Source: an uncultured virus (IMG/VR IMGVR_UViG_3300031419_000541)
Lineage: Duplodnaviria; Heunggongvirae; Uroviricota; Caudoviricetes
DNA length: 64,000 bases
Virus record (IMG/VR): IMGVR_UViG_3300031419_000541
Reading direction: 5' to 3' (one strand)
Below, in pieces: positions 1 through 64,000 of this stretch (position 1 is its first letter; every line of letters begins with the position of its first letter). Both the position numbers and the translations under genes were made by a program. Under the pieces are notes generated by a model. It was not told the DNA's origin and made no database searches. It saw only the letters and a list, made by a program, of their open reading frames with translations.

Positions 1-52
1 CAAAGTTCCGTGAAACATCAAGTGTTTAAACAGCAGGTTTTTAATAAATCCT

Positions 53-100
53 TATATCCCCGCCCTGAAGGACGAGGCTTTACGGATTTGGTTGGTAAAT
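53..100 (-). mobile_element. IS200/IS605-family (IS608-like) left-end sequence; rest of element probably lies left of the window
   Basis: Minus strand reads TTAC-caaccaaatccgt-AAAG-CCTCGTCC ttca GGGCGGGG: TTAC cleavage site, AAAG guide and subterminal hairpin, as in the IS608 left end. Confidence 0.7.
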
Positions 101-120
101 ATTCTCCTTCATATATATCG

Positions 121-1665
121 CTATATACGTTTGCTGGAATAAGGAGTAAACAAACCGTTTTTGGTAAAAAGCAGCTCGTTTATTGTCATGTTAAAATTAA
201 GCAATAACTTTTGTTTCTTTATTTCTTTTCGTTCTGAGAGATGCATGTTTTTTTCAATAGTAAGTTGAGAAAAATTATTTATAACAATGTCAACCAAATT
301 TTTATCAGCACTCATAGAATGCCATTTTTCAGGTGTTGCTGCTTTAATCATAAACAATGGCTTAGTCAATTCTGTAAGTATTTGCTGTTCACTTAATGGC
401 TGATTTTCCTGTTCTTCTTGCTCAAAAGGAGAGTCGGCTGAACACAAGAAATCAAATGGCTCTTCATCATCAATCGTCTCTTCCGGTTGATTAAGATAAT
501 TTTTAACAACGTTCTGTATTTCTCTATTATCAAGAGATTCAAGCATTGTTGTCAAAATGATATGATTGTAATGAGGCTGGGGGGTTTGTTTTAAATATTC
601 AGTAATGTCATCAAATTTATGAACAAACATATTTAAACGCTGTTCATAATTTGCAAAAAAATGTTCGCTTCTGTTTGTTTCCAGTGTAAATTTGTTACAG
701 GTGATTAATTTTTTCAATGCCATATTATCATAAGCATTCCAGTTCCAGTCTTCAAAAGTGAATAACAGATTAGATTCAACAGAATGGAAAAGTATGAGTC
801 CTTCTTTCTCGTCAGTAAAATCAAAACCATTTTGTTTATAAATTGATTTTATTCTGTTGTTTATTTCAACAGACATATATTTTTTCTTCTGAAAACCATA
901 AAAAGAAGAAGTAAAAGAAAGAAGCACACACATGTCAAGGCTGGATATATAGTCAATTTCAAAATTACCAATCCCTGCCGCCAGAGTTTTTTGTGAATCT
1001 TTTTCTTTCAGGAAACCAAAACCATTAGAACTCATACTGTGAGGATTAATGAGATTAATACTGCTTAGTGTAGAATTTTTTAAAAATTCGGTAAGTCTTT
1101 CTTCGTCAAGGAAATATGCGGCAAGATAAAGAGGATTATTCAGGCTATATTCTTCCCTGCAATTCATAGATCTAAGTGTTAAACTTTGATTAGAGAAAGT
1201 ATCGGGCTGTACATATTTGTTTCCTAAGATTTCATAAAATGGATTAATTTTTTTGCCACAAAGTGATGCTGCATAAAGTTGCAATGCAACATACTCAACA
1301 GGAATATCAATTGCATTTGCTAGGCTGATAATTTCATCAACCAGATGTTCGGCAAATTTATAAGAAATGGTTAATTCTTTATTGGCGTCAAGAAAATTAA
1401 AAAACGAAACAATGAGATTACTGAAATCCGCAAATTTGTCGTATAAAGGATCGTCTCTGGGAATCTCTAATTCAAAATTAAGTGGTACACCCGTGATAGA
1501 TAATAAATTATTAATTAAATTTTCTTTATAGTAATCTTTTTTATCATAAGTATAATTTTGTTCTGGTTTTTTCAGAATAAAGAAATCAAGCTGACCATAT
1601 TTATCCTGAAAAGAAGGTTCACGGAAAAAATTCATAAAAAGCCCCATTAATAGACGAATAAGCAT
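121..1665 (-). CDS. hypothetical protein with C-terminal R[IL] tag (SSKRI); start may be 1635
   Basis: 514 aa ORF, no recognised domain. Confidence 0.8.
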   Translation of the reverse strand: MLIRLLMGLFMNFFREPSFQDKYGQLDFFILKKPEQNYTYDKKDYYKENLINNLLSITGVPLNFELEIPRDDPLYDKFADFSNLIVSFFNFLDANKELTISYKFAEHLVDEIISLANAIDIPVEYVALQLYAASLCGKKINPFYEILGNKYVQPDTFSNQSLTLRSMNCREEYSLNNPLYLAAYFLDEERLTEFLKNSTLSSINLINPHSMSSNGFGFLKEKDSQKTLAAGIGNFEIDYISSLDMCVLLSFTSSFYGFQKKKYMSVEINNRIKSIYKQNGFDFTDEKEGLILFHSVESNLLFTFEDWNWNAYDNMALKKLITCNKFTLETNRSEHFFANYEQRLNMFVHKFDDITEYLKQTPQPHYNHIILTTMLESLDNREIQNVVKNYLNQPEETIDDEEPFDFLCSADSPFEQEEQENQPLSEQQILTELTKPLFMIKAATPEKWHSMSADKNLVDIVINNFSQLTIEKNMHLSERKEIKKQKLLLNFNMTINELLFTKNGLFTPYSSKRI

Positions 1666-1750
1666 GATAATAACATTTAATCATACAGAAAGCTTCTCTT
1701 TTTTTTATGAAAACGTATAATGAATAAAAGCGTAAAGAAAGAGAACAATT

Positions 1751-2725
1751 ATGATAAAAAATAATGCTGAATTTGTCATGAAGTTAATAAAAACAAGTTA
1801 TCATGCTGATGAACTTGATACAGAAAGTTTTAATTATCTGAAAGGAAAAGTTAAAAGAAACCGGAATGCGCTTTTATCTTTATTTGATAAACATTCAGAT
1901 GCTATACCTGATAATACGAAACGGTTATTAAAGCACACCTTAATCTATCTTGATTTATCCTCTTTGGCAAAGAAAAAAAATAAATCTGCACATACTATTA
2001 TTTCTCTATACGCTGATTCCTTACTATTCAGAAAACAAAAATTGGAAGAAAACCGATCTGATATAAAAGATTATCATCATAATTTTTTAAGTGAATTAAA
2101 AGAAAATGTCTATAGTATGTTTTCTTTATATAAAATGTATCCTGAACATAAAAAAGAATTATCACAGATTTTTAATTTAAAAGAATATGTGCATGCTCAT
2201 TGTAATTTAAGAAACTTTGTTAATGAACTCATATCTTCACAGTATTATAATTATTATAAAAAAGAGAAGTTTAGTGAAATGCCAAATGAACTTTTAGAAT
2301 CGCTTTCTTTGTCTTTTTTAATTTCATTAAGAAATCATATATTTATAAATACTGAAGATAAGAAATTTTTAGGTGATTTTCTCGATAGTCGTATGGACGA
2401 AGAAGAAAAAAGAATTTTCTTGCTGAGCGTTTTTGATCATGGTCGAAATAAGGATATAAAAAGTGATTTAGGTAAGTATCCGCATGCTTTATGCACGATT
2501 AATGAAGAAAAATTTAAATACCATCTAAAAGATTTATCAGCATTCCAGTATGAACATTCCAAAGAGTTAACACAGGAACTTAAAGATGCAGGTGTTGAAA
2601 AATTTGTAACGCTTAATAATTTCTGGATAGCGTTTAATAAAATAAAAATAGAAACTGAACGAAGTCTATTGAGTAACTCGACTCAGGAAAAAAAAGATTA
2701 TCCTTCTTTAATTAAAAGACTATAA
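1751..2725 (+). CDS. hypothetical protein with C-terminal tag (ETERSLL...IKRL)
   Basis: 324 aa ORF, upstream TATAAT and GAGA RBS. Confidence 0.85.
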   Translation: MIKNNAEFVMKLIKTSYHADELDTESFNYLKGKVKRNRNALLSLFDKHSDAIPDNTKRLLKHTLIYLDLSSLAKKKNKSAHTIISLYADSLLFRKQKLEENRSDIKDYHHNFLSELKENVYSMFSLYKMYPEHKKELSQIFNLKEYVHAHCNLRNFVNELISSQYYNYYKKEKFSEMPNELLESLSLSFLISLRNHIFINTEDKKFLGDFLDSRMDEEEKRIFLLSVFDHGRNKDIKSDLGKYPHALCTINEEKFKYHLKDLSAFQYEHSKELTQELKDAGVEKFVTLNNFWIAFNKIKIETERSLLSNSTQEKKDYPSLIKRL

Positions 2726-2727
2726 CT

Positions 2728-3369
2728 TTATATACGCTTAACAGAAGATGAAGGATGATGAACGTCACATAAAGAAGACAGTTTTTTTTGTTCAATATAG
2801 ATAAGATATTGTGAAGGGCATTTTTGTAATAACATACGTGCCGTATTACCTTTCTTATCAGCGATATCAATATCCGCATTCAATAACAAAAGCTGAGGAA
2901 TAAACGCGGAGTACTTATCATGTATAATAACATGGTGTAAAAGCGTCATGCCATTAATATCCTGGGCGTCAATGTCTTTAACAACCAAATTGAAAAACGT
3001 CTGTGAGTTAAATAAAGTGTGTGAGTTGCCTTCGTGGATGAAATGGCTGATGAAATAATATATAGCTTCGCTGCATTGGTTTGTATGTGCGTTTTCTTTA
3101 ATACTTTTGAATACGGAAAAAAACAAAGCCATATCTTTTTTGTATTCACTATTCATAATTGCTGCAAGAATCATGAAAAACAGGCAACTTGCCATGGCAT
3201 AAGAATTATATTTAGCTATCTGAGAAGGTAACAGCATGAGGAAAAAATAAAAAACAAAAGAAAACATAGATATCACACACACACCGATAAATGTAGCCAC
3301 ATTAAACAATGCAGGGTCTTTTCTTAATTGCTGGCATGTTTGCCTTAGAATTTCAAGAAATTGCATCAT
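2728..3369 (-). CDS. membrane protein with ankyrin repeat(s) and C-terminal tag
   Basis: Two N-terminal hydrophobic segments; DIDAQDINGMTLLHH and ADIDIADKKGNTA ankyrin motifs; ends VKRI. Confidence 0.8.
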   Translation of the reverse strand: MMQFLEILRQTCQQLRKDPALFNVATFIGVCVISMFSFVFYFFLMLLPSQIAKYNSYAMASCLFFMILAAIMNSEYKKDMALFFSVFKSIKENAHTNQCSEAIYYFISHFIHEGNSHTLFNSQTFFNLVVKDIDAQDINGMTLLHHVIIHDKYSAFIPQLLLLNADIDIADKKGNTARMLLQKCPSQYLIYIEQKKLSSLCDVHHPSSSVKRI

Positions 3370-3374
3370 TTTTA

Positions 3375-3692
3375 TTAAAGCCTCTTTGTCTTTATCGATG
3401 AATTTATTGTATTAATTTCCTTTCTGAGCATTTTTTGTTCAGAAATAATGTTATCAATTTTTGCCATTTGTTCAATATGTATTTTTTCTTTAAGAAGAAG
3501 ATGTGCTAAATGATGAACGGCTATAAAAAAATAACAAGTTAGAAAACAAAGTAATGAAATGGTTGCAATAAAAAAAGAAACAATAGAGAGGTAATACCAT
3601 ACAAAAAGTATGTCCCCCTCACTGTATTTCACGAGAAAAGGATAAGTTAGAAAAAAGAAGATAGCAGGAATAAAAAAGAATAATTTTCGCAT
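3375..3692 (-). CDS. small membrane protein with C-terminal tag
   Basis: Two hydrophobic segments; ends EQKML...TKRL. Confidence 0.75.
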   Translation of the reverse strand: MRKLFFFIPAIFFFLTYPFLVKYSEGDILFVWYYLSIVSFFIATISLLCFLTCYFFIAVHHLAHLLLKEKIHIEQMAKIDNIISEQKMLRKEINTINSSIKTKRL

Positions 3693-3729
3693 AAATTAAA
3701 ACCCCAGCGAAAAGCTAGGGTTTCCTTTT

Positions 3730-3873
3730 TTAATCTTGTTCGTCATAGCGGTCTTTGCCGCCACGAGACGTTTTGTTACGCTTACGGTTGTCGTCCTTTC
3801 CATAACCGGCCAGACGAGATTGTTTTTTGGCTTTAGGAAATTTTTCTACATGACTACCAGAAGAGCTTTGCAT
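3730..3873 (-). CDS. 47 aa basic protein, weakly resembling T7 gp1.1-type peptides
   Basis: ATG at 3873 after AAAGG RBS; promoter TTGCAA-17-TATGAT; downstream hairpin about 3701-3730; RKRNKTSRG motif. Confidence 0.65.
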   Translation of the reverse strand: MQSSSGSHVEKFPKAKKQSRLAGYGKDDNRKRNKTSRGGKDRYDEQD

Positions 3874-3922
3874 ATCTTTGTACCTTTGTTTGTTAATAAG
3901 TAAACTGTCGTTCAGTGAGGTA

Positions 3923-3951
3923 ATCATAGCAAAGTGGATTTTCGATTGCAA
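3923..3951 (-). promoter_or_regulatory. sigma70 promoter for the 47 aa basic protein
   Basis: TTGCAA-N17-TATGAT with TG extension. Confidence 0.6.
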
Positions 3952-3968
3952 GAAAAAAATTAAAAAAA

Positions 3969-3998
3969 TGACGTCATTTTGATGTCATTATGAGGTCA
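3969..3998. repeat. three TGANGTCA boxes at 11-bp period, putative operator
   Basis: tgacgtca 3969, tgatgtca 3980, tgaggtca 3991. Confidence 0.5.
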
Positions 3999-4099
3999 AA
4001 AAAATAGTAAGAATTCAATGAAAATGAGATAAAAAATCTTTCATTTTAAAGATTGTGCGTTGTATAATAAATATAAATATATAAAACAGGAATAAAAAA

Positions 4100-4507
4100 A
4101 TGAAAGATTTTATAAACTACATGGAAATTTTTGAAAAATTTGAAATGAACGGAAAATTATTATTAAAAACGTATGAGGCGATTGAATGTAACGACGGTTT
4201 TACTATGAGTGTTCAGGCGAGTTCAAATCATTACTGTGTACCTCGTGAAATGACAGATATTGAGAACTATACACACTTTGAAGTCTCCGCCGAAGATGAA
4301 CCTTTATTCAAACCTTATGTAAGCAGCGATAATGATCATATCTTTGCAAGAGTTCCAAAAGAAATTATAGAGAAAGTAATAGAAAAACATGGTTTGTTAA
4401 AAAAGATGAAAGAAGAAATAGAAACAGAAAAAAAAGCATTATCAAAAGTCATTAAAAAAAGTGGCAAATTAAAAAAGAAAAAAGATGTAGAACCCAAAAG
4501 AATATAA
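4100..4507 (+). CDS. phage-type hypothetical protein (CxDGFxMSVQAS..HYC.PR family) with C-terminal tag
   Basis: IECNDGFTMSVQASSNHYCVPRE motif recalled from phage hypothetical proteins; ends ETEKKAL...PKRI. Confidence 0.8.
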   Translation: MKDFINYMEIFEKFEMNGKLLLKTYEAIECNDGFTMSVQASSNHYCVPREMTDIENYTHFEVSAEDEPLFKPYVSSDNDHIFARVPKEIIEKVIEKHGLLKKMKEEIETEKKALSKVIKKSGKLKKKKDVEPKRI

Positions 4508-4562
4508 ATTGAATTACCTTTTTTATTAAGTTATTCTTGGTAACAATTAAGGAGAAAACTCA

Positions 4563-6413
4563 ATGAAAATCGAAGAATCACTTTCTATTTTAAATAAACT
4601 AAATAATGCATTTACTATGCATAAGAATGCTTATTTACTGGAAAGTGATTTTGATGAAAAAACGCGATACTATGATGAACTTGTTAGGGTATTAAAAGAA
4701 TATCAATATGGCTGGTCTGAAATTTTTGAATCCTTAAATGACGTCATTTTTGAACGTTATGAAAGGAATTTTATAACAACAGAAGATAATATCCTTTGTC
4801 ACAAAGAATCAGGTGCAGCATGGAGTGTAATAGATAACAAAATAGAGTTTAATATTTATAAAGAAAGTCCATGGAAAATATTCCCTGATTACAATAAAAA
4901 CGAATCAATGAATAAGATTCCTGACTTTTTAAAAGATAAGAGTTGTTATAATATTATTGGTGGAGATAAGTTTTTATTCACAGATTTTGTTAAGCAAGCT
5001 TATAGTACTTATGTGGAGGTGCAAATACCTTATGTGGATAGAATAAAAGTCAACAATCAAATCATTTCAATAATACAACAGAAATTAAAAGAAGCCGGTC
5101 ATTTTCCTTTTGAGAAATGCTTAATAGATAGTGAACAGTATCATTTTTGGATTGATACAGACTGGTGTAACTGGCAATATGTTATAAATAAGGATATATT
5201 CGCTTTTTTCTTTGATAATGAAACTCTCTTTGCCTGGATGGAACAAAAAGAAAATGATGTTTTAATAGATATGTTGGATTTTCTGAAAGAAGAAAACTAT
5301 AAAAGAGGCAGTTATAAAAGATTTAATATGTATGATTTTGAGTTAAATACGAAGTTTTCGGATTATCCAATAGAAGAAGAGTATAAAAAAGATGTTGTCC
5401 GATATATGAATAGTGTCGTATTTAAACAATTTTATGAAATACCTGTAATAGATTTTGATAATAATAACGAATTACAAAATATACAGTATTCATTTCAGCA
5501 TGCAATGTTATCCAGCGTAAAAGCATTGCTGAAAAAAATACAATCATGCAATAATGATCATTTTGAAAAATGGCTAATTTCTTCGTATAGTTTAGAAAAA
5601 ATAGATCTGATAAAAAAAGCATTAGGAGTAGATAACGGAGAAAAATTAATAACCGTTGGTAAGGAAAAAATAAATGAATTGTTACCTATGGATTTAATTC
5701 AAATAAAGAATAACTGTTCTGAAATTGGAACATTGTTTATTGATGAAATTATTGAAAAAAAAGAAACAGAAATCAGAAAAACCAGACAAAAAATTATAGA
5801 TAATATATGTAAAGCTATTCGCAAGAATAATAAACAAGTCGTTGCTTATCCTCAATTGAAAAATTCAGAAGTAGTGGAAATAAACACATTTACGGAAAAC
5901 GAGCATTTAGAGGATAAGCTTGTTTTGAATGCATTTAATGAAAAAAATTTTTTATTATTGCGTAGTTTAAAAGACAAAGGCTGGACTATTGAAAAAGAAA
6001 TCAGACATACACTTAATAAAAATAATTATAATATAATTGATTTCATATTTGACGATGGTAACAACACAAGACCCAAAAGTGAAATAGAAGCATTACTTGA
6101 TATGTATATTGAAAATGAAGAAGATCTGCAGTTATTATTAAACGTAAATTCAATTCATGGTAATGCATTAGCTTACTTTGTAAATTTTTATCACAGGCAA
6201 GGCTATCTGAATAAATATATAAAATTTTTGATAAAAAATGGTCAATCACTGGATGAATATTCAATGAAACATGATTGTGCAATTATTGATATTGTAAACA
6301 ATGAGGCATTATCAAAATTAATAAGAGTGATAGAAATACAGGCTCAAAAAGAAAAGATAGAGGAGCAAATTACAGAGAAAGTAAGTTCACAAAAAGAAAT
6401 AAAAAGAATTTAA
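4563..6413 (+). CDS. large hypothetical protein, possible ankyrin-like C-terminal region, C-terminal tag
   Basis: 616 aa ORF, AAGGAG RBS; ends EIKRI. Confidence 0.85.
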   Translation: MKIEESLSILNKLNNAFTMHKNAYLLESDFDEKTRYYDELVRVLKEYQYGWSEIFESLNDVIFERYERNFITTEDNILCHKESGAAWSVIDNKIEFNIYKESPWKIFPDYNKNESMNKIPDFLKDKSCYNIIGGDKFLFTDFVKQAYSTYVEVQIPYVDRIKVNNQIISIIQQKLKEAGHFPFEKCLIDSEQYHFWIDTDWCNWQYVINKDIFAFFFDNETLFAWMEQKENDVLIDMLDFLKEENYKRGSYKRFNMYDFELNTKFSDYPIEEEYKKDVVRYMNSVVFKQFYEIPVIDFDNNNELQNIQYSFQHAMLSSVKALLKKIQSCNNDHFEKWLISSYSLEKIDLIKKALGVDNGEKLITVGKEKINELLPMDLIQIKNNCSEIGTLFIDEIIEKKETEIRKTRQKIIDNICKAIRKNNKQVVAYPQLKNSEVVEINTFTENEHLEDKLVLNAFNEKNFLLLRSLKDKGWTIEKEIRHTLNKNNYNIIDFIFDDGNNTRPKSEIEALLDMYIENEEDLQLLLNVNSIHGNALAYFVNFYHRQGYLNKYIKFLIKNGQSLDEYSMKHDCAIIDIVNNEALSKLIRVIEIQAQKEKIEEQITEKVSSQKEIKRI

Positions 6414-6590
6414 TATCTTTAAATATTAAGCGATTTACCAAAAGGCAGAGAAATCTGTCTTTTTTATTAGCATTTAATGCGATAATGATTCTTCTTTTCA
6501 ATAACTTTACGCAGCGACATAAAATATTAATTGACATAAAATTTTAAGCTTTTAATCTGGTAGGACTATCTAAATTGAAAGGGAAAAACT

Positions 6591-7733
6591 ATGAAGTATA
6601 TGCATTTATCCGGTCTCATTGCGTTGATTTTACTATCAGGATGTAATGACTCCAAAGATAATAAACAAGCAATGTCGGGTCAAAGACCAGCTACAGAAGT
6701 TGGTTTTGTCCAATTAAAAGCAAAAAGCATTCCATTAACCAGTGAATTAACAGGAAGAACTACTGCAACAGAAATGGCAGAAATAAGACCTCAAATTTCA
6801 GGCGTAATACAAAAAAGAAGGTTTAAAGAAGGCGATCAAGTTAAAGCTGGTGAAGTTTTATATGAAATAGACGATAGTTCATATCAGGCAACTTATGATA
6901 ATGCACTTGCTACATTGAAAAATGCCGAGGCTCAATTGCAGGCAGCAAAGGCAAAATCCTGGCGATATAATGTATTATTAAAGAACAATAGTGTTTCAAA
7001 AGAAGATGTTGAAAATGCCAACAGTGCTTATAAGCAGGTTCTGGCAGCTATAGATCAGGCTCAGGCAACGGTAAAAAGTGCAAAAATTGACTTAGATCGC
7101 ACAAAAATAAAAGCGCCGATTTCAGGAACAATTGGTATTTCTTCTGTGACTCCTGGTGCACTGGTTACGGCTAATCAGGAAACGGCTTTGGCAACAATTC
7201 GCAATCTGGATAATATGTATGTAGATTTAACTCAGTCCAGTATTGAACAACTTCAGTTGAGGAAATACATAAAGTCTAATAAAAATGCTCAGAATGAGAA
7301 AAATGTTACATTAAAACTCGAAGATGGAACGGTTTATCAGGAAAAAGGCAAACTTGAATTTTCAGAAGTTGCCGTAAATGAATCAACAGGTTCAGTCACT
7401 TTACGTGCTTTATTTTCTAATCCCGATCACCTTTTATTGCCAGGCATGTTTGTCAGAGCAACAATAATTAACGGCATGCTGGATAATGCAATACTGGCAC
7501 CGCAACAAGGTATTACACGCAATGCAAGTGGAGAAGCAACAGCTTTATTAGTTGATAATAATAATAAAGTTAAATCTGTTGATGTTAAAACAGATAAAGC
7601 AATAGGCAATAGTTGGTTAATTACCTCTGGTTTAAAATCAGGTGATAAAATAATTGTAGAAGGAAACAGTAAAATACAGCCTGAGCAAACCGTCAAAGCA
7701 GTAGATACGGCACAGTCAGAGGGAGCGAAATAA
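6591..7733 (+). CDS. eefA: RND efflux periplasmic adaptor lipoprotein (EefA/AcrA family)
   Basis: Lipobox LLSGC; ELTGRT, APISGTIGISSVTPGALVTA and LLPGMFVRA motifs match EefA. Confidence 0.9.
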   Translation: MKYMHLSGLIALILLSGCNDSKDNKQAMSGQRPATEVGFVQLKAKSIPLTSELTGRTTATEMAEIRPQISGVIQKRRFKEGDQVKAGEVLYEIDDSSYQATYDNALATLKNAEAQLQAAKAKSWRYNVLLKNNSVSKEDVENANSAYKQVLAAIDQAQATVKSAKIDLDRTKIKAPISGTIGISSVTPGALVTANQETALATIRNLDNMYVDLTQSSIEQLQLRKYIKSNKNAQNEKNVTLKLEDGTVYQEKGKLEFSEVAVNESTGSVTLRALFSNPDHLLLPGMFVRATIINGMLDNAILAPQQGITRNASGEATALLVDNNNKVKSVDVKTDKAIGNSWLITSGLKSGDKIIVEGNSKIQPEQTVKAVDTAQSEGAK

Positions 7734-10700
7734 TGTTTTCAAAATTTTTTGTCTATCGTCCCGTTTTTGCATGGGTTATTGCTATCTTAATTATGTTGGG
7801 TGGTGTATTAGGTATAAAATCACTGCCTATCGCACAATATCCTGACGTTGCACCACCAACAATAAAAGTGAGTGCTAATTATCCTGGGGCTTCTGCTGAA
7901 ACGCTGGAAAATAGCGTAACTCAGATACTGGAGCAACAGTTAACAGGACTTGATGGTTTGTTATACTTCACATCGAGTAGCAGTTCCAGAGGCAGTGTAT
8001 CGATCAATGTAACCTTTAAAGCAGGCACAAATGCAGATACCGCCCAAATTCAGGTACAAAATAAAATTCAGCAGGCAGAATCCCGTTTACCCAGTGAAGT
8101 TCAACAGCAGGGTGTTTCAGTTGAGAAGTCAGAATCGAGTTTTTTACTGATTATGGCACTCTATGATACCCTGGATAAACATTCCAATACCGATATAGCA
8201 GACTGGCTTGTCAGCAACATGCAGGATAATCTTTCACGTATATCTGGTGTAGGTAGTGTACAAGTTTTTGGATCAGAACATGCTATGAGAATATGGCTTG
8301 ATCCTGACAAATTGGTTTCTTATAAACTTATGCCTTCTGATGTGACCTCAGCCATTCAGAGCCAGAATACACAAGTAACAGTAGGGAGAATAGGTGATTT
8401 GCCTACTGTTAAAAATCAGCAACTTACAGCAACAGTCAGGGCGCAGTCTCGTCTTCAGACTCCAGAACAATTCCAGAACATAATTCTAAAAAATGATGGG
8501 AAAGGATCCATTGTTTATCTTAAAGATGTTGCAAAAGTGGAAATCGGTGGTGAAGATTATAACTTTGTAACAAGATTAAATGGTCATCCTGCGGCGGGTA
8601 TTGCCGTTATGCTTGCACCAGGAGCAAATGCATTAGAAACATCGGAATTGGTTAAAGCAAAAATTGCAGAATCAGAGCATAACTTTCCGAAAGGCTATGA
8701 AGTTGCTTATCCCAAAGACAATACAGAGTTTATTAAAATATCGGTAGAAGAAGTGGTAAAAACACTGATAGAAGCTGTAATCTTAGTTGTCCTAGTTATG
8801 TATCTGTTTATGCAAAATTTTAGGGCAACACTTATTCCTGCTATTGCTGTTCCTGTGGTATTACTGGGAACTTTCGGAGTTTTAGCATTATTCGGATATT
8901 CTATAAATACGTTAACCCTGTTCGCAATGGTTCTTGCCATAGGTCTTCTTGTTGACGATGCGATAGTGGTAGTAGAAAACGTAGAAAGAATAATGACAGA
9001 AGAAAAATTATCAGCAAAAGAAGCAACAGCAAAATCAATGTCGCAGATTTCAGGTGCTCTGATTGCCATTGCGTTGGTATTATCTGCTGTATTCCTGCCT
9101 ATGTCATTCTTCGGAGGTTCAACAGGAGTTATTTATCGTCAGTTTTCAATAACGATTATCTCTTCAATGTTGTTGTCTGTTTTGGTAGCATTAACCCTGA
9201 CCCCAGCATTGTGTGGTTCATTTCTTAAGCATACTCATGACAAAAAAGGCCGATTCTTTAATTTTTTCAACCGTAATTATGAGAAGACAGAGGATAAGTA
9301 TAACAATGGAGTCAGTAAAAGTCTAAGACGTCCAGCGCGTATGTTGCTTGCCTATGCAATGGTTATAGGCGTTATGACATTATTCATGTTTAAACTTCCC
9401 ACGGGTTTTATTCCAACAGAAGATCAGGGCGATGTTATGTTACAATATACCCTGCCTGCTGGTGCTACTATGGAAAGAACGGATGCGGTAAGTCGTGAAG
9501 TAGAAAAATATTTTCTTAATCATGAAAAAAGTAATGTCAAAGCAATATTTACTATATCCGGTTTCAATTTCAGTGGTAGTGGACAGAATGCGGGAATGGC
9601 TTTCATAGCGCTCAATGACTGGTCAAAGCGTCCGGGTGAAGAAAACAGCGCTCAGGGAATAGCAAATCGCGCAATGATGGCGTTATCCAGAATACGTGAG
9701 GCACAGATATTTGCTATGGTGCCTCCTGCAATCATGGGATTAGGACAATCAAATGGTTTTAGTTTTGAGTTACAGGCGGCTTCGGGTACATCCAGAGAAG
9801 AACTGGCAAAATTCAAAACTCAATTATTGGGATTAACCGCAAAAAGTAGCGAACTTAAGTCAGTGCGATCTAATGATTTACCCCAAACACCTCAATTGCA
9901 GATTGATATTGATATGCCAAAAGCAGTATCTATGGGTCTTGGCGTTAACGATATTACCAGCACAATGAGTACCGCCTGGGGAGGAAATTATGTAAATGAT
10001 TTCCTTGATAATGGTCGTGTTAAAAAAGTATATGTTAAAGGCAATGCTGAAACCAATACACAGCCAGACGATCTTAATCGGTGGTTTGTGAGAACCAGTT
10101 CTGGTGACATGACTCCGTTTTCAGCTTTCACAAAAAATTACTGGACATACGGGCCAGAAAGTCTGAACCGTTATAATGGATATTCTTCATATGAAATACA
10201 GGGAGAGCCAGCAGATGGTATAAGTTCAGGTGTGGCTATGGATAAAATGGAAGAACTGGCAAACAGTTTGCCAGCAGGAACAACCTGGTCATGGAGTGGT
10301 ATTTCATTGCAGGAAAAGCAATCATCGGGACAGGCATTTATGCTGTATGGTTTATCCATATTAGTAGTATTCTTATGTCTTGCGGCTCTTTATGAAAGCT
10401 GGAGTGTGCCAATTTCTGTCTTAATGGTTATCCCACTGGGATTATTGGGGGCTGTTGCAGCAACTATGATAAGAGGACTGGAAAACGATGTCTATTTCCA
10501 GGTGGCATTACTTACAACCATTGGATTGTCCTCAAAAAACGCAATACTCATTGTGGAATTTGCCGAATTATCTTTAAAAAATGGCCAAGATCTTTACGAA
10601 GCTGCACGTAACGCTGCTAAAACGCGTTTAAGACCAATTATAATGACATCTCTCGCATTCGTGGCAGGTGTATTGCCTCTTGCAATTTCTACTGGAGCTG

Positions 10701-10834
10701 GCGCAAATAGCAGAATATCAATAGGAACAGGTATTATTGGTGGAACTTTATCAGCAACAATTCTGGCTATTTTCTTTGTGCCATTATTCTTTGTGGTCGT
10801 AAAAAAATGTAGCAATAAGCTATCACGAAAATAA
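7733..10834 (+). CDS. eefB: RND efflux permease (EefB/AcrB, HAE1 family)
   Basis: MFSKFFVYRPVFAWVIAI, GLLVDDAIVVVENVER, RLRPIIMTS motifs; DIADWLVSN as in EefB; 1033 aa; TAATG coupling to eefA. Confidence 0.92.
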   Translation: MFSKFFVYRPVFAWVIAILIMLGGVLGIKSLPIAQYPDVAPPTIKVSANYPGASAETLENSVTQILEQQLTGLDGLLYFTSSSSSRGSVSINVTFKAGTNADTAQIQVQNKIQQAESRLPSEVQQQGVSVEKSESSFLLIMALYDTLDKHSNTDIADWLVSNMQDNLSRISGVGSVQVFGSEHAMRIWLDPDKLVSYKLMPSDVTSAIQSQNTQVTVGRIGDLPTVKNQQLTATVRAQSRLQTPEQFQNIILKNDGKGSIVYLKDVAKVEIGGEDYNFVTRLNGHPAAGIAVMLAPGANALETSELVKAKIAESEHNFPKGYEVAYPKDNTEFIKISVEEVVKTLIEAVILVVLVMYLFMQNFRATLIPAIAVPVVLLGTFGVLALFGYSINTLTLFAMVLAIGLLVDDAIVVVENVERIMTEEKLSAKEATAKSMSQISGALIAIALVLSAVFLPMSFFGGSTGVIYRQFSITIISSMLLSVLVALTLTPALCGSFLKHTHDKKGRFFNFFNRNYEKTEDKYNNGVSKSLRRPARMLLAYAMVIGVMTLFMFKLPTGFIPTEDQGDVMLQYTLPAGATMERTDAVSREVEKYFLNHEKSNVKAIFTISGFNFSGSGQNAGMAFIALNDWSKRPGEENSAQGIANRAMMALSRIREAQIFAMVPPAIMGLGQSNGFSFELQAASGTSREELAKFKTQLLGLTAKSSELKSVRSNDLPQTPQLQIDIDMPKAVSMGLGVNDITSTMSTAWGGNYVNDFLDNGRVKKVYVKGNAETNTQPDDLNRWFVRTSSGDMTPFSAFTKNYWTYGPESLNRYNGYSSYEIQGEPADGISSGVAMDKMEELANSLPAGTTWSWSGISLQEKQSSGQAFMLYGLSILVVFLCLAALYESWSVPISVLMVIPLGLLGAVAATMIRGLENDVYFQVALLTTIGLSSKNAILIVEFAELSLKNGQDLYEAARNAAKTRLRPIIMTSLAFVAGVLPLAISTGAGANSRISIGTGIIGGTLSATILAIFFVPLFFVVVKKCSNKLSRK

Positions 10835-10850
10835 GTAAATACGGAAAAAT

Positions 10851-10878
10851 AAAAGAGAGGCGATGAGCCTCTCTTTTT
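10851..10878 (+). terminator. intrinsic terminator after eefB
   Basis: AAAAGAGAGGC gatga GCCTCTCTTTTT. Confidence 0.8.
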
Positions 10879-10946
10879 AAAAAATGATTGTAAAGGCTGG
10901 TCTGATTGTATAAACTCGTGGAAAATTTAAAGCCACAGGAATTTAT

Positions 10947-11807
10947 ATGAAAAAGATTGCAGGCGTATTTTTTTTGGCGTTGAGTTCGTTAAGTTTGAAT
11001 GTCATGGCAACAAATCAGCCAGAATCTTTGAAATATCTTTATCAGGATCCTCCTAATGGTCAAATAGACGGTAATGTTGTATTAAACTATCCGGTTATTG
11101 TGCCTAATGAAAAAAGACTTGAACAAGATGAAAAAATGAGAACTTTTGGTATGTATATGATAAAGCATGCCAAAGAACTATATGAAAATAAAGAAAAGAA
11201 TGCTGATTTTTATCAACAGGCAAAAGAAAAAGAGCTTGCTACAGATAAAGAATCGGTAATAAAAGGTTTTGTTGATTATAGTATGGTTCCTGTGTATAGC
11301 TTATATCAGCTGCCAAGACAGGAAGATGAATCCATTGAAATGATAAAAAATAATTATCAAAAATATTTTTCAATGACCTGTAATCAAATGCCATCAGAGT
11401 GCAAAAATTATAGTATTAATGATTTATTGCCCGATGATAAAAATCCGGTGACTGTTGAAAAAATCACTTATATTGTGGTTCACCAGGCAGATCAAATTGA
11501 AGTAGAAAATAGAAAAGCAAGTCTCTTATACTATAAAGCCGAAGGTATGAATGATACCTTTTATGGGGCTGTGTTAACCTATCTTTCATTAAATGATCTG
11601 GACAAAGGCAAGGGATTTGTTTTTGAAACCAATAATAAAGATATCAGTATTTTAAAAATGCCAGATAACATTAAAAGTATTGTGTCACCGGAAGCTGCCG
11701 CAAAAATTATCATGGCAACAAAACGTTCAGTGGCTCGTGTTTATTATAGTAATGCTTCTAAAAAAACGATTGAAGATATTCTTTGGGATAGCAGACAAAT
11801 CAAATAA
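10947..11807 (+). CDS. exported hypothetical protein
   Basis: Sec-type signal peptide MKKIAGVFFLALSSLSLNVMA. Confidence 0.8.
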   Translation: MKKIAGVFFLALSSLSLNVMATNQPESLKYLYQDPPNGQIDGNVVLNYPVIVPNEKRLEQDEKMRTFGMYMIKHAKELYENKEKNADFYQQAKEKELATDKESVIKGFVDYSMVPVYSLYQLPRQEDESIEMIKNNYQKYFSMTCNQMPSECKNYSINDLLPDDKNPVTVEKITYIVVHQADQIEVENRKASLLYYKAEGMNDTFYGAVLTYLSLNDLDKGKGFVFETNNKDISILKMPDNIKSIVSPEAAAKIIMATKRSVARVYYSNASKKTIEDILWDSRQIK

Positions 11808-11900
11808 TATCATTCATAAAAAAAAACACAAAGCCACGAAAGTGGCTTTGTAATTGACTGTAATTCGGTTATCATTGATAAAAAGCCGGAGAAAATAAAC

Positions 11901-13166
11901 ATGCAGCCAGAAAAGAGTAATGAAGAGAAAAAACAAGATCCTAAAACAGATTTGTTCTACAGTAATGATCTTCAAATTTTGACGAGAATCATTAGGGAAG
12001 GATTAAGTGTTAATACATTAAATGAGTTAGGGGAAAGTGCTATTTTCAGGTGTGGTTTTGAAAAAGCAAGATTTCTTTTGCAGAGAAATGCCGATGTAAA
12101 TATCGTTAATATTCAGGGAGACGATGTCTTTACTGCGACCTTAAAAAGTAAAAAAGTGCCGGACAAAATAAGAGTGCAAAAATGCAAATTATTTATTGAG
12201 CATGGATATGATGTTACAAAATTAAAAGGAGATAATAATCCTTTGTTTTATGTTTCGAATGAAGCTATTGCTGATTTTTTAATAAAACAAGGCGTATCTC
12301 CCTTTGATATAAACAGCAAAGGCCAAAATGTATTTTTTAATACAAAAATGTCTGCAAATATGGTCGTTAAATATAAAAATATGGGAGTTAATATTAATCA
12401 TATTGATTTGAAAGGCTATAATCCACTTGTATATGCCTGTGCGGTAGCTAATGACATGAAGTTTAAATTGGTAGAAAATTTGTTAAAAGCTGGTATAGAC
12501 CCCTATTATACAGGCAATGAAACTATGAGTGCACATCCTTTATTGAAAAAATATAAGGGTAATGCAAAAAGTGAATTCTTGAAATTTGCTAATATTTTTC
12601 AAAAAACAGCAAATTTTAATTTTTCCCAACTAAAAGACAGAGAAGGAAAAAATCCTCTTTTTTATGCCAGAACACATCAAGCTATAACAAAATTAATAGA
12701 ATTTGGTATTGACGTAAATGCTGTAAATTCTGCTGGAAATACAGCATTAATGGTTAAATTATCAGATAATCTTATCGCCAGATCATTGCTTGCCAATGGA
12801 GCGAATAAAAACCTTATGATTGAAGGTCGTCCCTGGATATTTTCTTTGCCGCCCAGTGCAATTGCACTTGCAGTAAAGCAAGGCTACAACATTAATAACA
12901 CCACAGAAACAGGAGAGAATGCCGCATTTTTCCTTGAAAATACAGAATCAGACAGGAAGAGACTGATTGAATTAAAAGAAAATGGTCTGAATTTTTTACA
13001 TGTATCTGATTCTGGCTTAACATCGATTGACGTTATGCCAGAAGAATTGAAAATATGGGCAAGAGCAGTTTTAGGCGAAGAGTTTTCAGTAACAGAAAAA
13101 TCGGAAATAGAAGATGCTATGCGAGATATTCACTCGTCTGTTTTATCAAAAACAATTCGTATTTAA
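11901..13166 (+). CDS. ankyrin-repeat protein with C-terminal tag
   Basis: Repeated GxNPLFY, GIDVNAVNSAGNTAL and NINHIDLKGYNPL motifs; ends KTIRI. Confidence 0.88.
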   Translation: MQPEKSNEEKKQDPKTDLFYSNDLQILTRIIREGLSVNTLNELGESAIFRCGFEKARFLLQRNADVNIVNIQGDDVFTATLKSKKVPDKIRVQKCKLFIEHGYDVTKLKGDNNPLFYVSNEAIADFLIKQGVSPFDINSKGQNVFFNTKMSANMVVKYKNMGVNINHIDLKGYNPLVYACAVANDMKFKLVENLLKAGIDPYYTGNETMSAHPLLKKYKGNAKSEFLKFANIFQKTANFNFSQLKDREGKNPLFYARTHQAITKLIEFGIDVNAVNSAGNTALMVKLSDNLIARSLLANGANKNLMIEGRPWIFSLPPSAIALAVKQGYNINNTTETGENAAFFLENTESDRKRLIELKENGLNFLHVSDSGLTSIDVMPEELKIWARAVLGEEFSVTEKSEIEDAMRDIHSSVLSKTIRI

Positions 13167-13251
13167 TAAAGAAAATCTGAAAAAGATAAAATGAATTGGT
13201 TTTTCCTGTTGATTAGCGTAATATACTAAAAAAATAAACAGGAAATAACCA

Positions 13252-13989
13252 ATGAAAACATATTTTTATCTCAGCGTAATGCTTCTTACAGGCTGTTCAG
13301 CAGGGAATAATATAGAATACAGTAAAGAAGCATTTAATAAAAGCGATCTGACTTTTATTGGTATTCCCACGATTTTAGGTTTAGGTGCATCAGGGACAAG
13401 GTTTGCAATTACACCTCATTATAGCCTTACCGCTAAACATGTTGCGAAATACACCACGGATAAGGTTGTAGCTTACCATCCTGATTGTGATATCGCGCTT
13501 ATCAAAAGTGATAATACTGATAAAATTATGCCTTATATGTCAAGCACTGGCGTGGGTGAGAAAGTTGAAAATTATGGTTATTCATTTTTTACAATTATGC
13601 CTGTTTCCTCTCATGGTGAAGTAAAATCTTATATGAAGCTGAGTAGTGACGAAAATTCGTTAAAATGTCCCACTCTCTATTCTGATATGGGAGCACGTGT
13701 AGGCATGTCAGGGGGCCCGGTATATTCAAACGAAAAGATTGTCGGAATTACCATTTCCTATCAGACAAGTTTTGAACAGGAAGGAAAAACCGTTAAAGCA
13801 CCAGGAGCCTTATTTGTACCCTTCCAAAACTTTAAACAATGGCTAATCACCGAACTTGATAAAACAGAAGATAAAGGATTATTAAAAATTGATCATTCTC
13901 ATGATTTTTATGATACCGATACAGGAAATCCACAAGAAGATTATGAGAAAAACAAAAAGTATAACAAAAAGCTTTCAACACAAAAGTAA
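13252..13989 (+). CDS. trypsin-like serine protease lipoprotein
   Basis: Lipobox LLTGC; triad motifs LTAKHV, DIALI, GMSGGPV. Confidence 0.85.
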   Translation: MKTYFYLSVMLLTGCSAGNNIEYSKEAFNKSDLTFIGIPTILGLGASGTRFAITPHYSLTAKHVAKYTTDKVVAYHPDCDIALIKSDNTDKIMPYMSSTGVGEKVENYGYSFFTIMPVSSHGEVKSYMKLSSDENSLKCPTLYSDMGARVGMSGGPVYSNEKIVGITISYQTSFEQEGKTVKAPGALFVPFQNFKQWLITELDKTEDKGLLKIDHSHDFYDTDTGNPQEDYEKNKKYNKKLSTQK

Positions 13990-14029
13990 TTTTGCTATAG
14001 TGGGCAAAATATTATGAGGAAAGCAGAAG

Positions 14030-15433
14030 ATGAAAGAGATTAGCGCTGCCGTGTGTTATATGGATAATGGTCGTGATTTTGATAATTTTCTGCAGGTAAT
14101 AAAGTTCGTAAATTCCAATAGTCTCAAACAGGCACTTTCACATTCCTGCGTGTATCGTCATATCTTTTTTGCCTATCCCCGTAATGTGGCATTTGATTTT
14201 TTAAAAGAAAATATAAACATTTTTATTGAAGATGAAGACTTTATTAAATCTTTCATTGCTCAGGAAAGCAGGTTTGATACCAACATGCAAATATTTGTAA
14301 TAAAAAAATTATCAAAAGAACAATTTGTTAATCATGTTGAAAAAACTGGTAATTTTAAGAAATGGCTTGTCGGAAATAAAGAAATTACAGATTATATAAA
14401 TAAAAATATGCAAATTGATTATCTGAGCAAAAGCAAATATAAGAATTATGAATTCAGAAAAATTCGTGATGCTAAAATTGTTAAAAAAATTATGAACGAC
14501 CATAATGAATTCTTTGAAAATAACATCCAGGAATTACGTGCGTGGCATGAAGATAGTCTTTCTTATAATGAAAATCATACCAAAAATAATAGAGAGAATA
14601 ACCAAAGTTTTTATAGCTGGGCAGTAAAGCTTAATGATGAAGAATTAAGAAATGCCTGCATAAAATATTACCGTACTCAGTTTGAAAACACACTGAAATA
14701 TCAGGATTTCAAATCTTTGCCTGTCAAAGAACCTCAAATGATTGACAATATGATTGAAAATTTATCATGGCGAAATGAAGATAAAATTTTGGATTTTTTC
14801 AAAGACTGTGTAAAAAATAAAGAAGATGTTTTTGTGAATCATCCCAGTGGGCACAATCGTTTTATGTTGCTTGTAAAAAATTGTCCCAAAATGATGTCAT
14901 TAATGTCAGATAAAAATTTTGTTTTACCAGAAGAATTGTTGAAAAAAAGTTTTATATCTTTGTATGAGAACACTCCATTACTGAGTAAAATTAACCCGAA
15001 GCAACATTTTTCTTCTATTTTTGCAGAAAGATTAGATTTAAATGCCAGCGATATTCCTGATAATATTCCGGCTGAATATTTGCTTGGAAATGAAGAAGGT
15101 AAGAGGTATTTAGTCAATTCGATAATTCAGTCTGAGAATTCTATTCGTGGCATGTTGAAAATTTTTAGCACAGTCAGAAGAAAATGTGATATTGAAAAAG
15201 AAAATTATGAATTGCATATATTGTTCAGGGTAATAAGAGCTTATAATGTCAATAAATTGGATAATTTATTTAAGGCAATGGAAGATAAAGATCTTCTTGT
15301 GCTTGCTAAGTTTATAGAATGTAATCTTTATAAAACTATATTGAAAGAACAGCACCTGGTTAAGTTACAACAATTACTTTTAAAAACACAACTACCAGAA
15401 ATAAGTTCAACACTAAACTTAAATCGCATTTAA
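14030..15433 (+). CDS. hypothetical protein with C-terminal tag
   Basis: 467 aa ORF, GAGG RBS; ends LNRI. Confidence 0.85.
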   Translation: MKEISAAVCYMDNGRDFDNFLQVIKFVNSNSLKQALSHSCVYRHIFFAYPRNVAFDFLKENINIFIEDEDFIKSFIAQESRFDTNMQIFVIKKLSKEQFVNHVEKTGNFKKWLVGNKEITDYINKNMQIDYLSKSKYKNYEFRKIRDAKIVKKIMNDHNEFFENNIQELRAWHEDSLSYNENHTKNNRENNQSFYSWAVKLNDEELRNACIKYYRTQFENTLKYQDFKSLPVKEPQMIDNMIENLSWRNEDKILDFFKDCVKNKEDVFVNHPSGHNRFMLLVKNCPKMMSLMSDKNFVLPEELLKKSFISLYENTPLLSKINPKQHFSSIFAERLDLNASDIPDNIPAEYLLGNEEGKRYLVNSIIQSENSIRGMLKIFSTVRRKCDIEKENYELHILFRVIRAYNVNKLDNLFKAMEDKDLLVLAKFIECNLYKTILKEQHLVKLQQLLLKTQLPEISSTLNLNRI

Positions 15434-15453
15434 CATTAAATTAAAAGCAGGAA

Positions 15454-15957
15454 TCAAATCCTGCTTTTTTTTACTTTTTCATAAATGCATATATTTTTAT
15501 TCAGGCTTTGTTTTTCATTTTTCACAGCTTCCAGGCGTAAAATATCAATAGATAATTCTTCCGTGATTTTAGATATATCGCCTTTGGCATACATAAAAAA
15601 TTCCTCAATTTTTTCATCATCAGGAAAATTTATAAAAGGCTCATAATATTCGGTGATTTTTTGCTTTTTATCGGTAGGGACAGTAGAGTCATAATGTATG
15701 TTACTTAATTTTTTATAGGAAAAAAAATCAAAAAAATCTTTCCATGTTGCTGGTAAAGGCTCATCAGATAGGTCATAAGATAAAATTTCGTAATAGGTCT
15801 TTAATGCAGGACAAGCACGAGAATACCATACAATCTCAGAATAATTATTTTCTTTTTCACATCTCGCGTTAATTAAATTTATTGTTTCTTCACAAAACAT
15901 CTTTTCTTCTATCATTGTTAGAAAAGTGAAAAGAGCTTCTTTTTCAAAAATATTCAT
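15454..15957 (-). CDS. hypothetical protein with C-terminal tag
   Basis: Ends NEKQSLN...KSRI; ATGA overlap with upstream gene. Confidence 0.8.
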   Translation of the reverse strand: MNIFEKEALFTFLTMIEEKMFCEETINLINARCEKENNYSEIVWYSRACPALKTYYEILSYDLSDEPLPATWKDFFDFFSYKKLSNIHYDSTVPTDKKQKITEYYEPFINFPDDEKIEEFFMYAKGDISKITEELSIDILRLEAVKNEKQSLNKNICIYEKVKKSRI

Positions 15958-16415
15958 TTGTTCTTCCTTTTATGTTTATCTTTAACAATCCCTTTCGCAG
16001 AAATTTCAATATATCTTCTTTCATGTATAACAGGTATTTTATTTCCTTTATAAAATCGGCTAAATTTTTGTTCATAGTTTTGATGAACGCAATAAAAAAT
16101 AAATGCATAAATAAACAATAAAAATAAAGCATTGCTGGTGTAGTTATGATTGTAAGCTGACAAAGCAGCAAAAGCGAAGAGTGTTAAAAAAGCAAAGAGA
16201 GTTTTAAGATTTTTTGGTTTAACAAATAAATCCTCAAATACACTATTGCAAAGTTCAGAATATTTTCGCAGCTTTTTTTCTGTATTTTTTAACTTCCATT
16301 TGTAATTGCTGAAATCGACTAAAAGAATATCACCATCAAGCGAATCATTGATATTATCTATTTTTCTATGAGCCTTTTCAATCACGGCTATGTGCTTATC
16401 AATATCATTTTGCAT
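15954..16415 (-). CDS. membrane protein
   Basis: ATG at 16415 after AAGGTGG; two hydrophobic segments. Confidence 0.7.
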   Translation of the reverse strand: MQNDIDKHIAVIEKAHRKIDNINDSLDGDILLVDFSNYKWKLKNTEKKLRKYSELCNSVFEDLFVKPKNLKTLFAFLTLFAFAALSAYNHNYTSNALFLLFIYAFIFYCVHQNYEQKFSRFYKGNKIPVIHERRYIEISAKGIVKDKHKRKNK

Positions 16416-16542
16416 AATCACCACCTTTAAAAAATTATAAGAGATAATAACAAAAATATTTAAGTCGGACAAGTCGTGTTTTTTCTGTACATGAGATTCT
16501 ATATAGTTTATACTGAGGGTAATTAAATAAGGAATGTTTTAA

Positions 16543-17163
16543 ATGAAAAATTTATTACTGGTTTGCGCTTTGATAATTCCGACAATGGGTTTCGCAAACG
16601 GCATTGCCATTCCCTTTGATCGTTCAGTTAAATTTGAAAAAAACAATGAAACTTATGTACAACATGATTACGGCAGTGGTGTTCGCTGGAATAAAAACTA
16701 TGTTGTTTCAGCCAAGCATGTAAATTTCGTAGAAGGTAGCGTTTATAAATGTTCTGAAAACTGCGATTTACAGTTTATCGAAATGAAGGATAGCTCGTTT
16801 CCTGTTCCAGAATGGAGAGACTCGATTCCTTCTGAAAAAATACATGTTCAGGGTAATACGAGGTCAGGAAAAATGGCTAACGTGAATGGGCAGATTATTA
16901 ATCAAAAGTTCTATATTAACGGAACAAAGATTCTAAATACTCTTGAAAATTCTGCTCAAGAAAATTCCGTTGTTTACGCGACAACAGCCCATATTTTTCA
17001 TGGACAGTCGGGTGGACCGGTTATTGGAGAAGATGGTAAAGTAATTGGTATTCTGGTTGGGGAAACAGAGGTAACTAATCAGGCTGGGAAGAAATTTATG
17101 GTGTCTGTTTTTGTGCCTAAATCTGTCATTGAGCAGGAATGGAAAAAATTTAATAAAATTTAA
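16543..17163 (+). CDS. secreted trypsin-like serine protease
   Basis: Signal peptide; SAKHV, CDL and GQSGGPV motifs. Confidence 0.85.
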   Translation: MKNLLLVCALIIPTMGFANGIAIPFDRSVKFEKNNETYVQHDYGSGVRWNKNYVVSAKHVNFVEGSVYKCSENCDLQFIEMKDSSFPVPEWRDSIPSEKIHVQGNTRSGKMANVNGQIINQKFYINGTKILNTLENSAQENSVVYATTAHIFHGQSGGPVIGEDGKVIGILVGETEVTNQAGKKFMVSVFVPKSVIEQEWKKFNKI

Positions 17164-17219
17164 AGAAAAAGAGAAAGGCTGGCATTAAGTCAGCCTTTTT
17201 ATAATAAATCGCTTACCGA

Positions 17220-17564
17220 CTACTCATCCCATTCATCGTCGAAATTGTCATCTTCATCCTCTTCATGTTCAATCACCAAATGTACACCAGAATCCTGAAA
17301 GAATTTAATCGCCTGAGCGTCATTCATGTAATAAAAATATTCATTATCATGTTCGGTTAATCCTGGCGCAATTTCACGCAATCGCTGATAAGCTAAATGC
17401 AGCACATTAGTCAGATAACCAGAGCGTGTGCCAAAACAGGCAGCTTCATCCCCTTCGGTATAGTCTCCTAAATCCCCAGAAAGAGTAACAATATCGCTCA
17501 TGTTTAAACCGCAGTCGTCGCAATCAAATGCTGAGTGGAATACGTGAATATGAATGTTATGCAT
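17220..17564 (-). CDS. acidic hypothetical protein with CxxC
   Basis: ATG at 17564 after GAGG; DCDDCG; acidic tail. Confidence 0.7.
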   Translation of the reverse strand: MHNIHIHVFHSAFDCDDCGLNMSDIVTLSGDLGDYTEGDEAACFGTRSGYLTNVLHLAYQRLREIAPGLTEHDNEYFYYMNDAQAIKFFQDSGVHLVIEHEEDEDDNFDDEWDE

Positions 17565-17629
17565 AAAAACTGTCCTCTTGTAATTAACCAATCGGACAGT
17601 TTCTCAAAATTTGAAGTTCAAGTCAAACA

Positions 17630-18523
17630 TTATTTAATAATATGGGACTTTCTTTGATTAAGTAAATTTTGAAAAATAGTTTTTTCAACATCGTTAAATG
17701 ATGTCAGAAGATAATCAATGGTGTTAGTTTTTGATTTATCCATAACATTATCCTCTTTATTTTCAGATGTTGAAAAAAACGCATCTTTATCAAAAAAACC
17801 CGAGTGAATAAGGAAAGAAAAACGTTCAGTGAATCTTTCTTTTTCAGAGTCATTGTCTTTTTTATAAAAGGCATGTCTGCTTTTTTGAATGTCTGCAAGA
17901 TCTTTAAGGGAAAAATCCGAGGCATTCAGTGTCCGCATAATATTCATTCGATTATCATAGTCTGGACCATTGCGGTAATGTGCAATCAGCAAGTTAAGAA
18001 AATTCTTTTGTTTGCCTGCTTTTTCAGATAAGGTTTTTGAAAAAACAGGAACTAAAGCCGTATGGCTTTCTTTAAGGTAATCCTGAATATATGACAATGT
18101 AGAAAAAGCAAATTGCTTAACCGCAAGTTCGGTCAACATAAGAACATCCTGCTCAAAGTTGTCTACCGGAATACTTGTTTTAATCAAATCCTTATGGTTT
18201 TCCACACATGCAAAAATTAATAATTCAGTATAATGAAGATTAAAATGCGTAGCATTCATGAACCAGTTTGAAAAAGGAATCTTAATCGCGTTATCTTTAT
18301 TATCTCGCACGAATAAAAGAGCCATTTGAAAATCTTTAATGAATTTAGATTTTTGATCTTCTAAAACAGACATGAGTTCCATAGAAAAAGTATGATCAGG
18401 CTGTGTTTCAGCAAGTGTTTTAATTTTCTTTGCACCTGAAACAAAAGCACAGTCAGGCGATAAAATAAATCTTGAAACATCGTGTTTCATAAGAGGAAAA
18501 TCAATGGTTTCTTTCATGCTCAT
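17630..18523 (-). CDS. hypothetical protein
   Basis: 297 aa ORF with AAGG RBS. Confidence 0.8.
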   Translation of the reverse strand: MSMKETIDFPLMKHDVSRFILSPDCAFVSGAKKIKTLAETQPDHTFSMELMSVLEDQKSKFIKDFQMALLFVRDNKDNAIKIPFSNWFMNATHFNLHYTELLIFACVENHKDLIKTSIPVDNFEQDVLMLTELAVKQFAFSTLSYIQDYLKESHTALVPVFSKTLSEKAGKQKNFLNLLIAHYRNGPDYDNRMNIMRTLNASDFSLKDLADIQKSRHAFYKKDNDSEKERFTERFSFLIHSGFFDKDAFFSTSENKEDNVMDKSKTNTIDYLLTSFNDVEKTIFQNLLNQRKSHIIK

Positions 18524-18672
18524 GTTATTTACCTTATAAAAAGAGATAAGTGATTATACATGAAAAAATTTATTATTTAAACATATAATTATCATTTTTA
18601 AAAATAAAAAATTGAGTCTGAACACATAGCATGATATATTTATAAGTCAAAATAATCAAAGAGAATAATCAT

Positions 18673-19101
18673 ATGATGAATGCCCGGATTGTTGCAGAAC
18701 TCAGCTCTGATCTTAATTTAGTCAAAAACATAAGCAAGGAACAATCATATGAACAAATGAAATTGTTAGATGAATATAAATGTAAATATACAGAAAAATT
18801 TTTAGAGTTTAATGTATATAGTATGGGTATGGGATTTGATATCAAAAGTCGTGATATAAACATGATGAAAAAATTATTGAACGATATAAAACTATTACCA
18901 ACATTTAAACTATATACTATTGTATTTTTGACAATAAATGAAAACTATGAAGAAAAAATAGTGTATGACAAAATAGATTTTGTATCAGGCATTTTATGCA
19001 CTGCAATAAGGACAGGAGACTTTATGGAATTTACGGAGGTAAGAGATGGTGCATTATATAAAAAAAGAAATTACCGTAGAAAAAGAATGAGGAATTTGTA
19101 A
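18673..19101 (+). CDS. hypothetical protein
   Basis: 142 aa ORF. Confidence 0.65.
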   Translation: MMNARIVAELSSDLNLVKNISKEQSYEQMKLLDEYKCKYTEKFLEFNVYSMGMGFDIKSRDINMMKKLLNDIKLLPTFKLYTIVFLTINENYEEKIVYDKIDFVSGILCTAIRTGDFMEFTEVRDGALYKKRNYRRKRMRNL

Positions 19102-19118
19102 ATAATGAAGAAAAAATA

Positions 19119-19544
19119 GTGTTGAAAGATAATGGGCTTTTTTTTAATATATTCGGAGGAATGCTATTCTTATGGTCAATGCTAAGTACATATCATGCAG
19201 CAAGAAGCATTGGCTTTATATTTGAAAATATGCTGGCTAATGTTGCCATACAAGTCATATTCGTTTTAATTCTCCCTTTATTATTAATCATGGCCTGGTT
19301 TATGAATTTTGTGGATGAAAATGATAGCAGGACATTTAAAATGGCAATACTTATGGTTCAAATGGCTTTTATATTTCCTGTGATACATTTTATTAATGTT
19401 TTTGTTGATTTTTTTAAAATGCAAAATGTAGAAACCGGTATTTATATTGCAGAAGCAATGCTCACCGTGTTAATAATAAAAAAAATATACCATAAAATGA
19501 AAGCACTGGAAAAACAGGAAATTACTGTATTGAGGAAAAAATGA
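19119..19544 (+). CDS. multi-pass membrane protein
   Basis: About four hydrophobic segments; ATGA overlap with next gene. Confidence 0.7.
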   Translation: MLKDNGLFFNIFGGMLFLWSMLSTYHAARSIGFIFENMLANVAIQVIFVLILPLLLIMAWFMNFVDENDSRTFKMAILMVQMAFIFPVIHFINVFVDFFKMQNVETGIYIAEAMLTVLIIKKIYHKMKALEKQEITVLRKK

Positions 19545-20308
19545 CAACAAAAGAAGAACTTTTTAATGATTTAATGCAAAATTACAAAGAAGAAATCGAG
19601 TCTGGAAAATTTACGAAAAGTCTGGATGAATATATCGCAAATTTTGCAGGAATTTATAATAAAGAATGGGATAGGTCATATTCGCCCAGCGTTAAAAAAG
19701 AAGACCGTGAGCCTTTTATTTTGTTGAGTAATAATCAGGAAGAAGGCTTTTTTTTCGACCCTGAGTTGCAAATGAAAGTAGAGGATATTAAACGTGAGGA
19801 AATAGCTTCAATTGATTTAAGTGGTTTAAAACAACAGCTTGTTACATGGTCTATCGATTATGTAAGCATAGAAAATAAGAAAGTAACGGGGGAAGTTGAA
19901 GCTAATCCTATGAATGTGTACGGAGGCCTGATTTACCAAAATTTCATTGAAGATAAGCTTGATAGAAAACAACTTGAAGGTTATCGTTATTCCCCATATC
20001 AGATATTAAATTATTATCTTTCTGAATCAGAAGGATATAAAAAAATAGTGTCTGAAATAATGAAGGCTTATTTTATTTTGCTGCTAAAAAAGAAAAATCA
20101 GGACATACAGGATATTCATGTATGGGTGGAAACAAAGAATAATAATCAATATGTATTACATGCTCAAAAGTCAGAAAAGCACAATGAAATTGTGCTGGTG
20201 TGTAAATTTATGGACGGTTATTATAATTTCTGGAATGACAATGACGAGCGTAATGTGAGTGTTTTTAATATTGATATGATCTTTCCTGATTATGCCTCCT
20301 ATCTATAA
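19541..20308 (+). CDS. hypothetical protein
   Basis: 255 aa, GAGG RBS, followed by a terminator. Confidence 0.8.
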   Translation: MTTKEELFNDLMQNYKEEIESGKFTKSLDEYIANFAGIYNKEWDRSYSPSVKKEDREPFILLSNNQEEGFFFDPELQMKVEDIKREEIASIDLSGLKQQLVTWSIDYVSIENKKVTGEVEANPMNVYGGLIYQNFIEDKLDRKQLEGYRYSPYQILNYYLSESEGYKKIVSEIMKAYFILLLKKKNQDIQDIHVWVETKNNNQYVLHAQKSEKHNEIVLVCKFMDGYYNFWNDNDERNVSVFNIDMIFPDYASYL

Positions 20309-20316
20309 GAAAAAAG

Positions 20317-20340
20317 AAAGACTGCCGAGGCAGTCTTTTT
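20317..20340. terminator. bidirectional intrinsic terminator
   Basis: AAAGACTGCC ga GGCAGTCTTTTT between convergent genes. Confidence 0.75.
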
Positions 20341-20345
20341 AATGA

Positions 20346-20684
20346 TTAATAGTCAATAGTGGCTTCATTAGGAAGATTGTTATCTTTACAATGTTTTTGC
20401 CACTCTTTTTCCCATTTTTTTGAAACGAATTTAATACGACAGGCATTATGTTTGGTAATGAGCGCATAAGGCTCCTGTTTCTGAATGACTTCCTTTTGAA
20501 ATTGCTGAGCTGCAGGAAGCAGAATATCATAAGCATCGTCACGAACTTTGGATAGAGACATAATAAAATCCTCATTGAAGTGATAAAGAGAATATAGCAA
20601 AAAAAGTAAGAAAATACCAGGTATTATGATGAAAAAAATTACTGGTAAAAGCCTTATAGAATGTGGTATATTATAAAAAAACAA
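20346..20684 (-). CDS. small membrane-anchored protein
   Basis: One N-terminal TM segment, 112 aa. Confidence 0.55.
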   Translation of the reverse strand: MFFYNIPHSIRLLPVIFFIIIPGIFLLFLLYSLYHFNEDFIMSLSKVRDDAYDILLPAAQQFQKEVIQKQEPYALITKHNACRIKFVSKKWEKEWQKHCKDNNLPNEATIDY

Positions 20685-20701
20685 AGTTAATGAGGTGTGT
20701 C

Positions 20702-21052
20702 ATGAGTCAGGAAAAACTTATTTCAGTTATGTTAAAGGCAGCAAATGGACAAGTTTTTACAGGTCTTTTTGTCATTAAAAATGAAGATCTGGAACTGGCG
20801 AAAAAAGTTAATCCTCCTATGTGTATAAGTTCGGGAACAGGGCCGCACTCTAAACATTTTTGTCATTTTAATGATTTTGAAATTACGGTTAAATCGAAAG
20901 ACCAGCAACTCATCAATGTGCTTCGCCAAAAAAATCTCTTAACAACCGGTTACAATTTACTGGATATTCTGGAAAATTCCTGTAACAGCCCTGAGTGGCG
21001 AGACGGTATTGTTAATAAGGCATATGCAAGACTGGCGATTATGGCTGCTTGA
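20702..21052 (+). CDS. hypothetical protein
   Basis: ATG at 20702 after GAGGTG. Confidence 0.7.
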   Translation: MSQEKLISVMLKAANGQVFTGLFVIKNEDLELAKKVNPPMCISSGTGPHSKHFCHFNDFEITVKSKDQQLINVLRQKNLLTTGYNLLDILENSCNSPEWRDGIVNKAYARLAIMAA

Positions 21053-21110
21053 AACTTGTACCGCATAAGCGATTGTGGTATGCTTTACGCTCAATCAAAA
21101 GATATAGGAT

Positions 21111-21653
21111 GTGAAAATGTTAACCGCAATTTTGAATAAAATGGGTTTTGTTTCACGAGAATCTGCACAAGCAATGGCTGTTACTGAGTCAAAACATGCC
21201 ATTGAAGCATATATCAAACAAAAAAATGAAAATAAACTGGAATCCGAACGTAATATTAATATCGGTCGACCAGTTATTACTTTGACAAATGCAGAAAATG
21301 CTATAAGTATCGGTATTATCTCAGATTATATGACTAAGGATAATTCTTTTTCATCTTCCATACCGATTGTCAAAACATTTTATTGCAACCGCAAGGATCA
21401 TGAAAACTTTGTTCCTGGAGAGGAACAGATCTGTTTTGCGACCTGCGTAGAGTATTCAGAAGAGCGTTTAAAGGCATTACTTAAGCTTACAGGTACAGAG
21501 CGCACATTATTGTTTACTGAGATATACAAATATGGTCGTGATAAAATGGATTTTCCTGTTCTTGCAGATAAGCAACCAGAATATGAAGAAATTGTAAATG
21601 CTTTGAAAAAAACTTCTTTTTTTGAAGAAAGTGAATTATATTATCAGGATTGA
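21111..21653 (+). CDS. hypothetical protein
   Basis: 180 aa; followed by terminator AAAAGCCGC acaa GCGGCTTTT. Confidence 0.75.
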   Translation: MKMLTAILNKMGFVSRESAQAMAVTESKHAIEAYIKQKNENKLESERNINIGRPVITLTNAENAISIGIISDYMTKDNSFSSSIPIVKTFYCNRKDHENFVPGEEQICFATCVEYSEERLKALLKLTGTERTLLFTEIYKYGRDKMDFPVLADKQPEYEEIVNALKKTSFFEESELYYQD

Positions 21654-21706
21654 ATAGTAATAAAAGCCGCACAAGCGGCTTTTATTTTAAGTGAGGATAA
21701 TTAATT

Positions 21707-22567
21707 ATGAACAATTACCGATTTAATATAGGGAATATTAATTTATGCAATAAAAAGGAAATATTTAACTGGTTTAAGCAATTTAAAAAAGAATCTGGTT
21801 TCGATTCCAGTGTTTGTTATGAATTATTAAAGATAGCAAAATCTCAACGCTATCACAAAGAAGTCATTATTCCAGAAGATATTTTTTTATCCGTAACAAA
21901 AAATAAACTCCCTCTCACAGAAAGCTCTATCTGGTTATATAGAGGTCAACTACCTTCTTTTCCAAAAGAGTTGAGTACAGAAAAGTTTTTTGAAGCACAG
22001 AAAATTATTCGAAAAAAAATAGTAAGCCATGTTCGCGAAGGTGAAGAAGAGCTGGCACTCGCTTTATTGGATAAACTTCGTGAAATCTTTTATGATAGTG
22101 GTATTACATGGGCTCCAAGTTTTGACCATGAATATTTCGTAAAAATTACAGATTATAAATTTATTATGCCAGAAGATCTGACTGCACCTGACTTTATGAA
22201 GTGGGTAAGTGAGCTTAAAAAAATAACAAGATTGTCTTCAAAAGACAGTCTTATTTTTGCAAAAAAAGTAAAAGAAAACTCGGTTGATGGTGTAATGAGT
22301 ATAAGTTATCCTGAATTAATGAAATTGACAGGAGGCGTGGAAATTGAAACCTGTGATATTTTTATGAGAGAAAGAAAGGTAAATGCTTTACCTGAATATT
22401 TCCATAAACAATCAAGAGAAGAAATTAAAGAAATGCAAAAAATGAGTATCATTGATGAATTGATAAAGATCTCGGTTGGTGAAAAAGAAAGGCTAAATGT
22501 ATACCTTGTAAATCATTTAATCGAAAATTTAATAGAGGAAAACAAAGTTCCTAAATGCATAGCTTAA
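21707..22567 (+). CDS. hypothetical protein with possible internal duplication
   Basis: 286 aa; FNWFKQFKKESGFDS and MKWVSELKKITRLSS halves resemble each other. Confidence 0.75.
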   Translation: MNNYRFNIGNINLCNKKEIFNWFKQFKKESGFDSSVCYELLKIAKSQRYHKEVIIPEDIFLSVTKNKLPLTESSIWLYRGQLPSFPKELSTEKFFEAQKIIRKKIVSHVREGEEELALALLDKLREIFYDSGITWAPSFDHEYFVKITDYKFIMPEDLTAPDFMKWVSELKKITRLSSKDSLIFAKKVKENSVDGVMSISYPELMKLTGGVEIETCDIFMRERKVNALPEYFHKQSREEIKEMQKMSIIDELIKISVGEKERLNVYLVNHLIENLIEENKVPKCIA

Positions 22568-22658
22568 ATTTGTTCAGTTTTTTTGATAATCTCAAACAAC
22601 ATTATTTGGCTAAAAATCGTTGATTATTTCTTCTTTTTTAATTATATTGTTTATGTAA

Positions 22659-22674
22659 CGTGATTCGTATCACA
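22659..22674. promoter_or_regulatory. CRP-like box downstream of a TTGATT-17-TATATT promoter
   Basis: cGTGA-ttcgta-TCACA versus CRP consensus TGTGA-N6-TCACA. Confidence 0.45.
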
Positions 22675-22711
22675 TAAAAACATTAATTAAAAAACTTAAA
22701 AGGAATAAAAA

Positions 22712-22855
22712 ATGAAAAATATATCAAAAATTTTGGCAATCGCATTGTTTGGTATGATTATGAATTCTGCATATGCATCGTCTGATAATAATGCTCAGGA
22801 AAATGTGCAGCAAACCAAAAGTTTCCAGACATATGTAGTACATAATCAGAAATAA
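22712..22855 (+). CDS. 47 aa secreted peptide (not in ORF track)
   Basis: MKNISKILAIALFGMIMNSAYA/SSDNNAQENVQQTKSFQTYVVHNQK; AAGGA RBS, AxA cleavage site, own terminator at about 22875-22904. Confidence 0.7.
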   Translation: MKNISKILAIALFGMIMNSAYASSDNNAQENVQQTKSFQTYVVHNQK

Positions 22856-22991
22856 ATAAGAATGAGTTAATATAAAAAAAGAAGACAAAAGTCTTCTTTT
22901 TTTTGTGCCTATAAGTTGGCACATTGAATAAAGTAGAATATAGTTTTAAACTTTGATACAATAATAAAAATATAAATATGAGGAAGTCTAA

Positions 22992-24179
22992 ATGGGGCGT
23001 TCAACCATAACAAAGTTAGTTGATGATAAAGATAGTATAGTTATGTATACACGCTATGGGGGCTATCCCGAGGATACTGAATGGTATATTAAAAATAGTG
23101 TTTCTTTATGGCGAAAAAATATAGATTTGCTAAGAACTATTCAAAAAGAAAAAGGAAATCTTGGAACATATCGGTTTACTACATGGATAAATGACATGGA
23201 AGCATTATTGAACGATTATGAAAAGACCCGTGGTGCTGATATAGCAGCCGTACTATTGGCGTCAGTTAAAATAAATGGTCATAGGCCGGTTCCTGAATCA
23301 GGAGAAAATCAGGAGATATTAGACGAACTGGGTAATGCTGAATGTTTTGAGTGTCAGTTTGATCTAGTGAAACAATGTTTTACTGAAACTGAACATACAA
23401 CCAGCGTTGTTCCCTCTTCTTTATCAGATTATTCAATTGGAGAAATTACAGATTTCGAAGAAGGTAATGCTAAAACGCGTTTTAAATTTAAAGATATTTC
23501 AAAAGAAGAACTGCAAATAAAATTGTTTTTATTGCCTTTTTTTATAAGGGATTTCTTTATGTTTTCAAGAGAAATTATTTATATTGAAAAAGAAAGTAAG
23601 GAAAGCCCCCCACCTTATCGAAATTTTGCGATGAATTTTTCATACAATACGCTTTCTTCATTCTATAGACAAACGGATAACGCTGACAGGACAGACAAGA
23701 AAAGACTAGTTAAAAAATTAAATCAAGGATATGACTTTGAAAAAAATCAGAAGAAAATTGCAAGTGAAGAGGAAAAAATTGAGGACTTAGAAAACATCAT
23801 ATTTGAAATTGAAAATAAAATGATATTTCCAATGGATATATCAGGAGGAAGTTTAATTTCTTTACTTTCACTTATGCTTCCAGGTAAAGTGTTTCCATTA
23901 ACTGAATCGGAAAAAGCGTGTTCTCCAGAATCGGTATGTGAAATAGAGATTCTGGAAGGAGGTAACATTAACCTCGAGTGTGAGAATCCACAGGAATTGA
24001 AAGAATATATAGATATAGCCGTTTATCCATACAGAAAAAGTATAGAAGTTGAGTATGGACTAAAAGAATTTGAACAGGATTATTATCACTTAAAAGAGAA
24101 TCATATTTATTTTAATTTACCAGAAAGCATTGCAAAAGCTATGTATAACCAGCGAACGATAGAGATACTAAATCAGTAA
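22992..24179 (+). CDS. hypothetical protein, N-terminus like phage 'Y.H.DGYP' family
   Basis: MGRSTITKL...MYTRYGGYPE; GAGG RBS. Confidence 0.8.
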   Translation: MGRSTITKLVDDKDSIVMYTRYGGYPEDTEWYIKNSVSLWRKNIDLLRTIQKEKGNLGTYRFTTWINDMEALLNDYEKTRGADIAAVLLASVKINGHRPVPESGENQEILDELGNAECFECQFDLVKQCFTETEHTTSVVPSSLSDYSIGEITDFEEGNAKTRFKFKDISKEELQIKLFLLPFFIRDFFMFSREIIYIEKESKESPPPYRNFAMNFSYNTLSSFYRQTDNADRTDKKRLVKKLNQGYDFEKNQKKIASEEEKIEDLENIIFEIENKMIFPMDISGGSLISLLSLMLPGKVFPLTESEKACSPESVCEIEILEGGNINLECENPQELKEYIDIAVYPYRKSIEVEYGLKEFEQDYYHLKENHIYFNLPESIAKAMYNQRTIEILNQ

Positions 24180-24239
24180 TTTGGCTGGCAATTAAAAGAA
24201 GAAGCATTTGGTCTTCTTCTTTTTTTATCTTAATTAAGA

Positions 24240-24620
24240 TCAGAATAGTGATTTTTTGTGAAAAACAAGAAACTCCTGATAACAGTGGTGCTCAGAAAGA
24301 TATGTCTGAAGTTCTGTATAAAAATATTTTTTTATTCTAAAAAAAAGCATTACTGAATGAGTAATGAAAGCAAAAATAAGATAATAAAATGCTGAGGCAA
24401 ACAAGGCTGTTTCAGAAAAAAAAGGATTAGCCAGAAAAAAGCAAACGCAAACTGAAATATAAATTAGAAAAAGTGTAGTAACAGGTTTAAAAAAATTAAA
24501 AAAACATTCATGCATATAATTATACTGAGAGGCAAATCTCAAATTTTTAGGTAAGTTTCGTATTGAAAAATATGCTTTTGCTTTTTCGGAATCTGAAATG
24601 AATTGACCGCGTATGTTCAT
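24240..24620 (-). CDS. membrane protein
   Basis: Two hydrophobic segments, GGAG RBS. Confidence 0.7.
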   Translation of the reverse strand: MNIRGQFISDSEKAKAYFSIRNLPKNLRFASQYNYMHECFFNFFKPVTTLFLIYISVCVCFFLANPFFSETALFASAFYYLIFAFITHSVMLFFRIKKYFYTELQTYLSEHHCYQEFLVFHKKSLF

Positions 24621-24623
24621 TTT

Positions 24624-25259
24624 TTACTCCTTTTTCTCTGCTTCAAAAAGCTGAATGGCTTTTTCATTATGCCGATAGTAATCGTTATGAAAAGGCAGGT
24701 GAACATATTGAATTTTACAATCAGTGAGTGTTTCAGAAAGTTTTTCAGCAGGAAGAAGATAAAAATCCACTTTTTTATTCATGAAGTTTTCATCGGTAAA
24801 ACCATATAGCTTACCAGATACTGTTTTAACAATAACCGGAAGTTTATATTCTGTAACAACACGACTTTTGACGATAGGCATAAGAGTTTTGCCGACCATG
24901 ATATTTTCTGTATAAGTTTGAGTGTATACATGCTTATTTGGGATTGTTTTTAATACTCCCAGATCTGTCATGTAAGTAATATTAATGTCAGGAGAATGAA
25001 AGCATTCCTGAGCAGTTTCTTTTAATGCTTTGTGTTTATTAACAAGGATACTTTTAAACTCCTGAATATCTTTTGTTCTGGTATACCATAAATAACCAGA
25101 AAAACAGGGGACAAAAGGAATAATGAAACAAGAAATAAACCAAACGAATCCTAAAAATCCTCTCATTTGATTAAACTCGATATGAGTAACCACAATAAGA
25201 AAAGCAATAATTGCTGACCATAATGTAATGCTTTTATATTTATTAAGTTGTTCTTGCAT
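24624..25259 (-). CDS. membrane protein
   Basis: ATG at 25259 after AGGA; two N-terminal TM segments. Confidence 0.75.
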   Translation of the reverse strand: MQEQLNKYKSITLWSAIIAFLIVVTHIEFNQMRGFLGFVWFISCFIIPFVPCFSGYLWYTRTKDIQEFKSILVNKHKALKETAQECFHSPDINITYMTDLGVLKTIPNKHVYTQTYTENIMVGKTLMPIVKSRVVTEYKLPVIVKTVSGKLYGFTDENFMNKKVDFYLLPAEKLSETLTDCKIQYVHLPFHNDYYRHNEKAIQLFEAEKKE

Positions 25260-25377
25260 AATATAATCCTGAATTGTTTTAAGGATTATATCATAACAAA
25301 AGATCAAAGATCTATCTTTTTAACCATTTATCGGAATTAAAAAAAGAAGAAGCTTGGCATAACTTCTTCTTTTTCAG

Positions 25378-27396
25378 TTAAAGAGGATAAATAGCTTTAT
25401 AATATTCTCTGACTTTATCAATACAATATGATTCCTGTGTTTTCTCTGCCCATATCTTCCAGGGAATATGCGATTCTTTTGGATATTTTTTAAGATACCT
25501 ATGGAGTTCCTTTTTTAATTTATATTCAAGAAAACGCTTAGGAAACTTTTTACGGTATATTTTTGACAGAAGATACAGTATCGTTATCATCGATACTGCA
25601 GTCAGTGTAATTTTTAAAATTATATTCAGATTAAACCAAGAAAGAATTTTTTTGATATTTATATCGGAAAAATTCATCTTCTTAAACATAAAATCTGGCT
25701 GAATTTTATCAAACATGTGTTGCATCCATTCAGGTCTGCCATTATCCATTGTTGCAACGGTGTTATCAGTAGTGATCCAGCCTGCACCATCCCAATAAAG
25801 ATTCCAGGCATGACCATTCTTTTTATTTCCTGATAAATTATTATCTTCATGGTCAATAATAAGTCCTGTCGCATACTGTGAAGGAATATTATAATATCGC
25901 AGTATAAGAGCTGTGGCTGTTGCAAAATATTCGCAGTGTCCTTTTCTGTCCCTGAGTAAAAAGTCTTCCAGCGTTCTTCCATGACCATTATAGCGAAGCT
26001 TAAGTGTATAGGTGAAATTGTTATTAAACCATTTGTGAATCTTGTTTACCTTTTGGTAAACGTTATCTTTATCATTAATGCCAATTTCAGGTGCTATTTG
26101 TGCAATTAAATCCCTTTGAGAAGAACTTAAAATTAGATCCTCTGGGAAAGGTGTTCTGTATTGGACATATACAGAATCGGCATAAGCGATATTCAGTATC
26201 TGGTATTCATGAAGTTTCCCATAAGTGGTAATGCTTTGCATTGATTTATTTGCAGTGAACCTTTTATTTTCAGGAATAATAGAAATAACATTAGGTGGAA
26301 AATAAGATAATACAAAAGAAGGCGTTTTTATTTTTATCTTTTTTACAACCGGAGCAGCAGCACGGTTAAGAAATTGGGGTTTGAAAGAGAGCATGAATTT
26401 TTTAGGATCATGTCGAATAACATCAGATAAGTAATATTGTCTTAAACTGTATACCTCTGGGAATGAAGCAGTATGTTGAGTAAATAAATAGTCTTTTTTA
26501 TTTAAAAGGCTTCTGTAATAATCATTACTGAAAGGATTTTTGTTTAAATAAAAGTCTTTCTGATAAGCTGCCTCTTTATAGGTTAAAAACAAATATCCCA
26601 TTTGAAGTAACGTTTTGCCATTTATAATATGGCGAGATATATTTATAATATCATTATCTCTTTTATAATAATCCGTATCGCTCCATTGGGTTTCACCATA
26701 AATATAATCAATGAAGTTTGATTGTGTATTACTATAAAAGTAAGGCTGGTGCGGAGCCCGACCTTGACCCGTAAAAATAACTTTATTGGGTAGTTTTAAG
26801 ATTGAAAGAGGTGAGCCGATAGCAGAACTATATGGCATATCAAGATCAAAAGCAGGAAAATGTAAGGAAATATAATCACCAAATTTTGTATTCGTTAATA
26901 TTCCGGCAGTTAATAAAATAAGAACCATGCTGGCAGAATAAATTTTTCTTTTTGAATGATAACAAATCTGAATAATAATTAGTGCAGCAAGCCAAATGAT
27001 AAAGAAAAGCTGTGTACCCATTAAAAGATATAAACAGGCTATTTCAATAATCGATATAATAAAGAATGCATAAGGGATATCTGATTCTTTTGTGTAATAA
27101 ATATCGAGAATAAACATAAATATTGTACTGAATAAAATAATATAAGACTGAATGAATAAATCCGGTATGAGCAATAAAGACATATAGAATATAAGCAGAA
27201 AAGGTAATTTTTGCTTTGAAAAAGAGTTCTTCTTTTTCAAAGGCCTGTCTTTTAAAAAGAAAGAAATCAACATAATCAGGGTATAAAATGCACTGATAAA
27301 TGAAATATAAATATCAAAATTTAAAATGGCAATAATAAAGAAAGTCAGTGTATGGATAATTTTTTCAATATTAAATCTGGTCAGCCCTGATTTCAT
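25378..27396 (-). CDS. membrane transglutaminase-like protein (TgpA-like)
   Basis: N-terminal TMs; GHCEYFATA, GHAW and WITTDNT give a Cys-His-Asp triad; TAATG coupling. Confidence 0.85.
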   Translation of the reverse strand: MKSGLTRFNIEKIIHTLTFFIIAILNFDIYISFISAFYTLIMLISFFLKDRPLKKKNSFSKQKLPFLLIFYMSLLLIPDLFIQSYIILFSTIFMFILDIYYTKESDIPYAFFIISIIEIACLYLLMGTQLFFIIWLAALIIIQICYHSKRKIYSASMVLILLTAGILTNTKFGDYISLHFPAFDLDMPYSSAIGSPLSILKLPNKVIFTGQGRAPHQPYFYSNTQSNFIDYIYGETQWSDTDYYKRDNDIINISRHIINGKTLLQMGYLFLTYKEAAYQKDFYLNKNPFSNDYYRSLLNKKDYLFTQHTASFPEVYSLRQYYLSDVIRHDPKKFMLSFKPQFLNRAAAPVVKKIKIKTPSFVLSYFPPNVISIIPENKRFTANKSMQSITTYGKLHEYQILNIAYADSVYVQYRTPFPEDLILSSSQRDLIAQIAPEIGINDKDNVYQKVNKIHKWFNNNFTYTLKLRYNGHGRTLEDFLLRDRKGHCEYFATATALILRYYNIPSQYATGLIIDHEDNNLSGNKKNGHAWNLYWDGAGWITTDNTVATMDNGRPEWMQHMFDKIQPDFMFKKMNFSDINIKKILSWFNLNIILKITLTAVSMITILYLLSKIYRKKFPKRFLEYKLKKELHRYLKKYPKESHIPWKIWAEKTQESYCIDKVREYYKAIYPL

Positions 27397-28376
27397 TATT
27401 TGTTCTCCACAACAATACAATTACGCATATTTAGGGTTTTTCGTGTTGTAATGACAAGCATGTCAGGTTGTTCTTGTATGGTGAGCAATTTTTTTTTGAA
27501 ACATATTCTTTTTTTCATTGCCAGTGTTTCTAAAAAAAGCTGTTTATCTTTATTGAGTATGAAAATGGTATCATTCATAATCACTTTTTTAATATACTGA
27601 CGATACGGAGAATATAAAACAAGGTGGGTAATATTCTGGATAAGCAGATCCATGGCTTTTTTATCACTGCGTTTATTTGTAAAGGTATCAATAAATAAGG
27701 TAACAGAAGGTTTATCTTTTGCATAAAATTGATTAACCTGAAATTTTCCTTGTTTAGACGATTGTTTCCAGTTGATATCTTTAAATTTATCACCTGGCTG
27801 ATAGTCTCGCAGACCTAATATATAGTCACGATTTCTTGTTTTATGTCCCATATTATTAATTTTGTGTTCAATTTCTTTATTTCTCACAGGTTCAGGTAAA
27901 ACAATAATAGATTGATCCTGTTCACAATGAACGTAATTAACCGTATGTAAATGAATTAAGTCCATTTCGGTAAAGCGTATGTTTTGTAATTTAATACATG
28001 CAGGCTTACTCAGATTTAACGTAAGTTTCAACGTATAATTATCAGTCCATTCCATTTTTGATTTTTTAGGTGTTATAGAGAGCTTATAAATGTTCGGCTT
28101 TTTGTGTTTGAATAATTCTTGCTCTGCTGAGAAAAATAATGAAACATCCTGATTAACATGCGTTAAAAGAAAAGGTGTTGGGTTTTCACAGATTATCTTA
28201 GTTTTTTTGTGAGAAATCCATAGCGTTCGGATAATGCTTTCAGCAAAAAGAAAAACAAGTATAAAGAAAAATATAAAAGCCGGATTGTATTCCTGATTAA
28301 TAAGAACAGCAAGGCTGAACATCAGTGCGATATGTCCCAGGAAATAAAAAATTCCTGAAAAAGAAAATCGTATCAT
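27396..28376 (-). CDS. DUF58 domain protein
   Basis: GLRDYQPGDKFKDINWKQSSK motif; located between MoxR and transglutaminase. Confidence 0.85.
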   Translation of the reverse strand: MIRFSFSGIFYFLGHIALMFSLAVLINQEYNPAFIFFFILVFLFAESIIRTLWISHKKTKIICENPTPFLLTHVNQDVSLFFSAEQELFKHKKPNIYKLSITPKKSKMEWTDNYTLKLTLNLSKPACIKLQNIRFTEMDLIHLHTVNYVHCEQDQSIIVLPEPVRNKEIEHKINNMGHKTRNRDYILGLRDYQPGDKFKDINWKQSSKQGKFQVNQFYAKDKPSVTLFIDTFTNKRSDKKAMDLLIQNITHLVLYSPYRQYIKKVIMNDTIFILNKDKQLFLETLAMKKRICFKKKLLTIQEQPDMLVITTRKTLNMRNCIVVENK

Positions 28377-29284
28377 TAGGGTTTAACCTTTTTGATACAC
28401 GTATCAATGATATCTTCAACACGTTGAGCATCGTAATTATAAGCATTATTAATAATAATACGATGGTTAAGAACAGGTTTGATTAATGTAAAAATATGAT
28501 CAGGTAAAACCTGTTGATCTCCATTTATATAAGCCAGTGCACGGGCATTATTGATAAGGTCTTTCCCTGCACGAAGAGAAATATTATTTTTAATTTCATC
28601 ATGAGATTTAAACGAATGAATAATGTTAAGTGCATAGTGTGCCACATCATGATTAACCGGAATATTTTTGATCTGTTCTTTAATTAAAGACAAATCGTCA
28701 AGTGTGGCAACATGTGTCTGTTTGTGGTAATCAAAAAGTCCAAGCATAACAGAAACTTCGTCTTCTTTTGATAAATGATTAAGAGTTATATTCATGCTGA
28801 ACCGGTCTTTCTGCGCCGAGGGAAGATCAAACATGCCTTCTTCTTCTAGTGGGTTTTGCGTAGCGATAACACAAAAATTTGAACTTAATGAATAAGTATT
28901 GCGATCAATGGTTATCTGTTTCTCTGCCATAGCCTCAAGCAATGAGGATTGAGTTCGGGGTAATGCCCTGTTTATTTCATCAACCAAAAGGAGATCGCTG
29001 AACAAAGGACCTTTATGTAGTTCCCATAATTTTGTTTCCTGATTAAAAATATTCATTCCCGTAACATCGGTTGGCGAGATATCAGGCGTAAACTGGATGC
29101 GACCATACTGCAAAGAAAAAAGATCTGATATTATTTTGGCCAGAGTGGTTTTACCGGTTCCTGGCTCGTCGGTAAGTAACAAATTGCCACCGGAAAGAAG
29201 TACACATAAAACTAAATCAAGCTTAGCTGGATCAATTTTAAAGCATTCATTAATACGATCTTTAATCAGTTTAATTACAGTCAT
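28376..29284 (-). CDS. moxR: MoxR-family AAA+ ATPase
   Basis: PGTGKTTLA, RIQFTPD, LLVDEINRA, ATQNPLE, LPSAQKDRF. Confidence 0.92.
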   Translation of the reverse strand: MTVIKLIKDRINECFKIDPAKLDLVLCVLLSGGNLLLTDEPGTGKTTLAKIISDLFSLQYGRIQFTPDISPTDVTGMNIFNQETKLWELHKGPLFSDLLLVDEINRALPRTQSSLLEAMAEKQITIDRNTYSLSSNFCVIATQNPLEEEGMFDLPSAQKDRFSMNITLNHLSKEDEVSVMLGLFDYHKQTHVATLDDLSLIKEQIKNIPVNHDVAHYALNIIHSFKSHDEIKNNISLRAGKDLINNARALAYINGDQQVLPDHIFTLIKPVLNHRIIINNAYNYDAQRVEDIIDTCIKKVKP

Positions 29285-29366
29285 ATAAATATATTCCTTT
29301 TTAATTTAAGAAAGTATACCATTCGAATTATCAAAAAATCAAATGGTATATTTGATAGGAACATAA

Positions 29367-31157
29367 TTATAGTCTGTTAACGATTTTCTTTTGTGGAATA
29401 GTTGTTATTTTTTGATTAAGGGAGAATTTTTCAATGCTGATTTTTATATCTTCAAAGGTATTCGCTGAATCAGAAATATTTAAAAAAGACTGGTTTTTAA
29501 AGCAATTTATTATAAATTGTTCCATTTCTTTTGACGCTTCATTACTGTAAATATGTTCAAGATTTGATATTTGATCAAAGAATAAAGATGATACGCACAA
29601 TTTATTGTTTAAAATATTTTGACATAAATGATTAATTATCTGAAAAAGATGATTTTGAGCAAAAATCACAGGCAGGCCTTCCATTCGCTCGTTTTCTATT
29701 GTATCCAAATGCCAAAAATTTACAGATGCATTATAGACTTCGATTAATTGCAGATAACAGCTGTCTGATAGTTCCTGATTATTAAGAAGATCTGTTTTAT
29801 CTAATATAACCTGAATAAGGGGTTGATCTTTTTCATATTGCCATAAAGATTGTTCTTTCCATACAAAAGGATTAGGAATTCTTTGAAATTGTGTTAATTT
29901 TTCCTGAAATATATCATTCAATAATTTGCTGAAATGAATAACCGCCTGCTGAAAGTCAGGATAACTTTCAATAAATAATTTAAAATCATTTGGCTTTAAA
30001 TTGGGTGTCTGGTAAACACTATTAAAAATAAAAGCATTACTTGAACTAATTTTTAGATCAAAATTAATATTTTTTGCTTCACGAATAAATAGAGAATAGA
30101 ACTCTACCGGTTTATAGATAGTGTTTCCAGCTTCGAGAAGAGAATGAAAAATAGTCTGTTTCATGATACCATTATCACGATTAATAAGCTTAAGAAAATC
30201 CATAAAGTGATCACTTCGCTCACTGTAAAACTGATAGTGATTTAAATCTTTTATTCTAACACCTGAGTGCATAAATAAGTTAAATTCAAAGAAAAAGTGA
30301 GAAAGTATTGTGTTTAATTTATCTTGTTGAGATGCTGATCCTGTTGGAATATGTAGAAAATCTTCTTTGACAAGAAGATAAGTGGTTTCCATTTGTTTAA
30401 ATGTGATTTTATTTTGCAGATAATGAAAAAAAGCACCTTTTAAAAAAGATAATCCTTCTTCTATTTTTTCATTACCCGTGCTGATTAAATGACTTTGTTT
30501 CATAAATCGGTGAAATGTATCATGAATAAAAAGACCGGAATAATAAACATCATCAATAAAATTTGATGAATATAACTCATTAGGATATTTTTTATCCATA
30601 ATATCAAAGATAGAATAGATACGTTCTAACTGTTCAGGCTTTGCATTGAACAAATCAGGAAAACAACTAATGAAATAATAATGAAAACCATCTTCCTGAA
30701 TAGACAATTCAGTATCGGTTAAAACTTTATCAATTATTTTATCTTTCTCATATTCTCCAGTCAAAACTCGTTCAAGCGTAAAAGCAATAAAATTATGATG
30801 ACCGTATACTTCAAATTCATGCACAAGAGAATCAAAGTGTTTGTCAAAAAATTGATAGGATTCTTCTTTATTGACAAAATGAGAATAGAAATCGTTATTG
30901 ATGGCATGTAAAAACCATTTTTTATAATCAGAAAGTGCTTCTGCATTTTGAACGGTTAGGGTATTCCCATAATCAATACAGAGTTGAACAAATAATTGTT
31001 GTGGTATTAAAGGAAAGCTAAAAAGAACGTCGAAATTTTCGGTTCTTTCTGTCATTCTCTTGATCATTTTAGGAATATTTTGTTGTTGTGTCTTCTCGTC
31101 TGCTTTTGTAAAACGAAGAAGTTGTTGTCTGAAAATCCAGTCACTGATTATCTGCAT
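29367..31157 (-). CDS. hypothetical protein with C-terminal tag
   Basis: 596 aa; ends IEKFSLN...VNRL. Confidence 0.85.
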   Translation of the reverse strand: MQIISDWIFRQQLLRFTKADEKTQQQNIPKMIKRMTERTENFDVLFSFPLIPQQLFVQLCIDYGNTLTVQNAEALSDYKKWFLHAINNDFYSHFVNKEESYQFFDKHFDSLVHEFEVYGHHNFIAFTLERVLTGEYEKDKIIDKVLTDTELSIQEDGFHYYFISCFPDLFNAKPEQLERIYSIFDIMDKKYPNELYSSNFIDDVYYSGLFIHDTFHRFMKQSHLISTGNEKIEEGLSFLKGAFFHYLQNKITFKQMETTYLLVKEDFLHIPTGSASQQDKLNTILSHFFFEFNLFMHSGVRIKDLNHYQFYSERSDHFMDFLKLINRDNGIMKQTIFHSLLEAGNTIYKPVEFYSLFIREAKNINFDLKISSSNAFIFNSVYQTPNLKPNDFKLFIESYPDFQQAVIHFSKLLNDIFQEKLTQFQRIPNPFVWKEQSLWQYEKDQPLIQVILDKTDLLNNQELSDSCYLQLIEVYNASVNFWHLDTIENERMEGLPVIFAQNHLFQIINHLCQNILNNKLCVSSLFFDQISNLEHIYSNEASKEMEQFIINCFKNQSFLNISDSANTFEDIKISIEKFSLNQKITTIPQKKIVNRL

Positions 31158-31215
31158 ACGCTTGTCTCAATCATGTTTTTTCTTTATTATAACTTTTTCC
31201 AGTATAAGATGCTAC

Positions 31216-32847
31216 TTATAAACGATTTATTTTAGCTTGTGCTATTTCTCTTGGTTCAATAAAGGTATGTTCAAAAAGATCGATAAGATTTATAGAAATT
31301 AATAAGATTAATTTTTGATAATGTTGCTCATTAAAATTTTTGATAAAAGAAGGTTTTTTTGCCTCACGATTAACTAAGTTGATATATAAAGAAGAGGGAT
31401 TATTTTTATGAAAGTTATCTTTATCACCGATAAGCAAAGGATGTGTATTATCAAAAAAAGGAAAAATAATACCATTAAATATATCTTTTTTGCATAGCTT
31501 CCATAATTCTAATGTGGGAATAATAATACTATTAAAATGTTGAAAGAGGTCATTTTTAAGGAAATCATCATAGTGTGATATATTCAGATTTTTATAATCA
31601 AAAATTTCTGGTATAAGTCCTAACGAGAGATGATTGAACCAAAGAGCCATTTGAGGTGAATTTAATGTGTTATTAATAAATTCGGTCATGACACTTGTAT
31701 AATTAAATTTATCACATACTTTAAGGTAATCAATTAATTCTGTTTTTTTGGATTCAAACAATAAAATATTACTCTTAGTGGTGCTATAAGCAATATCGAA
31801 ATTTTGTTCAGAAATAACCATTTGAGGATAAGGTATATAGCGATTTATAGAAATTAATTTTTTTAATGCTCTACCATTATCTGCCAGCCAGTTCCACTGG
31901 TGTAAATAAGGAGCATGTCCTAATTTTAATGCGCAACAAAGAAGAATAGCTTCTTTTTCTTCTGTAAGAGTATAATCCATATCACATAAAAATGTTTTCA
32001 AATCACTAAGATTAATTTTTTTGAAAAAAAGAGGATGTTGATGTAATAAAGCAATTAATAAGATATCAATATTAAAGATGATATCTTTAGGTAATTTTTG
32101 ATATAAATCATTAAGACTTATGATTGTATTATCAATAATACAATTAGGTAATTTATCATGAAAAGATAATGAATCATAATTAAAATTATCTTTATTGATT
32201 AGGTTAGCTTGCCCCATATTTTTCTTTAAAAAAGTATTAAAATTTTTAATTCCCTTAAAGTCGTTATTAAAAAACATAAGAGATAAAAGATTATCCAATA
32301 CGAGATTGAGACCCATTCCAATTTTTCTTGAGTCAATTGAAAATAAAGAATCTGGATCAAGATAATGTTCACTCAAAAAATGAGCCATATTTTCAAAAGC
32401 AGCAACTTTATGGGAGAAATAATGCTGAATGCAAACCTCATAAAATAATATTAATACAAATTGTGGATTAATTTTTAACGCATTGCATTCAGAGATAATA
32501 TTATTAATGTAGCGTGAGAAAAGTGAGCGAGGATAACTTTCTCCATATTCATTAAGCATAAACAGAAAATCAAGATTTTCTGCAATACAACATAGTGATT
32601 CTTGAGTATCTTTTTCAAGAGAAGAAATGTCTGCAATGTTATTATTAAAAATAAAGTTTTTTATTCGTTTATGAGGAACTTGCTTTTTTTGAGCATGGCA
32701 AAAAATAGCAAGAACATGTTCATATAGAGGATTATAAAAAATATCGTAATTATTATTTTTTAATTGTTCAAGATCGTTAAATTTAAAAAAGCGAAGCTTT
32801 TTATTTTTTTCTGTATAGACAGAATTCAAAAAAGAAAAAGAAATCAT
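31216..32847 (-). CDS. hypothetical protein with C-terminal tag
   Basis: 543 aa; ends KINRL. Confidence 0.85.
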   Translation of the reverse strand: MISFSFLNSVYTEKNKKLRFFKFNDLEQLKNNNYDIFYNPLYEHVLAIFCHAQKKQVPHKRIKNFIFNNNIADISSLEKDTQESLCCIAENLDFLFMLNEYGESYPRSLFSRYINNIISECNALKINPQFVLILFYEVCIQHYFSHKVAAFENMAHFLSEHYLDPDSLFSIDSRKIGMGLNLVLDNLLSLMFFNNDFKGIKNFNTFLKKNMGQANLINKDNFNYDSLSFHDKLPNCIIDNTIISLNDLYQKLPKDIIFNIDILLIALLHQHPLFFKKINLSDLKTFLCDMDYTLTEEKEAILLCCALKLGHAPYLHQWNWLADNGRALKKLISINRYIPYPQMVISEQNFDIAYSTTKSNILLFESKKTELIDYLKVCDKFNYTSVMTEFINNTLNSPQMALWFNHLSLGLIPEIFDYKNLNISHYDDFLKNDLFQHFNSIIIPTLELWKLCKKDIFNGIIFPFFDNTHPLLIGDKDNFHKNNPSSLYINLVNREAKKPSFIKNFNEQHYQKLILLISINLIDLFEHTFIEPREIAQAKINRL

Positions 32848-32893
32848 ATCTGAACCTTTTAATAATAAAAGCCCTTTTCAGGGCTTTTGAAAA

Positions 32894-33409
32894 TTAGTGA
32901 TTGCTCTTAAAAATAACGGAATCCTGTTCACAGGCTAACGTTCGATTTTCAGCAGACATCTCACCTAGCATTTGATTATTTAATTTAATCTGATTTTTAT
33001 GTTTAACGTTTTCACTGATATTCATACACAAACTCTTAATGAAAGGCAGTCGCTTATCCAAGGCAACAGAGAACTCGTTTTGTGTAAAAGAAAGCGAGTA
33101 TTTAGCAAGCTGAGAAGTAAAATAAGGATCATTAACCAGACCAGGTGAGAAAATTTTCTTATCTACGCCATCCTGAACAGACGTTGCTGTTGTTTTTGTA
33201 GCAGCAAAATCATCAAGCGCCTGAGTAATTTGAATAAGTGCATGCTCTTCAACCTGTTTCATTGATGAAGCAACAAGGCCAACAAACAATGCTACAGAGA
33301 CAATGAGAAAACCAATTGAATGGTAATAGCGATATTTTTTGCTAAAAAGAGAATAAATAGCAAACAAAGCAAAAAATACGGTCATTAAGAAAAGAATGAT
33401 AAGCAACAT
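32894..33409 (-). CDS. membrane-anchored periplasmic protein
   Basis: Two N-terminal TMs, two Cys in the soluble domain. Confidence 0.75.
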   Translation of the reverse strand: MLLIILFLMTVFFALFAIYSLFSKKYRYYHSIGFLIVSVALFVGLVASSMKQVEEHALIQITQALDDFAATKTTATSVQDGVDKKIFSPGLVNDPYFTSQLAKYSLSFTQNEFSVALDKRLPFIKSLCMNISENVKHKNQIKLNNQMLGEMSAENRTLACEQDSVIFKSNH

Positions 33410-33514
33410 GGTAAAGGTATCCTGTTTAAAATGTACTTTAATATAGCAAAAGTAGGATTTAATTGCAAGAAGAATGAAATTTGCATATAATAATTAAAAC
33501 AACCGGAGGCTGAC

Positions 33515-34045
33515 ATGTTTAAAAGAGCTTATAAAGAAAAAAAGGAAATAGCTGATTTTAAAAAAAGATACAGTGCTGGGGAAATCCACTCAGAACCAGT
33601 AATAAATTTTTCAAATGAGGCTTTCACTTGCAAAAATACATCATTTAATGAGTGGTCAGACAATTATAGCCGTATTATTATAGTTAATAATTTCAGGAAT
33701 GAATATCTGGAAGCAACCTTTGGTAAATGTGATTTTTCTTTCAGAGGTAATCGCTTATATAAAAATTATTTACTCGACTTTAATAATACCGTATTTATTG
33801 TAGCCACAACAATTGAAGTTGTTATTAATAATAAAAAAGATAGAAATCAGTTATTAACCGACATTGGTGATTTTGAAAAAATGCTTGCTACTGAAGTCTT
33901 AAAATTCAAGCTGAATCAATTAAAATCGCCCAAAAATGAATCAGAAGAAAAGCTTTCATTGTATCTGTCTGATATAAAGACTGATGATAACGGAAATATT
34001 ATCTGGAATAAAGAAATACAAAAAAAATCTAAAATGAAAATTTAA
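33515..34045 (+). CDS. hypothetical protein (basic C-terminus KKSKMKI)
   Basis: GGAGG RBS; terminator 34050-34073. Confidence 0.8.
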   Translation: MFKRAYKEKKEIADFKKRYSAGEIHSEPVINFSNEAFTCKNTSFNEWSDNYSRIIIVNNFRNEYLEATFGKCDFSFRGNRLYKNYLLDFNNTVFIVATTIEVVINNKKDRNQLLTDIGDFEKMLATEVLKFKLNQLKSPKNESEEKLSLYLSDIKTDDNGNIIWNKEIQKKSKMKI

Positions 34046-34086
34046 AAAGAAACCTCCGATTAAGGAGGTTTTATTGTATGTTCATA

Positions 34087-34809
34087 TTAAATTGTTTTAT
34101 TTACAATTGCTTCAAACTGAGCAAGAGATACCTTATCATTAATAAGGTAGCGATTAATGTTAAATATATTGACCGTGTTAACATTAATAGTGCCTGCACC
34201 TACACCAAACCCAGCCTGATAGCCATTGTTTTTTATTGCTTTGAGCAGTTTCGGCGTTTTTAGTCCATAAGGATAAATATAAACAGGAACAAACTGACCT
34301 GTATTTTTAATCATTTGTGCTTTACTTATCGAGACATCATAATCAGGTTTTCCTAAAAAGTCTTTAGTGAAATGGGTATGGGAATGATTAACATAAGTAA
34401 AAGGATAATTTTTATAAGTATCAAAGTCACTTTTTTGAAGATAGGTTTTATTTTTATACATCTGATATTCTGTGACTAATGCAAAGGTTGCCGGATAATT
34501 ATATTTGATTAATTTGTCCATGGCATTTTTCTGAGAAGCCCAGCCGTCATCAAAGGTAATAACGACGCTTTTGGGTGGTAAACTTGTTTTGGTTTTAATC
34601 GCATTTACCAAATCAAGACTTGAGATAACATTAAAATGATTAGCATGAAGATAATCAATTTGTTGCTGAAAGTTTTCCGGTCGGGTATTCATATCAGTAG
34701 AATGCTCAGTAATGGTGTGATACATAAGAACAACAGCATCAACGTGGGCAGAAACAGAAAAAGTCAATGGAAGAATAGAGAGTGACAATGCCAGTGTCAA
34801 AGTTTTCAT
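34087..34809 (-). CDS. secreted polysaccharide deacetylase (CE4/NodB homology)
   Basis: Signal peptide; LMYH, ITFDDG, NHSHTH and YPYG motifs. Confidence 0.9.
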   Translation of the reverse strand: MKTLTLALSLSILPLTFSVSAHVDAVVLMYHTITEHSTDMNTRPENFQQQIDYLHANHFNVISSLDLVNAIKTKTSLPPKSVVITFDDGWASQKNAMDKLIKYNYPATFALVTEYQMYKNKTYLQKSDFDTYKNYPFTYVNHSHTHFTKDFLGKPDYDVSISKAQMIKNTGQFVPVYIYPYGLKTPKLLKAIKNNGYQAGFGVGAGTINVNTVNIFNINRYLINDKVSLAQFEAIVNKTI

Positions 34810-34917
34810 AAAAGTCCTTAAAGAAGAGAAATAGCGTATATTTTTTAGTATTATACGCTATTCTTCAAAAGGATTAGTGCCAGAAATAAGTTTATTTTGT
34901 AATTATTGACGAATGGT

Positions 34918-35574
34918 TTAAATACGATTTGTTTGTTTTGGTTTTGTGTGTGGCTCAATTTTAACAATATCATTTAAAATTTGTTTATCACGAAATGCGT
35001 GATAGGCAGCAGACATATACGTTATTCTGACGTGATCTTTCATGATATCCAGCAAAGAATAGGAATCCAGAACAGTATCATGAAGATGAAAGTTAGCTCC
35101 GCCACCCGCACTCAGGTGTTGATATTCATAATGATAAGCAGCCATCTCAGAGTCATTAAAATTAAGAATCCGCTGAAAAATTTGTTCATATTTAAAGAGA
35201 TTATCAGGGTTTTGCAGGAAAACGGCTAAGTCGATATGAAACTGTTTTAACATATCAAATTCCTGCCCAATGCAGTCATATATAAGCGTAAAGTCGCCAG
35301 GGTAAAAGCCGTTTTCTTCGCTACATGTTTTATTAACAACGTCAACTGTTTCTGCAGGAACACGGGGGATATGAAAATTCAGCAATTGCTGAAGAATATA
35401 AGGTTCACGAATAATATCTTCATGATGATTATCCATATATTCCTGTAAAGAAGGTACGAAATCAGGAACATAATAGTGTTTGCGTTGCTTTACTGCCATT
35501 TCAAGATGGGTAGGTTTACGAAATAACATTTTCAGCTTATCTGACCAGTTTTTTCTGTAATATTCGTTGCGCAT
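34918..35574 (-). CDS. hypothetical protein with C-terminal tag; paralog of 35577-36188
   Basis: LEMAVKQ..VPDFVP versus LEIALSQ..IPNFIP; ends TNRI. Confidence 0.8.
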   Translation of the reverse strand: MRNEYYRKNWSDKLKMLFRKPTHLEMAVKQRKHYYVPDFVPSLQEYMDNHHEDIIREPYILQQLLNFHIPRVPAETVDVVNKTCSEENGFYPGDFTLIYDCIGQEFDMLKQFHIDLAVFLQNPDNLFKYEQIFQRILNFNDSEMAAYHYEYQHLSAGGGANFHLHDTVLDSYSLLDIMKDHVRITYMSAAYHAFRDKQILNDIVKIEPHTKPKQTNRI

Positions 35575-35576
35575 AA

Positions 35577-36188
35577 CTATAATCTCATGGAAATGGGTTT
35601 AATTTTATTTTCAACGCTAAGTGTATCAGAAAGGCACTGTTTTTGCCAATAACTATTAAAGACATCACTTGCCAGAACCGTTTCAATTCTGTTTTTAATG
35701 TGAAGGAATAAAAAATCATGAAAATAATCAAAGGTAATTGCTGAAGAACTAACGCTAAGAACTGTCTTGTTTTGATTAGCAAAAATATGCTCAAAGAGCG
35801 ATTTATATTTAACCACTATTTCATGATTACAAAAAAAATGATCAAGTTCAGCAGAAAAATTCATCATATTATTCAGCTTTTTTTTGTCTTTACAGGGATA
35901 AAAAAACTTATGCGGAGCAAGCTGAATATTTTTATCTGGATAAATTGTCGATACTTTATTGTAGTGATACATTTTAACCATAAGCATGGAACGAATTTTT
36001 TCAGGATTAAGCATTATTGCAGATTCATTTTTTTCAATATAATCAATAAAAAGAGGAATAAAGTTCGGAATGCTGAATTTGTCATTTTGACTGAGAGCAA
36101 TTTCCAGAGGATGGGCATTTATTTTTTTAAGCAATACCTTTTTGAATGCGGAATAAGGCTTTTTAAGGATATTGTTGAACATAATCAT
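35577..36188 (-). CDS. hypothetical protein with C-terminal tag; paralog of 34918-35574
   Basis: Ends SMRL. Confidence 0.8.
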   Translation of the reverse strand: MIMFNNILKKPYSAFKKVLLKKINAHPLEIALSQNDKFSIPNFIPLFIDYIEKNESAIMLNPEKIRSMLMVKMYHYNKVSTIYPDKNIQLAPHKFFYPCKDKKKLNNMMNFSAELDHFFCNHEIVVKYKSLFEHIFANQNKTVLSVSSSAITFDYFHDFLFLHIKNRIETVLASDVFNSYWQKQCLSDTLSVENKIKPISMRL

Positions 36189-36317
36189 ACCTTTTAAATG
36201 ATAATAAATTAATTATATCTAAATTCCAAAATAAGCACAAGAATATTTATTTTCAATTGAAATTAATGATATTTAATGTTATCCTAAAATGTAAAAAAAT
36301 AATAATCAGGGATAATC

Positions 36318-37388
36318 ATGTTTAAAGCAATTAGATATATAGGTTCAAAACAAAAAGTCTTAGATTTTCTTGAAGAAAATTTATTCTCCCTTTTAAATAA
36401 AGGTGACAGCTTTTTTGAAGGGTTTGCCGGAACGGGTATTGTATCACAGTTTTTAGCTGAAAATAAGGAAGATATAAAAATCAGTGGTGGTGATATTTCT
36501 CTTTACTCAGAAATCATGTTCAATATTCTGAATATTGGAGTTTATGAGGTTTCTCAGTCTTTACTTGACCGTTTTTTTGAAGAACTGAATACTTTACCAT
36601 TAATGGAAGGTGTTTGTTTTAACGAATTCTCTGAGGGTGGGACGCCTACGACTTTTGACGAGAGCAGAAACTTTTTTCACAGAGAAACAGGAAAAACTAT
36701 TGATACCTACCGTTTTCTGGTCAAAAAGTATCTTGAAGAAGGTCTTGTGACCGAAGGTCAGGCAAAAATTTTATTATTTTATATTCTGGCTTACTCATGT
36801 AAAATGGCAAATACGACATCAGTATTTGGTGCATATTTAAAATCTCCACCAAAATATGAAAAACTTCATATTGAGTATGTTAATAAAATAAACAGTCAGT
36901 TAACTAAAATAGCTGAATTGAAAAATGAATCTGTTTTCTATTTAGGCGATATTGTTTCTAATTTAAAGAAAATAGAAGCAAAAAATGTTATTTACCTGGA
37001 TCCTCCTTATTCAACCAGAAGATATGAAAGCAACTATCATATTCTCAATTTCATTATGGATCTCAACTTCTCAGCTTCAGAATTGAAACAGGGTTCTAAA
37101 ACTGCCCAGCCAATATTTATGGCTTCTAATCCTTTTGGTAAAAAGAAAGAAACCGAAATTATTTTTGGCAACATGATTCTGGAAGGCGTTAATAAAAGTA
37201 ATCATTTAGCAATAAGTTATAATACTGACGGCGTTATCAAACAGGACTGGATACAAAATTTCTGTGATAAGCACAATCTGATACTCGATACCAAAAAAAT
37301 GCACTATAAGCGTTTTAAGTCCAAAGTAGAAGTTACTAATACTGATACACTGGAAGAAATATTGTGGATAATCAGAAAAGCAAATTAA
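36318..37388 (+). CDS. N6-adenine DNA methyltransferase (D12 class)
   Basis: RYIGSK, FAGTG motif I, YLDPPY motif IV. Confidence 0.9.
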   Translation: MFKAIRYIGSKQKVLDFLEENLFSLLNKGDSFFEGFAGTGIVSQFLAENKEDIKISGGDISLYSEIMFNILNIGVYEVSQSLLDRFFEELNTLPLMEGVCFNEFSEGGTPTTFDESRNFFHRETGKTIDTYRFLVKKYLEEGLVTEGQAKILLFYILAYSCKMANTTSVFGAYLKSPPKYEKLHIEYVNKINSQLTKIAELKNESVFYLGDIVSNLKKIEAKNVIYLDPPYSTRRYESNYHILNFIMDLNFSASELKQGSKTAQPIFMASNPFGKKKETEIIFGNMILEGVNKSNHLAISYNTDGVIKQDWIQNFCDKHNLILDTKKMHYKRFKSKVEVTNTDTLEEILWIIRKAN

Positions 37389-37508
37389 ATTAAAGAGAGA
37401 AGACTTTGGTCTTCTTTTTTTTAATTCAGATAATAATAAATATTTATCTGTCTTTAATTTGAAAAGGATGTAAAACAATGTTACCATGATGGATAAAAAT
37501 ATAAAAAT

Positions 37509-38465
37509 ATGAGGCAAGTAAGTATTATGGAGTATAGAAAAGTAGGAACTCTTTTTAATTATATCGGTGGAAAAGGTTGGTTAAAAGACCGTTTAAGACT
37601 GGAAACAGATAGTGTATTAAAAAATAATTCAGACATAACTATGTATGTAGAGCCTTTTGCAGGAGGTTTGGGTGCCTTTTTAGGTATTTATGACGTTTTG
37701 CTGGAGAATAATGTCAGAAAAATTATTTTAAACGATATAAATACAAAGATTATTAACTTTTATTCAATTGTTAAAACTTCGCCGCACTCATTAATAAAAG
37801 AATATATGATAATTGAGAATGAATATAAAAACTTAATTTTATCAGAAACCCGTAAATTAAATAAGACTAAAGATAAACTGCTAATTAAAGAGCAATTAAA
37901 GAAAGCCTGTGATTATTATATGGCAGTCAGAGAAGCATTTAACCATACAGAAACGGTTGGAGTACAAAGTGCGGCTCGATTATTGTTCCTTCAGAATCAT
38001 TGCTTTAACGGGGTTTACAGAGAGAATAGTAAAGGTTTTTATAATACTCCTTTCAACTGGGATCATAAAATTTTTGAAGAAAATAAGATTATTAAAAAAG
38101 TTGAGGATGTGCATGAAGTTTTCAAACTTTTTGATATCGAACTCAGAACAGGTTCTTTTGAAGAACTGGAGTTTACCAATAACGCGTTATATTATCTTGA
38201 TCCGCCTTATATTAATGAAGACGAACTGGTAGAAAATAAATACAGTAAAGGCGGTTTTGATGCAAAAATGCAATTACTGTTAATTAAATCTATTGAGCAT
38301 GTTCCTTTTATTTACAGTAATCATAAACATCCTCTTTTATTGAGTGAATTTAATAATATGGCGGGTGAAATAACAGTTAATGAAATTGGAAGAAAGAATA
38401 TTATCAGTGCCTCCAATGAAAGTCGTAAAACAGATAAGCTGGAAATACTGGTTGTAAGAAAATAA
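37509..38465 (+). CDS. Dam-like N6-adenine DNA methyltransferase
   Basis: YIGGK, YVEPFAGG, NDIN, FNGVYRENSKGFYNTPF and YLDPPY motifs. Confidence 0.9.
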   Translation: MRQVSIMEYRKVGTLFNYIGGKGWLKDRLRLETDSVLKNNSDITMYVEPFAGGLGAFLGIYDVLLENNVRKIILNDINTKIINFYSIVKTSPHSLIKEYMIIENEYKNLILSETRKLNKTKDKLLIKEQLKKACDYYMAVREAFNHTETVGVQSAARLLFLQNHCFNGVYRENSKGFYNTPFNWDHKIFEENKIIKKVEDVHEVFKLFDIELRTGSFEELEFTNNALYYLDPPYINEDELVENKYSKGGFDAKMQLLLIKSIEHVPFIYSNHKHPLLLSEFNNMAGEITVNEIGRKNIISASNESRKTDKLEILVVRK

Positions 38466-38480
38466 GATTAACTCAAAAGA

Positions 38481-38507
38481 AAAAAGAGGCTTATGCCTCT
38501 TTTTTTT
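38481..38507. terminator. bidirectional terminator between MTase and REase
   Basis: AAAAAGAGGC ttat GCCTCTTTTT. Confidence 0.75.
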
Positions 38508-38510
38508 ATC

Positions 38511-40202
38511 TCACAAATTAATGAAGTCGTTAATTGATAATCGTTTATTATCAGAACTATCTTCTTTCACCATAGTCAGTAAGCAGGCATTTTCATTATT
38601 AAGATTTTGTTTGAGATTGTGAATCAATTCATTGAGATCAATGTCTTTTTGTGAGAAAAACAAGGCTTTAAATTGTTCAAAGGAAACGGGAATGTAAAAA
38701 ATATCACGTTTTACAAGTACGTTTCCAAGATTATAAAATAAAAAATCTTCATGAATTTTTTCATCAGGATTATTGGCAAGCACAATAAAGACGACAGTCG
38801 GTTTTTTATTTTCTGCATAAATAGCTTCTGCATGTTCTTTAACAGAAGGAACTTCATTTTTACGCGCATTCAGTCCTCGTTGTGTCGAACTTTCAACGAT
38901 AATGTTCATGTCGTCAAAATGCACAGAAAAGTCTGCAACTCCTGCTGTGGTAGAATTTTTAAAGTTTCCTTCTTCATCCATTTTAATGGCAAAGCAAAGA
39001 TTTTTTGAATGCAGAATTTTATGTTTTTTAAATTTAAGGAAGTGAGCCATGATATAATTATTAACATGTTCGAAATTATACCATGTAGGATTTGTTTCAT
39101 GTTCAATAATGGCAGCATTGATTTCAGAAGTCTGCTGTTCAGGATTTTGATAATTCAGATAAATATTCTTTTTATCTTCTTTGAGTTTATAGAAGCGGTA
39201 AGCAACTGGATCTTCTATATTAATCATGTGATTTTGCTGAATGAAAGCTATTTCAAACGTTTTAAGATTTTCAATAAGTGCATTTTTAATGAGTTTTTCA
39301 TGAACATATGCATAGGAATGGTTAATGAAATAACTCAGTTTGCTGGAAAAATTAGTATTAAACGTAAAAGATTGATCCATAAATTGATTAATATGGCGGA
39401 AACAATACGTGCCATTCATAGTGCGGCACAGTACATCAATATAATCACGAGCAGTAGCAGGTTTAACGAATTTTTGTGTTTCGGTGGTGTTTTGAGTAAC
39501 TATTTTATCGACGGTAGATTTGATAAAGGCTGAATAATGAGCATGTTGATCTTTTTCTTTTTCAAAAAGGAAACGTTGTTCGACAATAAACTGAGCCATT
39601 TTTAATGATGTATTCGTCTTATTTTTAACAAACCATGGTCCAAGAACGTACAGCATTTCAAGTTCTTTTCTTGATACACCTAAACGACAACGCTTATTTT
39701 CATGAATCCAGATGTTCTCAATATGTTGAATAAGTGAATATGTAAAATCCAGATTCCCTCTTTTCTTCATTATATAAAGAAGAAGTGTGCTGATAACCTC
39801 AGTATTATTAGCACTGCTGTTACTGTTAGTATTGAACATGGAATAATCGTAGGGGGTCTTATAGAAGCAGATTGTATCACGGTTTGATTTATAAGAAATA
39901 AGCCCCAGAACATTAAGTTCACTTAATTTTTTCTTATACGCGCTAAGAGAAGGCGTTCCCTGATCATCAACTGAACAGTATGTGTTGTATAATAATTCGC
40001 TATTTGCAGAAGCAAAATCCATAAATTTTTTCAAAGGGATATTCTGGTCATATCCATATTGCTTTATAAAAGCATCAACAAATTGAAAAAATGTATTGAT
40101 TCTCTGTGTCTCACGAATAGTAGAGTTAACTACATACAGAGATGTTTTGTTTTTCTCATCAATAATAAATGGGACTTCCTGATTTTCAAAATAAACAGAC
40201 AT
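38511..40202 (-). CDS. putative type IIS restriction endonuclease (AlwI/FokI-like C-terminal nuclease)
   Basis: TAGVADF...IIVESSTQRG...NEVPSVKEH resembles the AlwI-family GxPD..VEVT..G..E..PV.RH motif; adjacent to two MTases. Confidence 0.65.
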   Translation of the reverse strand: MSVYFENQEVPFIIDEKNKTSLYVVNSTIRETQRINTFFQFVDAFIKQYGYDQNIPLKKFMDFASANSELLYNTYCSVDDQGTPSLSAYKKKLSELNVLGLISYKSNRDTICFYKTPYDYSMFNTNSNSSANNTEVISTLLLYIMKKRGNLDFTYSLIQHIENIWIHENKRCRLGVSRKELEMLYVLGPWFVKNKTNTSLKMAQFIVEQRFLFEKEKDQHAHYSAFIKSTVDKIVTQNTTETQKFVKPATARDYIDVLCRTMNGTYCFRHINQFMDQSFTFNTNFSSKLSYFINHSYAYVHEKLIKNALIENLKTFEIAFIQQNHMINIEDPVAYRFYKLKEDKKNIYLNYQNPEQQTSEINAAIIEHETNPTWYNFEHVNNYIMAHFLKFKKHKILHSKNLCFAIKMDEEGNFKNSTTAGVADFSVHFDDMNIIVESSTQRGLNARKNEVPSVKEHAEAIYAENKKPTVVFIVLANNPDEKIHEDFLFYNLGNVLVKRDIFYIPVSFEQFKALFFSQKDIDLNELIHNLKQNLNNENACLLTMVKEDSSDNKRLSINDFINL

Positions 40203-40478
40203 TTCGTTTCCTTATTATAGATATAATAAAGAAGTTTATTATACTTTATAGTTTGAAATCAATATTTATTTTAATTTAGTTAATCTTTTTTCTTGATTTT
40301 TATTATTTTATTTAAATAAAGAGACGTTATGAGACTTTATAGGATGTCATTGGAAAATTGGAAATAAGAGAAATGAAATTGTAACAAAAAATGACAAAAT
40401 AAAATTTATTTTTTATAAATGAAAAGAGAAATTTATAAAACTTATTGAAAAATAAAGAATTTTTATGAATAAAAAAGC

Positions 40479-40507
40479 TTGTACTTCCAGAAGGATTACG
40501 TTATGAT
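40479..40507 (+). promoter_or_regulatory. sigma70 promoter
   Basis: TTGTAC-N17-TATGAT. Confidence 0.55.
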
Positions 40508-40559
40508 TTTGTTCATGCAGTAAGAACCCTATTCTATCAATACTAATGAGAAACAGACT

Positions 40560-41390
40560 ATGTTAAAAGTAATGCGTTATAATGACAAAGTGGTATCTGG
40601 CTATCTGATCAACGATGACGGTCAGGTCTTCCAGAGTCGCGGTGCAAAACGTGTTCCTGTGAATTACTTTTTAAAGAATGGAACCTATTTCTTTAAAATT
40701 ATCATGAATGGTAAAATGGCTGACGTGCCAGCTCTGGATCTGGTTTTATCTAATTTTACAGATAAACCTTCTGATTACAAAGCTGTTGCTTCATTTAACC
40801 GTGTGGTTATCAATGAAAAAAATCCATTAAAATTGAGCAATTTATACTGGAAAAAACTGGATTCTGTGAAATCTGGTGAGGCTTTTTATGCCAGTGAGTT
40901 TGAACAACAATTCATGCGTCAGGTTTTTGTCAGCGGCGTTCTGACTGCGATTAAGATTAATGAACATGGTCAGGTATTCAATTCAGCAGGCAAAGAAATT
41001 AAACCAAAGCTATCGCGTTTAGGTAAGCCTTATCTGGAAATTAACATGCCTTTCAACATGGGTATGAAATCGGTTAATCTGGCAGATATCGTTGCTGAAA
41101 CCTATCATGTGCCAAAGAATGATTTTTTGATTAACTATCATATTTCTTTCCTGGATAAAGATAAGAAGAACTGTGCCAAGAACAATGTAATTCTTTGGCC
41201 GGAAGGACATTCAGGTATTGCACGTAAGAAAATTGTAAAAGTTCTGAAAGATGGAAAATTCTTTGGCGTATTTGACAGTGTTAAAAAATGCAGTGAGATT
41301 ATTAATATTCCCCGTCGCCGTGTGAGTGAAATTTTGAAAACAGGTTGCAGCAAGAATGGCTTCGAAGTCATGCATATTAATCTTTCATAA
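40560..41390 (+). CDS. NUMOD4/HNH/NUMOD1-like protein, tandem and apparently catalytically degenerate
   Basis: YLINDDGQV and INEHGQV, LADIVAETY, LDKDKKNCAKNNVILW, FDSVKKCSEIINI motifs. Confidence 0.7.
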   Translation: MLKVMRYNDKVVSGYLINDDGQVFQSRGAKRVPVNYFLKNGTYFFKIIMNGKMADVPALDLVLSNFTDKPSDYKAVASFNRVVINEKNPLKLSNLYWKKLDSVKSGEAFYASEFEQQFMRQVFVSGVLTAIKINEHGQVFNSAGKEIKPKLSRLGKPYLEINMPFNMGMKSVNLADIVAETYHVPKNDFLINYHISFLDKDKKNCAKNNVILWPEGHSGIARKKIVKVLKDGKFFGVFDSVKKCSEIINIPRRRVSEILKTGCSKNGFEVMHINLS

Positions 41391-41452
41391 TCAAAAAAAT
41401 AAATCTGACAGCGCCTCTATGGGGCGCTTTGTCGTATCTGCAGGAAATAAAA

Positions 41453-43354
41453 ATGTTAACTGAAAAAAGTAAAGAACAACAACAAGAAATGATACTATCG
41501 GTTATTGATATTGTGAATAGCAATATCAATGATGATGAAAAAAAGGATTTAATTGCAGGTATGATTTCCAGAGAAACATTGAAAGATATGGAAATGCATT
41601 CTCTGATTATTTTTAATTTATATCACCAAAGAAAAAATGAAATTAATCCTTCAAAATATAAAAGATTTATAATGAAATCTGAGTTAAAACTACAGATGGC
41701 AACATTGATAGAACTTTTGGTTTTGTATTGCGGTGAAAAAGCATTTCCTATTCTTTCTATGGATATTTTCGAAAAGAAGCATATTTTGTTGTATTTATGT
41801 GAAAGTATGGCGAATAATGATAAGGCAGCGATTTCCTGTTTTTTAGCAAGCGATTATACTATTGAGTCATTAAACTACGAAAAAAAACGGATTCAGGAAA
41901 AGAAAAATAATTCAAAGGAATCCTGGCTTAATGATATGCTATTTTATGAAGAATTAAATAGTCATATCCCAGATAAAGGATATTTTATAGAGTGTTATAT
42001 AAAATATTTAAATGAGAATGGTGCAACTATAAAAAATTGTATCGTTTCTCAGAAACTTAGCGAATTTATAAAAAACAGACGTCCAGATATGAATATGTCG
42101 GGCATTTTTGTTTATTCTTTAAAGGAAATGATTAATAAAAAAGAACTGACTATTTTTAAAGAACTATTAAGTGTAGTCAGTGTTAAATCATGGATAATAA
42201 AAAAAATGCTGTTAATTCATGTATTCGAAAAAATTAAAAAGAATTACAGCACTTTGGAAATAAGAACATTAACACCTTTTATCAAAACAATAAATAAAAT
42301 TGACTCTGGCGATAAATATGAGTTAATCGATAATGTTTTTGCAAAAGACACGCCTCTATACTGTTATACACAAAAAACTCCAAATCAATTGCTTTATATT
42401 CCCAATTTATTACATAAAATAACAATAAAAGATCTCATTAAGCTTATGTGTAGTGAAGATAAAAATAAATTAAATATTTGTTTTGATGTTCAAAATATGT
42501 ATTCAGTATTAAATGTAATAGATATTTATAAAAGATTCAAAGCTAAAAAGCAATTATCATCTTTATGTATAATTCCATCGTACAATAATTTGGGATATAT
42601 GAAAAACAATGGTTTTTCCAGAGGAAATAATATTTATGCACTGGCTTTTTGTAATGATAAAATCACAGCTAAACATAAAAATGAATTATATGACATATTA
42701 AGAGAGAACAATGTTCATTTTTCCGATATAACAATTGAAAACTTACATCTGTTGCAATCTCATATTTCCTCAGAAAACATTTTCTGGCGTATGATTGACG
42801 ACGATTGTATCTCCTTTGATTTATATAAGAATAGAGAAAAGTCTGAAAAAGATCCATGTCATGTAGGTTTTTTTTATAATATTTTTGAATTTTCAGGAAA
42901 AGAACAGAAAAAGCAAAAGGTCAGGCTTGCGCAGTTAATCGGAAAGAATATTGAAAATACAGTATTTTTTGAGGATGTTATTCTTGGAAATATTTATCAA
43001 GGCAATTCTATAAATGAAGCAAGAAAACTTAAAGCATTTTGTGAACAGTATTCTGATAGAATAATTACCATACAGGAAGATATTTTATTTAAACAATATA
43101 TAGACTCTCTTCTTTTTATAAATAATCAAAAAGCTGAAAATAATTCAGAGAATTTTTTTGTTGAAAATATAACCGCGCAAAAACAGGAAGCGTACTGGTC
43201 AGATAAATTTATGGTCAAACAGTTTCATGATATAGAAAAAAATTATCAAGAAGAATATGAAGATTTGTTCAGAAATATTCGGATTATTTATGAACAAAAG
43301 CTTTTGTCAAAACTATGTCTGACGCATGAGAAAAACAACATAAGAAGGTTGTAG
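41453..43354 (+). CDS. hypothetical protein with C-terminal tag
   Basis: ATG at 41453 after AGGA; ends YEQKLLS...IRRL. Confidence 0.85.
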   Translation: MLTEKSKEQQQEMILSVIDIVNSNINDDEKKDLIAGMISRETLKDMEMHSLIIFNLYHQRKNEINPSKYKRFIMKSELKLQMATLIELLVLYCGEKAFPILSMDIFEKKHILLYLCESMANNDKAAISCFLASDYTIESLNYEKKRIQEKKNNSKESWLNDMLFYEELNSHIPDKGYFIECYIKYLNENGATIKNCIVSQKLSEFIKNRRPDMNMSGIFVYSLKEMINKKELTIFKELLSVVSVKSWIIKKMLLIHVFEKIKKNYSTLEIRTLTPFIKTINKIDSGDKYELIDNVFAKDTPLYCYTQKTPNQLLYIPNLLHKITIKDLIKLMCSEDKNKLNICFDVQNMYSVLNVIDIYKRFKAKKQLSSLCIIPSYNNLGYMKNNGFSRGNNIYALAFCNDKITAKHKNELYDILRENNVHFSDITIENLHLLQSHISSENIFWRMIDDDCISFDLYKNREKSEKDPCHVGFFYNIFEFSGKEQKKQKVRLAQLIGKNIENTVFFEDVILGNIYQGNSINEARKLKAFCEQYSDRIITIQEDILFKQYIDSLLFINNQKAENNSENFFVENITAQKQEAYWSDKFMVKQFHDIEKNYQEEYEDLFRNIRIIYEQKLLSKLCLTHEKNNIRRL

Positions 43355-43369
43355 TTAAAAAGCAGTGAA

Positions 43370-43420
43370 ATTTACCAACCAAATCCGTAAAGCCTCCTCC
43401 TTAAGGGGGAGGTAAATCAC
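43370..43420 (+). mobile_element. solo IS200/IS605-type end hairpin (PATE-like remnant)
   Basis: 43370-43396 is identical to the reverse complement of 74-100; followed by CCTCCTCC ttaa GGGGGAGG taaa TCAC. Confidence 0.7.
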
Positions 43421-44262
43421 AGTCTGGCTGCTTTGATGAGTGCAGGTTCAACTGAATGTTGAGTGGTTTTTTTGAGATATTGTTGTTCTATCAGTGCTCT
43501 GGCTTTTGAATGTTCTGGAAGATTTGGTAACATATCAATTACAGTCTGACCCGATTTATTTTTATAGCTAAAATCAATATCACGATGAGTTAACATATTT
43601 GAAATAGTCTGGTCTATTTTATCAATAGTGTTGTGATTAGGATTAAATAAAATATGCTGAAAATAATTATTCGTTCCCGCAAAAGGTATGTTGGGATTAA
43701 ATCCTTTTTCAGTCGCCCATTTTATAATTTCATGATAGGAATTATGCTGTAAAGTAAAATGTTTAGTCATGTGAAGAACAAGATGATGGCTAAACATATA
43801 GCAGTTAAGATCGGCACCTGCATCAACAAAAGCGATTAATTTTTTATCAATGATATCATTGGTTCTTAAAATTTTATTTTTTTTCTTTTCTTTCATGTTC
43901 ACTTTCATAAAAAGAGACAAAGGTGTTTCGTTTTGTGAATTTACCTGATTAATAGTAGTATTTGAAAGTTGTGCCATTTTTTGAATATCAGAAAGTTTTC
44001 CACTGTGTACCAGTGAAAACCAGGGGGAAGTCATATTTTGGGGTGTCTTAGATTCATCAGAATATTTCAGAAAAAGACGGGTTAACTTGGGCATGTTATT
44101 TGCAATAACACGACCTAAAAGCGTAACATTGACATTTTGAGAGTAGCTGTGTTCACAAGGATTAATCTTCTGGGTTTTAATCATTTTTTCAAGTTGTGAG
44201 AAAGCGTCTGGATCTTTTTCAGCCGTGCGCATAAGTTCAAAAAATTCAGGAGGCAGTGACAT
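43417..44262 (-). CDS. ankyrin-like protein, family A, with C-terminal tag
   Basis: ATG at 44262 after AAGGA; GADLN, FNPN, NNYFQH, IDFSYKNK; ends AARL. Confidence 0.8.
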   Translation of the reverse strand: MSLPPEFFELMRTAEKDPDAFSQLEKMIKTQKINPCEHSYSQNVNVTLLGRVIANNMPKLTRLFLKYSDESKTPQNMTSPWFSLVHSGKLSDIQKMAQLSNTTINQVNSQNETPLSLFMKVNMKEKKKNKILRTNDIIDKKLIAFVDAGADLNCYMFSHHLVLHMTKHFTLQHNSYHEIIKWATEKGFNPNIPFAGTNNYFQHILFNPNHNTIDKIDQTISNMLTHRDIDFSYKNKSGQTVIDMLPNLPEHSKARALIEQQYLKKTTQHSVEPALIKAARL

Positions 44263-44358
44263 AGTTATCCTTGTGAATATAAATATAATAATTATTATAA
44301 CAAAAAATAAAAAAAACAGAATAGCCATATGCATATTCTGTTTTTTATTAAATTGGAA

Positions 44359-45582
44359 TTAGATTCGGGAAAGTGTTTTTTCTGCCTTGTACGGATTAAC
44401 TTCAATCAGAGAATTTAATTGCTGCTGTTGATAAAGGCTGATTTGCTCTTTTAAAAATTCAGAAAGAACAGGGTTAATTCCATAAGGATAGAAGTTTTTA
44501 TTTTCTGACTGATTAAGGAGTTCCTCAATTTTAAGCGCATTCTGACTACTTTTAGTTGTGTAAAATTGTTTTTGCTTTTCTGGCGTATTTAAGAGAAGAG
44601 AGAAAACATCTTCAAGTTGTTTTTTGTTATAACCTTTTGATGGTTTATTCATTCCTTCATAAATATTATTAATAAATGTTTTATAGTCAACGGTTTCATT
44701 AAGCTGAATAACTTCCTTATTTTTTAAGTAAGGTTTAATTATATTCACAAAAACAGGGAAATTCAGCATATTTTCAATAATGATCGTTTTGTCTTGTTGA
44801 GTAAAGACAAGAGAATCTTGTTTATTTTCAATAATATGTGCTGCAACATAGTTTAAAAAGACATCATGATATTGATTCTGGTATCGTTGCTGCTTCACCC
44901 TTTCAAGATCAATAATATTATTGTCGATAATAAAGGTAAACATGTCTTTTTTGATATGTTCGGCTTTAATATTGCAAACATCATTTTGACACCAGTTTTC
45001 ATAAGCAAGATATTCAACAAAATGATTCATTGTGTTATTAATAATTGTCTTGATTTCGTCCGGTGATGTTCTGTATTTCCCAATCATTAAAAGCGTATCA
45101 TAAATATCATATTTATTACTTTTAATAAAACGTTCATAAAGACTATCAGGAAGAGCAATGCCTTTTTCTTCACAAGCATAAAAGAAATTAAAGATATTAC
45201 TTAAATCTGACTGACTTTTGCCTGAAAGGTGATAAATAGTATCTATCATATTGATGTCTTTAAGGAGTCCTGTTTCAAGCAAACACTTAAGAGATTCAGG
45301 ATTATAAAAAGCAGCCCCTTTCTTTTGTGAGTAATCACGACAGATAGCTTTTTTTAAAATGTTAGCAGATAAACGTTGTGGTTCGAGTTCTGCAAGTGTG
45401 CTGGCAGTTGAATATAGTTTACTTTCCATAGCCTTAGTAAAAATAAAACTATAATCACCCTTAAATTCATTTACAAGTGAAACAACTTCAGTGTTATATT
45501 CTTTTTGATTTTTTATTTTTAATTCAGGAAGACTAAAAATTAGCTTAATTGTGTTCACATCAATTTCAGGAATATAATGCAT
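44359..45582 (-). CDS. hypothetical protein, family B, with C-terminal tag
   Basis: Ends LSRI; GAGG RBS and TGTTATAAT promoter. Confidence 0.85.
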   Translation of the reverse strand: MHYIPEIDVNTIKLIFSLPELKIKNQKEYNTEVVSLVNEFKGDYSFIFTKAMESKLYSTASTLAELEPQRLSANILKKAICRDYSQKKGAAFYNPESLKCLLETGLLKDINMIDTIYHLSGKSQSDLSNIFNFFYACEEKGIALPDSLYERFIKSNKYDIYDTLLMIGKYRTSPDEIKTIINNTMNHFVEYLAYENWCQNDVCNIKAEHIKKDMFTFIIDNNIIDLERVKQQRYQNQYHDVFLNYVAAHIIENKQDSLVFTQQDKTIIIENMLNFPVFVNIIKPYLKNKEVIQLNETVDYKTFINNIYEGMNKPSKGYNKKQLEDVFSLLLNTPEKQKQFYTTKSSQNALKIEELLNQSENKNFYPYGINPVLSEFLKEQISLYQQQQLNSLIEVNPYKAEKTLSRI

Positions 45583-45637
45583 AATAACCTCATAGAAAAA
45601 TATATAAGGTTATTATAACATAAAAAAAAGAAAAGTA

Positions 45638-46822
45638 TCAGAGGCGCGAAGTTTTATCCTGAGATTTAACTGATAAGGCAAGCTGGTTACTTAATGTTAA
45701 TTTTTCATAGCGGCGAATAAAAATTTCAATAACAGGTTGCAGTTCTGTATTATACTGTATTTTGCCGGAACGATAATCATTATAGAAATTACTATTTTCG
45801 ATATTTAGGTTAAAGCAGTCAATGATTTTTTGGTCGGTATCAAGGACTTTATGAAGAGAAGATTCAAAATTTTCAGAAGTATAGCCTGTTGGTCGATAAA
45901 TATGTTTAACAAAAAGTGGCATGTTATTTTTATCAGAAAGAGAAAAATGAGGAAACATTTTGAAAAAGAATTCTGGGGTAATGAATCCGATCATCAAGAA
46001 AACATCAATTTGATCAACAGGTAGAGTATCCAGTTTATTTTGCTGTTCAAGAATAATCATTAAGTTACAAGCGTTAATAGGAGTCAGGTTACGAAATTTT
46101 TCTGCATTTTTATCTGTACCGTTAAAAAGATCATGCTCAATGACATAAGAAAAGAACACAGGGATTTCTGTTTTTCTGTCCAGATAGCAACCTTTAACGT
46201 CTCTGACTCTGGAGTTTATATATTCCTGTAAAAAAATGCGTTCATTAGAAAAATAATGAGAAATGAGATGGTTTTCTTTAACATAACGGTTAAATTCTTC
46301 ACGATTTTCCTGATTTCTTTGTGCGTGAATAAGAATAATTTCTGGTAATTCCGGTAAAAAAGAGTTGTTAGTTAAAAAACTTTGATAAACTGAAAAAGGC
46401 AAGGTATGACCTTTTTCCTCAATTTGACGAAAGAAAGAAATAAGAGTTCTGCATATTTCAATTTCGTCTTCTGCTCTGATTCTGTAAATTTGTGATAATT
46501 TATCTGAAGATTTTAGAATGTTGTTTTCCAGAAAAAATTTAAACGTTTCGTAATTATAATAAACAGATCCTGAATTATTAAGTAAATCCGATTTGGTATC
46601 CTGATAAATAACACCAGGTTCTCGTAGTTTTTTGGCACTTATGTGATAGATTTGTTTAGCTAATGAATAATTTTTATCAGAAATAGCCTCTCTGAAAAGT
46701 TCAATTTCACGGTGTTTTTGAAAAAATGGTTTTCCTGAACGAATAAAATCAGGTGATTGAGCAGCATGTAATGCGGATAGTTTTTTAATGGTATCAATAA
46801 CGTTTTCAGATAAGAGAGTCAT
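45638..46822 (-). CDS. hypothetical protein, family B, with C-terminal tag
   Basis: Ends YEKLTLS...TSRL. Confidence 0.85.
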   Translation of the reverse strand: MTLLSENVIDTIKKLSALHAAQSPDFIRSGKPFFQKHREIELFREAISDKNYSLAKQIYHISAKKLREPGVIYQDTKSDLLNNSGSVYYNYETFKFFLENNILKSSDKLSQIYRIRAEDEIEICRTLISFFRQIEEKGHTLPFSVYQSFLTNNSFLPELPEIILIHAQRNQENREEFNRYVKENHLISHYFSNERIFLQEYINSRVRDVKGCYLDRKTEIPVFFSYVIEHDLFNGTDKNAEKFRNLTPINACNLMIILEQQNKLDTLPVDQIDVFLMIGFITPEFFFKMFPHFSLSDKNNMPLFVKHIYRPTGYTSENFESSLHKVLDTDQKIIDCFNLNIENSNFYNDYRSGKIQYNTELQPVIEIFIRRYEKLTLSNQLALSVKSQDKTSRL

Positions 46823-46912
46823 TTTAGTGTGTTTCCAGAAATAATTTATACATAATTATAGCATTATACAGTGAAAAAAGAATGCTATAAATGAAAAAAT
46901 TATAGATTGTAG

Positions 46913-46957
46913 TTTACCTCCCCATAAAAGAGGAGGATTTACAGATTTGGCTGATAA
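46913..46957 (-). mobile_element. degenerate copy of the IS200/IS605-type end hairpin
   Basis: tttacctccccataaaagaggaggatttacagatttggctgataa aligns to the reverse complement of 43370-43416. Confidence 0.6.
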
Positions 46958-46963
46958 GGAAAA

Positions 46964-48187
46964 TTATAAGCGATTGAGTATGAGTTTTTGTGATAAGGGG
47001 TGCGGTTCTTTTATTTTAGTGAGCGCATTTTTTTCTAATAAAACAGTTATGGCTGGGACATTCTTCTCTTTGATATATTGAATCACGTTATTTATATCAC
47101 ATTCTGTATAACAAAAACACTTCATAAGTTTTTCGAAAGATTGCTGTTTTCCTTGTTTTAATAATAAATCCATCGTGTCTGTAAAAAGATACAAATCCAG
47201 TTTTTCTGGTGGTGTAGAAATCTGGATATTTTCACGGATCAAAAAGTTAAGGAAAACATAGTTATTGTCATATTTCATTTTTTCTTTAATGAATGAAAGC
47301 ATTTCATTAGTATATAAGTTAACCAGTTGTGAAAAATCAAAATGCATTTCCTGAAGAACTTTGATACTTCTGGAATTAATAAAATATTGTTCTAAGTGAG
47401 AATAAATATTTTTATCGCAAAGAGGAGAAAGATTGAGGTTTTGAAAGTTGATCTGATAACGTGAATGATAATCACGAAGATTAACTGATGTGATTGGGCG
47501 TTTTTTATTATAACCTGAAATGAAAAAAAAGTGTGAAGCTGGCTCGTCACTTACAAAATTATTTTGTATCAGGAAATCAAGAATGGCTATGCGTTGTTCA
47601 TATGTACATTTTTTTATGGACGATGCATTAATTCGCTGAATAATACGAGGAATATTTAGCGAAAATCCCAGTTCTCTTAATGTAATTAAATCTTCCTTTC
47701 TTCCATAACTAATAGCAAGCGTGTCATAGTTGGTGAAATTGGCTTTTTGTGAAAACTCAATCGGGTAATTATGTTTTTTAATAAGATAAGCTGCAACGTC
47801 TGGTTTTCTGATAAGATAGAGCCATGAAATTAAATCATGTTTTTTATTTTGAAATGCATTCTCAACAATCGGAAAATCAGTTTCATAGAGGTAATCAATA
47901 TAGGGTTCAAAGTTTTTGCAATTTTCAGCAATCGTAATAATTAATTCGGTTGAATCATAACGGTAATCCAATAGTAGCTGAAAATCAATTACCCGTTTGA
48001 AGAATTCAACATCGCGGTTTTTAATAACAAAGAGTAAATCTTTTTCAAGGAAGAAAGGAATAGGTTTATCCATACTCGCATCCTGAAAAAGACAAGGGCA
48101 GTATGTTTCAACCGATGAAAATCGACGATAAAAATCATTTTTTTTGATCTTAAAATTCATATTTTCAGAATCAAAATAAATCTTCAT
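46964..48187 (-). CDS. hypothetical protein, family C, with C-terminal tag
   Basis: Ends LEKNALT...LNRL. Confidence 0.85.
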   Translation of the reverse strand: MKIYFDSENMNFKIKKNDFYRRFSSVETYCPCLFQDASMDKPIPFFLEKDLLFVIKNRDVEFFKRVIDFQLLLDYRYDSTELIITIAENCKNFEPYIDYLYETDFPIVENAFQNKKHDLISWLYLIRKPDVAAYLIKKHNYPIEFSQKANFTNYDTLAISYGRKEDLITLRELGFSLNIPRIIQRINASSIKKCTYEQRIAILDFLIQNNFVSDEPASHFFFISGYNKKRPITSVNLRDYHSRYQINFQNLNLSPLCDKNIYSHLEQYFINSRSIKVLQEMHFDFSQLVNLYTNEMLSFIKEKMKYDNNYVFLNFLIRENIQISTPPEKLDLYLFTDTMDLLLKQGKQQSFEKLMKCFCYTECDINNVIQYIKEKNVPAITVLLEKNALTKIKEPHPLSQKLILNRL

Positions 48188-48366
48188 GAATTGTTTTCCT
48201 TTAAAATAATGACAATAGTATATCCTGATTGAAAATTAACTGCAATCAGTTTTTTGTTGCAATTGTAGCAGGCTTTTGCTATGATTCTTTTATGGTATAA
48301 GAATCAGATTGTGGAACATTATGCAAACGTCAGTTTTGCATACCAAACCACAAAGAGGAAAATACC

Positions 48367-48684
48367 ATGAATAAAAAAAATTTTGATATCAATGTAAAAG
48401 CAAATCATGTTCTTTCAGAAGAGAGTTCGTGGAAGGACTTCTGGTTATATTTTTATGGACTCATTGAATCACAGGAAGAGCCTCGTATGAAGTCGTCTTC
48501 AGGCATGGTGACTATTCATTATATGCCATATGGAGACATACAGGCTGAGCTGGGAGGATATGATACATTGAGTATGAACAGGCATGAATATGTGTCAGCG
48601 CCATCAGAAGTTGAGTTAAAGGTTAAGATTATTGCTTTATTTGAACGAGAAAGGCTGGAATTATTGAATCGAGAAGAAGATTAA
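48367..48684 (+). CDS. hypothetical protein
   Basis: GAGG RBS, own promoter, terminator about 48687-48710. Confidence 0.75.
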   Translation: MNKKNFDINVKANHVLSEESSWKDFWLYFYGLIESQEEPRMKSSSGMVTIHYMPYGDIQAELGGYDTLSMNRHEYVSAPSEVELKVKIIALFERERLELLNREED

Positions 48685-48749
48685 TAAAAGGGGAGCAATA
48701 GCTCCCCTTTGTTAATATAAAAGTAGATTTATCAAAGAGAGGCGCACCT

Positions 48750-49205
48750 ATGGGAAAATTAACCAGAATTAATGACAAAGCAGAGCGGATACACACAACG
48801 GTAGCTGCTATGTTTTTTGATAAAAGCAAAGAACATATTCTTATGATCGAAAAAGCAGATCCTGCCTATGGCAGCAAATATAGTATCATAGCCGGTCATG
48901 TAGAAGATAATGAAACTATTCATGAGGCATTTAAACGAGAGTTATTCGAAGAATTGACACTGGAAAATGTTGAGTTTAAGCTTTTGAAAAGTTTTGTTGA
49001 ACTTAAAGATTCCTGCAGGTATGGTGTGCATGTTCATGATTGGCATGTTTTCACAGTCGATTATATCCCGGATCTTCAAAATGAAACCTTTGATAAATCT
49101 GAAATAACATCTTTGAATTGGATAAAAGTCTCAGAGTTAACTGGGTTTTCGCATAAATTAACCAGTGGTGCTTATTCGTTATTTAAAGCTATGAAATTAA
49201 TTTAA
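48750..49205 (+). CDS. NUDIX hydrolase
   Basis: AGHVEDNETIHEAFKRELFEELTL Nudix box. Confidence 0.9.
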   Translation: MGKLTRINDKAERIHTTVAAMFFDKSKEHILMIEKADPAYGSKYSIIAGHVEDNETIHEAFKRELFEELTLENVEFKLLKSFVELKDSCRYGVHVHDWHVFTVDYIPDLQNETFDKSEITSLNWIKVSELTGFSHKLTSGAYSLFKAMKLI

Positions 49206-49206
49206 T

Positions 49207-49233
49207 AAAAAAAGAGGACACTGTCCTCTTTTT
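49207..49233. terminator. bidirectional terminator between NUDIX and the micropeptide array
   Basis: AAAAAGAGGACA c TGTCCTCTTTTT. Confidence 0.75.
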
Positions 49234-49246
49234 GTTTATCTTTAAT

Positions 49247-49273
49247 TCAGAATCCAAAATCTTCTTCGGGCAT
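49247..49273 (-). CDS. acidic micropeptide MPEEDFGF
   Basis: AAGGAG RBS, ATG, shared ED-phi-[DG]-phi motif. Confidence 0.65.
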   Translation of the reverse strand: MPEEDFGF

Positions 49274-49286
49274 AAGTGCTCCTTGA

Positions 49287-49319
49287 TTAAAAATAATCGA
49301 CATCTTCGGTTTGAATCAT
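49287..49319 (-). CDS. acidic micropeptide MIQTEDVDYF
   Basis: AAGGA RBS, ATG, shared motif. Confidence 0.7.
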   Translation of the reverse strand: MIQTEDVDYF

Positions 49320-49375
49320 AATGTTATCCTTCTTTATAATGACAATGCTTTTAATCTAAACCTAAGTCTTCTTCA

Positions 49376-49408
49376 TTAAAAGAAATCAAAATCTTCTTCT
49401 TCATACAT
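49376..49408 (-). CDS. acidic micropeptide MYEEEDFDFF
   Basis: GAGGGA RBS, ATG, shared motif. Confidence 0.7.
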   Translation of the reverse strand: MYEEEDFDFF

Positions 49409-49430
49409 ATAAATCCCTCTTTTTTTAATG

Positions 49431-49463
49431 TTAAAATACATCTACGTCTTCTGCATCATACAT
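49431..49463 (-). CDS. acidic micropeptide MYDAEDVDVF
   Basis: AGGA RBS, ATG, shared motif. Confidence 0.7.
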   Translation of the reverse strand: MYDAEDVDVF

Positions 49464-49493
49464 GATTTATATTCCTGTGTGAGTTAATACAAA

Positions 49494-49526
49494 TTATAAT
49501 ATATCAACATCTTCCTGGTTCAACAT
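49494..49526 (-). CDS. acidic micropeptide MLNQEDVDIL
   Basis: TAAGGAGGT RBS, ATG, shared motif. Confidence 0.7.
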   Translation of the reverse strand: MLNQEDVDIL

Positions 49527-49663
49527 ATAAACCTCCTTAGTTAGTATAAAAGAATATGCACATTTCATGATCTCAATATATATTAAGAAGCGATAGTCAA
49601 ATTTTAAAAAAGTCATAAAAAAAGCCACCCGAAAGTGACTTTTAATTAACAATTAAAATAATA

Positions 49664-50134
49664 TCAAAAATAATCAGATTCTTTTTTCATTTTACCATTA
49701 AAAAAGTATTCGAGTTTACCTTTTTTATAGACATCTTTTTGTACGTCATCAACACTCCATCCGAAGTGATTAATAAACAGCCGCGAATAAGCATGAAAGA
49801 GATCTTCTGAAACTGAACAATGCAGGTAATCATTACCAAGTTCCTGTTGAACAGCCTTAATTAAAGCAATACTGTATCCTTTGCTTTGATAATCAGGCAT
49901 GATTTTTATGCAACAGAGTTTTGATTCTTTTTCCGTTTTTTTAGCAATAGCGAAACCTGCTATTTCACCAGATTCGTTTTTAACCACAAAAACATTATCT
50001 TCACCTAACAAGACACGTGGGATGGCTTTATTGATATACCAGTGTTCAACGTCAGGATAGAAATCTGAAATAGTCTGAACGACCGGTAAAAGTTGCATAA
50101 GAGGAAACAGAGTTGTAACCTTGGTAATTTCCAT
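49664..50134 (-). CDS. GNAT-family N-acetyltransferase
   Basis: IAGFAI, KLCCIKIMPDYQSKGYSIALI acetyl-CoA motif A; ATG at 50134 after AGGA. Confidence 0.85.
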   Translation of the reverse strand: MEITKVTTLFPLMQLLPVVQTISDFYPDVEHWYINKAIPRVLLGEDNVFVVKNESGEIAGFAIAKKTEKESKLCCIKIMPDYQSKGYSIALIKAVQQELGNDYLHCSVSEDLFHAYSRLFINHFGWSVDDVQKDVYKKGKLEYFFNGKMKKESDYF

Positions 50135-50230
50135 ACTTTGATTCCTATCTAAGAAGTTTGTAAAGTTATCAATGAATAATAATATCATGTTCAGCTACAA
50201 TAGTGCAAGCAATACCTGCACTATTGTTAT

Positions 50231-51394
50231 CTATAATCTTTTTAAAGTTTTAGCAGCAGAAGACTGGGATAAATTATTTTTAAGAGTTTGTTTTTCAATC
50301 ATAAGCCAGAATGCAGTAACCGTATCTTCGTTGAGATAAAGGTTTTTATTAAATAGTTGCGCTTCAAAATCATTGCGGGATTCCATGCCATTAATATCAA
50401 AACCAGAGATATGCATAATTTTCATAATAGTATCAAATTTTTCATGACAAACACGGGCATTACATTGAAAAAAATTATCAAATTTATCAATTTGCTCAGT
50501 GGTTTTTAAGTCAATATGAATATTATTATCAAAAAAATAATCCGTGATTCCGGGATATTTATCAGATAACAAATAACCTGTGATACTGTTTAACAAATTA
50601 TCCGAAGTATGTCGCTGCTCAATAAAAATTTTTAATGGAAAACCATTAGATTCAATAAATTCAAGCAGTTCTTTTGATTTATAAAACGCAGATAATAATT
50701 TATTTTCAATGGTCATCCATTCAAAAAGATTTTGCTTACTTAAATCAAGATTACTTTTATCTAAAATAGCCAGATAGTCTGAAATTGAAAATTCTGTCCT
50801 TTTTGAAGCAAAAAATAATTTTTCATAAGCTTTTTCGAGATCAAAATCTGTGTTGTTTTTATGAATAAGGTTAAGTATAACAAATGTGTCAGAAAGATTA
50901 TCACGTGTAAGGTTTTCATAAAGAAAATGTCGTTCGCTGGCAGGAAAGCCACGAGAAATAAGGTGTTCAATCATTTGACTATTTTTATGTAAACAGCAGG
51001 TATCATAAAAATTGCCGGAATTTAAAAACACTGCTGGATAGCTTTTATGAGTAATTAAATAGTCTACAACATCAGATCGATTATTTTCGTATAATGTTGA
51101 AAGGATGTCATTACAGACCATAGTTTGATTATATTTACTGACATCAAGATTAAGGCCCGCACTATAAATTGCATTTATATATGGCTTATAATTATCAGAT
51201 TGAAACTTGATAATGTTCATAACTAAAGGATAAAGAAACCTGAAAGATTCTGTTTCAATATCTTCTTTGTAATAACGTAACAGTTTACCTAAAACATGAG
51301 GCATTCCAGAATCAATAACTTCCTGTAAAATATGCTGAACATTTTCGGGTTTATTTTCAATTTGATTACGATAGTATTCAAAATTCTGGGTCAT
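50231..51394 (-). CDS. hypothetical protein, family C, with C-terminal tag
   Basis: YKPYINAIY..DVVDYLITHKSYP resembles 46964 ORF; ends LKRL. Confidence 0.85.
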   Translation of the reverse strand: MTQNFEYYRNQIENKPENVQHILQEVIDSGMPHVLGKLLRYYKEDIETESFRFLYPLVMNIIKFQSDNYKPYINAIYSAGLNLDVSKYNQTMVCNDILSTLYENNRSDVVDYLITHKSYPAVFLNSGNFYDTCCLHKNSQMIEHLISRGFPASERHFLYENLTRDNLSDTFVILNLIHKNNTDFDLEKAYEKLFFASKRTEFSISDYLAILDKSNLDLSKQNLFEWMTIENKLLSAFYKSKELLEFIESNGFPLKIFIEQRHTSDNLLNSITGYLLSDKYPGITDYFFDNNIHIDLKTTEQIDKFDNFFQCNARVCHEKFDTIMKIMHISGFDINGMESRNDFEAQLFNKNLYLNEDTVTAFWLMIEKQTLKNNLSQSSAAKTLKRL

Positions 51395-51396
51395 AA

Positions 51397-52263
51397 TTAT
51401 AACCTGTTTTTTAAAGCAGGTGCTGCTTTTTTATTAAATGTTTGGTTGAGATAAATATTCTCAATCGTGGTTACGCATTCTTCAGAGATTTTACCTTTTC
51501 CCAGTCGGGAGTGAAGTAATTCTATTAAAGTTTCATTATCTTTGTTTTTATAAGAAAAATCAATATCATGTTTAGATAATACCTTATTGAGAATCTTATT
51601 CTGCCATGCTTTATTATCTTTTGTGGCAACCTGATTAAAAAAATGCTGTAAGAAATTATTGTCAGTATTATGGTGAAATTTTATATTTGGATTAAAATTA
51701 TACTTTAAACTGGTATCAAGAATTTCTTCATAAATGTTTTGTCTGTGACCGAAATTACGCAACCAATACATGCAGACATGATTTTCATCAAGATACGTGT
51801 TAATATCTGCACCTAAATCCAGTAAGAAAATTGTTTTATCATTAATAAATTTACTGATTTTATTTTCTTTGAGATTTGGTTTGGGAAGATTGCGCTTAAC
51901 AAAATGAGCAAAATTACTGGGAACGGTTTTTAAATCAGTAGGTGAGTTAAGCGTTGTTGTACCTGCCTGTGCCATTTTTTTTAAAGTAGATAGCTTGCCA
52001 TCAAAAATAGCCGTAGTCCAGGGCGATCTGGCATTAGCCGGTGTTTTACTTTCGTCAGAATATTTGACCATTAAAGAAAATGCTTTATCTCCATAATGGA
52101 GAAGACTAAATGCTAAAAGGGTATAGTTAGCGTCATTGACAATAACTTCAGAAGGATTTATTTTATTATCTTTAAGTATTTGTTCAACTTCGCCATAAGC
52201 TTCTTTACTGTTTTCTTCAAAGAGCTTAAAGATTTGAGAAATTATTTCATTATCAATATTCAT
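51397..52263 (-). CDS. ankyrin-like protein, family A, with C-terminal tag
   Basis: KYSDESKTP..SPW, GADIN and IDFSYKNK shared with 43417 ORF; ends KNRL. Confidence 0.85.
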   Translation of the reverse strand: MNIDNEIISQIFKLFEENSKEAYGEVEQILKDNKINPSEVIVNDANYTLLAFSLLHYGDKAFSLMVKYSDESKTPANARSPWTTAIFDGKLSTLKKMAQAGTTTLNSPTDLKTVPSNFAHFVKRNLPKPNLKENKISKFINDKTIFLLDLGADINTYLDENHVCMYWLRNFGHRQNIYEEILDTSLKYNFNPNIKFHHNTDNNFLQHFFNQVATKDNKAWQNKILNKVLSKHDIDFSYKNKDNETLIELLHSRLGKGKISEECVTTIENIYLNQTFNKKAAPALKNRL

Positions 52264-52340
52264 ATTTTAAATCCGATTATTTTATTTATTATTATAACAT
52301 AGTTATATTATATTGAAAATGTGAGTCATTCATATTTTTA

Positions 52341-52386
52341 TTTATCAAATAAATAAAGCCTCCTCCTTCTTGATAAGGTAAGTCAA
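52341..52386 (+). mobile_element. highly degenerate IS200/IS605-type end remnant
   Basis: tttatcaaataaaTAAAGCCTCCTCCTT...ggtaagTCAA; core shared with 43388-43402. Confidence 0.4.
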
Positions 52387-53321
52387 AGGCGATTAACTTG
52401 AAGCTTTGAAGAAGAACTGTTTATTTGGTTAAGCAAAGATTTTTCAATAACAGTGCGAGTTTTATCCTTTATTTTGTATTTTTCAAGGAAATCAGAAATG
52501 GTCTGCTCTTTTTTATTTTTATATGTTGTATCAATAGGTAAATATGAAAGAAGAATATCAACTGAATTATCAGCTTGAGTCAGGTTATTTTTAATCAGAT
52601 ATTGTAAGTAATTATCACCCGTTTTTTTATCATAAACAAGATTGTAATTAAAACCATGTTCAAGATAAAGACAAAGAACATTTAAATATTGTGAAGACGA
52701 TAAATATGCAGCATTGTCCAGAACAGGGAAAACACAATGAGTATCATTTCCTGAAATATCATTGAAAAAAGAATTAGGGTTTGCTCCTGCTTTCAATAAA
52801 GCAGTGAGAGGGCCTTTAATAAATTTTTCTAATTTTTCAGTAGTAATGACATAAGGTTTTTCGCCTCTATAAGGGTTTTTCTTCTTATTTTCATCATAAT
52901 ATAAAGAAGTCATGATTCCCAACGGTTCGCCATTTCTGAATCCATTAGACTTGCTATAATCATTAATGCCGTCAGTTCCTTTTTCACTTAATTTAGTAAT
53001 TAATTTAGCATTACAACTTGTTGCGGCTCCAACCCAGGGCGAATGCAAAGAATCAGGCATTTTGTTTATATCAACATAAGGCAACAAGGGGGGAATAATT
53101 TCTTTGTAATAATAATGTTGTACAAAAAGGAAACCGAATAACGAATGTGAGGCAACAGACGAAACCTGACAGAGATTAATATTATTCTCTTTCAGATAAG
53201 TGGTTAGTTTTTGAAGCGATGCTTTTTTTTGTTCTTTTGTGATCTCTTTATTTTTACTGTGCAAATCATCACTGATCAATGTCAGCATTTCATCTGAAAT
53301 TTCGTGTATTTCATTGTTCAT
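52383..53321 (-). CDS. ankyrin-like protein, family A, with C-terminal tag
   Basis: SPW, GANPN, DNYLQY, IDTTYKNK; ends VNRL. Confidence 0.85.
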   Translation of the reverse strand: MNNEIHEISDEMLTLISDDLHSKNKEITKEQKKASLQKLTTYLKENNINLCQVSSVASHSLFGFLFVQHYYYKEIIPPLLPYVDINKMPDSLHSPWVGAATSCNAKLITKLSEKGTDGINDYSKSNGFRNGEPLGIMTSLYYDENKKKNPYRGEKPYVITTEKLEKFIKGPLTALLKAGANPNSFFNDISGNDTHCVFPVLDNAAYLSSSQYLNVLCLYLEHGFNYNLVYDKKTGDNYLQYLIKNNLTQADNSVDILLSYLPIDTTYKNKKEQTISDFLEKYKIKDKTRTVIEKSLLNQINSSSSKLQVNRL

Positions 53322-53378
53322 ATAATTTCTCCATTTATAGGTTAATTATATACCTAATGGAATAATTAATCTACTTTC

Positions 53379-54578
53379 TTAAATACGAGATTTATCACGG
53401 GATTGTAACGGCACAGATTTCATGCTTTTATTTAATATACACTTTTCTTTATCCACACACATTAATTCATAGTTATCCAGAGCTTGTGAAAAAATAAAAA
53501 ACAGACTTTTTTTGTCAGTCATATCATTACGAACAACTTCTATAAAAGGAATACTCAATTGATAACTACAAAGGTGAGAATTAAATAACATTTTAAGAAA
53601 ATCAAAATCATTGAATTTTATCATCTTGTTCAAGAAATGTTTTAATGACTCAGTATTAGTATGACAGAGGAAAAGAACATTGATATGTTGAATAAATAAA
53701 TCAAAGTGAGATTCTTCATTTAAAGAAAAATCAGGATATAAATAAAATAATGCTTTACTGTATTTTACAGATAATTTGTCCAGTAATAAAAGATAATTAG
53801 AGTCATTATTGATGTCAAATTTTTCAAGCTGTTGACTTAAATGGAGTGAAAAAAGGTAGCATAATAAATATTTGTTATTATATTCATCGGGTTCTTCTTC
53901 ATCAAAGAATCCAACCTTAGATAAGGTAATAAGCGCACTTTTAAGCTCATTTATAACTGGTAAAAGGTCAGGGTTATCAGTATCTGGTATTTTTTCAGAC
54001 AGGAAGTTTTCAATTCGTCCAGTTCGTTTTAAGGTATCAGTAAAAAGACCATATTTGTCATGATTAAGTAATTCTATAAGTATGAATTCATCACGAGTAT
54101 TATTAATGATACGAAAAAAAATACCATAAGGAATATGTACATCTGGATATATTGTATTAATATTATTAACAAGTTCTATATAATTCTGAGCCTTATATTT
54201 GTCATTAAAAGAATAAAGTTGTAATATAGAAGTTAGTCTTGACGCATCTTCAGGAAATTTTTGATTATATGCAGGCCAGAATACTTTATCCAAAAAGTTC
54301 ACCGTCTCTGGACAAAAATAGGTTTTCCCTTGATTATTATGACCATCAAATGAAATATATTTAATAAGTATGTCATCGCGTACAACCCGATTAGGCTCCA
54401 TGCGAAGCACTAATTCTGCGATATCAAATGCCTTTTCAGAAATGGCTTTATCAAAAAGAAGAAAAAATTCATTGGAATGCGTATGTTTTTTTAACAGTGA
54501 ATTAAGTCTCTTCCGATAAAGAGGTGAACTGCTTTTCTTTAAGGTAAAAAGGTTTTCTATTTCTTCTTTGATAAGCAT
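53379..54578 (-). CDS. hypothetical protein, family B, with C-terminal tag
   Basis: LFDKAISEKAFDIA..EPNR resembles 44359 and 45638 ORFs; ends KSRI. Confidence 0.85.
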   Translation of the reverse strand: MLIKEEIENLFTLKKSSSPLYRKRLNSLLKKHTHSNEFFLLFDKAISEKAFDIAELVLRMEPNRVVRDDILIKYISFDGHNNQGKTYFCPETVNFLDKVFWPAYNQKFPEDASRLTSILQLYSFNDKYKAQNYIELVNNINTIYPDVHIPYGIFFRIINNTRDEFILIELLNHDKYGLFTDTLKRTGRIENFLSEKIPDTDNPDLLPVINELKSALITLSKVGFFDEEEPDEYNNKYLLCYLFSLHLSQQLEKFDINNDSNYLLLLDKLSVKYSKALFYLYPDFSLNEESHFDLFIQHINVLFLCHTNTESLKHFLNKMIKFNDFDFLKMLFNSHLCSYQLSIPFIEVVRNDMTDKKSLFFIFSQALDNYELMCVDKEKCILNKSMKSVPLQSRDKSRI

Positions 54579-54686
54579 ATTTAATGATCTCTTATTTTTG
54601 CAATACTATATCACATTATAAATAGTGTTTGAACAATTATTTTAAGTAGTGTATGATTTTTTTATTATTGTGTTCAAAGGAAATTT

Positions 54687-55466
54687 ATGAAAAGAGACAT
54701 GCAAAAAATAATGAAATTGTGTGAGCAGATTCTTATTCTATTAGACAAATGTGAAACAGATAACCTTGAAAGCTTAATTGAAGATATAAAAAAATCTGCA
54801 CCGGATTCAATGGATTTGTTTTTAAAAAGTTATGCCAATTCTTTTTCATTTAGTGAAGACTCACGACGAGTAATAATTGTTTTTGATAATATGGAAAAAA
54901 ATGCACAGTTTGTAATGTGTCTATGTAATTATTTATCTAAATGTGTCAATAATAAAGATTATATACTTGCTAATCAATTGGTTGAAAAATATATAACAAT
55001 TAATAATATAGAAAACATAATCGGATTTCTTATTAATGCTTTTTTAGTAGAGGATGTTTTGTATAACAAGGTTATTCGGGATATGTTAATTGAAAAAATT
55101 AAAATTAAATATGGTAAAGAGTTTGAATATAAATATACAAGATTATTAACTGAACATTACATAAATGCTCCTTGCTCATTAACAAATATTATTATTTATT
55201 TGTTTGAAAAACAAAACATGATTAATGAAAAATTATTCAATATAAGTTTTAATCCGCCATTAAAAAAGAAAGATGTTAAACAAAAAAGGGTAGAGATTTT
55301 TCATTCATTTAAAGGCGTGATCAACTATATCGAGCTAATGTCAACTCAGAATGAAGAATATAAAAAAGCTTATCTTGAAATGAACGCTGTGTTAGGAAAA
55401 ATATGGAAAATGGAAATTTCTTCTAATATTAGCATAAAAGGAAATGAGAAAGTTAAAAGGCTTTGA
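54687..55466 (+). CDS. hypothetical protein with C-terminal tag
   Basis: Ends KVKRL. Confidence 0.8.
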   Translation: MKRDMQKIMKLCEQILILLDKCETDNLESLIEDIKKSAPDSMDLFLKSYANSFSFSEDSRRVIIVFDNMEKNAQFVMCLCNYLSKCVNNKDYILANQLVEKYITINNIENIIGFLINAFLVEDVLYNKVIRDMLIEKIKIKYGKEFEYKYTRLLTEHYINAPCSLTNIIIYLFEKQNMINEKLFNISFNPPLKKKDVKQKRVEIFHSFKGVINYIELMSTQNEEYKKAYLEMNAVLGKIWKMEISSNISIKGNEKVKRL

Positions 55467-55489
55467 TCAACAAAGCCTTTTTTAATGAA

Positions 55490-55945
55490 TCAAACACTTA
55501 AAAGATCGCGAATAAAGCCACAAGGCCAGCCTTTATCAACAAAATCAAGAGCAAGTTCCTGACTCATAAAACGTTGTCCATAAACACCATTATTGTGTCC
55601 GAGAAGAACAACAATATAACTTCCCTTTGAAAGATCATCATTCGCAAAATAACGGTTCCTTTCTCGCTTAAAACCTACTGGAATGAAATAACGGTTATCA
55701 GAAGTTTGAAAGGCTATAGGGAAAAGACAATTCTGTTGAATGACGGAGTGTTTTTCCCTGTCAGGAATTTCCATAAAACCGATAAAGTTAAAGCGTGACA
55801 TGTGTTGATTCACATAAGCCATCTTTTCTTCACATAACAACACATTGGCATGTAGGCAAAGTTTAATTTCTGCGAGAGCAAGAGCAATGCAGTTTTGCAT
55901 TTTCTGTTCAGATAAGGTTAAAAGTTGTTGCTCAGATAAAATCAT
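55490..55945 (-). CDS. hypothetical protein
   Basis: 151 aa ORF. Confidence 0.7.
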   Translation of the reverse strand: MILSEQQLLTLSEQKMQNCIALALAEIKLCLHANVLLCEEKMAYVNQHMSRFNFIGFMEIPDREKHSVIQQNCLFPIAFQTSDNRYFIPVGFKRERNRYFANDDLSKGSYIVVLLGHNNGVYGQRFMSQELALDFVDKGWPCGFIRDLLSV

Positions 55946-56095
55946 AATAATGCTTCCATAAGATTAGAATAACGAATAAATTCTATTGTAGCCAATTAAC
56001 CAGAAAGCTTCAATTAAAGAAATCAATCTCTATGATAGAAATTTTGATACATTGAAAAAACAGGATACAATATAGAATATAATAAAGAGGTTATT

Positions 56096-57895
56096 ATGAA
56101 CAAGCTATTAAAAAAATACATAGACACAAATCGCTTTGGTAATCCGTTACACAGATTAACTACTTTTATGTTTTTTAGAAATTATGACTGGGACGATTTT
56201 TTTAAAAAAGCAGATAATATCTATTATGCATTTAAAAAACTGCCTTCAAATTCATTTATTGAACTTTTAGAGAAAGCGCCTCATGCAGAAATAAAAAGTT
56301 TTTTAGAACAAAATACACTTATTTATAAAAAAATACTCATAGATTTATTGAACGAAAATAATATTGCAGTTGCAAAATATCTTCAAAGCAAGGCAAATTA
56401 TCCTTACTTACAAATGAAAGATATTCCTGATTTTAACAGTCAGGAAGCGAATGAAGAACCGCTTGCATTAGCAATTATGACTAAAAATAAAAATTTTTAT
56501 GAAATACTGGCTTCTCCTTTTTATGATAGTGAAGGGAAAGAATCTATCAGAAAGAGAACAGAAATACTGTTTCATTTCATTAGAAATATCGATATCGAAG
56601 GTGTAAAGTTTTCACTTGATAATAAAATAGGAAAGTATTACACAAACAATCCTGTGAGAGGTAAAACCAAAAATACCGTTTTGTCAGAAGCATTTAAAAA
56701 TACGGACAGAGATTTTTATGAAAAAAATAAAGAAAAAATTAATGAAATTTTCAGGTTGCTTTATGAAGATTTTACTGAGAATAAAGTAGACCATAATACA
56801 TATTATTTTAGTAATACTAGAAAATCTAAGGCAGATAACGACAAGAAAATTTGCATTAATGATATATCGCATAATGTATATCCAGAAATAATAAGTGATA
56901 TTCTGTATCATTTTTCACCTATTTACAAAATGGAAAAAAACTTTGAAATAGAAAGCTTTGCAATGAAGTCTCATCTTGTTGATGAAAAAGCATATGATGG
57001 ATATGATCTCTTTGATAAGGATAATAGTTCAGGCGAAGAGATAATATGGGCAATGCTTAAAATGGATTTTGATTCCAGATCAAAAAATAAAAATATAAAG
57101 GAAAGTTATCTTATGTTTCATATTTTATGTGAGATTGAAAAAATAAAGATTGATACAGAGAAAAAAATAAACGTTATCAAATTTCAGGATTTAAATGATT
57201 TTATAAATAAAAGAATGTATCTGATTGAAAAATGTAAAGACACGTCTATTATTCTTAATGATAAAATAACGGTTCAAAAACCAGATAATAAATATATTTC
57301 ATTTAAATTAAATCATCCTACATTATCTTTGATTTTAAATAATAAGAAATATTTTGAGTCTCTTTTTAATAATTCACGAAGAGAATGTATGGATAGATTA
57401 TCAACAGTGGATGTGTATAATTCCGGCGCGTATGATTTATTAAAATCGATACAAGAAGAATATGCTGATAATCCCCATAAATCAATAAGTAAAGTAGAAC
57501 AGATTCGTTATTTCCAAAATGGTGATTCTGGTATACAGCTTTTATTTAAACATGATGAAGATATCATGAAATCGCTAAAAGAAGAATGTACAAAAAATTA
57601 TATTAAATTTATGGTTGAAAAATGGGATTCAGACATTCTTAAGCAATTTAAAATAAGTAATTTTATAAGTACAAATAATTTATCTTTTGATTTTTTCGAG
57701 GATACTGTAAAAACGGTATTTGCTGAAAAATTAGAATCATTTTCAGTAAGAGTATTAAATAATAGCATTTTTTCAAAAGAAATAGAAGAATTTAATTATC
57801 ATGTTGCAGAAGAGTGTGCCATAACATCTAAAAAAATGCTTTCTGATTCCGTAGAAATAGGGAAAATAAAAAAAACGAATACTGTAAGATTATAA
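56096..57895 (+). CDS. hypothetical protein with C-terminal tag
   Basis: 599 aa, GAGG RBS; ends TVRL. Confidence 0.85.
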   Translation: MNKLLKKYIDTNRFGNPLHRLTTFMFFRNYDWDDFFKKADNIYYAFKKLPSNSFIELLEKAPHAEIKSFLEQNTLIYKKILIDLLNENNIAVAKYLQSKANYPYLQMKDIPDFNSQEANEEPLALAIMTKNKNFYEILASPFYDSEGKESIRKRTEILFHFIRNIDIEGVKFSLDNKIGKYYTNNPVRGKTKNTVLSEAFKNTDRDFYEKNKEKINEIFRLLYEDFTENKVDHNTYYFSNTRKSKADNDKKICINDISHNVYPEIISDILYHFSPIYKMEKNFEIESFAMKSHLVDEKAYDGYDLFDKDNSSGEEIIWAMLKMDFDSRSKNKNIKESYLMFHILCEIEKIKIDTEKKINVIKFQDLNDFINKRMYLIEKCKDTSIILNDKITVQKPDNKYISFKLNHPTLSLILNNKKYFESLFNNSRRECMDRLSTVDVYNSGAYDLLKSIQEEYADNPHKSISKVEQIRYFQNGDSGIQLLFKHDEDIMKSLKEECTKNYIKFMVEKWDSDILKQFKISNFISTNNLSFDFFEDTVKTVFAEKLESFSVRVLNNSIFSKEIEEFNYHVAEECAITSKKMLSDSVEIGKIKKTNTVRL

Positions 57896-57910
57896 TAAGT
57901 TAAATCAAAT

Positions 57911-57939
57911 AAAAAGGACTCAATAAAGGAGTCCTTTTT
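57911..57939. terminator. bidirectional terminator
   Basis: AAAAAGGACTC aataaag GAGTCCTTTTT. Confidence 0.75.
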
Positions 57940-57959
57940 TAATACTGGATATATAAAAA

Positions 57960-59006
57960 TTATAATCGATTAATTTGTCGGTTGCCAGAAACAATAGTGG
58001 TATTATTTAATTGTTCTTTATCCAGACAGATATTAATGTAGTTTAGGATTTCTGAGTATTCTTTTTTAAACATAACGTCCCGTTCTGGATAAGAACCTCC
58101 ATGGTCTGATATTATAATATTTTTAAGTTTAGCAAGGGTAGTTGCACTGCATTCATTAAAAATAGGAATGTAATCTTTTTTATATCCCTGAAAATCCTGC
58201 AATATACTCAATATTTGCCAGTCAGAAGGATTATTCTGCTTCATATATGTGTTAAATGCTTCAATGACGTACTGATTATAATGACTACTTCTGTGATGAA
58301 TAAATGTTTCAAGTAAAGTTAGTCTACCATTAGAAATTTTAAATTCCGGTATATTACAAAAATATAATTCGCTTAATGCGTTGTAATATGAAGATGGTGC
58401 TTTCTCTATATCAACAAAATATTGATTAATGAGTTCAAAAAAAGCATCACGAACAGGATTGATATCATAAGCCTGATCCATTGAAATTGAAGTATGATAA
58501 CTTGACATTTTTCCAAGATTAAAATGTGTCAGCTTAGCGAATTGTTTAAAATCGTTAAGGTTATTTTCATTTAAAGCATTAATAATACCCAAAACAATAA
58601 AATCACAAGGATATTGAAGCAAAAAAGAGTTTTGACATTTATTAAAATTAAAGAGATCCATAAGATAAGGTTTTTTACTATTAATTTCATTAAACGTTTT
58701 TATCTTTTCAGCAACATGAGAGATATCAAAACTACTAAATTCATTATAATTATTAACCAAAAAAGAAAATGGATGATATTCATCAGGTAATCCATTTGAA
58801 AAAGTGTGTTCATATTTGTTCATATGATCGATAATTTGATACTTGATATTGATATCAACATTATGATCACTATATAAAAAAATGAAGAAATTATGATAAT
58901 GAATATTTCGCATGAATAAATCCAGATAATACTCAGGATGGTTATAAAAATTTTCAGGCTGATATAATTCTTTAATTGTATCAATATCTATTGAAATGGG
59001 ATCCAT
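57960..59006 (-). CDS. hypothetical protein with C-terminal tag
   Basis: Ends LDKEQLN...INRL. Confidence 0.85.
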   Translation of the reverse strand: MDPISIDIDTIKELYQPENFYNHPEYYLDLFMRNIHYHNFFIFLYSDHNVDINIKYQIIDHMNKYEHTFSNGLPDEYHPFSFLVNNYNEFSSFDISHVAEKIKTFNEINSKKPYLMDLFNFNKCQNSFLLQYPCDFIVLGIINALNENNLNDFKQFAKLTHFNLGKMSSYHTSISMDQAYDINPVRDAFFELINQYFVDIEKAPSSYYNALSELYFCNIPEFKISNGRLTLLETFIHHRSSHYNQYVIEAFNTYMKQNNPSDWQILSILQDFQGYKKDYIPIFNECSATTLAKLKNIIISDHGGSYPERDVMFKKEYSEILNYINICLDKEQLNNTTIVSGNRQINRL

Positions 59007-59014
59007 AATTTTTC

Positions 59015-64000: not shown

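Follow-up and report, generated by a model that had tools for sequence, protein, structure and literature searches.

The 64-kb window (the whole stretch of 64,000 nucleotides analysed here), which belongs to an uncultured bacterium sampled from plant surfaces, contains five tandem open reading frames (ORFs) of 10, 10, 10, 10 and 8 codons, each started by ATG, on the minus strand at 49526-49247, between a GNAT acetyltransferase gene and a NUDIX hydrolase gene. The first-pass annotation had reported five small peptides on this strand, each with its own Shine-Dalgarno sequence (SD) 4-9 nt before the ATG. Re-reading gave the same peptides, four of exactly 10 residues and one of eight, and the same SD strings, with spacings of 4, 9, 5, 7 and 5 nt. 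The features of the locus are as follows:

50131 to 49664 (49664..50131), minus strand: GNAT acetyltransferase of a phage-associated family (Pfam; phrog_13728, 3.4e-32), ending in ..KKESDYF
49612..49640, minus strand: terminator-like hairpin with a U-run, 3' of the GNAT gene (-12 kcal/mol, z -4.42, 0 of 200 shuffles as good)
49575..49600, minus strand: promoter-like site, TTGACT at 49600-49595 and TATATT at 49580-49575, with a 14-nt spacer in the window
49494..49539, minus strand: ORF1 with its SD, TAAGGAGGT at 49539-49531; ATG 49526; stop 49496-49494; MLNQEDVDIL
49431..49476, minus strand: ORF2 with its SD, AGGA at 49476-49473; ATG 49463; ORF 49463-49431; MYDAEDVDVF
49376..49419, minus strand: ORF3 with its SD, GAGGGA at 49419-49414; ATG 49408; ORF 49408-49376; MYEEEDFDFF
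49351..49377, minus strand: decayed sixth copy, frame ..NEEDLGLD-stop, aligned with the other units
49287..49331, minus strand: ORF4 with its SD, AAGGA at 49331-49327; ATG 49319; ORF 49319-49287; MIQTEDVDYF
49247..49284, minus strand: ORF5 with its SD, AAGGAG at 49284-49279; ATG 49273; TGA stop; MPEEDFGF
49209..49233, no strand assigned: intrinsic-terminator-like hairpin flanked on either side by T/A runs (-14 kcal/mol, z -4.30, 0 of 200 shuffles as good)
48750..49205, plus strand: NUDIX hydrolase (Pfam, 1.5e-14; phrog_1198, 8.9e-16; PADLOC candidate PDC-S07, 1.6e-8), convergent with the array

All five ORFs share the motif M-x(1-3)-E-[ED]-[VF]-[DG]-(x)-[FL]-stop. A regular-expression scan of all six reading frames over the 64 kb recognized the full motif at these five places only, and no loose tail motif outside the five ORFs. 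Dinucleotide shuffling of the window (300 times) gave a mean of 0.02 and a maximum of 1 for the full motif and a mean of 0.36 for the tail motif, against five observed for each, and a two-unit DNA pattern had three matches against none in 100 shuffles. The C-terminal residue is Phe in four of the five peptides and Leu in the other; each peptide has three to five acidic residues, a net charge of about -3.5 to -5.5, a mass of 1.0-1.4 kDa (971-1371 Da) and no lysine, and runs from ATG to stop without a signal sequence or cleavage site. For ORF1 and ORF3 there are also longer versions in the same frame, but these have no good SD; an upstream in-frame ATG of ORF1 (49568) is lost in run X2, and a 52-residue extended ORF1 frame found no homologue when used as a protein query. 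The ATG of the decayed sixth copy overlaps the stop codon of ORF3 (TAATG), lies one base out of frame (MKKT-stop) and is not preceded by an SD.

The SD-antiSD duplex energies of ORF1 to ORF5 are -12.7, -4.3, -6.3, -5.5 and -7.7 kcal/mol, compared with medians of -0.6 kcal/mol for all ATGs and -4.9 kcal/mol for 52 long-ORF starts. Among all 2491 ATGs of the window these energies stand at quantiles of 0.0008, 0.094, 0.028, 0.059 and 0.011, so that all five SDs belong to the top 9.4%; that of ORF1 is in the top 0.08% and is stronger than those of all 52 long-ORF starts. Start-site accessibility of the array ORFs was not exceptional.

Alignment of the four 10-codon units needs no gap and keeps ATG and stop in register. 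Their DNA likeness is confined to a coding core of 12-18 nt with the invariant letters GAAGA..T.G; the upstream parts are unrelated except for the SD, and so are the spacers (30, 22, 56 and 13 nt). In the six C-terminal codons of these units, variable columns number two of six, one of six and four of six at codon positions 1, 2 and 3, respectively, and the hydrophobic codon always has T in the middle; the residue is kept as a class (V/F/L) while its codons vary (GTT/GTA/GTC). The copies vary mainly at third codon positions, and the earlier view of a peptide family rather than a DNA repeat holds, with the motif kept, the spacers unrelated and the codons varied. A tandem DNA repeat (iterons or a minisatellite) was rejected because whole-unit DNA similarity is absent and the spacing is irregular. 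We regard the five ORFs as probably a real, translated gene family.

The hairpin at 49209-49233, close to where a terminator had been placed before (49207-49233), closes both the array and the convergent NUDIX gene, and the hairpin at 49612-49640 sets the GNAT gene apart from the array. Because of these hairpins on both sides and the promoter-like site, the array appears to be a separate transcription unit, and its five cistrons would be read as a single transcript of roughly 360 nt, from about 49568 to 49209. The 14-nt promoter spacer explains why a consensus promoter scan did not report this site, and would usually make a promoter weak; in runs X2 and X3, three extra nucleotides behind 49587 bring it to the canonical 17 nt. 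The whole array RNA is not unusually structured (z -1.9; four of 100 shuffles fold as well), and no Rfam family matched in the window. A leader peptide or attenuator ORF was rejected, since the terminator lies directly 3' of ORF5, the next gene is convergent and the unit has no downstream gene.

Related strains were compared through runs X2 and X3 (run X6 spans 48300-48900 only). None of the 12 indels listed falls in 49247-49540; those listed are at 48704-48729, 49207, 49587, 49616 and 50174, in a listing beyond which there are 108 further differences and five further indels. One X3 contig, 8.6% different (16 of 186 letters), covers ORF1-ORF3 without a gap. In the X3 contig of depth 64.6, none of the differences listed lies in 49502-49544, which holds the SD and start of ORF1; just upstream there are seven substitutions in 49545-49585 and an insertion behind 49587. 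Within ORF2, X3 has a synonymous change, GTA to GTT at 49443, and V9A at 49438. Run X2 has D8Y in ORF3 (49387), a change of the conserved Asp although this strain is near-identical (only two letters different in 2 kb). No difference is listed for ORF4 in an X3 contig of depth 84.6, and only an intergenic base (49286) differs in the ORF5 region in X3. Two of the three substitutions seen inside the ORFs, among the differences listed, change the peptide.

The first-pass annotation had proposed a search of related elements for arrays of the same small-ORF pattern. The array pattern had no match in viral contigs, in 401 genomes sampled around G001 or in the 341-kb record of a relative keeping the GNAT-NUDIX pair, and each of its four stretches in metagenome contigs turned out to be a tandem DNA repeat with neither ATG nor SD. 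The single-unit pattern with an SD matched once in viral contigs, at the C-terminus of a longer ORF, by chance, and a plasmid DNA search gave no match. Because no homologous array was found elsewhere, conservation of the array rests on strain-level data only. As far as searched, the array is best read, from its sequence, as a lineage-restricted micropeptide operon.

The true start of the GNAT is probably Met19 of its 174-codon frame. Fifteen homologues were found, the close ones being P0001-P0013 (P0001 at 96% identity, P0002 at 91%, P0003 and P0005-P0013 at 59-69%), and jumbo-phage homologues are 35-42% identical. A homologue named from Serratia sp. was not found in two genomes of the genus or in the 401 genomes around G001 (one 31% match only), and a GNAT pattern search of genome contigs gave 82 matches, none a relative. 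The GNAT alone among 63 long ORFs ends in a micropeptide-like tail, ..ESDYF, which resembles ..DVDYF of ORF4. In its cellular branch, the family carries an extra tail, K-x-K-[KE]-[ED]-[ST]-x-[LIF], that is absent from four aligned phage homologues. The structural model of the GNAT is uninformative on the tail (pLDDT below 50 for residues 149-174), and its fold neighbours by Foldseek are generic GNATs, none a tRNA-acetylating toxin; for these two reasons a toxin-antitoxin reading was dropped. A Pfam scan of 16 neighbouring proteins recognized the GNAT and the NUDIX only. Peptide-maturation enzymes (MccB/ThiF-like, YcaO, radical SAM, ATP-grasp) were not found by Pfam in these 16 neighbours or by NCBIfam in the GNAT, the NUDIX and a 105-aa ORF, and a RiPP precursor or microcin C-like gene was rejected on that account.

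We tentatively favour, from the sequence evidence above, a real operon whose predicted peptides are free acidic-hydrophobic C-terminal tail ligands or mimics, a reading that may well be wrong. Positions 49600-49209 of the minus strand would form a self-contained small operon, composed of the promoter-like site, five SD-led cistrons, the decayed copy and the terminator, and its product would be five leaderless, unprocessed, strongly acidic peptides. Selection would act on the C-terminus, E-[ED]-hydrophobic-[DG]-hydrophobic-[F/L], whose carboxylate is free. As soluble tail ligands, the peptides may fill a pocket for an acidic-hydrophobic linear motif or C-terminal tail and compete with its protein, and five variants would provide dose and some spread of specificity. 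Transcription, translation, stability of the peptides and any binding are what we infer here; free 10-mers are normally degraded fast in the bacterial cytoplasm. The putative free acidic-aromatic C-terminal docking tail is a reasonable lead.

By fit, the candidate pockets would rank as the beta sliding clamp, then the partner of the GNAT tail ..ESDYF, then the SSB-tail pockets of repair proteins, which fit poorly. The earlier proposal of an SSB-tail decoy is not supported here. The peptides do have a free C-terminal Phe (four of five; Leu in one) preceded by acidic residues, but their ends (DVDIL, DVDVF, DFDFF, DVDYF and EDFGF) are not of the [IL]-P-F type, have no Pro at -2 and interleave acidic and hydrophobic residues, that is, E-D-[VF]-D-x-F against D-D-D-I-P-F of the E. 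coli SSB mimetic in PMC8341153. Positions 2-5 of the beta-clamp motif QL[S/D]LF, as PMC8341153 gives it, are matched in four of the five peptides (V-D-I-L, V-D-V-F, F-D-F-F and V-D-Y-F); the Gln of position 1 is Asp in ORF1-4, and ORF5 (D-F-G-F) is a poorer fit. That paper also describes a 10-residue SSB mimetic peptide that binds ExoI with a Kd of 136 nM and a clamp-motif pentapeptide that inhibits the beta clamp, so a decapeptide would be enough for tail docking (PMC8341153). PQQ/mycofactocin-type precursors, the PIP box, PDZ/DegS ligands, tyrosine-sulfated plant-hormone mimics, caspase-site mimics and the eukaryotic P-stalk tail were dropped on sequence grounds alone, by comparison with their motifs.

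It is doubtful that the role goes as far as a bacterium, or a phage-origin mobile islet in it, encoding diversified 8-10-residue docking-motif mimics as competitive inhibitors. The pocket blocked by such mimics would be that of a hub: the beta clamp, an SSB-tail site or, for peptides exported into a host cell, a eukaryotic acidic-tail receptor. This would adjust replication, repair or defence with no folded protein involved.

The peptides could instead be cognate ligands of helical-repeat proteins (the flanking ankyrin-like paralogues or a receptor elsewhere), or exported leaderless signals comparable to the eight-residue SIP/LCP (leaderless communication peptide) signals of streptococci, possibly toward a eukaryotic host, which we consider rather improbable. 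Nine orphan paralogue-like genes flank the islet on both sides of the array, and one of them is ankyrin-like (Atlas features 0.97; structure TM 0.52-0.60 in nine of 10 rows and 0.45 in the tenth). A set of five diverged peptides would be apt for a specificity code, and usORF peptides without leader or processing act as signals, according to PMC10518010. However, array members and paralogues do not correspond one-to-one, Pfam identified no RRNPPA/Rgg-type or other known peptide receptor in the 16 neighbours scanned, no transporter lies nearby, and the peptides are strongly acidic, whereas known LCPs are hydrophobic.

We likewise doubt that the array is a young, neutral or decaying duplication, in which a tiny ORF was copied in tandem in one lineage and drifts without peptide function. 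Confinement to one lineage as far as searched, the copy that has already decayed, D8Y at a conserved Asp in a near-identical strain, and the 14-nt promoter spacer of the window against 17 nt in relatives would all agree with such drift. Yet five units have kept ATG, SD, length, motif and stop although their spacers no longer resemble one another, each of the five has a strong SD, and none of the 12 indels listed lies in the array, unlike the neighbouring intergenic DNA.

Translation itself might be the function, with the ORFs as minigenes or cis elements for ribosome loading, RNA stability, condition sensing by abortive translation of D/E-rich codons, or tRNA sequestration; the minigenes of lambda bar are such small translation-aborting regulators. 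We hold this to be unlikely. The very strong SD of ORF1 and the runs of acidic codons near the starts are in its favour, as is the statement, in PMC8092293, that small translation-aborting ORFs are known regulators, but the unit has no downstream gene (directly after ORF5 comes the terminator, and then a convergent gene), the amino-acid class (V/F/L) is kept rather than the codon, and a fixed hydrophobic residue right before the stop would go unexplained.

Least of all do we expect the peptides to be substrates or regulators of the adjoining GNAT, e.g. by N-terminal acetylation or competition with its tail: adjacency on the same strand, the likeness of ..ESDYF to ..DVDYF and the tail added in the cellular branch and absent from the four aligned phage homologues speak for it, but the GNAT has its own terminator and is a separate transcription unit, a relative (L090) keeps the GNAT (62% identity) and NUDIX (51%) pair without an array, no array lies beside the four phage GNATs examined, out of 23 matching phage records, lysine is absent from the peptides, and the GNAT model is silent on the tail with only generic GNATs as fold neighbours, all of which weakens the substrate role that the first-pass annotation had offered as its alternative.

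Annotation does not see genes of 8-10 codons, and we know of very few that work in bacteria. Five in a row, with an RBS each, a shared peptide motif and diverged DNA, are about the cleanest sequence-only case for selection on decapeptides. If tail or motif mimicry is true, bacteria or mobile elements would regulate protein hubs by encoded linear-motif competitors, and the peptides would be natural leads for inhibitors of the clamp or of SSB interactions. We know of no natural free-standing gene for a docking-motif competitor, and, if the peptides are linear-motif decoys, the locus would be the first array of natural genes encoding such decoys. If the ORFs are not translated, it would be a useful warning on motif-based calls of micro-ORFs.

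In arthropods, the single transcript of tarsal-less (polished rice) carries a series of tiny ORFs, about 11 codons long, for variants of the same short motif; it is eukaryotic and differs in motif and function, whereas the array here has a bacterial SD for each cistron. The lambda bar minigenes and mccA of microcin C (seven codons) are likewise ORFs of very few codons that have their own SD and do get translated. However, bar minigenes work by peptidyl-tRNA drop-off and MccA needs adjacent MccB-type maturation enzymes, and neither setting is present here. The synthetic SSB decapeptide and the clamp pentapeptide QL[S/D]LF, as PMC8341153 has them, are like the array peptides in being acidic/hydrophobic plugs of hub pockets, of 5-10 residues, with a Phe end; they are laboratory peptides derived from protein tails, and the array peptides have neither the clamp-motif Gln nor the I-P-F end of SSB. 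The SIP/LCP genes of streptococci and other Firmicutes, in PMC10518010, also encode the mature peptide straight from an ultrasmall ORF (24 bp, eight residues) without leader, secretion signal or processing, and are, as the array ORFs, missed by gene finders. LCPs are single genes beside a RopB/Rgg receptor, unlike the five tandem, very acidic cistrons found here without an adjacent RopB/Rgg (RRNPPA) gene (PMC10518010). There is no sequence homology between LCPs and the array peptides, and the present genome is of Gram-negative type with an RND pump, with no RRNPPA receptor among the 16 neighbours. The best match of the RND pump is 69%, to Enterobacterales; matches extend across many phyla and give no taxonomic placement. 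For the MoxR protein, named relatives reach about 40-46% identity at best; only unnamed assemblies come closer, at 95, 71, 66 and 63%.

All five small ORFs described in the first-pass annotation are present in the minus-strand reading, and the Shine-Dalgarno (SD) strings and spacings given there are correct on re-reading. They are housed in the 458-bp gap between the stop of the GNAT gene (49664) and the convergent stop of the NUDIX gene (49205), in which no ORF of at least 40 codons was found on either strand except where the ORF1 frame is extended to a TTG start. The minus-strand features are as follows, the ATG starts of ORF1 to ORF5 being read directly from the sequence.

49664-50188, minus: 174-codon frame of GNAT
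49640-49612, minus: hairpin and U-run after GNAT (-12 kcal/mol, z -4.4, 0 of 200 shuffles as stable)
49600-49595 (TTGACT) and 49580-49575 (TATATT), minus: promoter-like site between the two hairpins
49526-49494, minus: ORF1, MLNQEDVDIL
49463-49431, minus: ORF2, MYDAEDVDVF
49408-49376, minus: ORF3, MYEEEDFDFF
49377-49351, minus: decayed sixth unit between ORF3 and ORF4, one frame reading ..NEEDLGLD-stop
49319-49287, minus: ORF4, MIQTEDVDYF
49273-49247, minus: ORF5, MPEEDFGF
49233-49209, minus: hairpin and U-run closing the array (-14 kcal/mol, z -4.3, 0 of 200 shuffles as stable)

The ATG of the sixth unit overlaps the ORF3 stop, 1 base out of frame, and has no SD.

The re-analysis confirms the array, which clearly departs from chance. 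Across all six frames of the 64-kb window, the motif M-x(1-4)-E-[ED]-[VFLIM]-[DG]-x(0-1)-hydrophobic-stop was found five times, always inside the array, as against a mean of 0.02 and a maximum of 1 in 300 dinucleotide shuffles; the tail motif had a mean of 0.36 in such shuffles, and its loose form was not found in any of the six frames outside the array. A two-unit DNA pattern gave three matches in the window versus none in 100 shuffles. The SD-antiSD duplex energies of ORF1 to ORF5 (-12.7, -4.3, -6.3, -5.5 and -7.7 kcal/mol) fall at quantiles 0.0008 to 0.094 among all 2491 ATGs; the median at 52 long-ORF starts is -4.9 kcal/mol, and ORF1 is stronger than every one of these. An alignment of the four 10-codon units needs no gaps, with ATG and stop in register and flanks that are unrelated except for the SD. 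Over their six C-terminal codons the variable columns number 2/6, 1/6 and 4/6 at codon positions 1, 2 and 3, respectively, with an invariant T in the centre of the hydrophobic codon; this third-position-rich variation is a coding signature, albeit one based on very few sites. The RNA of the array is not notably structured (z -1.9), and no Rfam family matched anywhere in the window. We consider it probable that the ORFs make up a gene family that is genuinely translated.

Among known systems, the array comes nearest to the leaderless signal peptides of Firmicutes, the insect genes with polycistronic smORFs and laboratory docking-motif peptides. A narrow literature search found no account of acidic ORFs of 8-10 codons arranged in tandem in a Gram-negative-type genome, and we rate the array as belonging with ultrasmall leaderless peptide genes, already known as a kind. 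The arrangement is an unusual one that lends itself to experiment, with conservation seen among strains only.

Selection seems to act on SD, start codon, length, acidic core and the hydrophobic residue just ahead of the stop, which points to a peptide acting through its free acidic-hydrophobic C-terminus. The peptides would then be tail or motif mimics, and the candidate pockets by motif fit are, in order, the clamp, the partner of GNAT's own tail and the SSB-partner pockets. Short peptides of such a type suffice as competitors at hub pockets: PMC8341153 cites an SSB mimetic of 10 residues with a Kd of 136 nM for ExoI, and gives a clamp consensus, QL[S/D]LF, whose pentapeptide inhibits the clamp. 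Positions 2-5 of the clamp motif fit in four of the five peptides, and the Gln is absent. Mimicry of the bacterial SSB C-terminus, as originally proposed, is not supported at the level of sequence: the peptides lack I-P-F and differ in register from that tail. Because the SSB tail failed and the clamp positions fitted, a tail or motif mimic is the preferred reading, as a possible rather than a probable mechanism. Rival readings are that the peptides bind the flanking repeat proteins as ligands, are exported as leaderless signals or are substrates of the neighbouring GNAT, that the array is a neutral young duplication, or that it is a translation-only element. The signal peptides of Firmicutes, 8 residues long and leaderless (PMC10518010), resemble the array in gene size and in having no leader, but differ from it in their adjacent receptor and in their chemistry.

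The array seems to form a separate unit, bounded by a hairpin on each side. Within the promoter-like site the spacer measures 14 nt in the window and 17 nt in related strains of two sequencing runs, X2 and X3, by a 3-nt insertion behind 49587. The 17-nt version would be a near-consensus promoter, so that the window's copy may be weakly transcribed; the shorter spacer is either a real promoter-down deletion in the strain or an assembly slip.

The strain comparison used contigs only, and all its counts and absences concern the differences and indels listed, an incomplete set from which a further 108 differences and 5 indels are missing. X2 spans the whole 2 kb with two substitutions: one removes an in-frame ATG at 49568 upstream of ORF1, which supports 49526 as the ORF1 start, and the other is D8Y in ORF3, at a conserved Asp. 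X3 comprises several strains. One of its contigs is 8.6% different (16/186 letters), without gaps, over 49347-49532; the two listed differences are both in ORF2 (GTA>GTT, synonymous, and V9A). Another (depth 64.6) has no listed difference in 49502-49544, the SD and start of ORF1, seven substitutions in 49545-49585 and the insertion behind 49587. A third (depth 84.6), over ORF4 and ORF5, has a single listed difference, at the intergenic position 49286. All 12 listed indels lie outside 49247-49540, clustered in truly intergenic stretches (48704-48729, 49207, 49587, 49616 and 50174), and two of the three ORF-internal substitutions seen among those listed alter the peptide. This variation, incompletely listed, fits frames under constraint. 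The sequencing runs containing the DNA are plant-surface, plant, food, rhizosphere and soil metagenomes, none of them RNA.

GNAT falls in phrog_13728 (3.4e-32), a family associated with phages. A search found 15 homologues, and the jumbo phages 201phi2-1 (gp209), RSL2, Erwinia AH04 and others have relatives at 35-42% identity. Homologues begin at Met19 in the 174-codon frame, so that the true gene probably has 155 codons (49664-50131). The four phage GNAT proteins aligned end in ..EYxFN(G) without an extra tail; the cellular branch has an extra C-terminal tail of 8-9 residues, K-x-K-[KE]-[ED]-[ST]-x-[LIF], and the window GNAT ends in ..KKESDYF, the only micropeptide-like end among the 63 long ORFs of the window. 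NUDIX matches phrog_1198 and the PADLOC candidate PDC-S07. A 105-aa orphan, NUDIX, the array and GNAT form a small islet within a stretch of nine orphan paralogue-like genes, of which one is ankyrin-like by its Atlas features and structure.

The similar small-ORF arrays to be sought elsewhere were not found: the array pattern had no match in viral contigs or in 401 sampled genomes, and its four matches in metagenome contigs were all plain tandem DNA repeats; a single-unit pattern matched once in viral contigs, by chance. The four contigs (L080, L081 and L083 from one metagenome, and L082) carry long tandem repeats of about 30-60 nt unrelated to the array, one type being built around a short inverted repeat (GAAGAC..GTCTT). 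A 341-kb IMG/VR record (L090, G802) has GNAT (62% identity) and NUDIX (51%) at most 1 kb apart, with a terminator directly after GNAT and then a convergent gene, and the tail pattern is absent from its GNAT locus and from the whole record. As L090 keeps the pair without the tail pattern, the array does not belong to the conserved GNAT-NUDIX pair, and it looks restricted to the window's lineage. L090 is classed as a provirus, with the pair at 145-591 and 1501-1968 (48750-49205 and 49664-50131 in the window), and has neither the MoxR nor the ankyrin-like paralogue of the window. GNAT and NUDIX may be a small mobile module of phage origin.

Elsewhere in the window, two adjoining D12-class N6-adenine DNA methyltransferase genes (36318-38465, plus), an HNH-endonuclease-like gene (40560-41390) and sporadic PHROG matches suggest mobile DNA. 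A 688-aa protein (61118-63184, plus) has a full-length match to phrog_33734 (4e-114) and a weak one, under the family cut-off, to the NCBIfam RING-domain model NF041916. A 114-aa protein (17220-17564, minus; phrog_9509, 1.7e-22) has a long C-terminal tail that is acidic and includes Phe and Trp, a further acidic-aromatic C-terminus, yet its last residues are acidic. Over the whole window, 26 of the 63 ORFs of at least 100 aa end in x-R-[L/I] (NRL 7, KRL 4, KRI 4, SRI 3 and others; for example 43417-48187, 50231-55466, 121-6413 and 56096-60820), versus 0.36 expected from dipeptide frequency, and many have in common a tail some 20 residues long, [IYL]-E-[KQN]-x-x-L...R-L. The pattern resembles a C-terminal code, used genome-wide, for the export or targeting of effector-like orphan proteins, and the ends formally fit x[KR][LMI], the PTS1 pattern of plants, with upstream basic enhancers (PMC3487989).
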